This document shows, piece by piece, positions 1 through 56,220 of a stretch of 56,220 nucleotides of DNA. Numbering within the stretch: position 1 is the first letter of the stretch; every line of letters begins with the position of its first letter. The DNA lies in contig JAUCBJ010003545.1 of the NCBI GenBank assembly GCA_032718475.1, positions 1-56,220 of the forward strand, written 5' to 3'. This DNA comes from Nemertoderma westbladi (lineage: Eukaryota; Animalia; Xenacoelomorpha). Position numbers and translations under genes: made by a program. The notes beneath the pieces were generated by a model. That model was not told where the DNA came from. It ran no database searches and saw nothing but the letters and a program-made list of their open reading frames with translations.

Positions 1-460
1 GGTTAACTAGTCTGGGACTTCGAGCAGCACGTGAACAACTAAGCCGACTGGTTAACTAGTCTGGGACTTCGAGCAGCACGTGAACAACTAAGCCGACTGG
101 TTAACTAGTCTGGGACTTCGAGCAGCACGTGAACAACTAAGCCGACTGGTTAACTAGTCTGGGACTTCGAGCAAAATTGAAAATTAAGTTTTTTAATTAA
201 TTATTCTATGACATATAATATGATAAAATATTATTATGAATGAATGTGTTGCTCGAAGTCCCAGACTAGTTAACCAGTCGGCTTAGTTGTTCACGTGCTG
301 CTCGAAGTTCCAGACTAGTTAACCAGTCAGCTTAGTTGTTCACGTGCTGCTCGAAGTCCCAGACTAGTTAACCAGTCAGCTTAGTTGTTTAAGTGCTGCT
401 CGAAGTTCCAGACTAGTTAACCAGTCGGCTTAGTTGTTTAAGTGCTGCTCGAAGTCCCAG
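1..460. repeat. Foldback structure: tandem 49-bp units (1-174) facing inverted tandem copies (249-460) across a ~75-bp AT-rich spacer; left arm cut by the window edge
   Basis: Unit GGTTAACTAGTCTGGGACTTCGAGCAGCACGTGAACAACTAAGCCGACT starts at 1, 50, 99 and 148; its reverse complement is repeated about 4.3 times from 249. Confidence 0.9.
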
Positions 461-686
461 AATAGATAAAACAACAACAATAACGGATGAGTGAATTAAA
501 CCGATAAGAAATGATTTATTCTGATTCAATGAATTACATTAAGTCTTACTCTATTCATCTATTCAATGTTCAAACAGATTTGAATTTACCGACAAAATAT
601 AGTAGCCTTTCCAGTACAAATTACATGCTTTCTATCATTTGAATTTCCCGCGCTATGGAGCAGGGTGGCACCTTTTAGGGACTTGT

Positions 687-1358
687 CTTAATACAACAAC
701 CATTTGTAAGGGATCGGAGCCCCCCCCCCCCCCCCTAATTTTTTTTCAAATTTCAATAAAATGCTACAAAATTTGGTGTGATGATAGATCGACACCTTTT
801 CTTACTGGTGGCCTGGCCGGATTTTTCAATTTCTCAGTTATTTCCATACATCAAGCCCTTAAAAAATGTATAGTTAGTAATGTTTAACCACCTCCGTAGA
901 CTTTATTTTACGTATTTGGAATGTAATCTAGATATCATTATAACCGCCTTCATCTGCAGATTCAGAAAACCGTTATAAATTTCACTTCCGGTGATATTAG
1001 GGGCCGTGCACAAATGATGGCACGGTCGAAGGGAGGGGGGTGGGGGGTAGCTATACTTGTGACGTGACAATAGCTGTTTGGTAACCAAATAAAATACATA
1101 ACACCAACATCAACATCAACAGCCAAAGTGAAATCTATTCAATTTGATATAATTCTAACGTTTTTTTACTCAATTCTAGAATATTAATTATGCAAAATGA
1201 AGAAACAAGATGGAGAGTTTTAAACGCACAGCTAAATGATAATTAATATTCTAGAATAAAGATAATAAATACATAAAAACATCAGAATTATAGCGATTTA
1301 CGTCTCAAAATTTGCACATAGGGGGGGTCGGACCCCCATAAATGGTTGTTGCTACGGG
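687..1358. mobile_element. Non-autonomous DNA transposon (MITE), copy 1, internally deleted; termini suggest piggyBac-like CCC...GGG ends
   Basis: Inverted ends CAACAACCATTT..GGATCGGAGCCCCCC (694) and GGGGGGTCGGACCCCCATAAATGGTTGTTG (1322-1351); homologous to 5544-6718; right end ...CGGGTTA. Confidence 0.65.
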
Positions 1359-1562
1359 TTACGGTGTAACTAAAATTACATTATCAGGACCACCTTACTC
1401 TTTGTATTTATTTATTTCTCCAAATATATTCACTAGGTGTTTATCAAATTAAAAAGGTTTGAAACTTATTTGAGCTGCATTTTTCAAATATGTATAATAT
1501 TAACTTCTTTACTATATACAGTAAAAAAAATAATGGGTTAAAATATAATAATAAAAACTAAC

Positions 1563-1792
1563 TCTAAATCCTTCAATTTCCCCACACTATTCATCTTTCC
1601 CATAATATCCCGAACCAATGTGTCTGGCGTACGAACTAGAACCACGATTAAACCATCCTTCATATCCCTTCTGTTCTCCTCAGTAAGGAACACAGGTCTC
1701 ATTAAGGATTTGGCGGCATTCCCGTCCTGTGTAGGTACCAATTGTAGGCAGTAATCCTTGAGCTTATAGACGAAACTCCAAAAAGAACAAAC
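1563..1792 (-). CDS. ELMO: ELMO/CED-12 coding exon 2 (VCSFWSFVYKLKDYCLQLVPTQ...VFLTEENRRDMKDGLIVVLVRTPD...)
   Basis: Acceptor ttcttcag|GTT at 1792, in phase 0 with exon 1; matches the ELMO N-terminal pattern VCDGW...FYITEKNRNEIKNGTILRLTTSP. Donor GA|gttagt at 1563/1562 is tentative. Confidence 0.75.
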
Positions 1793-3210
1793 CTGAAGAA
1801 AATAAATAACATAGTTTTGTGTGATAGAGAAAGATAATAAAACTAAATAAACTGCTTGTGTTAACCACTAAGGGGCCAATATTTAGTAATGTCCAAATTT
1901 CCACAAATTTTATTACGTTCGATGTTCGACTTAAAATGTTAGGGTTGATTAACAATATTAATTATGGTTTAAAAACCTACCCACTAACACTAGGCTTAAA
2001 ATAACAACAAACAAAATTCATTAAAGCCCACCGGTACTGAATTACCGGTGTCATGTTTAGAACGGATGATGGTAGAAAAGCAACAACCCAAGGTATCTCG
2101 CACAAAGTACCATATCTTATTTATGTGTATGGGATTAAATTCGCACTACCAAATCTCCAGGGCGACATATTTTCACTTAACATCGCAGTGCCACACTATT
2201 TCTCAGTATGTCCCTACGCTATACATTTTATTCCAAAATTGTAACATTACTCAACGCCGTTAGTATTAACAGCGAGTTGTTATTTAGCACTTTACAACTT
2301 TTGAGGACATTAAAGCATTGTATTAGTCAGTACATTTAGTATTGTATTTGGTGTTATCCGTTAAGTAATGTCCCTTTAGTGGACATTACTTAACGCCGTC
2401 ATTGTTAGGTGGAAATTTGCCTGACAGCCAGATAGGCATACTGCATTACCTAGGCGGTAGGCGTTGTATATCTAATAATAACCAGTAGGGCCTAGCTATA
2501 TTATTATGACATTGCTCCACACGCCACCATAAATATAAGATAACTTATTTATAGCATAATTTTGTCATTTTTACATTTATTTATACAGCAACTAATTTAA
2601 TTTGTGCAGTTTCTATCACTTACAGACTTATATTGTATATGTACAATCATTTCGTAATGTTAAAATTTTGGAATAAAACTACATACATACTTGTTGCAAA
2701 GTACTTTACAGTGTTCTGATACTCGTGGCTTTATTTTCACTCACTAACGTTCGTTCGTGTAACAAAGCCACTCGGATCATCACACTGTAAAGTGCTACTT
2801 TACACACAAGTATGTAAATAGTTATTACTATGTATTTCCAGTATGTCACCGCGTCATTAATAGGTTGTTTTAGAAAGTTTAAGTGCATATCTACAAAATA
2901 ATTCCACACAAATAAATAAATAAACTAAAGATCTAATGTCAGAATGTCGAATTAACCGCCTTTGAAGGTCTAGCAGTCACAAAGGACTATAAACAAACAA
3001 CGAAATGTGAGGTTTTCTCCCATACGCCTAACGGATTGCACTCTTGCGGCAGACTGCAATAAAACCCAATAAAACCTAATACTTTTTAAACTAGGTTTTC
3101 TATTAAAACCGAATAATAAATCCTAACATTAAAACATAGGCCTAATTGGCATCCCTGAGTACACTGCAGTCTGGCAGTACTGGCCTACCAACCGAAAATG
3201 GTTAACTTAC

Positions 3211-3405
3211 CTCCTCGATAACTTCTTCAAGAGGCCTTGAATGCTCAATATCTTTAAACTGTGGTAGATAGCCGAGCGTGTTACAAGTGATAACGAGTTT
3301 GAGCATGCTGATAGTTCGAGGAACCGCATTAACGGTAACGGTACCTACTTGAGTCTTAGAATCACTAACGGTACCAGTAAGTTGAGACTTCGACTTCGAC
3401 TCCAT
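3211..3405 (-). CDS. ELMO: ELMO/CED-12 coding exon 1 (N-terminal RBD-like region)
   Basis: ATG at 3405; MLKLVITCNTLGYLPQFKDIEHSRPLEEVIEE resembles ELMO [30 protein letters not shown]; perfect donor GAG|gtaagt at 3211/3210. Confidence 0.75.
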
Positions 3406-3787
3406 GGTTATGGTTGTGGTTGCCGACGCGCAAGTGCGCGGGTACGTATAGAATACTCCTGTAGGGTACTCGTTTCTATCAGTTATTATTTGATCTGTTC
3501 TTTTGTGAAAAGCAGTGAATAAGGAATAAAGTTAAGCCTACCGCTACCGGTACCGGTACATGTTCCGTACACTTTTGTACTCAGTGCAGTAGAGCATATC
3601 AGCATATTGCAATATTGTTTACCAGTTTACTGCGTACTGACTTCTATAATAACAAGCAGACTGCAGATAGTCGATAGGCCTCAAAGCTCAAACCGGAAGC
3701 AGCACGACTGACAGTCAGATTGTCAGTGATTATTGGAGGGATCCATCATGGATGTTGGACGGATCCATCATGGCAGCATGGATGTCC

Positions 3788-4076
3788 TTATTTCTCACGC
3801 GTATGTTTGGTTTGTGTGTTTGTTTGTTTTTGTTTGTTTATTCACTCAACTTTTGGCACTTAATGTTGATGGATTTGGATGAAACTTTGATAGGTTCATT
3901 ATCGGACCTAGTTGCATGTATGCAAGGTTTTGGTTGCGAGGGACCTGTTGGTTGCCTAGCAACAGTGTTACTAAATCTAGAATGACCGATCATAATCGTA
4001 GAATTCACTCAATGAAAATTATGTTGACACCCCATGGATCCGTCCATTTATTGCAAGCTCTCGCTGGCAAGCTAGT
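3788..4076 (+). mobile_element. Possible non-autonomous CryptonV-like or Helitron-type short element
   Basis: TTATT start, (GTTT)n tract, GATGGATTTGGATGAAACTT core and CTAGT end, a layout typical of such short elements; no TSD seen. Confidence 0.3.
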
Positions 4077-5191
4077 TATTTATATCACTTTAATATCATA
4101 GACAGATGGACTACCGGAATCGGACCGGTGTTTGTTAGGCCTGTCAGCCCCATAGATCATAAGGTGGTTGGGAAAACGAAAACCAATAATCAATAAACGA
4201 AAGTTAGATTTAATTTGTCCGGACTCCCTCCCTTTAATTAGCAGATTATATAATAAAAAAGTACCCAAATCTTGATTTTGGTTTTCTTGGCTTGGCCTCA
4301 CGGGTTGCAAGGCAACCAAGGCGACCCCGCGAAGGCGTCGTTGCTGTCATGCAGCCGAGATGTAGTGTAAATTAGCATATAGGCTGAACTACAGTACATA
4401 AACTATAAACTATCTTGCACTCCCGAGTCATTTTCTTGTCTTAAATCTAAATGCTGGAAATAATAAACTTACTGTCTGTCTGCGTTTGCCTATGTCATAG
4501 CCATAGCCATAGCATAAGTCGCTGAGCACGTTATACAGTAACTGTAAATTGTATTATTTTATGCTTATTTACATGTGTACTTATTTCGCTGTTATGACTG
4601 TGTTGTCTCCGGACACCAAATAATATAATATAATATATAATGTCAACTATTGAGTATGCGCGCTTTCGAATTAAATGGTCAATATTATGAATATACCTTT
4701 AGGCTTTACCATACAACCATAGCAACTGGTTTGTTATGTGGGTGACATTGATAGAAGAATGCACCTACTTCCACTATATCGACGGGTTTCCTGAGTAATT
4801 ACTAAACTATTTTTTATTGATTAATTACCGGTAAGCTGCTTTAGGCCTAATTAATTAAATATAAAATTTCAATTTTTTTATAAATCTTAAACTTTATTCT
4901 AACTCTGTTTAATTTACTATAAAACATAGTAGCACTAAGTATCATAGAATAATAGTAGCAATTACACACGCCACTCAGATAATCTAACTTTAATGTTAAA
5001 CTTTAAACTTTATTATGCTGTAATAAATCCGCCCGCAAATGATTCGCTGATATAGGGGGAATCCTTTGAAAATCCTCTATTTCCTAAATTGTAGGCTACC
5101 AATTGCTGTAGTGTTGTACAGTATGTCATTTTCAAATAGGCCTCTCATTATATTTAGATAAATTATCCAATCGCTTGGGGTGGATATTTTT

Positions 5192-5370
5192 TCAGCCAAT
5201 CACTAGCGCGAGGATTTAATAACACAATAATTTGTGTATTTAAATTCCCTCATATTCCAGCCAATCATTAGCGCGAGTATTTAATACACCATAATTGTGT
5301 ATTTAAACTCTCCCCTAAATCAGCCAATCATTAGCGGGCGGATTTAGTACTGCATAATTGTGTATTTAAA
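5192..5370 (+). repeat. Three ~64-bp tandem units, each with a CAGCCAATCA (CCAAT box) motif
   Basis: CAGCCAATCA(C/T)TAGCG...ATTTA...TGTGTATTTAAA at about 5193, 5258 and 5321. Confidence 0.75.
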
Positions 5371-5543
5371 TTATTTAAGTTGCTGCAACTTGTTTCAGAA
5401 ACTTATTTCTGTGTGTGAGGGGGTCCAGCAACAAGTTGCTGGAAGTTATATTCCCAGCAACTTTTTTACAAACCTTTTTTACATCAAATTTTTATATTAG
5501 AGCTAATATTCGATAAATTGAGTGATTTGATATTACACCATAA

Positions 5544-6718
5544 CCCTTAATACAACAACCATTTATAGGGGGTCGGAGCCCCCCCCCCCCCCCCCCCTAA
5601 TTTTTTTTCAAATTTCAATAAAATGCTACGAAATTTGGTATGATGATAGATTTCTTACTGGTGGCCTGGCCGGATTTTTTAATTTATGAGCTATTTCGAT
5701 ACAACAAGCCGTTAAAAATCGTCTATTTCGCAATATTTAGCCACCTCCGTTGGCTTTATTTTTCCGTCTTTGGAATGAAATCTAGATATCATTAGAACCG
5801 CCTTCATCTGCAGATTCCGAATCTGAAACCCGTTGTAAATTTCACCAAGAACTTCCGGAGATATTATCAAAATACTAAGGTGTACATTTTTGTGACGTAA
5901 ATCGCTATAATTCTAATGTTTTTTTTACTCAATTCTAGAATATTAATTATGCGTAATATATATTCGAGCAAATTCAAGACAATTAGCATAGCACAAATAG
6001 TAAGGGGTAATTTCTTTATATTTCTTAAATTTCTTTGTTCTTCGTCTCTATAAGGGAAAGACATCGACTTCACAAAGAGTAAGATATTCGCTGATTCCTT
6101 TTAACTCAACGACATAACGGCCAGTCTTCCTGGAGCAGGTGATGGTGTGGACGTCGCCGGCGCTGGTACCGCAGAGGTTGGCAGAGTTGCTGACCCGACA
6201 ACGGAGGAACCCATCGTCTTTGACTATCTACTTTGCACCGATAATCCACAGCAGCTCAACCCCGCATTTCACCCCCGCTGCCTCCGATGGCCGCCCCGTT
6301 GTTTGTGAGCCGGATGGAGATTTCTCCCAGGTTGGCGTTATGAACTGGCCGGTGGCGTGATGACCTTGACCCGCGCAGGCACATGTGGGCGGCCCGAACC
6401 AGCAGAAAACTGATGTGTCGTCGGATCCAGGTAACACACTCAGGTAACACACTCATATTAATTATGGGTAATGAAAAAACAAGATGGAGAGTTTTAAACG
6501 CTCAGCTAAATAATAATTAATATTCTAGAATAAAGACAACAAAACATAGAATTATAGCGATTTACGTCTCTCAATTTACACATTAGTATTTTGATAATAT
6601 CTTTACCAATTGTTTGTTAAATTTAAAACGGTTTTCAGATTTGGAATCTACAGACGAAGGCGCTTCGAATGATATCTAGATTACATTTCAAAGACGTAAA
6701 ATAAAGTCTACGGAGGAC
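5544..6718. mobile_element. MITE copy 2 (same family as 687-1358), palindromic arms, interrupted by a LINE fragment; right terminus lost
   Basis: 5547-5950 aligns to 688-1190 with indels; 6455-6570 aligns to 1181-1305; 6620-6716 is the reverse complement of 5745-5845. Confidence 0.7.
5958..6454 (-). mobile_element. 5'-truncated 3' end of a CRE-clade (RLE-type) non-LTR retrotransposon with 18-bp TSD
   Basis: TSD ATATTAATTATG(C/G)GTAAT at 5940-5957 and 6455-6472; empty site present in MITE copy 1 (1181-1198); minus ORF contains VTWIRRHISFLLVRAAHMCLRGSR, resembling the CRE C-terminal W(L/I)RxRLSFxLLRxxxxCLRGSR motif. Confidence 0.65.
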
Positions 6719-7016
6719 AACTATATTTTTATCTTATACATACAGTACATACTGTATATATATATATATATTAACTAGGGTGTATGGTACAATCATATGG
6801 GGGAAGTACCAATCGCACTAAACGTCTACGTGCCCAAATACATACATTTGTCCGTTGCGTAACTTTCTCTCACTCAGAATCCTCCTCACTACCACTATAT
6901 ATAAATCATTTTCTATTTTGCCACTTGAATAATTGAAGTTCATTATTATATAAACATCAAGCAGCCCTATTCATGCACGATATGAATTATAGTACTACAG
7001 TATTACAATATACCAA

Positions 7017-7224
7017 ATAAGATAAGATAAGATAAGATAAGATAAGATAAGATAAGATAAGATAAGATAAGATAAGATAAGATAAGATAAGATAAGATAA
7101 GATAAGATAAGATAAGATAAGATAAGATAAGATAAGATAAGATAAGATAAGATAATATAAGATAAGATAAGATAAGATAAGATAAGATAAGATAAGATAA
7201 GATAAGATAAGATAAGATAAGATA
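7017..7224 (+). repeat. (GATAA)n pentanucleotide microsatellite, about 41 units
   Basis: Near-perfect GATAA repeats with one substitution near 7156. Confidence 0.97.
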
Positions 7225-7339
7225 TGTATATTTTTACTACTTGAAGAAATCATAACCATATTGACATGCATCATAATATATAGTATACTAGCTTCATAAG
7301 CAATCTATCCACAAAAACTGCTTCTACTGTACTCACAGA

Positions 7340-7545
7340 TATTTCACTCGTTCTGTAGCACATGGAAACTATTATGTGCCAACAATCCGGCAAGACTCTT
7401 CGAAACGGTCCCTGCCCTGAGGTATCAAGTTCCTTTGATTTGGAACGAAATTCCTTTAGCTACGTGTGAATACAAAAACAAAACAAACCTTTCGTGAAAA
7501 CTTAAAAAAATATGTCGATTTTTTGCATCCGTCTTCTGCCAAATA
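7340..7545 (+). mobile_element. Degenerate 3' ORF2 end of an L2/Crack-type LINE
   Basis: Frameshifted translation TRSVAHGNYYVPTIRQDSSKRS / LRYQVPLIWNEIP / LKKYV parallels the C-terminus of the LINE at 50850-51039 (TR..NYRLP..LSYQAPKLWNNLP..FKKQIK). Confidence 0.5.
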
Positions 7546-8122
7546 ATTAAAACACAAATCAATAAAGTTGTACAAAATGTAGTAAAATGCCTCGGTGCCA
7601 TTATATATATAGTCATCCGTCAACGTAATCCCAATAATTCCCTCCATCCTCTCCCCAAACCATGGTTAACTCTAGCTACTCTAGTTGGACTACACTAGCA
7701 TTTGCTATTGTCTGGCTACTGCAGCGCACTTTCATAATGTTCACCCAATCATTTATATATTTGCTTTGTACGTGCAGTCTGTGATTCCAGAAAGAAATAG
7801 GGCCTACCGGTATATTGATTTGATTTTTACGAGGAAAACGCGAGTGAGCCAATGTGAACAGAACACGTACAGTATTCCAGCCCCAGTCACCTTTTGTAGG
7901 TAGCTACAATTAGTGGACTTCATGATTAGAAAGCGATAATTCAAATTTACCGTCTGGATTGAATTGCTTTGAATGATAGTCCGCAGTCCGCTCTTTGTAT
8001 GCACCCCACAGCCACGGTGGTAGTAGACCTAGTAGCCGCAGTTCAGCAGTACTGTGTACTGCACTCAGTACTGCAGTGGTAGGCCTATCAGCCTTAAATA
8101 ATATACTGCTATATCAGTATTT

Positions 8123-8412
8123 ATGATAATGGAATCTGCAAAGTATGCTGGATTGTTCGATTCAGACAGCGATGACGACTTATTTTCCCGACGGAGTTGC
8201 CAACGAACTCGAACTCCGGCGAGGAGAAGTAATGAGGAATTAGTTGAGCCCGAACCCGCTCTATTCCCGGACACGTCATCTACCAGTTCGGCGACAGATT
8301 ATATCGCCGGATTAAATTCCGAGGATTCCAAACTGTTTGTCAGAAAGAAAGTTGGCGAGATTGCGGATTCACAAACTGCAGGAAATGTTGTCCCTACATC
8401 TACTACTCAAAG
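8123..8412 (+). CDS. HS1BP3-like gene, probable first coding exon (acidic LFDSDSDDDLF motifs)
   Basis: Open GC-richer frame from ATG 8123/8129; candidate donor AG|gtttta at 8412/8413; phase link to the next exon is unresolved. Confidence 0.45.
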
Positions 8413-8582
8413 GTTTTATTTTTTTTCTTGATTTTTTAACGCTGAACAAAAGACAAAACAACAATGATTAAAAAATGTGATATTAGAACAATAGAACCAT
8501 TACAATAAAACAATATTTTTGACACATATTAGGGCCTATTGACTAAATTACTAGACTGAGTAAACTATCAATTGTGTATGGC

Positions 8583-9755
8583 GGATCTAGGACACTTCCC
8601 CCCCGGACACTTCCCCCCCGGACACTTCCCCCCCGCCCAAGTAGGACACTTCCCCCCGGACACTTCCCCCCCGGACACTTGCCCCCCGGACACTTCCCCC
8701 CCAGTTAAAGTGTTAAAATTAATCTGGGTGCATCAAAGCAATTACAGGACAAGTTGTATCTAGACAAGTTTTTTCAAAATTATAAAAGAAACATTTTTAT
8801 AGTCAAATTTTGTTTGTTTTTCTTTTAATTCCTTTAATTCTTTTAATTTCTTTTAATTGGGGGCTGCCGCCCCCAAACCCCCGCTTCTTTTGTTGGGGGC
8901 TACCGCCCCCAAACCCCCGCTTCTTTTCTTGGGGGCTACCGCCCCCAAACCCCCGCTTCTTTTCTTGGGGGCTACCCCCCCCCCCCCAAACCCCCGCTTC
9001 TTTTCTTGGGGGTTATCGCCCCCAGACCCCGGCATGTCCCTGAGTGCCCGTGGTGAAAGACTTAAGACCACTTTGAAATAATTAATTCATGTTTGTATCA
9101 TCAGATAATAAATTGACTAAGCCTAAAGTAGGAGCTGTATTGAATGTTAACCAATTTAGTATATAAATTACTACAATATTATATAATTCAACAAAATCCT
9201 ACTAAAAATATTGCAAGTAACCAGGAAATCAGGTCGACGCATGTCGATTTTACCCTGGAGAGGTATAATTTTGATTGCAACAATAATATTCATCCCCATC
9301 TGCTACAATTTGAAGAAGACTATTACATAATAATACCTATAATTAAAACAATTAATTATTATAATTTTATAGTTAATAAAAACAGTATATCATTCCGGGG
9401 ATGGAATTTATAGGTCATCTAATATAATTAATTGTTTAAAGATTAGCAAACAATACGATGTAATTGCATTGATAAAACCCATAAATAAAACTTGGATATA
9501 AAATGTAAAATCGGGATGCAAAATATCACTTTCTGAGCTACGAAAGGAAAATTGGATACAACTTATCTGGATACCAGCAATCCGTTTACCTTACAAAATG
9601 AAAAATACGAATGTGCGAAGTTAAGAACAGTCGGGGGGGAAGTGTCCGCGGGGGGGAAGTGTCTGGGGGTGAAGTGTCCGGGGGGGAAGTGTCCTACTTG
9701 AGCGGGGGGGAACTGTCCGGGGGGGAAGTGTCCGGGGGGGAAGTGTCCGAACACC
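8583..9755. mobile_element. Non-autonomous Mutator (MULE)/foldback-type element with tandem-repeat TIRs and 9-bp TSD
   Basis: TSD GTGTATGGC at 8574-8582 and 9756-9764; termini GG...CC; arms of GGACACTTCCCCCC repeats (8589-8702) inverted at 9632-9748; internal ~36-bp array at 8857-9030. Confidence 0.85.
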
Positions 9756-9870
9756 GTGTATGGCCTATTCCCATTTATCAATTAAAACTAGGCATACCTA
9801 TAAATTTGTTATTTATTGTTACTGGGGGATGATGCTCTTACAGCACAAACTCTTATTTATCACATTGTAG

Positions 9871-10129
9871 TTCAGCCGTCGAGCAAAGAAATTAAACCCA
9901 GTACCTCATCCAGTCCTTCGCCGACTGTAAAACCCCAGACGGATCGTAATAACAGTAAATCTAACGATAGTCAGTACGATAGAGAGTTGTTTGAAGAAGA
10001 TGTGGGCGACGTTATTTACGATGGGGTGCGACGTGACGATAAATCTATATACATCCCAGTTGACGCGTTCGCCACTAAAGATAACAACAATCTTGATTTG
10101 GATTTAGAATCGAATCTAGTGGAAATCCT
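9871..10129 (+). CDS. HS1BP3-like gene, internal exon (..RELFEEDVGDVIYDG...NLVEIL)
   Basis: Acceptor ttgtag|TT (alternative ttcag|CCG at 9876); donor CT|gtgagt at 10129; splices in frame to 10431. Confidence 0.6.
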
Positions 10130-10430
10130 GTGAGTTTAATGGGTAGGATTTCAATTTCAGACACTTTGATTATAATAAAAAATTTAACTGTGATATGTAC
10201 TGTACTATATTGACTTTGGTTTATTGTTTTGGTTAGAATAAGGTACCAATGCAACCTGCTCCTTTCCCATAATTGATAATTTTATTGTTAATTCGCCGAG
10301 ATTTTTTGGTTTGGTGTAACCCCCCCCCCCTATCCATGTCGGAATTCTCAAACAATCTCCCAAGCAAGGCTGTTTAGTTTCCTCTGTATGTAGTTTGCTC
10401 TTTTTTACTTATATATTTATATTTATTTAG

Positions 10431-10956
10431 GGTTCCTGATGATCTAACGTCTTTGAAAACCATGTTGCAGAAAGAACCACAATCATCTACTGAAGAAACA
10501 GAACAGCATTCTCCTAAAACGGAACCACAAACTCTGACAATGGAGCCACATTCTACTCCCACAATGCATTCTACTCACACAATGGAACCACATTCTACTC
10601 ACACAATGGAGCCACATTCTACTCCTACAATGCAACCACATTGTCCGGGAATTACGCCACCCAAACCTAAACCTCGAACATCTTCCCTTAATACTCCACC
10701 TCGCCCCCAACCCAGGCAACGGGTTCTTGCCAAACAATCTTCTGAACCTCAAACTGTCATACAAACCAAACCCAAACCACCCCTGAAACCCAAACCCCGC
10801 CCATCATCGTCTAAAGGGTCTATTCCCTCCAGTACTATGCCAACACCTTCCAGTGCCGGTCCGGTATCTTCCGGTGACATGACAGTTTCCGATATTCTCA
10901 GTTACGTGTCAGTCAATGAACTTTCTACGGATATCAGTGCTAAGCTTTTTGATTAA
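10431..10956 (+). CDS. HS1BP3-like gene, last coding exon (proline-rich, C-terminal DILxY...LF motif)
   Basis: Acceptor ttatttag|G in frame with the previous exon; KPKPPLKPKP and GDMTVSDILSYVSVNELSTDISAKLFD* resemble HS1BP3 PKPKPQLKPKP...MDEMDILQYIQ...SLF*; contains 21-bp coding repeats (MEPHSTH). Confidence 0.6.
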
Positions 10957-11265
10957 TTCATTTTTTTAGTTGAATGTTTGATATTGTTAATTCAGCAATT
11001 CTTGTGTTAGTACCGGAATGGTCATGATTGACCATTATAAATTATTTACAGTCGAAAGATATATTATATTTTGTTTCACTATCAGCTTGCAGTAACTTTA
11101 GCTTTGCTTCGTCAGTAAATAAAGTATCTAACGCTGAGATTAACATAATATAAACGGAATGAGGATGATGCAAAAACGAATTTATTTCATTATTTCAAAA
11201 CCCTTACCTCTTAACCTCCTTAAGTTCCTTTATTAAGAAAGAGATACGGGTAACGGATTTAACTA

Positions 11266-12243
11266 AGGGTATAACTTTTCGCCGTATCCGTATGCATTTA
11301 CCGTATCCGTATGTAATGGATTCCTATGGAGAATAACCCGTATGTGATTTTAGAGATTAGGCATTGCGGACCAGTAAGAAGTACACAGCACACATACAGA
11401 CTTCAGACAGGTAGACCTACTTAAAGCTAAGTGACTTAAGGATTGTGGCTGCCGCTACCTTTTGGTAAATAAACAATGCAGGTCCAGGATGAGTGACAGA
11501 TGATGTCATTCAGGCTTCCGCCCCGGGTTGCGCCACAGCTCTTGTTTTCTTGGACTAACTAACTAACACCTGGCAGTCCGGTTGGACTTCGATTAATTAG
11601 CACTGGCACTAGGGCACTTTGCTGTCATGGTTAACTAAATACTGGCCCCGAAACAGCGAAAGTAAAGGTATATTATACTGTATGTTAATAAATTCACAAA
11701 GGAGGACAGACTGACACGACGGTTTTCAATATCTGTGCGAATGTTTATTCTCTTAGCATTCACATTGCCGCTTATACTGTTGTTAGTGCCATATACTGTA
11801 GCAACCAACAGAACATAACACAACACAATCCTGGATTCTATATAGCCAGATTGGGGGAAAAACAGTTCAAAAATAAATCACGGTTGGCTGCTGCGTTAGT
11901 TTTCCAAGCAGCGTAAGCCGTAAAGAAGATAGGTACTGTACCTCCGGTGCATCCCGGGCCTGGCGGACACCGGCTGTCACTCATCCTGGACCTGCCCTGC
12001 ATTGTTTATTTGCCAATAAGTAGCGGCAGCCACACTCTTTAAATCACTTGGCTTTAAGTAGGCCTACCTGTCTTCAGTCTGCATGTGTGCTGTGTACTTC
12101 TTACTGGTCCGCAATGCCTATAATCTCTAAAATCACATATACGGATTATTCTCATTAGGAATCCATTACAATCGCACATACGCGTATGTACACACGGATA
12201 CGGGAAATGCATACGGATACGGATATGGCGAAAAGTTTTTCCT
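11266..12243. mobile_element. MULE-type MITE with ~230-bp TIRs and 9-bp TSD
   Basis: TSD ATTTAACTA at 11257-11265 and 12244-12252; 11273-11498 is the reverse complement of about 11973-12237. Confidence 0.85.
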
Positions 12244-12274
12244 ATTTAACTAAGTAAGAACCGAAATACTTTTA

Positions 12275-12637
12275 CTAGAGTAGCCTTTTTGAATTTCCCT
12301 CCACCAAAAATCAATATAACCAAAAGCTTCAGGAATCATCCAATAAGGACCGTTACCGTAATGCAGTTAATTCAATACTGTAGGACAGAAATTGTTTTAT
12401 CACATTTTTTGTTCCGTAATTACTGTTGGTTAATTTGTATATTATGTATGAATATCTAACCCTGGGGTGTGTGTACATTATTTCTGTCCTACAGTATTAA
12501 CCTTTACAGTATTACGGTATATTCATGTATCCGCCCCTGTGTGTGTGGTGTAAATGAATAAGGATTCTTATTGGGTGATTCCTGAGGCTTTTGGTTATAT
12601 TTGTTTTTTGTGGAGGGAAATTCAAAGGCTACTCTAG
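12275..12637. mobile_element. Palindromic MITE with ~75-bp TIRs
   Basis: CTAGAGTAGCCTTT..GAATTTCCCTCCAC... (12275-12348) inverted at 12562-12637; inner inverted pair AATACTGTAGGACAGAAAT (12374) and ATTTCTGTCCTACAGTATT (12480). Confidence 0.75.
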
Positions 12638-13664
12638 CGAAAAAGCGTTCCCACTCCAGCTCTTCCTCTCTATTTATTTAATTTATTTCCGATTATCCAA
12701 TTTATTTATCGCCTTACAAAAAATTTTTAATTTTTCACTTTTTCACTACATTTTAACAGGAAAATCACTAATATATTCAGAATCCACTAAAATATATTAA
12801 TTTACATTAAATCTATTAATTATCACTAAAATCTATTAATCATAAATTATCACTAGAATGTGGAAAGGGCAGGTTACAGTGGCACGTTATTCCAACCTAA
12901 ATAATAAAGGTATTTTAATAGAAAAGTTACAGGATTTATTTATTAACATGATTTATTTTTTATCATTAAAAATCGAATTTTTTAGTGATAATTAATTTTA
13001 GTAGAGGATAATATATATTTTATAACGACAAAAATTTACTGGAAAAAAACAATTGTTTTAGTGACAAATAAAATTAATGGTATTTTAATAATGTAAGCTA
13101 TCGATACAATTAAAGCAATAAACATAGAGACATGCAGGTAGCTACCGTCCTTAAGTTAAAACTGAAAGCTTTTTATGAAAAACATAAGTCAAAGTACCGG
13201 CACTGCTACCAATAGTCTAGAACTATAAGTTTACTGTAGTAGCAATTTATGAATACCTATTTATTGTAAGCTCCTACTAATCTTAATCTCTTCGTCAATG
13301 CTCTGTGGTTTTTAGTAACAGATAGCTCTTGTTAATACTGTTCATACTGTACAATACTTCATTGTTCATACTAAATACATTCATAAACTGTTACTAAACT
13401 TAGTTCTAGCCTATTAGTAATAGTACCGGTACTTCAACGTTAATGCTTTCAATTTCAAGTAAAGCACTGGCTACGCTATTTGTTGGGGTGAGTCACTGAA
13501 CCGATTAAATGTTTTATTATTTTTTTTATATGTGCAAATTGTGCATGCTATAATATATTGTTGTATGTGCAGCAGTATGAAATAAATAAATCTAATCTAA
13601 TCTTAAAGGACGGTCGGTAGGCCTCCCTACTGTATCTGTATGTTTAATGCATAGCCTACTATAT

Positions 13665-14157
13665 CTTTCAGCAACAAATAGTTGATGTAATATCCAGTGA
13701 CATCATAACATCTGGAGTGGAGATATTGTGCATCATTTGCGATAACTTTGAAAGTTAATAGAAAATTTTTTTCTTTGCACCAGACAGTAAGAAATGAACC
13801 CTGGCCTACCCAGAATGGTACCTTTCTAATTTATGACTTTATACATTTGTTCAAATGTATTCGCAATAACTGGATCACAGAAAAATCGAAAACTATCGAA
13901 TTTGATGGATGTGTAGCGAAATGGTCCTGTATTGAAAGTCTCTTTGAACGAGAAAAGGCATCATCAATAAAGATTGCCCATCGATTGACACAGAAGGCAG
14001 TGTACCCAAAGCCTATTGAAAGACAGGATGTTTCTGCTATGCTCCGTGTGTTTTGTGATGAAACTGTTGTTGCTTTTCGTACTCACGTTGATCCCACTGA
14101 TGATGATAAAGAAACCGCAACTTTCATTGAGAAGTTCGTTCGCGCATTTAAGATACT
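13665..14157 (+). pseudogene. P-element/THAP9-type transposase, 5' part (5'-truncated, frameshifted, interrupted by the LTR element)
   Basis: IICDN / KVNRKFF (frameshift near 13748), YDFIHLFKCIRNNWI, PKPIERQDV, ETATFIEKF...FKIL; reading frame resumes at 29382 after removing the insert and one TSD copy. Confidence 0.85.
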
Positions 14158-15380
14158 TGTAAAAGCTTTTGCTGAATTGCCCGGTTATTTTTCCTTATTT
14201 TTCCCGTAAAATACTCTGTAGTTGGTTTAATAGGCGTAAGAGGCCGTATTATTGCTGTATCGGTGTTTTTAGAGGATCTAAGAGCTATTTCTTCCGTATG
14301 TGTACTGTGGAAGGCATAGTTGATGATTCTATGGCAATTCCGTGACGCAAAAGGGGATAGCTACTCTTGAACAGTAGTTACTATGACGACGGTTAACAGC
14401 TGATATTCATACGTGTTGATTTTCTTTGTTCTTCGGCATCTCTCAGTTCAGTCAACCAATCAGAGCGTTTTTACTGTTCTTGTACAGAAATTTCCTAGAA
14501 ATCACGCAATGCTTTATGGGCAGTGTTATCATTCAGTCCTGAGCCAAGAAAGAACGGCTTTTGGAATATTTGTGCTTTTCTGCTTTTAGCCTAACACTAG
14601 TAGGCTTAATTATAAGGACATATATCCGTTATCTGACATCACACTGGGTAACTCAATGGTTAACAACTTACTCAATGCTTGGCTGATCTTGTCGTGCATA
14701 CTTTTATAACGTTATACTGCTATTTACTGTCGGTTATTCATTATATGGTTGATGAAATATTATATTTGGAATAACGAGAAATAACCCCGAAAACCCAATA
14801 TTCTTGATATACCGAAGGTAAGAGAGACAGGTTACATATAACGATTGTGACTTATGTTAAAGTGGTTTGAAGTGAATCTAATGTTATCTGATAGACCCTA
14901 CATGAGTCGGTCTGTGTTCCTTTTATATGTGACTAAAATCAGTGAAGATCGGCAGATCAGTGTGCAGTATTGTGCAGCATTGTGTATGAGTGAGACTGAT
15001 AACGAAGCATTTCCTAAAGAATGCGCCATATATGTGAATTGTAACTAAGCCATATCGTTGCATGTAGTTTAAGTCATAGCTCTGTTTATATAGATAGAGC
15101 GCCACGTCCAAAAGGAACTGTTAATATTCCCCGAAGGTGAATAATATTGTCAGAGATTATATAATACTGTCAGTCGAATAATACATTAGGCTTACATAGC
15201 AATAAGATTAAGCCGTCGAAGTCAATCTCCCGGGTATATCCAGCGGGTGAATGATCGCGCACAGATTGGTTTCAACTAGTGTAGTGAATCAAATACTTGT
15301 CAGAGGCTAAAAGCGATTTATTATCTAGAAGACATCCTAATTTGGCGGGTTAAACTGCCAAAGGTCTGAAAGCGTGAACA
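14158..15380 (+). repeat. 5' LTR (1223 bp)
   Basis: Starts TGTAAAAG, ends GAACA; only three substitutions versus the 3' LTR seen by eye. Confidence 0.97.
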
Positions 15381-15749
15381 ATAACGGATATCGCTTCTTT
15401 ATTGCAGTAAGCAATAAAGTTGAAAGTACCGGTCAAATGGTAAACCTGAACGGTCCATCTGTAGGTCAGTAGGCCCAACTGCCAGAACCGGTACTGCTGT
15501 AGGCCTGTAAGTCCAACTGCCAGAACCGGTACTTCTGTAGGTCCGTGGGCCTAACTGTCCTAACCGGTACTTCCCGTATAAGTACATTAGTATTATTCGA
15601 TTTGATTATTGTATACCGGTAGGCTGTTTAAGAGATTAGGGACTGTACACCCCTTGTTTCTTTTGGAGCTTACTTATTTCTGTCAGTTTTATTTATTTGT
15701 AGGCCAGTATTGAACAGAAGGCGTGTAAGCCTGATCATATTGTACAGAC

Positions 15750-16320
15750 AATTTGTAGGCTGGGCTGTTGTCTGATTGTTGTTAAGTCTGAACGGATTGC
15801 AGTGTGTGTAGATCACCTGTCCGATAAAGAACGGTTAGGAAGTAGGGGCAGCCAAAGCTGTAAGGTAAACCCCCAACTAAAGAATAAGTCGTACTACTGG
15901 GTTAGAACGCATACTACCTAATCATTTCGGAGTCTGCATGTCCTGTAGTTTATTTAGGCTTGAGAGTAGTCTGCCATCGTTTAGTCTGTACTTTGTTTGT
16001 GTAGTCTGTACAGGTAGCGTATAATATTTATTTAAATAATTTGTAGGCTGGATAGTTGTCTGGCTGTTATAAGGTCTGAACGGATTGCAGTGTGTGTAGA
16101 GCCTCTGTCCGATAAAGAACGGTTAGGAAGTAGGGGCAGCCAAAGCTGTAAGGTAAACCCCCATCTAAAGAATAAGTCGTACTACTGGGTTAGCACGCAT
16201 ACTACCTAACCATTTCGGAGTCTGCATGTCCTGTAGTTTGTTTAGGCTTGATAGTAGTCTGTCAGTATTTAGTCTGCATTTTGTTTGAGTGGTTTGTACG
16301 CGTAGCGTAATATTTATTAT
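15750..16320 (+). repeat. Tandem ~288-bp duplication in the retroelement 5' leader
   Basis: AATTTGTAGGCTGG...GTAGCGTA starts at 15750 and 16038, with a nearly identical core. Confidence 0.9.
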
Positions 16321-17513
16321 TCAGAGTTTATGCGATTATTCGCAACATTCATTCCCCAAGTTTGTTCCTACAATAATTGTGTTTGTTATACATACCGCTA
16401 TAGTTAAATTAACCCCGGTACTACACGGGCTGCTTGGCGTAGGTAAAGACTGGTGATTTTGTGCACCGGTCACTCCAGCAGATGCCGTGGTTCTTTTAGC
16501 TGTTCAAGTATATTTAACTACTGATTATATGTTGTACAAGTACTCGTACCTAATTTAGGGTTTAGTGTACAGTGCTTTCCGAAAGTAATTAGTGTAGGCA
16601 TTATATTTGTGTTGTAAAGTGGTTGATAAGCACGTTCGATTAGCTCTATTAACTTCTAGGTAGGAACACTCCGTGATACATAACGTAGTACCTATAGCGA
16701 TACGGCTATAGGTCGTCAGGCGGTGGTATTTTCCTATCTGGACAATGCAGTGTATTTACTACTACGTATTATTTTCAAATACCGCAGTACCCTGTCCGTT
16801 GTAATAACCAGATTTCTAACCCTTTGTTAGGCTGGTTTGTAGACTTCTTGTAAAATTACCCTAAAAATTTGTGTTTATGTATTTGTAATTAAATTTTGTG
16901 TTTATTTAGAGATTGTAATCTCACCCGAATCGTACGTAATTTGTAGTATTAAGTAACTTAGGTAAATTAGAATTATTTGTTTTAGTGTCCTATAAGTAAC
17001 ACTTCACTGAAAGCGCACCGCTTTGTGTAGTGATTACTCCCCAGAAATAATAACATTTATTTCAAACATTGACAAACCCATTAAAACGGGTATATAAATA
17101 TTATAAATCAAATCTCACGATTTATAAATAGTAGGCCTACCATACAACCATTAGGTCTCAATATCAGTTGGACTACTGCTCAAATAACGGTAATAAAGTA
17201 AGTAAAGTAACCAAGTAACCCTAAAATTCAGAAATTCAATTATTTAAAATAATTGACATACCGGTATTTGCAATAGGCTTATTATATTTATTTCAATAAA
17301 TTTAGGCTGAAATTATACCGGTACTTTGTAATTAATTCTAGTCCAGAATTATACTTATATATACTATCCCTGCAAACATTTTACGTTAATTACGCTAATC
17401 TAACGTTAGACTTTAGTCTGTTTTAGGTTAGAAAAATAAAGTTATAAAAATAACTTAGAACAAACGTTTTCTAACGTCTTATAATCGTTTAAAAACTACA
17501 TGTCTAAAATCAA

Positions 17514-17900
17514 CTAAACCCAAACGTTAAACTGACGTTCAATTTTAACATAGATTTTTAACGTTATTTTGAAACGTCTGACATTGGTTAAATTTAATCA
17601 TGTACAAAAATGACTAAACCTAAACGTTAAACAGACGTTGAATTTTAACATCAATTTTTAACATTATTTTGAAACGTCTGTCATTGGTTAAATTTAATCA
17701 TGTACAAAAATGACTAAACCCAAACGTTAAACAGACGTTGAATTTTAACATCAATTTTTAACGTTATTTTGAAACGTCAGACATTGGTTAAATTTAATCA
17801 TGAACATAAATCACTAAACCCAATATTAAACAAACGTTGAAATTTAACATCGATTTTTAATGTTAATTTAAAACGTCTGACATTGGTTAAATAGAATCAT
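17514..17900 (+). repeat. Four 100-bp subterminal tandem repeats
   Basis: CTAAACC recurs at 17514, 17614, 17714 and 17814. Confidence 0.9.
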
Positions 17901-18009
17901 TCTTGTATTAGAAAATTGTAATGTAATTTAGTCACGTTAATATTTATTGCAACAGGTCCACTGGAATATAGTGTTGTAATTATTCAGTGTCATGCAACTA
18001 TCACTCAAG

Positions 18010-19082
18010 TTGTACCTTGTGGTCTTACTTTTGTACCTGGGGGGGGGGGGGGGGGGGGTGTGGTCTTACTTTTTTTACCTGGGGGGGGGGGGGTGTCTTA
18101 CTTTTGTACTAGGGGGTCTTACTTTTGTTTCAGGGTGTCTTACTTTTGTACCAGGGGGGTCTTACTTTTGTACTTGGCGGGGTCTTACTTTTGTACCTGG
18201 AGGGGTCATACTTGGACTTACTTTTGTACCTGGGGGTCTTACACTACTTTTGTACCTAAGGGGGGGGGGGGGTGGTATTACTTTTGTACCTGCAGGTCTT
18301 ACTTTTGTTCCAGGGGAGTCTTACCTTTCTACCAGGGGGGTCTTACTTTTGTACATGGGGGGGGGGGGGGGGGCTTACTTTTGTACCTAGAGGGGTCATA
18401 CTTTTGTACCAAGGGGGTATTACTTTTGTACCTGGAGGGGTCATACCTTTGTACCTGGGAGGTCTTACTTTTGTACCTGGGGAGGGTCTTACGTTTGTAC
18501 CTGGGGGTCTTACGTTTGTACCAGGGGGTCTTACTTTTGTACCTTGGGGGGGGGGGGGGTCTTACGTTTGTACCTGAGGATCTTACTTTTGTACCTGGGG
18601 TGGGTCTTACGTTTGTACCTGGGGGCCTTACGTTTGTACCAGGGGGTCTTACTTTTGTACCAGGGGGATTTACTTTTGTACCTGGAGGTCTTACTTTTGT
18701 TCCAGGGGAGTCTTACCTTTCTACCAGGGGGGTCTTACTTTTGTACATGGGGGGTGGGGGCTTACTTTTGTACCTGGATGGGTCATACCTTTGTACCTGG
18801 GAGGTCTTACTTTTGTACCTGGGGTGGGTCTTACGTTTGTACCTGGGGGTCTTACGTTTGTACCAGGGGTTCTTACTTTTGTACCTTGGGGGGGGGGGGG
18901 GGTCTTACGTTTGTACCTTGGGGGTCTTACTTTTGTACCTGGAGTGGGGCTTACGTTTGTACCTGGGGGCCTTACGTTTGTACCAGGGGGTCTTACTTTT
19001 GTACCAGGGGGATTTACTTTTCTACCAGGGCGGGGAAGGGGGGGTCTTACATTTGTAGGGTCTTGGGTCTTTATTTTGTACT
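18010..19082 (+). repeat. Minisatellite, ~21-22-bp unit GGTCTTACTTTTGTACC(T/A)GGG with variable G tracts
   Basis: About 45-50 degenerate units; it accounts for the spurious G/L-rich ORFs here. Confidence 0.95.
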
Positions 19083-20563
19083 CCCATAATATAACTACCG
19101 TAACTGCAATATTAATTAGTTTACATGTTCTTCAATATATTATTGTGATGTGCAAAATTATTGAATTTATAACGATGCAATATTGAATATTTCTTTCAAT
19201 TTTGGTATTATTTTTTTATACTGTAGTTTTGTTTATTTCTCATATTTTTGTTTATTGAAGTTTATTTAGCCAATAAATAGTACAGTACGTTATGCCGATT
19301 TATATTACTGATATACTGTAAATTTAGCATTGAATTATTTTTTATTCCGGGCAAAATTTGTTAAATAAGTTCATTTTCGACTGCCAATTATTTATATAAA
19401 AACGGCACTACGTTTATTCAGTGTGAGTGGCTAAATAATATAAACACTGTTCGTTGCCATCGTTAAATGATTGGTGAGGTTTGATATACAGTGTACAGTA
19501 GTTAATACAAACAATAAATTGGTTTCAATCTACCCCCAGCGTCTGCAAAAAACGCAAGTCTAACGTTAAATGACGTCAGACTCTAAATAGTTATTAATTT
19601 CCTATAATTTAATTTTAAATTATCAATTAAATTGTTTGATAACTATTAAATTTAAATAATTTAATCAAATGATTTATCTAACGTAGAGGCCAAATAGGTA
19701 TGTGATAGTATTTTATATAAATCTAAACAAATTTCTTAGCAATTGATCAAAAGTCATCATAATTCTTCTCAGAAATAATCCGATATTTATTTTGCCTAAA
19801 TGCATTGAAGGTTCCACTCCTAAGGTGTGGTAGGTGTAGGGGCGTAGGCTGTGTAGGTTAGGGTTAGGTCCCCCCAGTCCCTTGCAGGTCCACCAAGTAA
19901 CTGCCGCTGTGGTCCATGAAGTAAATCTCAAACTTGATCTTTTTCATGCTTTTGAATCAAAAATAACGTATTAGTAACGTATTTTTTTAACGTATTATTG
20001 ACGTATTTTTTTAACGTATTTATTTAACGTAGTAACCCCGGCCAATAATACGTTAATTTAACGTAATGGTACGTTCATAAATAACGTTAATAATATACGG
20101 CAGTTAACGTTATTTTCAGACATGAGTTAATTAGTATGATTTGAGTAAAATTTATGTATATTTTTAACGTAGTAACCCCGGCCAATAATACGTTAATTTA
20201 ACGTAAGGGCACGTTAAAAAATAACGTTGGAATGGTAGAATATTAACGTAAATTAACGTTAAATTAACGTCAAAATGTTTGCAGGGATAACTGTAAGCTG
20301 TATACCGGTATTCCCGATAGGCCTATTATATATTTATATATATTTGTGCTAAAATTATATACCGATATTCTGTGATAAACCTAGTCTGTAATAATACTTA
20401 TATATATACTATAAGCATACCGGTATTCTAATATATTATATATATATCACGCTACACTGAGTAGCAGTATCGATAATTAATTACTAGGCTAGCAGTTAAT
20501 ACTGAATTACTAGACTTGCTTAGACTGTAATATAGCAGTAGGCATCCAACTGTACAAACAAAC

Positions 20564-23500
20564 ATGTCTGACACAAGGCAAACTCTGTCAGATAGTCTCC
20601 TAGAAACAACAGTCTGTTTATCAGATAGGAGTATAGAGAATCCCAGACAGAGGTCTGAAACCCCTCCTACTGTAAGAAAGACAACCCCTATAGTAGCTGT
20701 GTCAGAACCTAGATTAGTAGAAGCAATTTCGCAATTCGCGAAGTTATTGAAGCGCCGTAGGTCTATCATCGGTACTCGGGCCCAAGTTAAGCGGGATCAA
20801 GAAGCAGCTGCCAAACAGCAGCAACCTCCTAGCCAAGAACCTAGTTCTCAGCGGCCCGAGAGCTCCAGTAGTTCGGGTGCTGTTGAGCGGACGCCCGAAC
20901 GCGGAGCGAAGATGGCGGATACGGTTTATGATGAACGGCCAACCTATGAAGAATCAACCGACGCCACTTCTTCTCAAGAAGAAAGCGAAGGGACAGCGGA
21001 GGGGCCGCGAAAGAGAGATGCCATTGACATCTATCTGTCAGACTATCAACGTTTTTTAGGTGATGACGAGTTGAGGAGAAGGTTAGATGGACTTAGCCCT
21101 AATAATGAAGGAACCAAGCTTGTGCTGGACGCAATCGATGTGGAAATGAGGGCTGCGAACCAGGCTAAATTTGATGAACAACTCCGCATCACACGAGTCC
21201 AAGAAGAGCAAGTAAAGAAAAAACGTATAGAAGACAGAAAGAAAGCAGCAGTAGCAGCTGCCGAAGCGGAAAGGAAAGCAGCTGAAGAGGAAAGTAAAGC
21301 CGACGAAATGGAAAGGAAAGCGGCAGCGGCAGCGGCAGAGGCAGAAGCGAAAAGAAAAGCAGCCGAAATGGAAAGAAAAGCAGCCGAAATGGAAAGAAAA
21401 GCGGCAGCGGCAGCGGCAGAGGCGGAAGCGAAAAGAAAAACAGCCGAAATGAAAAGAAAAGCGGAAATGGCAGTGGCAGAAGCAGAACGTAGAGCGGCGG
21501 AAGAAATCACCCAATTAGAATTGGAAAACATTCAGGAGAATCAAGACTGCATAAATAAACAGTTAACAGCTAGTAATATGCAGATGATGAATCGATCTAC
21601 TCCCAAAAGACAGGGATATACATCATCTGAGGAAGGCGATACCACTGATACCGAAGGCAAAGGAAATAGATCTCGTCTAAGCAGACGTAAAAGAACATTC
21701 CACCGTCAGAAATTGCCTGATTTGCCTCCAGCTGTTAGAAGGCAACTAAATAACACCAACTTAGGTAGTGCAGAACCCACAGACCAAATAATTAAAATAG
21801 AAAGACTCCCTACTATAGTAGATGAGCCTGAAATAATTAGGCCTGTTCTTGAAATCACCCCTTCGGTGATAGACACACCTGTGCTCCCTGAAGTTACCTC
21901 TAAATTCCCTCTGCACAGCACTAAGCTACCTGTGCCCAGTAGAACAGCCCATGAGGCAGTTCAGGTCCTGGACCCCGAGCGAAATATTCCTGATTTGTCG
22001 CCCGTTGTCCCTCGTCCACCCGCTACAACGTTGGCGACTCCCGCTTCGGCGGTCGAATGGGTGGATGAGAGACGGCGGGGGATGGATCTCCTGCTCGGGC
22101 AGATGCAGGAGACCGTTCAGCAATTCAAGGGCACAGTAAGGGAAAGTAGGTTAGAGTTGCAAAAGGTGCAGCAAAGTATCGCGTTAGAACGCGATAAATT
22201 AGTGAACACACAAAAGGGTATACCACCACCCCCTGTAACAATGTGTCAACCCATTAGGTCTGAAGTATCCCATGCGCAAGGTGTGGAGCCTACACGCATC
22301 TATACTGCTAGCGAAGTAGAAACTCCTATAGTAAACCCTATTAAGGGTAATTATAAACCTGTTGATAATGACATTCCCTATAGACCTGATCATAATCCGA
22401 GAAATTTATATACCGATAACTCGATATTAAATAACACGATGGCCCAAGAAAGTTTTACACGACAAATGGCTAGAACCGAAGCCCGGCAAGCGGTAAAGGT
22501 TGGAGAGATCGTCAAGTTCAATGGAGATGAGATGAAATGGTTACCTTTTAATGAATATTACAAAGATAACATACAGAACTCTGTGCTATCTAATGGAGAG
22601 AAACTTAGATTCCTCATCGAGTGCTTGGAAGGATCTCCCAAGTTAATGGCGTCAAAGTTTATTGGACATCCAGACGGATTAAGACAAGTTTGGGATACAC
22701 TAAACATCAGGTATGGTAATAGGAATAACATAGCTGGGTATTTGTATGCAAAGTTGGTAGCGCCCCGAAAGTTTATTAGCAACGGGATTATAGAGTTTTC
22801 CGATGAAATTCAGGAGATCTGCAGACAATTAGATTGGCTAGGTAAGTCTCATGAGTAGCTGAGTGCTATGGTTATTAGAGCAGTGGCCTCTACTTTACCG
22901 AAGGGTGGAGTAGGTACACGCTGGGACAAGAAAGTGTTATACATGATGGAACAACAACAACGAGACCCTACCATGACTGATCTCATGACATTCTTGGATG
23001 GCGAAGTGAAATTACAGCTCATAAAGCAGTCCAGAGAGAAGACATCGGAAAACAAGGTAAGTGAGAAACCCGTCTCCAGAAGAAAGGTAACACCAGTGTG
23101 TTATACCGACGACGGCGAAAGCCAAGCTTCCCAAGAGGAGGACAGCGGGAAAGACACTGAAAGATCTTATTATGTCAATAAAACACCTAACGAACAGGGA
23201 AGTAAATTTAAGTCTCGATCCAATGACAAGAGAGAACAGGTAAGAAAAACTCCTCCTACGTCTCCCAAGAGAATTCAGGTGAGAAAGCCCGAGGAAAGAA
23301 CGAACGTGCACCACACAGCACATGTTAAAGTAAGTAACATCAAGCCCAAATGTGTGCTGTGCGACGGGCCCCACCGTTTAAATGCGTGTGATAAATTCTT
23401 AAAGAAATCATTAAAAGAGAGACGGGAAGTCATGTGGGATAAGCGGTTGTGTTATAATTGCCTCAGACGAGGACACCAACGGCGAACCTGTTACTCCGAC

Positions 23501-23692
23501 GCAAGGTGTGCAAAGTGCGGTGCGAAACATCATATCTTGTTGCACACTGAATTCGAGCGAAATAGTCCGAGTCAGGTGAGTGATTCCGAACTACATGTCC
23601 AATTCAGTGATGTGAACGACACTGATCAATCTGAGATGGAAGGATTTTCTATACGGACGAATTCTCCGACCAAAACGAATCCTGTTACTTAA
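20564..23692 (+). CDS. gag: BEL/Pao Gag (DUF1759-like domain, three zinc knuckles), with one in-frame TAG at 22856-22858
   Basis: KFNGDEMKWLPF...KLRFLIECLEG...WDTLNIRYG; CVLCDGPHRLNAC, CYNCLRRGHQRRTC, CAKCGAKHHILLH; ORFs 20564-22858 and 22868-23692 share one frame. Confidence 0.9.
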
Positions 23693-25092
23693 TAAACACC
23701 ACCGCAGTGTATCGAGCACTCATGTATGAGAAAGACACAGACAGCGACCTCACCCTAACTACTTCAGATCAACAACAATCTTGGAAAGCGCCAACTTCAA
23801 ATGTAGGAATCCGAGAATTTCCTGTAGTCCAGTTACGGGTCCACGGACCTCAGAAGAGCTATATAGTGAACGCCCTCCTGGACTCCGGCAGCACAGGAAC
23901 ATTCATCGATAAAGAACTAGCCGAAGACATCTTTGCTGGACAACCCAAGTTCCGAACCAAGCTAAACATGTCAGGGATCATGCAGGTTTGGAATTCTACT
24001 GTAGCTGCCGACTATTATATAGGTGAGTTGTCCACTCCACAGGATAAACTAGGAGAACACAGTATAAGGTCAGTCAAAATGGTGGCAATAAAGAACTTCG
24101 CTACCACCCAAGTGGAACCTTATAATTGGGACGAAGATGATCATGTCCAACAACTTAACATCCCTAGATTCGACACCGATTATCCTGGAGTACAAATATT
24201 AATCGGTCAAAACGCGCATGAGGCGCTGGAGACATTAGAGAAACGACCTACTCAACCGCAACCACTTCAGACCTATGCGGTAAGAACTAGAGTAGGCTGG
24301 TACCTTACTGGACCTTCCCGTAGAACGCTCAGGGAAAGACTGCTTCAAGATCGCGTCTGCCAGGTGAGTGAATGGGAAGACGATACTAGTGAGGGAGACG
24401 ACCCAACTGAGGGAACACCACACTCCTCAGATAATGACAATCTTAACTCCAATGTAGATCAATGGAGATATTGCCCCAAGAAGTTTAATCCAACTGACAT
24501 CGCTTCCAGAGGAGCAACTCCTCAAGAACTGACAGATACTACAGACCGGTTAGGTGAACCCGACTTCCTGAGTAAGGAGGATGAATGGCCTCCCCATCTT
24601 ACTCCGACTGAGATTAGACCAGCCAAGGGAGCGGAGAAAGTCAAACCTAAAACCCGGACGGGTGGATCGGAGTTATTTGAACCCGGGATAGATCTGTCGG
24701 TATTACATATTGCCAGGGACGACGCCGTGGATCTGGACCTCCCCACCGCGAGTGGGTCCTTCATGAAGATCAAAGAGAGCGATTGGAGCTCTGGAATATC
24801 AGACGTCTCGCAGGGACTCTCACCTCTCCTGCAGGGAGCGACGGACCACTATAGCTCCTGGAATCGGCTTTGTAAGGCCGTCGTGTACCTAGAGCGATGT
24901 TTCTATCGTCACTATTCCAGGACGAAGAGGAAACCTGGAATTGTATTCGGGATGCAGCGACTCAATCACCCAGTCGGTCGTTTGTGTTTACCGGAAGGGA
25001 ATGGAGGACTCTCCGGAAACTGTGGAAGGCAAGATTCTCTTCCCACGACCACCTCCCTAATCCTTCAAACATCTAGGGACTCCATAACGTAA
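23635..25092 (+). CDS. pol: BEL/Pao aspartic protease plus fused remnants of the RNase H end, connector and integrase C-terminus; in the -1 frame relative to gag
   Basis: ALLDSGSTGTFI (D at 23881), ILIGQN, RTRVGWYLTGP, then QWRYCPKKFNPTDIASRG..PDFL..WPP, HYSSWNRL..VYL, LNHPVGRLCL; no YxDD or integrase DDE core. Confidence 0.85.
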   Translation, partial: DGRIFYTDEFSDQNESCYLINTTAVYRALMYEKDTDSDLTLTTSDQQQSWKAPTSNVGIREFPVVQLRVHGPQKSYIVNALLDSGSTGTFIDKELAEDIFAGQPKFRTKLNMSGIMQVWNSTVAADYYIGELSTPQDKLGEHSIRSVKMVAIKNFATTQVEPYNWDEDDHVQQLNIPRFDTDYPGVQILIGQNAHEALETLEKRPTQPQPLQTYAVRTRVGWYLTGPSRRTLRERLLQDRVCQVSEWEDDTSEGDDPTEGTPHSSDNDNLNSNVDQWRYCPKKFNPTDIASRGATPQELTDTTDRLGEPDFLSKEDEWPPHLTPTEIRPAKGAEKVKPKTRTGGSELFEPGIDLSVLHIARDDAVDLDLPTASGSFMKIKESDWSSGISDVSQGLSPLLQGATDHYSSWNRLCKAVVYLERCFYRHYSRTKRKPGIVFGMQRLNHPVGRLCLPEGNGGLSGNCGRQDSLPTTTSLILQTSRDSIT

Positions 25093-25604
25093 CAACATAT
25101 GGAGTGGGTGTGTGACTCTATTATTTTATATTATTTTATTATTTTTATATTTCTGTATGTATTACTATGTAATTTTATTATAATCGTTTTATTTAATTTA
25201 GTAGAATATTATTTAGCGATTATTTATTAGATTAGTGCAATATATATTCGCGTTTATTACTTAATTACGTATATATTATATTTAGTGCGACGGCAAGAAA
25301 TAATTCTTTTCCTCCTTCCTTACTGTCCGTATTATATTATAAATACGTAACTACAGTAAGATCAAATGTCCGTACTTATTAAAGTACAATAAAGCCACTA
25401 CTATATTTAAGTATTATTGGTAGGCAGAGTATTAGGAATGCAAAGTTCAGATCCTCGTGTCTCGGCTAAACCAAGCTCTGGGTAGACCTTGGAAACGACT
25501 TGCCTCTTCACACTGACATTGCTTCGTGCGATATTGCTCTCATACTGTATATTAAATAATACATATAGTAGCGTGATGTCCCTTTAACAGTAGCGTATAA
25601 CGCA

Positions 25605-25920
25605 AAATAAATCTGTTAAACCCTTTGACCATCTGTAATTCTAGTCGATTAAGATATCGCGGCACCCACCGATATACTTGAAAGACAAATTCTAGAATCA
25701 GTGGTTAACGTCCCCAGACAAGTTCTGGAATAAATCGGTGCCCATCTCAAATATTAATTATTTAATATTTGCAAGTCTAATAAATCAAAATCTGTAAAAT
25801 TCAGATCCTTCAACAATTCTAGTCAATTAAGATATCGTAGCATTTACCGATATTCTTAAAAAGACAATTGTCATAGAATTAAGGATCTTGTGTCCCCAGA
25901 CATGTTCTAGAATCAAAATA
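25605..25920 (+). repeat. Degenerate ~178-bp tandem duplication in the retroelement 3' region
   Basis: AATTCTAGTC(G/A)ATTAAGATATCG...GTCCCCAGACA.GTTCT at about 25637 and 25815. Confidence 0.75.
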
Positions 25921-26763
25921 TGTCAATTTAATTATCAAATAATAAAATTTCAGGGAATAAATTTAAATTCATGCCTTTTAATGAATTTAATAAATTGCCA
26001 TTTTTACGCAATTTATAACATTCCCAAAATTCCATTAATTAATAGATCAAGGGAGCGGAGATTTATCTTATTATGCGTATGAGTGTGCGAAAGTCTCCCA
26101 AACATAGTCAATAGCCGATAAAATTCATAAAGTCATGTATAAAACAGGACATTGACCATTAAAGAATTACTATTAAATAACATCCCAGATCTGTATGCAT
26201 TGGAATTACCCTAATTCTACCGCTAGCTTTGCATAATGTCACCATGGCAACAACCACGCTAGAATTAGAATTGAGTTAAAAGAACAATAGAAAGCTTGTC
26301 CCATTGAATAGCATAGGGAATAAATAGCGCACTGCTAGTATCCAAGGATACATAATAATACAGTGACATTCTGGAAGGCATTGACTAACGGACAAATGGC
26401 CCGAGTGTGTGTAATTTGTGACAAGTTGTGTGTGTGGTATTTGTGAGTTTATAGGCGAATGTTACTACTAAGGTGTGTTTACAGTAGCGAGTCGCAATTG
26501 TGAAAGTAACCCTAACTCTCCAATAAGAACCTGAAGTATATCTAAGCCTTTGGGACGGACGGTGGAGTGGCTCGTGCTGGTTGTTGTAGTCGTTGTGCAG
26601 CTACGACGTTGGCGATAGGCACATCGGCGAAAGGACACCAGCGCTGAGGATCTCGCACTGTCCGGGGGCAGAGAGGGGTAGGCAGCGACGCCCGCTCGCC
26701 TAAATATAAACTCATTATAATATGGATAAACTCATATAGCAGATATGGTTGAGTTGATAGAAG

Positions 26764-27150
26764 ATGATCTTGGTATCAGGGAGATATACTCTACCTTTAC
26801 AAGCGTTTGTTGATAGCTTAATACGCGGCGATGCTGGTCCAACTGCTGCGGAGGACGACGGTCGTTATATCGAACCGCCAATGTCCCAAGAGCAGCTCGC
26901 GCGCGAGTTGGACTATAGAAAATTCGCCGCTCGATATACGCAGCGTAATGGTACATATATGGACCTCTTAACTACTGGACATTCTATCGATTTACACGAT
27001 ACGGACTATGTCGAACATATCCTACCCAGAGGAGTCGAAACGATAAACCAAAATTCTAATGCGAAAATCCTATTCGAAATCGACTCGAAAGAAAAGACAT
27101 TAAAGAAACAAATAAACGCGGTAACTCCAACATATATTTGGAATTCTTGA
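26764..27150 (+). CDS. Orphan ORF (128 aa) in the 3' region of the LTR element
   Basis: ATG-initiated open frame with natural-looking composition in an otherwise AT-rich region; no family recognised. Confidence 0.4.
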   Translation: MILVSGRYTLPLQAFVDSLIRGDAGPTAAEDDGRYIEPPMSQEQLARELDYRKFAARYTQRNGTYMDLLTTGHSIDLHDTDYVEHILPRGVETINQNSNAKILFEIDSKEKTLKKQINAVTPTYIWNS

Positions 27151-27201
27151 TAGAAGCATTGTAACAACAAATAAATATCATCCGCGTTTCCCCTACAAGA
27201 C

Positions 27202-27582
27202 ATGTGTCTTTGGTGTTATTGTGATGAATGCCCAAGACCCAACCAACAAACAGAAAGACATAAACATCCGCGGAGACGTTGCTTTAAACACGGTTTTACT
27301 CGCTATATTTACGGGAGTTTCGAGCGAAACTTGTTTGATGTATCACCTACGCTCGTTCGACTCAGACGATCCTTAAATAAACCCATGATCAGAGTTCCGG
27401 AATACTCGGTCAGACCTCCTCATTCCCAAGTGAGACCTCAAACTCTCGATCCTAATAGTATGACGGATCCTCCCGAGCTGTACTCACTACTCAAAGATCT
27501 AGTGTTACCTGAACAATTAGTCGGTGGTACCCCGGTTGTGGGCTTCCTAGATATTAACCCATTCTACCTAGACGGATTGTGA
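27202..27582 (+). CDS. Orphan Cys/His-rich ORF (126 aa) in the 3' region of the LTR element
   Basis: MCLWCYCDEC...HKHPRRRCFKH; same frame as 26764-27150; no family recognised. Confidence 0.4.
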   Translation: MCLWCYCDECPRPNQQTERHKHPRRRCFKHGFTRYIYGSFERNLFDVSPTLVRLRRSLNKPMIRVPEYSVRPPHSQVRPQTLDPNSMTDPPELYSLLKDLVLPEQLVGGTPVVGFLDINPFYLDGL

Positions 27583-28153
27583 CGCGGACACCTAATATCA
27601 CTATCCAACCGTATGGTCGTCTCCGTTTAACGCGATATAACCCTTCATCAAGGTGAAGGAGAGCGTTGTACGAAACGAGTTAAACGCTATTCTATAAAGA
27701 TCAAAAAAGAAACCTGCGTTTGTTCAGATAAACGTAAGTTATAACAGTAAGTCCAATCGATAAACGAATTGGCCTTATCTCAGTTCGATTGGGAAATCTC
27801 GAATCTCTAAGAAGATATCAAGCTTAGAAAACCCTATTCTCTGCGAGAGTTTTGGACGAACGTATCCCATGACAAGCGGAGGAAAATCAGCTCGAGGAGA
27901 AGCATATCGAAATGGACGAGACACCGACCGTAAACCCAAACCTTCTAATGCAATTGTATTGCACCCTTTACCCAGGAGTTATAGCCTTTCTCGTAAAGTG
28001 GCTCGCCCCAAAGAGAAAAGGACTCTTGCTGGCCTCGGGAAACTGCGTGAACGCCGTCCGCGCAAGAAAAACTAACTGTTTAGAGTATCTTTATGTTTTA
28101 GAAACTGTGATTTTTATATTTTATAGACTGAAAATCCCATTTTCTGGGAGCGG

Positions 28154-29376
28154 TGTAAAAGCTTTTGCTGAATTGCCCGGTTATTTTTCCTTATTTTTCC
28201 CGTAAAATACTCTGTAGTTGGTTTAATAGGCGTAAGAGGCCGTATTATTGCTGTATCGGTGTTTTTAGAGGATCTAAGAGCTATTTCTTCCGTATGTGTA
28301 CTGTGGAAGGCATAGTTGATGATTCTATGGCAATTCCGTGACGCAAAAGGGGATAGCTACTCTTGAACAGTAGTTACTATGACGACGGTTAACAGCTGAT
28401 ATTCATACGTGTTGATTTTCTTTGTTCTACGGCATCTCTCAGTTCAGTCAACCAATCAGAGCGTTTTTACTGTTCTTGTACAGAAATTTCCTAGAAATCA
28501 CGCAATGCTTTATGGGCAGTGTTATCATTCAGTCCTGAGCCAAGAAAGAACGGCTTTTGGAATATTTGTGCTTTTCTGCTTTTAGCCTAACACTAGTAGG
28601 CTTAATTATAAGGACATATATCCGTTATCTGACATCACACTGGGTAACTCAATGGTTAACAACTTACTCAATGCTTGGCTGATCTTGTCGTGCATACTTT
28701 TATAACGTTATACTGCTATTTACTGTCGGTTATTCATTATATGGTTGATGAAATATTATATTTGGAATAACGAGAAATAACCCCGAAAACCCAATATTCT
28801 TGATATACCGAAGGTAAGAGAGACAGCTTACATATAACGATTGTGACTTATGTTAAAGTGGTTTGAAGTGAATCTAATGTTATCTGATAGACCCTACATG
28901 AGTCGGTCTGTGTTCCTTTTATATGTGACTAAAATCAGTGAAGATCGGCAGATCAGTGTGCAGTATTGTGCAGCATTGTGTATGAGTGAGACTGATAACG
29001 AAGCATTTCCTAAAGAATGCGCCATATATGTGAATTGTAACTAAGCCATATCGTTGCATGTAGTTTAAGTCATAGCTCTGTTTATATAGATAGAGCGCCA
29101 CGTCCAAAAGGAACTGTTAATATTCCCCGAAGGTGAATAATATTGTCAGAGATTATATAATACTGTCAGTCGAATAATACATTAGGCTTACATAGCAATA
29201 AGATTAAGCCGTCGAAGTCAATCTCCCGGGTATATCCAGCGGGTGAATGATCGCGCACAGATTGGTTTCAACTAGTGTAGTGAATCAAATACTTGTCAGA
29301 GGCTAAAAGCGATTTATTATCTAGAAGACATCCTAATTTGGCGGGTTAAACTGCCAAAGGTCTGAAAGCGCGAACA
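28154..29376 (+). repeat. 3' LTR (1223 bp)
   Basis: Near-identical to 14158-15380; followed by TSD ATACT. Confidence 0.97.
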
Positions 29377-29381
29377 ATACT

Positions 29382-30285
29382 TAACATTCGCAGTCGCAGT
29401 GAAGACCAGCACTTAAACGACCCACTGCGCCAACCATTTACAGACTCAAATGACCCGCGACTCTCTGAGTTACTGGTGCTGGCTAACCAAATGGACTCAA
29501 TGGATTGCAAAAATGGCAAACTTCACTGTCATACTTTTACTATTGATACTGCTAAGGCCATCTGTCATACATTTCGTGGCATTGTACATTTGATTCGCCA
29601 TTGTCTCAACAATGGTTTTCAATATGTACTCCCCGGACAGTTTACCACCGATCCCCTGGAAAAGGCGTTTGGACGGATCCGACAGTCAGCAGGCGGTACT
29701 TATTTCATATCTGCAGTCCAGGCAATGCAATATTACTCTATACAAAAGACCAAATTAATAACTGCATTGGATCAAGATTTTCTAGATTTTCAATCAACTA
29801 GCGGAGCTCATAAATGTGATAACTGTGCTTTCATGCTAACCGAAGAGGACGCTGCAGTATTCGATTCCTTGTCAGCCCTTGAGGTTGACGAGTTGGCCTT
29901 CGACACAAAGTCTGCTTTGCTATATGTTGCTGGTTATATACAGCGTTATATTCCCAACGATGATGACGATGACACATACTTTTATGCAATGCAGTTTGGC
30001 GGCTTTCTTGGTGAACTAAATCGAGGGAAATTGGTTACACCATCCGATACCTTTGTCCAGTTTACATTCTTTGCTTACATCATGTTTATTAGTTTAAACA
30101 AGCACAGACTATGTCGTTTTAGTTTAACCAATATTTTTGAAACAATTGCGGATAGTTATTTCGCCCAAGTCGTGCCAAAGGTGTGCTGTACCAGAATGTG
30201 CAACATATTTCTTAATAATTACAGTGTATTAGTCACCCATACAAGCTCTATGGAAACATCAATTAAAGCAATCAAGTTGTGCTAA
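29382..30285 (+). pseudogene. P-element/THAP9-type transposase, 3' part
   Basis: (L)NIRSRSEDQHLNDPLRQP...YVLPGQFTTDPLEKAFGRIRQSAGGTYFIS, LLYVAGYI, LNRGKLVTPS; open to TAA at 30285. Confidence 0.9.
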
Positions 30286-30510
30286 TGATATGTTTTTCAA
30301 TTAAAGCAATCAAGTTGTGCTAATGATATGTTTTTCAATTAAAGCAATCAAGTTGTGCTAATGATGTTTTTCAATTAAAGCAATCAAGTTGTGCTAATGA
30401 TATGTTTTATTTATTGCCATACAGTAAAGTTAATTACGTTAAGTGTAAAGTTATCAGGCTAAGTATAAAGTAACACCATAAGTGTAAAGTTATCACCCTA
30501 AATTTAAAGT
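30260..30510 (+). repeat. Four ~38-bp tandem units overlapping the transposase stop codon, followed by ~20-bp AAGTGTAAAGTTATCA repeats
   Basis: CAATTAAAGCAATCAAGTTGTGCTAATGATATGTTTTT x4 (30260-30408); second array at 30440-30510. Confidence 0.85.
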
Positions 30511-30904
30511 GCTGCTTAACAAAGATAATTTATAATAAATTTTTATTCTAGGGAAGCAATGGATGTGATTTTTAAATAAGACCAATTTCAATTAATTGTA
30601 ATCCAGCAGATTAACAGACAAACTGTAATCAATGACATAAAGTTTAATTCAAGTTTCATAACGTATGCATGCATCCTACGGAAAACGTATTTAGTGCATA
30701 GTTATCAGGTTTTGTGATGATGACACCACCACTAATAGTATAGGTAGGTTATTACAGGTCGGCCGCCAAGTCAGAATCGTACCTACACGTTGGCACGGCC
30801 TGTAATATAGTAGGCTATGGTTTAATGCTATACTGGTACTGGTAGCCAACATTATTAGATATCAATACCGGATAAATATAGCACACGGATATCAACAACA
30901 AGCG

Positions 30905-31215
30905 AGATGAGCTGAGGAGCCGCTGGGCTCCCTCTAGTGATTCTGAGAGTACTCCTAAGTCACCAGCAAATTCTAGATCAGTTATAGGTACTTGGCAAGT
31001 TTTAACATAGGCCAATAAAGTTACATACTACTACTAGGATCGGCATGCTGCATTGCAGCTGCATTTTTAAGAATACTGTGCCGGCTTGCCGAAAAAATTG
31101 CACCGCCACAACTCCCTATAACCCATGGCATTTGCTAGATTATCCGTATCTTCAAGGCCAGTGTCCTTTAAGATGCGTCTCAAGAAAGACATGGGCTGTC
31201 AACCATGCTTATTCA
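30905..31215 (-). mobile_element. Two rearranged fragments (RT piece and 3' end) of the same RTE family as 39426-41129
   Basis: 30905-30998 is the reverse complement of about 40298-40385; 31022-31215 is the reverse complement of about 40945-41130, including the (TAG)n tail. Confidence 0.85.
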
Positions 31216-32983
31216 CTCCATGAGGCTGCCAAAGCACATTTTCCAAGTTACATACAGTAGGTAATGTGACTACAGTAAATAAACTACTTAGCCACATGTT
31301 GATGTAACTAGAAATATAAAGTCACAGCTAATACTAACTTAAGTAAGGCTAAATTCTAATGTATGAATACCAGTTTAGCAACAACTAGTACTAAATACGC
31401 TACTAATAAGTAGCACCAACTTCTATGAATACCGAATTATGCACTTACTAACTGGCTGTGACTATAGGACTAAGTTCTTAGTTAGTCGTATTTATGAATA
31501 GAATAGCGCCCCTGATGTCTGTCTACGATGTTTGTTAGTGTTATTAAAATTAATTATTTCTTAGTCAGTTATGTAGGCCTAACTATTTATAGTGCTATGA
31601 TTTGAGCATGAAATAGCTATAAAGCTTACATGCAGTAGGCCTATTTGTCAGGGAATTGACATTTCAAACTTTGGGATTCTCATCCAATCAGAGCTCCCAT
31701 TTTCCATTAACCTAACAATCTCAATCTCAGCTGTATTGTGTTTGTGTTGGCTGGTTGGGATGCCTGGCCTGCTGCCTGCCTTTCACTGTTTACAGTTAGT
31801 ATCTGAGTATTCAGTAGGCCTATTACAGCATTTTAGCTGATCTTTCATAGCAGCAGCATACTGCATACAGGAATCTTGTAATCTGTCATACCAGGAGGAC
31901 TAGTCACCACACCAGAGCCAGTTTCTATATTTAGATCCATATATCCTGTATCACCTATCCATAGGTTTTGTAGTTTTGATTCCACAATCCTGCAATCCTT
32001 TCCACTTTCAGCCTTTACTGCTTTAGCTGTGGAGTCCAGGCTGCCAGGAGTCAGACAATCAGAAAGGGCAGTTCTACAGTTGCAGATCAATACAGCAGTA
32101 CAGCAATACACAATCTGACAATCGCGACCAGCCGACATCAGGACAATACAGCAATAGACTAATACAGTAATAGCAGAATTCAGGAAATACTGGCAGACTG
32201 GAATGGTTGGAAAACTTGGAAACACATTCTGCTGAAAATGATCAGTTAGGCTACCCATTCCATTAGGCCAGTACACAGTCAGACAGTACTGCAGTAGGCT
32301 AGGCCTACCAGTTGCAGTTGGCTTGGCGGCTGACTGGACTGCCTGATTCCTTTCTGAGCTAGGTCTAAACTCTGCTGCTCTGGTATCAGGGTATGGCTGT
32401 GTGGTGCATGGTAACATCTGTGATCTGACAGTCAGACAGTCTGAACATGGTCTGATGGTGGTCCTGGTCCTGTCAGCCTGTCTGTAGGCCTAGTCTGCTA
32501 CCAGGCTACAGCTGTACAGCTACAGCCTACCTACTGACCTACCGGCAGACCGGTACAGATTCTGCGATAGAATTGTTTTATTGACATCAACTGTCAACTG
32601 ATCAAGGTCAATAAAAGCAGCTATAATCTGACGGTCTGATAATAGCATCTACCACCAGACCACTGTACTGTAGCTGTGTAGTCGTAGTGTAGCACCTGTC
32701 CAATGCTGTCAGCCTGTGAGCAAAGACAGCTCGACAGCTGGACAGAACAGCAGAAAGATACGCTAGTCAATCAAACGAGTAAAACGTGCTGACTCCTGAC
32801 AGCCTGACCTGACAGCATAACTGGAAGTCCCACAATCCTGCAATCTACTACTGTACTAATCTATGTGACAGTACAGCATTACAGCAGTACTGCAGTAGGC
32901 CTAGGCAGGTAGGCAGTAGGTGAATTATAATTCTGGAATCAGGGAATAGGCCTATTGGAATAGCAAATTCAGAAATTGCCATT

Positions 32984-33133
32984 ATGAATGACATAAAGAA
33001 GCAAAATTATAAGGCCATATTGAATTCCTGTATATCCAAAGGAATCTTTTTTACTGACCCAATATTCCCACCGATAAATGGATCGATAATGAAGAAGAAA
33101 CCGACAGTAAAGATAGAATGGAAGCGACCTTCG
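32984..33133 (+). CDS. CAPN: Calpain exon 1 (MNDIKKQNY...FTDPIFPP...IEWKRPS)
   Basis: Calpain FxDPxFPP and WKRP motifs; donor TCG|gtaggt, phase 0. Further upstream exons are not excluded. Confidence 0.88.
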
Positions 33134-33290
33134 GTAGGTCTGTAGGTGTAAGCAATGTTTGAACTACCGGTATTGCAGTATTGGTCTTTTAAAATCAGAT
33201 TTCTGCATATTTTTGCGACATGACAACATTAAAACCACCGGGCGCTTACGGAATGAAGCAAATTAATTTAATTAATTACTACATGTCTAG

Positions 33291-33487
33291 GAATTGGTTA
33301 GGAAACCGGAGTTTATCTCTGATGGTATTTCCCGCTTCGACTGCGATCAAGGCGAGTTAGGCGACTGCTGGCTAATAGCCGCTGTCGCCACTCTCTGTCT
33401 GCACAAACCGCTCCTAGAGAAGGTAGTGCCACCGGGTCAATCATTCACACAAAACTACGCCGGTGTGTTTCACTTCAAACTGTGGCG
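33291..33487 (+). CDS. CAPN: Calpain exon 2, catalytic Cys (DQGELGDCWLIAA)
   Basis: ctag|GAA...CG|gttagt; includes NYAGVFHFKLWR. Confidence 0.95.
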
Positions 33488-34848
33488 GTTAGTGGAGTCT
33501 ATTATTTGTTATATTGTGCTGTTTACTGCGTATGTTCAGATGTTTACCGGTATACACGCACACACACTGTCGGTAGACGGTAGCTGTACGTACCGGTCAG
33601 CCGGTCGGTATCTTCATTAAAATATTATTTTAGAAATTCATATCATATTGGGACATTATACATTGTCTGGAAGAATAAAACTAACATATGCCAATTTTTA
33701 GTCAAAAATATTGATATCTAGGGGAGGGGTTGCTGTTGCTCAAACTGCTTTTGCAGTTTTGTAGCCTATTTTCGATACTGGCGATATTTAACGATGGAGA
33801 GGGTACATGATGATGCACACCCCAACCTTACGAATCGTTACGATACGATAAGATACAAGAACGATACAATAAGAATGAACTGATGAAACCCAGCCTTTAT
33901 GGACTACAGAAAAACTACAGTAAAAGTAGATGTTACATTGTGTTGCGCCAACTCAACTGAAACGCAACATTTTCTTTAGTTTGTTATGTTTGTTGTTTCT
34001 GAACTTAATAAATAATTACCCGGTAATATAATTATAATTAAATACATTTTAAATACTCATTAAAAAATTAATTTATAACTTTATTAATTAAACTTTAAGC
34101 GTGTGATATAGAAATTCAGGGCTAACATGGAGATAACAATTTTTTATAATTATATCAATAAGTCGTCCTGGCAGCCTGGCACCTGGGGTAAATGTCTCCC
34201 AGAGGCTACGTAACCTTGTTTTTATACTCGAGTCAATAGCAGGCTGAAGTAACTAAACTCAAGTTAGTGCCAAAAATTGTTAAGTATCGTAGTTTAATGC
34301 TTAGAAAAGAGTAGCCAACGGCGGAATGGCTAGTTAATTAATTATTAATCATCTTTTTCTTATATTATTTACTTCAGTTGACAACTTTTTACAAATTAAT
34401 TTTGTAGATTTACTTAATGAATTTGCAAAATACACTTCGCATATTTTTTCACGATTTTATTTTATTATTTAAACAATATAACCTCTTTGCTTATCTGAAT
34501 ATATTTTTTAATTATTGCGGGGCGCCGCTATTATTTATTTAGGTATATATACGGTAAGTTTATTAGTTTGGTTGGGGAGGTCCGAGCTCAGTGGGTTACC
34601 GTACAGACAATTTTCTGAGAAGAATTGGTTTAAAGCCCCAAAACTTTCAGTTTGCTGATAACCGCAATCTGCTACACCCAAGGCAACCACTGGGGAATTT
34701 GACTTCCTTTTCTATAATCCGTTAAATTAATGTTAATGCATGAAAAAGTAGTATTGCAAGGAACCACGTTTTCTCATTCAACTATTATCAATGAGTATAT
34801 TGAGTTTTGTAGGAGTGCACATTACTGCACATAACTGAATACCGGATA

Positions 34849-37800
34849 TAGTCAACTGCTCTAAAAAAAAAAAGGCAAAAATTGGGCTAAAAAAAAAAGG
34901 AGGCTGAAATCAACTTCATAAGTACAAATTTTATTTTTTTTTAATTGCATATTAGAATTAAGCATTAAGGCCAAAATTCATGAAAAAATCGGATGCTGGG
35001 GTCCAAGCAATAAATTTTTATGATGATTAGAGTGAATTGCACTAAAAATCCTATGAAATTCTAAGCAATCGCAAGTTTGTGCTAAGGGCCTTATTTTTTT
35101 ATCTATTCCCTGTTTGGGTTATTGTATGTTCCAAATGAGCAGTAGACATGTTATGAATCGGTAATTAACATGATGTGTCAATTCCAAAATTTTCTGGCAA
35201 TTCCCCAGCCTTTTTTTTTTTAGAGCAGTTTTTTTTAGCTAAATTTCTATAAAAAAAAAGTTTCGTGTTTACTTTTTTTTCCAAAACTTTCAAATTTTAC
35301 AGTAGATATGGTACAGTTATAACCTTACAGTGGAAGGCCTATTTTTAGACAGAGACAGGCACTCAGTCAGTCATTCTGTACTGGTAGTTGGGTATGTGTT
35401 GCGCTGAGCATTCAGCTTTTCCACTTTCTAGGAACTGTTTGTCACAGGCCTACTGCATGAAGTGCAGACTGTATCATACTGTCTACATACGGACATAGGC
35501 TATAGGAGGCATGGTCACTATTCTAAAATAATGTACCCGGTATTTGGGTGCGTTATTCTAATATAACGTACCTGGTATTCGGGTACGTTTTAACCAGGGT
35601 TTTCACTTATTGCAATTTTTTACAGTACCGGTATATAAGCGATATTTACATAGATCGCCCTAGAATTGAGAATTAATTAGGCATTACTGGTTGGTTGTAT
35701 TGAGTTGGAACATGCCATCAGGAGGAAGAGTAGGTAAAGCGAAAGCACAAAAGGTGCGAAAGAGCAATGCTGAAAAACGCCATGGGATAAGTTTAGATGC
35801 TGCAATCAAGGCTAGACAGGAAGGAATGTCTTTTCCACAAATACAGACTAAATTCGGAATTTCGTCAACAACTATTACCAAACATCTTAAACTTAGAGAA
35901 GGTGTAGCTGAATGGCAGGGTTCAGGTCGGAAGCCATACTTGACAAAAGTGGACCCTACTTTGGAAAGTACCTTAGCGAGTCTACTTGAGTTAATGGAAC
36001 GTTCCGGCTTTGGATTACTTCGTGAAGAGATACCAAAGATAATAAGGGAATATCTCAATAAGAATGATATATCTGTAAACTTCTTTAAAGGTAACATGCC
36101 TGGTGATGCATGGGTTACTAACTTTATGGGTCGACATGACCTATCACTAAAGAAACCAGTCCCAATGCAGAAGGGAAGGAAAGAAGCAACAATGGATCCA
36201 TTTAAGGTAGAGAAGTTTTACGATCTCTTAACTGAGACTATTGACAAATTGGATCTAAGAGACAAACCAAGCCATATTCTCAACCTGGATGAGTCTGCAC
36301 TATGTGAAGATCCATCGAAACGTAAACTTGTAGGACGTAAAGGAAAGAAGGCATTCAGGGTGACACCTGGTGGTGGGAGACAGAACTATACAGTTCTGGC
36401 CTTTGCAAAGGCAGATGGCACCGCTATGGACCCACATGTGGTATTTGAAGGAGTTCGATTCCAATACCAATGGTTGGGCCATACAAGATCTATATGCCCA
36501 AATCTTAGCTATGATGTGACTAAGTCTGGGTGGATGAATTTACAAAGCTGGCATAAAGTAATTAAGGACAGGATAGTTGAGGGAATTAAGGAGCGGCCAT
36601 TATTATTGGTAGTGGATGGTGCCAAATGCCATTTGGGATTAGAAACTCTAGAGTTGTGTCGGGATAACAATATATCTGTTCTCAAGTTTCCATCACATGT
36701 AACTGATGTCTTGCAACCTCTTGATGTCTCTATGTTTCGTCCATTTAAAGCTAAGTATGAGACAATGTTGCAAACGAGGAATGCTGCAACTGGAGCCGGT
36801 TCTGTACCCAAGGCTGAGTTTCTTGAGATATTATCAACAGCTTGGAAGGAGTCAGTAACAAAGGAGATAGTCATCAAGGGGTTTCAAACAACAGGAATCT
36901 ATCCACCTGACAGTACTAAATATGATAAGAAGCGATTTACAGACCCTCAGAAGAATTCCAGGTTTGATCTTTGGGTTGCTGCCGTAAGCCTACTGATTCA
37001 AAGGGAGATCCAAAGCTTCCTGATGTCGAAGAGGAGGAGCAGGAGATTCATCATGAGGACCAGGCACCAGTGGTCCTTGAACAGCAAGCGGGGAGACTGG
37101 GAGGAAAACCCTCTGAACCCATAGCTGAAGACTTACCTTTGGCTAATTTGACACTCAGCAGTGTAACAGACTCTGATGGGTCTGTGTCAAGTGACATAGT
37201 GACACCTAGATCATCTATATCATCTGCTTCACGTTTATCTACTTCATCACAACGATCTTTGGATAACTTAATCATACCACCATGTCCTGTAGAGAGTTGT
37301 CCACCTGGTTATGGTTGGCAGAAACAGGTTGTTTGGGTACAGGTGCCAGTTGCGGGTCAATTGGAAGTGATCATTGCCAACCGGGGAAAGGAACACCGTA
37401 AACCGCGGAAGAAGACCACTGAACTTGGAAGTGGAATTGTTCCTGGTGCCCAGGTGCTAACCCATGATGTTGTTCTTAATGCCATTAGGGCGAAGGAAGA
37501 AGAGAATAAGCGTAAACAGGAAGAGAAGGAGAAACGTCGTCAAGTTCGTCTTGCAAAGAAGAAGGATAAAGAGAACCAGCCACAAAAAAAAGGAAACCGC
37601 AAACAAAAGACCAAGGAAACACCAGATACATCAGAGGAGGAAGAGTTATCTGAGAGCCCAGACGAATCGGGAGATGAATATAGTGGTGATGAGGATGGGT
37701 ATTCGAGAAGTGACGCTGATCCCACCCCAGTCGCATCACCAATGAAGAAGAAATCTCGCCAATCTGTTAGAAGCAAACCGAGTCAGCAATCTAGATCATT

Positions 37801-38609
37801 GTTGTTTGAATTGAATGCTGTTCCGAGAGAGGACCCTGATAGTATTCAGCAGATATTTGCTGTCTTCTTTGCAGATAATTATTATTGGGGACGGCTCATT
37901 TCTCGTGATAAAGGTGTTGATGATAAACCTGGTGGCTGGGTATTTGATTATCTTACTCGAAACACGCGTCTAAACCTTCGAACCACAGACACTCTGTGGT
38001 CATGGCCTGCTGACATTAACCCTAATGGTCGGCGAGATATCAGCAGCATTGATTACGATGATTACCGACGTATATTCTTTGGTCCTGCTTCACCCAGGCT
38101 GGCTCAAGGAACGCGAGTACTTGCATTCATCTTTGATGAAGACGAATTGGCACTAATCCGATATAATAAACTCAAGGAAAATATGGACATTATATTATAG
38201 ACAATAGTACGAAAACAATAGTACTTTAGTTAAATAAAGTTAGCTAAATGATATATTTACATTACATTTATGCATTGATACAACTATGGTATGACCATCC
38301 TAATGACTGAATGAACATATATGACATTAAATATGCATATATAGTGTTTAATTACAAATATGAATAACAAGTTAGACCTTTTTTTTTTTAAGCGTCAACT
38401 TTTTTTTTTTAGAATTTTCACTCTATAAAAAAAAAGGCAAATTTTTGTCATTTTCTCAGCCATGCCAAAAGGAAAATTGAAATCATTTAGGTGCAAGATA
38501 TCATGTGGCCCCTTACACCTTTTAAGCATAAAGAAGAAGAAAACTGTTTGTGCAGGTTGGCTACATTGCCTTATAATGAAAACCTTTTTTTTTTTAGAGC
38601 AGTTGACTA
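34849..38609 (+). mobile_element. pogo/Fot1-like (Tc1/mariner superfamily) DNA transposon, 3761 bp, in calpain intron 2
   Basis: TIRs TAGTCAACTGCTCTAAAAAAAAAAAGG at both ends; TA TSD at 34847-48 and 38610-11; subterminal repeat copies at about 35208, 38376 and 38421. Confidence 0.92.
35712..38200 (+). CDS. DDE_1 (pogo/Fot1-type) transposase with a long C-terminal extension; single frameshift near 36984
   Basis: HTH-like N-terminus; ILNLDES, LVVDGAKCH, LQPLDVSMF (DD35D); the frame shifts between WVAA and KPTDSKG; ends TAG at 38200. Confidence 0.85.
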
Positions 38610-38905
38610 TACACAGTAATAATAACCTTTTAGCGGCCCTGCGGGTACCAAATGGACTGTTATCAACCACAATAGTAATTTATAGTTAATGGTCAATTTA
38701 AATTACATCAAATTTATTATCAGTCAAAACATATGTTCAACATTGAGTTATGGAACTTTATATACCGTCGGTACTGTAGCGCGTATCGTACCGGTGTAAC
38801 ACTGGTACAACACGAGCTACAAAGCTGTAATACAATACGAATACACCCATTACTTTAGTATAAACTTAGTTTGAATAGTTTATTCTTCCCAAATGTTTCC
38901 CACAG

Positions 38906-39031
38906 GTTTGGCGAATGGGTTGACGTAGTTGTAGACGACCTATTGCCAACCTCTAACGGCCGACTGCTGTATATGCACTCCGTATCTGGGTCGGAATTCT
39001 GGTCTGCCCTCCTCGAGAAAGCCTACGCCAA
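38906..39031 (+). CDS. CAPN: Calpain exon 3 ([14 protein letters not shown]...[13 protein letters not shown])
   Basis: cacag|G...AA|gttagt; phases 2/2 consistent with neighbours. Confidence 0.95.
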
Positions 39032-39425
39032 GTTAGTTAAAACGAGAAATTTGTACTTTTTGGTTTTACAATCATATTTAAAAAATACGATGAAACACAC
39101 TGAACACTTTTATTAAGTGTTAAATTCTGTTCGGATATATTAAACTACAGACGGGAGTTATGGACAGATAAAAAGCTTCATCTAATAAAGTTGCCTCTAT
39201 TATGTATTGCAACTTATACCTACTGATGTTTAAATGCGCTGTTTAGTTATCAGACACCAGACAAGTGATTTCACTATTCATTCTGTCTGCCTGCGACCAT
39301 CTCTATTGCATTGTACAACTCCTAGACAATTCCAAGAGTTATATTGAGTGGATAAAGTTCGTTTCGGAGCTTCTCGCCCAATAAACCTATTATAATCTCT
39401 ATACTGCGATGCATCTTATGTCGCT

Positions 39426-41129
39426 CTTTTCGCCGATCGCCTCAATGGTTGGAAAGCCCACTTTGAAAAGCTCCTCAATAATGACAGGGTATTGCCTGAT
39501 AACTTTATAGAAGTAAAGGTGTCTGAGTCTGTACTCCCAGATATTCCCATTGGCGATATCTCCTTTGCAGAAGTGAAGGCTGCTGCAAAGAGCATTAAGA
39601 CCAATCGTGCCAGTGGAGTAGATGGTGTTCCCCCTGAGGTCTTTAAAATACCTGAGTGTTTAAAGCTCATCTATCCCATCATAGTAGACATGTACCGTAC
39701 AACAAGAGTCCCACAAGAAATGAAAACAAATAAGTTGGTGCCAGTTCCCAAGAAGGGCAACCTAACACTCTATGGTTCTTTTCGGGGAATCTCATTGATC
39801 TCGATTGCTGCAAAGCTATACAATAGAATTCTAGTAAATCGCATCAGGGATCCCATTGAGAGACTGCTCCGTGGAAATTAGAATGGGTTCCGTAAAGGTC
39901 GTGGAACCATGGAGCCCATTTTGGCACTTAGAAGGATAATTGAAGAATTATCAAAAAAGAAAGACAGGCATCTGGCTGTTATCTTTGTTGACTTCTTCAA
40001 GGCCTTTGATTCAGTCTCTCGCTCACGTATGTTCAGCATACTTTCATTATATGGGATTCCTGATGAAATTATTGCAGCAATCAGATCAGTATACCATGGT
40101 TCGACAACATTTGTGTCTACTGTTGACGGTGACACAGAACCATTCGAAGTGTTATGGGGCGTCCTCCAAGGAGACATACTTGCACCATTCTTGTTCATAA
40201 TTGTGGTTGACTATGTTCTACGCATGTCCTTAGATCATCATAATGATGATGGGGTGATGATAACTCCACCTACTGGCTCCAGAAGTCGAGGAAATCCTGC
40301 CAAGTACCTAACTGATCTAGACTTTGCTGACGACTTAGGAGTACTCTCAGAATCACTAGAGGGAGCCCGACGACTCCTCATTAGAACATGCTGCTTCTAG
40401 TGTTGGTCTTTTTATTAACTCCAGAAAGACCAAAATTTTTACAGTTAACTTTGAAAGTCCTCAGCAAGTCTCTGATCGGATGAGCATAAGCTCAAAGCAT
40501 AAGCATAAAGCTCTTCTGTTACCTGGGATCATGGATCCGGAAGTCAGGTGAGACCTTCGAATACGTAAGGGAAAGGCATGGGTAGCCTTGAATAGGCTTT
40601 CCAGGATTTGGAAGTCACCGAGAATTAATCGGAAACTTAAGGTCCGATTATTTAGAGCAGCAGTAGTTCCAGTACTCCTCTACGGGAGTCCATGCTGGGC
40701 TCTAACTGCTGAGGACACCAAATCTCTGGATGGCACATTCACAAGAATGCTACGCCGGGTTCATTGTGTCAAGTACAATGCACACATCTCCAACCAGACA
40801 CTATATAACATTGGAGGTGTCTCATTGGTTCCCCCAAGCTTGACACTAGAACAAAATCGCCTCCGCTTTGCAGGACATTGCTTTCGCCGTGAGGACCAGC
40901 CAGTACATAATCTTGTACTTTGGCAGACTCATGGAGCGAATAAGCATGGTGGACAGCCCATGACTTTCTTGAGACGCATCTTAAAGGACACTGGCCTTAA
41001 AGATGCGGATGATCTAGCAAATGTCATGGGTGATAGGGAGTTGTGGCGGTGCAGTTTTGTTGACAAGCCGGCACAGCATTCTTAAAAATGCAGCTGCAAT
41101 GCAGCATTCCAATCCTAGTAGTAGTATAG
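39426..41129 (+). mobile_element. 5'-truncated RTE-clade LINE with decayed RT, (TAG)n tail and 33-bp TSD
   Basis: FRGISLIS, FVDFFKAFDSV, GVLQGDILAPFLF, LDFADD, RLRFAGHCFR; TSD at 39393-39425 and 41130-41162 (one mismatch); internal stops and frameshifts. Confidence 0.92.
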
Positions 41130-41397
41130 TAATCTCTTTACTGCGATGCATCTTATGTCGCTTTTTTCATTTTATCTTCTATGTTAATTTGAGGGTTTCA
41201 TTTATCAGGTTTTAACATTCCCAACATTCCACACTTAATGATATGTTTATGATGTGTTTGGTTATATCGCCTAAGAGCGTTAAAGCAGTATGGATAATAA
41301 TATATTTTATTTCGTTATCCGTACAAATATAAACCTTTTCTTTAAATGAATGGAACATTAGTTTGGTTGTTGTTTATTATACAAACTCCTCCCTCAG

Positions 41398-41704
41398 ACT
41401 TAGTGGATCTTACGAAGCCCTTATTGGTGGATCGATGATGGATGCGTTGGAGGACATGACAGGCGGTGTTACCGAGAGCATCCCCCTTAACGAGGACCCC
41501 AAATGCCACCCCGACCAGGTATTCGCGTTGCTGCAGAAAGCTTTCCGACGCCTCAGTCTTGTCGGCACCTACATTATCCCGAGTTCCCAGCAGACCGGCA
41601 TCAATGAGGAACATTTAGACAACGGCCTCATTGCCGGACACGCTTACTCAATCACTGGTATATCCATGTTTGTTCCTCAGAAGTCGGAGAGGGAAGTTAA
41701 ACTC
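41398..41704 (+). CDS. CAPN: Calpain exon 4, catalytic His (GLIAGHAYSITG)
   Basis: ctcag|A...CTC|gtgagt; GSYEALIGG, EDMTGG. Confidence 0.95.
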
Positions 41705-41882
41705 GTGAGTTTAAGTACCGTATCTGTTTTAGGAATGCGATGCGAACGTAGGGAAATAGGGGGGAATTTACACAGGAAAATATCCTGAAATTTTTAGTTT
41801 TTTCTCTTTTTTTTTATTTTTGCAATTTTTCGAAGAAAAATGCAGAAATGTAAATCAAACATAGTAGAGTAATTTACAATTA

Positions 41883-44800
41883 TGCTAGGTGTAGCAGTGT
41901 TATGTGTAGCATTGCTAGGTGTAGCAGTGCTATAGGTGTAACAGTGCTAGGTGTAGCAGTGTTATGTGTAGCAGTGCTAGGTTTAGCAATGCTAGGTGTA
42001 GCAGTGCTAGGTGTAGCAGTGCTAGGTGTAGCTGTGCTAGGTGTAGCAGTGCTAGGTGTAGCAGTGCTAGGTGTAGCAGTGTTGTGTAGCAGTGCTAGGT
42101 GTAGCAGTGTTAGGTGTATCATTGCTAGGTGTAGCAGTGCTAGGTGTAGCATTGCTAGGTGTAGCAGTGCTAGGTGTATCATTGCTAGGTGTAGCAGTGC
42201 TAGGTGTAACAGTGCTAGGTGTAGCAGTGTTATGTGTAGCAGTGCTAGGTGTAGCAGTGTTATGTGTAGCAGTGCTAGGTGTAGCAGTGCTAGGTCTAGA
42301 AGTGATAAGGTGTAGCAGTGTTAGGTGTAGCAGTGCTAGGTGTAGCAGTGCTAGGTGTAGCTGTGCTAGGTGTAGCAGTGCTAGGTGTAGCAGTGCTAGG
42401 TGTAGCATTGCTAGGTGTAGCAGTGCTAGGTGTAGCAGTGTTGTGTAGCAGTGCTAGGTGTAGCAGTGTTAGGGAGAGCAGTGCTAGTTTGTAGCAGTGC
42501 TAGGTGTAAGTGCTAGGTATAGCAGTGCTAGGTGTAGCATTGCTAGGTGTAGCAGTGCTAGGTGTATCATTGCTAGGTGAAGCAGTGCTAGGTGTAACAG
42601 TGCTAGGTGTAGCAGTGTTATGTGTAACAGTGCTAGGTGTAGCAGTGCTAGGTCTAGAAGTGATAAGGTGTAGCTGTGTTAGGTGTAGCAGTGCTAGGTG
42701 TAGCAGTGCTAGGTGTAGCTGTGCTAGGTGTAGCAGTGCTAGGTGTAGCAGTGTTGTGTAGCAGTGCTAGGTGTAGCAGTGCCAGTTTGTAGCAGTGCTA
42801 GGTGTAAAAGTGCTAGGTGTAGCAGTGCTAGGTGTAGCATTGCTAGGTGTAGCAGTGTTGTGTAGCAGTGCTATGTGTAGCATTGATAGGTGTAGCAGTG
42901 CTAGGTGTAGCAGTGCTATGTGTAGCATTGATAGGTGTAGCAGTGCTAGGTGTAGCAGTGTTAGGTGGAGCAGTGCTAGTTTGTAGCAGTGCTAGGTTTA
43001 AAAGTGCTAGGTGTAGCAGTGCTATATATGTGTAGCTGTGCTAAGGTGTAGCAGAGATAGGTGTAGCAGTGCTAGGTGTAGCTGTGCTAGGTGTAGCATT
43101 GCTAGGTGTAGCATTGCTAGGTGTAGCATTGCTAGGTGTAGCAGTGCTAGGTGTAGCAGTGCCAGGTGTAGCAGAGCTTGGTCTAGCATTGCTAGGTCGT
43201 GTAGCATTGCTAGGTGTAGCATTGCAAGGTGTAGCAGTACTAGGTCTAGCAGTGCTAGGTGTAGCATTGCCAGGTGTAGCAGAGCTAGGTGTAGCATTGC
43301 TAGGTGTAGCATTGCAAGGTGTAGCAGTACTAGGTCTAGCAGTGCTAGGTGTAGCATTGCCAGGTGTAGCAGAGCTAGTTGTAGCATTGATAGGTGTAGC
43401 ATTGCTAGGTGTAGCATTGCAAGGTGTAGCAGTACTAGGTCTAGCAGTGCTAGGTGTAGCATTGCCAGGTGTAGCAGAGCTAGGTGTAGCATTGTTAGGT
43501 GTAGCAGTGCTAGGTGTAGCAGTGCTATGTGTAGCATTGATAGGTGTAGCAGTGCTAGGTGTAGCAGTGTTATGTGTAGCAATGCTAGGTGTAGCATTGC
43601 TAGGTGTAGCATTGCTAGGTGTAGCATTGCTAGGTGTAGCAGAGCTAGGTGTAGCAGTGTTGTGTAGCAGTGCTAGGTGTAGCAGTGTTAGGTGGAGCAG
43701 TGCTAGTTTGTAGCAGTGCTAGGTGTAGCAGTGCTAGGTGTAGCATTGCCAGGTGTAGCAGAGCTAGGTGTAGCATTGATAGGCGTAGCATTGCTAGGTG
43801 TAACATTGCAAGTTGTAGCATTGCTAGGTGTAGCAGTGCCAGGTGTAGCAGAGCTTGGTCTAGCATTGCTAGGTCGTGTAGCATTGCTAGGTGTAGCATT
43901 GCAAGGTGTAGCAGTACTAGGTCTAGCAGTGCTAGGTGTAGCATTGTCAGGTGTAGCAGAGCTAGGTGTAGCATTGCTAGGTGTAGCATTGCTAGGTGTA
44001 GCATTGCAAGGTGTAGCAGTACTAGGTCTAGCAGTGCTAGGTGTAGCATTGCCAGGTGTAGCAGAGCTAGTTGTAGCATTGATAGGTGTAGCATTGCTAG
44101 GTGTAGCATTGCAAGGTGTAGCAGTACTAGGTCTAGCAGTGCTAGGTGTAGCATTGCCAGGTGTAGCAGAGCTATGTGTAGCATTGTTAGGTGTAGCAGT
44201 GCTAGGTGTAGCAGTGCTATGTGTAGCATTGATAGGTGTAGCAGTGCTAGGTGTAGCAGTGTTATGTGTAGCAATGCTAGGTGTAGCATTGCTAGGTGTA
44301 GCATTGCTAGGTGTAGCATTGCTAGGTGTAGCAGTGTTGTGTAGCAGTGCTAGGTGTAGCAGTGTTAGGTGGAGCAGTGCTAGTTTGTAGCAGTGCTAGG
44401 TGTAGCAGTGCTAGGTGTAGCATTGCCAGGTGTAGCAGAGCTAGGTGTAGCATTGATAGGCGTAGCATTGCTAGGTGTAACATTGCAAGTTGTAGCATTG
44501 CTAGGTGTAGCATTGCTAGGTGTAGCATTGCTAGGTGTAGCATTGCTAGGTGAGGCATTGCAAGGTGTAGCAGTACTAGGTGTAGCAGTGCCAGGTGTAG
44601 CAGAGCTAGGTGTAGCATTGATAGGCGTAGCATTGTTAGGTGTAACATTGCAAGGTGTAGCATTGCTCGGTGTAGCATTGCTAGGTGTAGCATTGCTAGG
44701 TGAGGCATTGCAAGGTGTAGCAGTACTAGGTGTAGCAGTGCTAGGTATAGCATTGCCAGGTGTAGCAGAGCTAGGTGTAGCTGTGCTGGGTGTAGCATTG

Positions 44801-44985
44801 CTAGATGTAGCAGTACTAGATGTAGTAGTGTTGTGTGTAGCAGATGTAGGTGTAGCAGAGCTAGGTGTTGCAGTGCTAGGTGTAGCATTACCAGGTGTAG
44901 CAGAGCTAGGTGTAGCAGTGCTAGGTGTAGCATTGCCAGGTGTAGCAGAGCTAGGTGTAGCTGTGCTAGGTGTAGCATTGCTAGC
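41883..44985 (+). repeat. 15-bp minisatellite TGCTAGGTGTAGCA(G/T), about 200 units, with higher-order duplications
   Basis: Continuous array; blocks of about 650-680 bp recur (e.g. near 43070, 43716 and 44393). Confidence 0.97.
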
Positions 44986-45117
44986 TTTTCTGGTTTTGTT
45001 TGTAATCTAATGATGGTACTTGTTAATTACAACCATAATATTTACCATTTGATTATAAAAATATTTACTGGTTACTGTGAGTGAGCATATGATTGTCATT
45101 AACATTATTTGTACCAG

Positions 45118-45251
45118 GTTCGTATCCGCAACCCCTGGGGCAACCAGGCTGAGTGGACAGGTGATTGGAGCGATAGATCACGTGAGTGGGATCACGTGAC
45201 GGAAGAGCAACGTAAGAGGTTGCTGAGGATCGACGACGATGGGGAATTCTG
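45118..45251 (+). CDS. CAPN: Calpain exon 5, catalytic Asn (VRIRNPWG...WSD...DDGEFW)
   Basis: ccag|GTT...TG|gtgagt; phases 0/2. Confidence 0.95.
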
Positions 45252-45848
45252 GTGAGTCACACAGACTCAATTAGTTAGCTGGTTAGTCAAATCGACTCAT
45301 TCTTTTAGCTGGTGAGTCAAATCTACTCATTCTTTTAGCTGGTGAGTCAAATCGACTCAATTAGTTAGCTGGTGAGTCAACTTGACTCAATTAGTTAGCT
45401 GGTGAGTCAAATCGACTCAATTAGCTGGCTGTTGCGTCAAATCGACTCAATTAGTTAGCTGGTGAGGCAACTTGACTCAATTATTTAGCTGGTAAGTCAA
45501 CTCGACTCAATTAGTTAGCTGGTGAGTCAACTCGATTCAATTAGTTAGGTGAGTTAACCCAACTCAATTAGCTTCAACTGGTGAGTCAACTCGAGTTAAT
45601 TAGTTAGCTGGCGAGTCAAACTCGACTCAATTAAGTTAGCTGGTGAGTCAAAATCGACTATTAGTTAGCTGGTGGGTGAGTCAAATCGACTCATTTAATT
45701 TGCTGTGAATTCTAATGGACCCAATTAGTTAGGTGAGTTAACTCAACTCAATTAGCTTCAACTGGTGAGTCAACTCGAGTTAATTAGTTAGGTGAGTTAA
45801 CTCATCTTAATTATTTAGCTGGTGAGTCGAATCGACCCAATTAGTTAA
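45249..45848 (+). repeat. 30-bp minisatellite beginning at the exon 5 donor (CTGGTGAGTCAAATCGACTCAATTAGTTAG), about 20 units
   Basis: CTGGT(G/T)AGTCA at 45249, 45279, 45309, 45339, 45369, 45399 and onward. Confidence 0.92.
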
Positions 45849-46159
45849 CCTTAAATGCCTAAAATATTAAATAATGCCTATTTGTTTTACCATATGTAAG
45901 AAATATATAGTTATTTATGTACTGTTTTGTTCTATATTCACAGAATTCAAAATTAAAATAAAACGTACTCCAGTGTGTGTGTCTGGATATTTAATGAGGC
46001 TGATTTACTGACGAATGAGTTTGTACTTGAGTTATTCTCAATCACGCCTTTATAATTATGCTTTTACTAATAATAATCACTTAACTCAACTCAATTACAA
46101 ATTGTGATAAAAAAACTAAAACACCCCTTTTATTGAGTATATAATATTGTCTATTTCAG

Positions 46160-46314
46160 GATGTCAGTAAATGATTTAGTGAGTAATTTCTCTGCAATGG
46201 AGTTGTGCAATCTCTCGCCAGACACACTGGACGATAAGAAGAAACCGTGGTCTCTCAGTTCTATAGACGGGAGTTGGAGGAAATCCTTTAGTGCTGGGGG
46301 GCGACGGAAGTTTG
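46160..46314 (+). CDS. CAPN: Calpain exon 6 (end of CysPc, start of domain III/CBSW; GSWRKSFSAGG)
   Basis: tttcag|G...TTTG|gtgagg; ELCNLSPD motif. Confidence 0.93.
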
Positions 46315-46391
46315 GTGAGGTTTCATTGTAGTTCAGTACAGACATCCGTACATTGATACACAATAAATATATTAAATTGTTCCTTTTTGTG

Positions 46392-46810
46392 GGTCAGAGT
46401 AAAACGCGGATCCGGATCAGGATCCGGATTCTATCATTTAACATTGTCCCTATGGAAGTCGACTGAATTTACATTTTTAGGGTGTAATCTGCGGATCCGT
46501 GCACTGCTAAATTTACCGAATCCGTAACCGAGTGTAAAATGCGGATTGGCCTTTTTTTCAGATCCGGAACGGAGTGTAAAGCGCGGATTCATGTTTTAGG
46601 CTAAATCCTGAACGGAGTGTAAAACGCGGATTCATATTTCTACTGAATCCGGGATTGGGTGTAAAATACGGATTCAGTTTTATTACAAAGTTTTATTGGA
46701 TCCGGAATGGAGTGTAAAACACGGATTTCGTTAATTACCAAGTTTTATTGGATCCGGAACGGAGTGTAAAATGCGGATTCAAGTTAATTACCATTTTATA
46801 TTGGATCCGG
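46392..46810 (+). repeat. Degenerate 42-52-bp repeats with GAGTGTAAAA..CGGATT and GGATCCG motifs (possible DNA-transposon subterminal region)
   Basis: Motif recurs at about 46530, 46572, 46615, 46658, 46710 and 46762. Confidence 0.7.
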
Positions 46811-46823
46811 GAAGGGGTGCAAA

Positions 46824-47530
46824 CTCTGTAACCTGCTCCTTTCCCTGATTTGGTAAAGTGATCGTTTATTGTTTTGGTTAGAAATGCCCGCCTCTTTAAC
46901 CTGCTCCTTTCCCTCAATTGGTAATGTTATCGTTTATTTTTTTGGTTAGAAAAGAAGACCATCTTTGTAACCTGCTCCTTTCCTTCATTTGATAAACTGA
47001 TTGTTTATTGTTTTGGTTAGAAAATCTCGCCTCTGTAACCCACCCCTTTCCCTCAATTAGTTAAATGATCGTTTATTGTTTTGGTTAGAAAATCCCGCCT
47101 TTGTAACCTGCTCCTTTCCTTCAATTAGTTAAGTGATCGTTTATTGTTTTGATTAGAAAATCCCGCTTCTGTAACCTGCTCCTTTCCCTGATTTTGGTAA
47201 AGTGATCGTTTATTGTTTTGGTTAGAAAAGCCCGCCTCTTTAACCTGCTCCTTTCCTCAATTGGTAATGTTATCGTTTATTGTTTTGGTTAGAAAAGACC
47301 ATCCATGTAACCTGCTCCTTTCCTTCATTTGGTAAAGTGATAGTTTATTGTTTTGGTTAGAAAATCCCGCCTCTGTAACGCTCCTTTCCCTGATTTGATA
47401 AAGTGACCGTCTATTGTTTTTTTTAGAAAGGCCAGCCTCTATAACCTGCTCCTTTTCCTTCATTTGGTAAAGTGACTGTTTATTGTTTTGGTTAGAAAAT
47501 CCGGCCTCTCTAACCTGCTCCTTTCCATCA
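46824..47530 (+). repeat. ~68-bp tandem repeat, about 10 units
   Basis: ACCTGCTCCTTTCC...GATCGTTTATTGTTTTGGTTAGAAAATCCCGC at 46831, 46899, 46970, 47038, 47106 and onward. Confidence 0.92.
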
Positions 47531-47634
47531 ATTGTAATTGTTTTTGGCTATAAAATGAGTGTTTGGCTACGTCATGTGGTATTCAATTATCGACAACAAC
47601 CACAAACTATTAAATTTAGAGTCATTAGAATTAT

Positions 47635-48815
47635 GTAGATACATCGTTCTAGAATTTTCGAGGGGATGGCAAGTAAAGATATTGGACGGTAAAGCGGTAC
47701 TGGAGTTCTATTGCCCTTCTTATGTCGTGGTGATATTGATGCATGTTTCCATTCTCGTGGAAAGTAACAGTTGTCTTTAAACACCAAAAATAATGCAGCT
47801 AAAGATGGTGCTAGTTGTACGCTTAGTTGTTGGAGGAAACGTGGTGGTAAGTTATCAGGGCCTCTGGCTTTGGTAACATTTAGTGATGTTAGGAGTAGTT
47901 GTACAGTGGATACAGACACATCGTAGTCGTCAATAAAATTATCGTGGTAGGGATCCTCAGTGGGGGATAATGTTGGAGGAGTAATTGCTGCTGTTTTTAT
48001 TGCTGGCTTTTTGTAAACTGAGTGGAAGAATTCGGAAAAAAGGTCTGCTTGTTCTGCCGGTGTACATGCGGTATACCCATTATAAGTTACAAGAGGTGGT
48101 ATTGCACTGGTGTTTCGTAAAGATTTGAAGTATTTATAGAGTTGTTGCATAGAGCGACTACTGGCTAGTTTGCATTCATGTTGAGCCTGGTCAGTTTCTA
48201 GATCCGTATTTATTTCGTGTTCCATATTTCGTAGTTTATTCAATAGAGATGGTGGTGGCTTTTTGTGTTCGGGGTATTTGTTAACTCTGCGTTTCAATGT
48301 TTCCAGTTTGTGTAATTTGTGTGAGGTGTGTTGGGTAACCCATGGTGGTAAGATTGAGCGATGGAGAGTTCGTCTTGGTACGCTAGCTTCAATTATTTTT
48401 CCAATCCATTCGTACCATCTTGTGAGTAAATTATCTAGGTCTTCTATTGTATGGGGTCCAACCGTTACGCTGAAGGGGTTCTTTGTGCAGATGGTTGTGG
48501 CAGCACCCACATCAAGTTTACAGAAACTATGACGATTAGTTGAGTTAATGGTTGGAACACGTTTTGGTGCTGCATTTAGTATGACTTGTACAGGATGGTG
48601 GTCGGATTTACAATTAGTTTTCAAATGATTATAGCCTTCGAAAAATAAATTTACATCCACAATTAGGTTATTAGAGTTCGAAAGCAATATGTCTAGCGTA
48701 TTTGTACCTCTCGTGGGGAATGTAACGTATTGTTTAAAATTAAATTCATCAAAAATATTTAAAAATGCACTTTCATATGGATCCCTAGAAAAAAATGAGT
48801 CCCAATTGATTATTG
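47635..48815 (-). mobile_element. CR1-like LINE ORF2 fragment (APE end to RT start), truncated at both ends
   Basis: INWDS, PTRGTNTLDILL, SDHHPV, PPWVT, KARGPDNLP, WKHASISPRHKKG, YRPISLLAIPSKILER. Confidence 0.88.
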
Positions 48816-51348
48816 AATGTAATATCCCTCGGAACTCAGCTCCTAGCAAACCGAAATCCTATCTAAAACGTGACATTACCCCAAAAAATATTAAACTCTT
48901 TTCCGCGAAATTACAATCCCTAACAGATTCTAATGGTTGGGACGCAATATTTAATCAATCCGATCCCGATGCCGCTTATAACATTTTCATTGAAATTTAT
49001 CAATCCTCTTACGTAGACAGTTTTCCCCTCAAAGAAAAGAAAATTATAAATATATACAAACCTTGGATAACATAATCTATGTATGAGTCCATTAAATATA
49101 AGCACCACCTCTATGCTGCCTACTTAAAAACAAATTCATTAGAAAACAAATCCAAATATATAAAATTTAAAAATTTATTAACAACCATCATACGGAAAGC
49201 TAAGATATTACACTTTTCCTCGCTTTTCGAAAAATTCAAAAACAATATTTCCAAAACATGGTCAGTTATACGCGATCTACTTAATAACAAAAAGCAAAGC
49301 ATTTTATCCTCTACATTCCTTATCAAAGGCCGTATTACAGATAAAGCGGATGAAATTGCAGACCACTTCAATGACCACTACTCAACAGTCGGAAACAAAC
49401 TCTCCAGTCAAATACCCCTAACCAATAATACTATCCACAATTATTTAGGCAATCCCGTCGCTCAATCATTATTTTTCTCCCCAGTCAGTATACACAAGAT
49501 ATTGAAGCCATTGTTTCTTCCTTACCTAGATCCGCAGCATGCGGGTTAGACGCTGTTAACCCAATAGTTATAAAACAAATAATTAGCTTCATTTCCTTGC
49601 CTGTCACCCATTTTATAAACCTATCTCTATCAACAGGCACATTTCCTAATGGCTTGAAATTAACCAAAATCATACCTATATTTAAAAACAATGGGGACAA
49701 AAACATAGTATTAAATTACAGACCTATCAGCATTCTTCCGGTTCTCTCGAAAATTCTAGAACGTGTTGTCTTCAAACAATTAGAACTATTTATCACTAAA
49801 CATAAAGTAATTAATATGAATCAATTTGGATTCCAAACTGGCAAATCCACCAGCAATGCTATCACACTCTTACTGAATAATATATACAATAGTCTTGAAA
49901 ATTCGGAAACTACCCTGGGCGTTTTCTTAGACCTTTCCAAAGCTTTTGATACTGTAAACCATAAACTTTTATGTCAAAAACTAGAACATTACGGTATACG
50001 GGGCATCGCCCTAGACTGGTTCATAAGCTATCTTAGCAACCGTTGGCAACAAGTATGTTTCAACTCCACCCTCTCATCAAAAAAACTAATCACCTGCGGG
50101 GTCCCCCAAGGGTCGATCCTATCACCAATCTTATTTTTATTATTTATCAATGACATAACTGCCTCATCAACAAACTTAAAATTTATTCTTTTTGCCGACG
50201 ACTGCAATATATTTATTTCCAATAAAAATGCGGACGACCTGATTACATTAGCAAACACTGAACTTGAAAAAACTCTAATCTGGTTATACACTAATAAACT
50301 TTCCCTAAACATCTCCAAAACTAAATACATGATTTTTCAGAAAAAACACAATGAAAAAACATTAGCAAAAATCTCAATTGGTCCACACAATATCGAACAA
50401 GTTAAACATATCAAATTCCTTGGTATATTTATCATCGATAACCTAAAATGGAACAAACACATCGATTATATTAGACTGAAAATTGCAAAAAATATAGGAA
50501 TTATAAACAAAGCTAAGAACTTCTTACCACTTAATATACGTATTAACTTATACCATTCTTTGATTGAATCTTATTTAAATTATGCTGTCACTGCGTGGGG
50601 AAACCGCGGCGAATCCCATACTCCTACCTACCTTCTTCCGCTAATAAAATTACAGAAAAAAATAATCCGCATAATCCTCTTGAAACCTTATGACCATCAT
50701 ACACATATCTTATTTAAACAATTGAAACTTATGAACCTGTCCTCACTTTATAAATTTCAATGTCTACAATATACCTTCTGCTTTCGGACGGGTCTATCTA
50801 AACTCCCAACACAACTAACGAACAACTTCACACTTGCCAACTCTATCCATACTTATCCAACTCGTACAACCTGTAGCCTAAACTACCGACTTCCACTTTA
50901 CCGATCTAATCTTGCCCAATCCTCTTTATCCTACCAGGCCCCTAAATTATGGAATAATCTACCTAAAGACCTTAGGAGAGCAACAACCTTACACCAGTTT
51001 AAAAAACAGATTAAGTTTTATCTAATTGACTTACAATAATTTTATACAATAAGCTCCCCAGAGACACACCTTTCTCTTCTTTTTTTCTTTTTTTTTTATC
51101 GCTAAGCCCTACCTCTCGAACAATGCAAATTTGGGGCAGTAGTGGCAATGTCATATAAGCTTGCTTCGTACACTGCCGCTGGCCCCTGTGCAATTGAAAG
51201 TGACGCCCGGGTAGGGGGGGGGGGGGGGGGGGGGTTAGTGGGTAGTTATGTAGTTTTAGCATTTGTATCAATGCAATTTATACACTTATTATATATCAAT
51301 AACCAAAATAAAGGTACGGGCCTATCCCGGTAAACAAACAAACAAACA
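48816..51348 (+). mobile_element. 5'-truncated L2/Crack-type LINE with RT, 3' UTR and (AAAC)n tail
   Basis: KPWIT, YRPISILPVLSKILE, QFGF, FLDLSKAFDTV, GVPQGSILSP, FADD; stop at 51039; AATAAA at about 51307; AAAC tail at 51331-51348; one stop (49073) and a frameshift near 49500. Confidence 0.9.
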
Positions 51349-51882
51349 ATGCACATTAGGCAGATTCAAGTCACCGCAAATAATTAAATCATTGAGATTT
51401 ATTTCCCAGTTTTTGATTATGTTAAAAAGAATAATAAAATTGGATATTGGAATACGATATATACTTTCACTTGGGGGATTGTATATACATACAAGCCCAA
51501 TTTTCCTATTGTTTAAAATACAAGTACAAGCACAAACGGCACTGGTTAAGAGATTAAAATTATCGGATAGCTCATCCTTGATGTTTAGTGTGGTATATGG
51601 TATACCGGATTTGATAGCGATTAAAGCACCACCATGTGAGGATACACCATCGGGTTTACCTGGTCTTTCTGCACGAACTAAGTTATATTAAATAGATGGA
51701 TGATGTTGTTATATTTTGGATTTTGTATTAATATTAATTATGGTTAGAATTAAAAAAATTTTGTTTGAATAATATTTATTTGATAATTAAATAAATATTT
51801 AAAATTTCCCGGAATCCATCTCAAACCTTTGTTGGGCGTCAGGGACTGATTGTTGGGTAACACCTAAACTCTATCTCCATAG

Positions 51883-52046
51883 CGAACTACTGCATCAACC
51901 CTCAGTACGAGATCTCATTGGTTGATTCAGAAGATGACGAAGACGAGCTGTGTTCATTGGTTGTCGCGTTGCTCCAGAAACACCGTAGATTAAAGCGCTA
52001 CCAGGAAGGTATCCCCTATTTGGCGATTGGCTTTCACATATACGAG
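51883..52046 (+). CDS. CAPN: Calpain exon 7 (NPQY, acidic loop DSEDDEDE, ALLQK, IGFHIYE)
   Basis: ccatag|CG...GAG|gtttgt; phases 1/0. Confidence 0.93.
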
Positions 52047-52302
52047 GTTTGTTGGCCCCCTTGTATTGGTCTGTTTCTGTTTATTAAGTGATTCAGTGAC
52101 CATTCTGGTTACTGTTTCAACGCTTCGAGATACTGGTTGAGCCGCGCACAACGTATTTCCGTTCAGTTGTATCTCTTTGATTATTCTCCTCAAGGTTGTT
52201 GTTTTTGCTTGATACTTTTTTTTGATGAACTTTGTGTTACTTCTGTTTCTCTACTTTGTAGTATTTTATATTTATTTTATTTATTTATTTATTTTATTGT
52301 AG

Positions 52303-52423
52303 TTGGATCCTTCGATTCAGTTACCGGTTAACGAACGTTTCTTTGGGGAACATCAACCGGTGGCGCGGTGCTCCGCATATATGGAATCACGGGAGAATAC
52401 GAGGAGATTCAAACTGGCCCCGG
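52303..52423 (+). CDS. CAPN: Calpain exon 8 (LDPSIQL...RENTRRFKLAPG); 3' boundary uncertain because it runs into the array
   Basis: ttgtag|TTG; matches domain III REVxxRFxLPPG; first donor CCGG|gtaagt at 52423/52424. Confidence 0.85.
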
Positions 52424-55400
52424 GTAAGTACAAACTGGCCCCGGGTAAGTACAAACTGGCCCCGGGTAAGGACAAACTGGCCCCGGGTAAGTACAAACTT
52501 GCGCCGGGTAAGTACAAACTGGCCCCGGGTAAGTACAAACTGGCGCCAGGTAAGTACAAACTGGCCCCGGGTAAGTACAAACTGGCCCGGGTCAGTACAA
52601 ACTGGCCCCGGGTAAGTACAAACTGGCCCCGGGTAAGTACAAACTGGCCCGGGTCAGTACAAACTGGCCCCGGGTAAGTACAAACTGGCCCCGGGTAAGT
52701 ACAAACTGGACCGGGTAAGTACAAACTGGCCCCGGGTAAGTACAAACTGGCCCCGGGTAAGTACAAACTGGCCCCGGGTAAGTACAAACTGGCCCCGGGT
52801 AAGGACAAACTGGCACCGGGTAAGTACAAACTGGCACCGGGTAAGTACAAACTGGCCCCGGGTAAGTACAAACTGGCGCCAGGTAAGTACAAACTGGCAC
52901 CGGGTAAGTACAAACTGGCCCTGGTAAGTACAAACTGGACCGGGTAAGTACAAACTGGCCCCGGGTAAGTACAAACTGGCCCCGGGTAAGTACAAACTGG
53001 CCCCGGGTAAGTACAAACTGGCCCCGGGTAAGTACAAACTGGCCCCGGGTAAGTACAAACTGGACCGGGTAAGTACAAACTGGCCCCGGGTAAGTACAAA
53101 CTGGCCCCGGGTAAGTACAAACTGGCCCCGGGTAAGTACAAACTGGCCCCGGGTAAGTACAAACTGGCCCCGGGTAAGTACAAACTGGACCGGGTAAGTA
53201 CAAACTGGCCCCGGGTAAGTACAAACTGGCGCCAGGTAAGTACAAACTGGCCCCGGGTAAGTACAAACTGGCCCCGGGTAAGTACAAACTGGCCCGGGTC
53301 AGTACAAACTGGCCCCGGGTAAGGACAAACTGGCACCGGGTAAGTACAAACTGGCCCGGGTAAGTACAAACTGGACCGGGTAAGTACAAACTGGCCCCGG
53401 GTAAGTACAAACTGGCCCCGGGTAAGTACAAACTGGCGCCAGGTAAGTACAAACTGGCACCGGGTAAGTACAAACTGGCCCGGGTAAGTACAAACTGGAC
53501 CGGGTAAGTACAAACTGGCCCCGGGTAAGTACAAACTGGCCCCGGGTAAGTACAAACTGGCCCCGGGTAAGTACAAACTGGCCCCGGGTAAGTACAAACT
53601 GGCCCCGGGTAAGTACAAACTGGCCCCGGGTAAGTACAAACTGGCCCCGGGTAAGTACAAACTGGCCCCGGGTAAGTACAAACTGGCCCCGGGTAAGTAC
53701 AAACTGGACCGGGTAAGTACAAACTGGCCCCGGGTAAGTACAAACTGGCCCCGGGTAAGTACAAACTGGCCCCGGGTAAGTACAAACTGGCCCCGGGTAA
53801 GTACAAACTGGCCCCGGGTAAGTACAAACTGGCCCCGGGTAAGTACAAACTGGCCCCGGGTAAGTACAAACTGGCCCCGGGTAAGTACAAACTGGCCCCG
53901 GGTAAGTACAAACTGGCCCCGGGTAAGTACAAACTGGCGCCGGGTAAGGACAAACTGGCGCCGGGTAAGTACAAACTGGCCCGGGTAAGGACAAACTGGC
54001 GCCGGGTAAGGACAGACTGGCGCCGGGTAAGTACAAACTGGCCCCGGGTAAGTACAAACTGGCCCCGGGTAAGTACAAACTGGCCCCGGGTAAGTACAAA
54101 CTGGCCCCGGGTAAGTACAAACTGGCCCCGGGTAAGTACAAACTGGCCCCGGGTAAGTACAAACTGGCCCCGGGTAAGTACAAACTGGCCCCGGGTAAGT
54201 ACAAACTGGCCCCGGGTAAGGACAAACTGGCCCCGGGTAAGTACAAACTGGCCCCGGGTAAGTACAAACTGGCCCCGGGTAAGTGTACAAACTGGACCGG
54301 GTAAGTACAAACTGGCCCCGGGTAAGTACAAACTGGCCCCGGGTAAGTACAAACTGGCCCCGGGTAAGTACAAACTGGCGCCGGGTAAGTACAAACTGGC
54401 CCCGGGTAAGTACAAACTGGCCCCGGGTAAGTACAAACTGGCCCCGGGTAAGTACAAACTGGCCCCGGGTAAGTACAAACTGGCCCCGGGTAAGTACAAA
54501 CTGGCCCCGGGTAAGTACAAACTGGCCCCGGGTAAGTACAAACTGGCCCCGGGTAAGGACAAACTGGCGCCGGGTAAGGACAAACTGGCGCCGGGTAAGT
54601 ACAAACTGGCCCGGGTAAGGACAAACTGGCGCCGGGTAAGGACAGACTGGCGCCGGGTAAGTACAAACTGGCCCCGGGTAAGGACAAACTGGACCGGGTA
54701 AGTACAAACTGGCCCCGGGTAAGGACAAACTGGCGCCGGGTAAGTACAAACTGGCCCCGGGTAAGGACAAACTGGCGCCGGGTAAGGACAAACTGGCGCC
54801 GGGTAAGTACAAACTGGCCCCGGGTAAGTACAAACTGGCCCCGGGTAAGGACAAACTGGCGCCGGGTAAGTACAAACTGGCCCCGGGTAAGTACAAACTG
54901 GCCCCGGGTAAGTACAAACTGGACCGGGTAAGTACAAACTGGCCCCGGGTAAGGACAAACTGGCGCCGGGTAAGTACAAACTGGCCCCGGGTAAGTACAA
55001 ACTGGCCCCGGGTAAGTACAAACTGGACCGGGTAAGTACAAACTGGCCCCGGGTAAGGACAAACTGGCGCCGGGTAAGTACAAACTGGCACCGGGTAAGT
55101 ACAAACTGGCCCCGGGTAAGTACAAACTGGACCGGGTAAGTACAAACTGGCCCCGGGTAAGGACAAACTGGCACCGGGTAAGTACAAACTGGCCCCGGGT
55201 AAGTACAAACTGGCGCCGGGTAAGTACAAACTGGCCCCGGGTAAGTACAAACTGGCCCCGGGTAAGTACAAACTGGACCGGGTAAGTACAAACTGGCCCC
55301 GGGTAAGGACAAACTGGCGCCGGGTAAGTACAAACTGGCCCCGGGTAAGGACAAACTGGCGCCGGGTAAGTACAAACTGGCCCCGGGTAAGTACAAACTG

Positions 55401-56220
55401 GCCCCGGGTAAGTACAAACTGGACCGGGTAAGTACAAACTGGCCCCGGGTAAGGACAAACTGGCGCCGGGTAAGTACAAACTGGCCCCGGGTAAGTACAA
55501 ACTGGCCCCGGGTAAGTACAAACTGGACCGGGTAAGTACAAACTGGCCCCGGGTAAGGACAAACTGGCACCGGGTAAGTACAAACTGGCCCCGGGTAAGT
55601 ACAAACTGGCCCCGGGTAAGTACAAACTGGCCCGGGTAAGTACAAACTGGACCGGGTAAGTACAAACTGGCCCCGGGTAAGTACAAACTGGCCCCGGGTA
55701 AGTACAAACTGGCCCCGGGTAAGTACAAACTGGCCCCGGGTAAGTACAAACTGGCCCCGGGTAAGTATAAACTGGCCCCGGGTAAGGACAAACTGGCCCC
55801 GGGTAAGTACAAACTGGCCCCGGGTAAGTACAAACTGGCCCCGGGTAAGTACAAACTGGCCCCGGGTAAGTACAAACTGGCCCCGGGTAAGGACAAACTG
55901 GCCCCGGGTAAGTACAAACTGGCCCCGGGTAAGTACAAACTGGCCCCGGGTAAGTACAAACTGGCCCCGGGTAAGTACAAACTGGCCCCGGGTAAGTACA
56001 AACTGGCCCCGGGTAAGGACAAACTGGCCCCGGGTAAGTACAAACTGGCCCCGGGTAAGTACAAACTGGCCCCGGGTAAGTACAAACTGGCCCCGGGTAA
56101 GTACAAACTGGCCCCGGGTAAGTACAAACTGGCCCCGGGTAAGTACAAACTGGCCCCGGGTAAGTACAAACTGGCCCCGGGTAAGTACAAACTGGCCCCG
56201 GGTAAGTACAAACTGGCCCC
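52410..56220 (+). repeat. 21-bp minisatellite CAAACTGGCCCCGGGTAAGTA, more than 180 units, running off the window
   Basis: Starts inside calpain exon 8; mostly perfect units with recurrent 20-bp and substitution variants. Confidence 0.98.

Follow-up and report, generated by a model that had tools for sequence, protein, structure and literature searches.

Taken together, the sequence comparisons and folding predictions presented here suggest that a BEL/Pao element in the window (the whole 56,220-nt stretch of Nemertoderma westbladi DNA analysed; parts of the element lie on its + strand unless stated) probably primes minus-strand DNA synthesis with an 11-mer of its own RNA, which would fold back onto the position just past the 5' LTR, be cut after 14632 by the RNase H of a helper and, once extended, jump to the 3' LTR. 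As the initial annotation had pointed out, the 5' LTR ends at 15380 and is followed not by a TGG site but by 11 nt (15381-15391, the primer-binding position) that are exactly complementary to 14622-14632 of the LTR, the candidate self-primer. The sequence ATATCCGTTAT is found on the + strand at 14622-14632 and 28618-28628, and on the - strand at 15381-15391. At offset 0 the complementarity covers 11 nt: it does not enter the LTR end and stops at 15391, so that the match is indeed confined at the LTR boundary. In dinucleotide shuffles of the LTR a match arose at offset 0 in 16 of 20,000 and at any offset from 0 to 5 in 32 of 20,000, which agrees with the earlier chance estimate of about 1e-3, and only two of 12,762 internal 11-mers have a complement in the LTR, namely the candidate primer site and one other. 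There is no TGG 0-5 nt from the LTR end, and hence no 18-nt tRNA-Arg or tRNA-Gly site of the kind described by the ICTV; what is present is the feature from which self-priming has been predicted in published work, a perfect LTR complement of at least 10 nt beginning 0-5 nt past the 5' LTR. No tRNA genes were found within the window, and an Rfam scan of 14000-29500 returned a single weak match, far below the gathering score.

The element spans 14158-29376 (15.2 kb) and is flanked on each side by an identical 5-bp ATACT (14153-14157 and 29377-29381), its target duplication. Its LTRs (14158-15380, TG..CA, 1223 bp, and 28154-29376, which holds the second copy of the 11-mer) differ at three of 1223 positions (14433, 14831 and 15375) and are 99.75% identical; the element is young and was recently inserted. 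Gag (20531-23692), whose frame is split by an in-frame stop at 22856-22858, carries DUF1759 (PF03564, E 2.4e-9, above the Pfam cut-off) and Cys-His zinc knuckles, and the next frame (23635-25092) encodes an aspartyl protease (PF13650, E 0.0024, below the Pfam cut-off) and then a short remnant that matches the end of a BEL/Pao RNase H, most of which is missing. These two domain matches bear out the BEL/Pao label of the initial annotation, and the further marks of the superfamily are present as TG..CA LTRs, a short target duplication and a purine-rich tract preceding the 3' LTR (28146-28153); from the order PR-RT-RH-IN the reverse transcriptase and integrase are missing. The proteins are of BEL/Pao and not of Ty3/gypsy chromovirus type, which sets the element outside Tf1/sushi. 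Since its frames hold DUF1759, zinc knuckles, protease and an RNase H end without reverse transcriptase or integrase, the element is, as judged from its coding content, a non-autonomous BEL/Pao derivative, and with no reverse transcriptase of its own it would need the RT and RNase H of a helper. DUF1759 was present in all 21 long relatives scanned, from 99 representatives matched; the protease region matched six proteins among 1,511 candidates, one of them named from pearl oyster, and a search with the gag C-terminus gave no long homologue. Gag and protease slightly favour a marine group (192 and 186 bits versus 179 for the best other protein), so the element probably belongs, by a weak placement, to a marine-invertebrate BEL/Pao branch; having no RT, it takes no firm position in an RT tree. 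Patterns of the element family had 0 matches in metagenome contigs, six phage-collection matches to a 17-mer of the family were taken as chance, and no BEL/Pao relatives were found in viral contigs.

Part of the element's excess length comes from tandem arrays of 38-, 288-, 100- and 21-22-bp units in its leader of about 5 kb (15451-20274). Between protease and 3' LTR, 26761-27582 holds short frames with no Pfam match, possibly a captured or extra gene, for which the only Atlas leads were weak ones to Rep3 winged-helix (at most 0.88). The element interrupts a P-element/THAP9-type transposase frame (13709-14157 and 29377-30285), the left part of which matches Pfam TNP-like_GBD and the right part no Pfam family. 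Elsewhere the window contains a pogo/Tigger-type DDE_1 transposase frame with a Psq domain (35670-37124), a separate RVT_1 frame unmatched by BEL/Pao proteins (49429-51039), and long satellite arrays of 15-bp and 21-bp units (41862-45026 and 52316-56220).

Support for self-priming comes through BEL/Pao families outside the window, in which the same arrangement recurs with different letters. An alignment of five protease matches served as query to gather loci: 80 in metagenome contigs, the best of 450 confirmed, and 11 in genome contigs. In 14 of the 91, direct repeats fixed where the LTR ends on its 3' side; L022, which belongs to the family of L023, and L025, whose end is unclear, were left out, so that 12 families remained. 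Each was scored by the longest complement of its post-LTR sequence (offsets 0-5) in its own LTR, contiguous or across any GT..AG. Eleven of the 12 have an own-LTR match of 10-15 nt at offsets 0-4, in differing letters, and the remaining family, L092, matches over only 8 nt before a mismatch. As in the window element, the match is contiguous in three (L038, L079 and L089), and in eight it is split across an intron of 76-186 nt (L008, L012, L023, L034, L041, L043, L053 and L093). When the own LTR was shuffled, 0-2 of 150 trials attained the score in each of the eleven families, as against 36 of 150 in L092 and 3 of 150 in the window element; among mismatched LTR/site pairs (n=156) six reached 10 and two reached 11, the latter both sister families. 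TGG occurs at offset 1 in one of the 12 (L093). Because the letters of the post-LTR site change together with the family's own LTR, self-priming appears well supported, with the qualification that there are fewer hosts than families, since related assembly series supplied several of the loci. This recurrence is also what sustains the broader suggestion of the initial annotation that a BEL/Pao family self-primes, to which the behaviour of the window family's own copies, breaking after the 11-mer, adds; its Tf1-derived detail on the RNA start fares less well (see below).

The predicted junctions resemble true splice sites in a search that had allowed any GT and any AG: eight of nine have a GTRAG donor and eight of nine a pyrimidine-rich YAG acceptor, against a background of 19 of 412 GT sites and 55 of 257 AG sites with GTACGT included, this ninth donor having been joined to the donor pattern post hoc. 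An AATAAA or ATTAAA lies 11-97 nt past the primer end in 11 of the 12 families, which fits a short R region starting there. Against self-priming in the window element stand the lack of either hexamer in its LTR and a primer lying 748 nt from the LTR end, versus 62-203 nt in the relatives. For 13 loci whose LTR start alone was known, a de novo scan gave 10-15-nt candidates with plausible ends in seven (L011, L013, L014, L029, L044, L046 and L021), two of which repeat counted families; as shuffles reached 7-12, these candidates were not counted. By eye, a GGA-containing motif stands just upstream of the primer in L008, L012, L023, L034, L041, L043, L053, L079, L092 and L093, and at 14616-14619 in the window. 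The LTRs of L041 end in TA, not CA (9139 and 15624), with the 5-bp target duplication intact, and eleven BEL/Pao loci (L087-L097) sit within prokaryote genome bins, which suggests animal host DNA there.

Copies of the window's own family provide a second line of evidence. The window LTR is partly present, as contigs only, in six runs from four studies; over 14100-15740 the family is diverse, with 209 places varying at 5% or more, and its contigs continue over the LTR end into the leader. For 14540-14730 we compared 320, 215, 74 and 3 contigs from four runs and three samples. There, 14590-14592 and 14686 are the only positions listed with substitutions at 2% or more, in counts that under-represent letters close to contig ends, and between them 14593-14633, which holds a TATA-like TATAAG and the 11-mer, has no substitution listed; taken alone, this 41-nt invariant stretch carries little weight, given a Poisson P of 0.055 at the rate of the family. 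In all four runs, moreover, contigs depart from the window sequence at 14633-14637 and return at 14686-14694. The gap is bridged by three contigs with other letters, the loose ends are mutually unlike, and the window's own version contains a repeated 8-mer, so that directly after the 11-mer lies a patch of about 60 nt (14634-14693) that varies between family copies and is a candidate strand-transfer scar. Four contigs of X2 depart at 14615 and appear different within the 11-mer. The break falls 1-5 bases past the primer's 3' end, where a self-primed strong-stop strand would end, and a break this sharp right after the 11-mer supports self-priming, so far as contig comparison can speak to it. 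The available part of PMC3035444 describes untemplated base addition by reverse transcriptases, strong in the Tf1 enzyme, and possible extension of the added bases on an acceptor in vitro; the patch would have arisen from errors or added bases at the strand jump. A similar patch was sought in eight outside LTR pairs: there was none in seven, all of them near-identical pairs, and one could not be aligned.

Where the RNA begins bears on how closely the element would follow Tf1. The initial annotation had proposed that the 11-mer forms the first 11 nt of the RNA, with a start at or very near 14622, and this is doubtful from the promoter layout, because TATAAG (14611-14616) lies only 11 nt upstream of the 11-mer and the conserved stretch reaches about 29 nt upstream of it. 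At the usual spacing a TATA-like box at 14611 would presumably direct a start near 14640, beyond the 11-mer. An initiator motif at 14588, together with a downstream element at +28, fits the window LTR; inspection of the relatives by eye does not bear the pair out, so 14588 is only a candidate start. The predicted primer helix is worth -12.0 kcal/mol, and in whole-leader folds the predicted primer pairing is about 0.95 for RNA starts at 14588, 14612 and 14622, 0.24 at 14600, 0.10 at 14582 and at most 0.003 at 14570 or earlier. The drop for other starts occurs because 14998-15051 and 15304-15314 pair with the primer region instead; with 14818-15303 held unpaired, predicted pairing is 0.84-0.97 for starts from 14582. 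The first of these, 14998-15051, is a broken inverted complement of 14603-14633 and a predicted mask of the primer in far-upstream-start RNAs, and the second faces 14582-14592, a second perfect 11-bp complement that would rival primer pairing if transcribed. In unphased family contigs the T run of this second complement changes length (14583-14584), as does the facing A run (15308).

An 8-bp U5 hairpin (15341-15362) and a 9-bp leader hairpin just past the primer-binding position (15397-15419) are stable in prediction; the former had been placed at 15343-15360, and it is indeed predicted, though longer than described, with 15341-15348 paired to 15355-15362 at a probability of 0.95. The whole fold favours a U5 stem at 15372-15377 together with the leader hairpin rather than the duplexes of the Tf1 pretzel. 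With the site blocked, a U5/leader stem of 5 bp forms, which 18 of 200 shuffles also reach, and such stems occur in three of 12 relatives. Pairing of U5 with the 45 nt upstream of the primer beats shuffles (at most 9 of 200) in the window and two of 12 relatives, and on that count was rejected as a general feature.

By the mechanism that we propose, the RNA would begin at 14622 or some tens of bases before it, and fold back so that 14622-14632 pairs with 15381-15391. By analogy with Tf1, an RNase H cut after 14632 would then free a 3' OH pointing into U5, from which the RT could copy through U5 and R as far as about 14633, where the template would now end, before jumping to the 3' LTR, and errors or added bases at this jump would build the variable patch at 14634-14693. 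The window family itself may represent the intron-less form of a lineage whose primer is assembled by splicing of an LTR intron. In the window the 11-mer is contiguous, and splicing would at best yield a 10-nt match, at weak sites. The L079 locus has an acceptor directly before the primer's 3' part in its 5' LTR piece and an unbroken primer in its 3' LTR; these pieces are 88% alike and may be different copies joined by assembly. A FastTree tree built from RT-RNase H of 36 sequences, L092 and L091 not among them, with two stand-ins serving as the root and no clade test, scatters the contiguous-primer families among the split ones. This scatter, with the two forms of L079, suggests that the window 11-mer may be a fused exon joint. 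No intron-bearing copy of the window family was seen among the 22 loose ends listed (of 44). A strong splice-donor-like GTAAGA stands downstream of the primer as a candidate (14818-14823), and an intron ending at the acceptor at 15303 is doubtful, as this site is altered in most family copies; a strong acceptor-like site at 14589, combined with donors at 14236 or 14296, gave no match to the primer-binding site. Pushing these observations further, we advance with some hesitation, and at slightly less than even confidence, a scheme in which a large marine-invertebrate BEL/Pao branch dropped tRNA priming and leaves it to the host spliceosome to join two LTR exons into the primer, priming being thereby restricted to the spliced 5' copy, and the intron-less window family is controlled instead by start-site choice and the masking fold, its 60-nt patch logging strand-jump bases over successive cycles and so mapping the cut site.

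Several other readings of the 11-mer were weighed against self-priming from the 5' end of the RNA. The primer might instead come from the 3' LTR copy: transcription would start near 14634-14640, leaving the 11-mer in U3, the copy near the 3' end of the same or a partner RNA would be cut, and the patch would mark the capped 5' end. TATAAG at 14611 accords with such a start, the conserved stretch could be its promoter, and the patch begins where that start would fall; however, in eight of 12 relatives the primer arises only by splicing while the DNA keeps the intron, and since a spliced 3' copy would transmit the intron loss at each cycle, it is the 5' copy that should prime, which makes priming from the 3' copy quite unlikely. 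The pairing might also be structural or regulatory, serving packaging, dimer formation or a translation switch, with synthesis started by a different primer, for instance a tRNA fragment. The LTR is in fact rich in long-range complements to 14560-14640 (six stems of at least 8 bp, including the second perfect 11-mer; 2 of 2,000 shuffles), yet the site differs in nearly every family while tracking the family's own LTR, and it always lies 0-4 nt past the LTR end with the primer's 3' end facing U5, a register for which a merely structural helix would have no need, so that we consider this reading unlikely.

That the match is a coincidence in a decayed element that lost its tRNA site is very improbable. 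The 11-mer, at about 1e-3, was chosen after the fact from a genome-wide reading, and the element is defective, both of which would favour coincidence; but the LTRs are 99.75% identical, family contigs run across the site, and the same trait is found in 11 of 12 outside families. Together the outside families and the break between copies appear to have largely refuted this reading already.

To our knowledge BEL/Pao is the least studied LTR superfamily. If self-priming from the element's own RNA is true here, such priming would extend to all three LTR retrotransposon superfamilies, filters based on tRNA sites would presumably miss such elements, a splice-built primer would couple the onset of reverse transcription to the host's RNA processing, and the variable patch would allow a cut site, after 14632, to be predicted from DNA alone. 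It would also bear on whether tRNA priming came late, a question raised in the accessible portion of PMC3601003. New here are the test on 12 outside families and the sequence break at the primer's end. In the literature searched, which covers few subscription papers or Repbase reports so that an earlier mention is possible, neither self-priming nor a spliced primer was found for BEL/Pao in the titles and abstract openings listed; in the parts available, PMC3601003, PMC5445492 and PMC5443660 treat self-priming only for other groups, the BEL/Pao or LTR surveys PMC554778, PMC3118150, PMC6238403 and PMC2774666 gave no text on PBS or priming in a term search of the main text, and PMC8220671 mentions the PBS only generically in the part seen.

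In the ICTV description Belpaoviridae are tRNA-primed, their 18-nt primer site pairing with the 3' end of tRNA-Arg or tRNA-Gly, and BEL/Pao replication is called poorly understood (PMC8742986). The window element shares with them the DUF1759 gag, zinc knuckles, protease, a TG..CA LTR near 1.2 kb and the purine tract, and differs in being 15.2 kb long without tRNA site, RT or integrase. Like the fungal copia element GalEa it has no tRNA site at the usual position; GalEa, however, as far as the available text of PMC5445492 goes, has a conserved local hairpin and no LTR complement, whereas here the complement lies in the LTR. For Tcn1 chromoviruses and the plant TAR copia elements (Houba, Osr-1) self-priming was predicted from complementarity of at least 10 bp starting 0-5 bp past the LTR, and the window element shows complementarity of that kind; those are plant gypsy and copia lineages, for which the accessible text mentions no intron-built primer (PMC6317226). 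The closest likeness is to Tf1 and Tf2 of Schizosaccharomyces pombe, Tj1, Tosmo and Tf1/sushi, where, in the parts of PMC7175516, PMC4600332 and PMC10085805 available, an 11-nt LTR segment is complementary to a site after the 5' LTR, there is no tRNA site, and RNase H of Tf1 cuts between bases 11 and 12; Tf2 also makes a primer-less RNA from a downstream start, as the available part of PMC5341516 reports. The window element likewise has an 11-nt LTR complement directly past its 5' LTR and no tRNA site. Unlike these Ty3/gypsy chromoviruses it has a BEL/Pao gag and no chromodomain integrase, and unlike Tf1 its loop is about 750 nt, the 11-mer is only a candidate for the RNA 5' end, the three-duplex 'pretzel' is not clearly present in the predicted fold, and in most of its relatives the predicted primer spans two joined exons, an arrangement foreign to Tf1. 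By this comparison, the window feature likely works in the manner of Tf1 self-priming, yet in an element that is not a member of Tf1/sushi.
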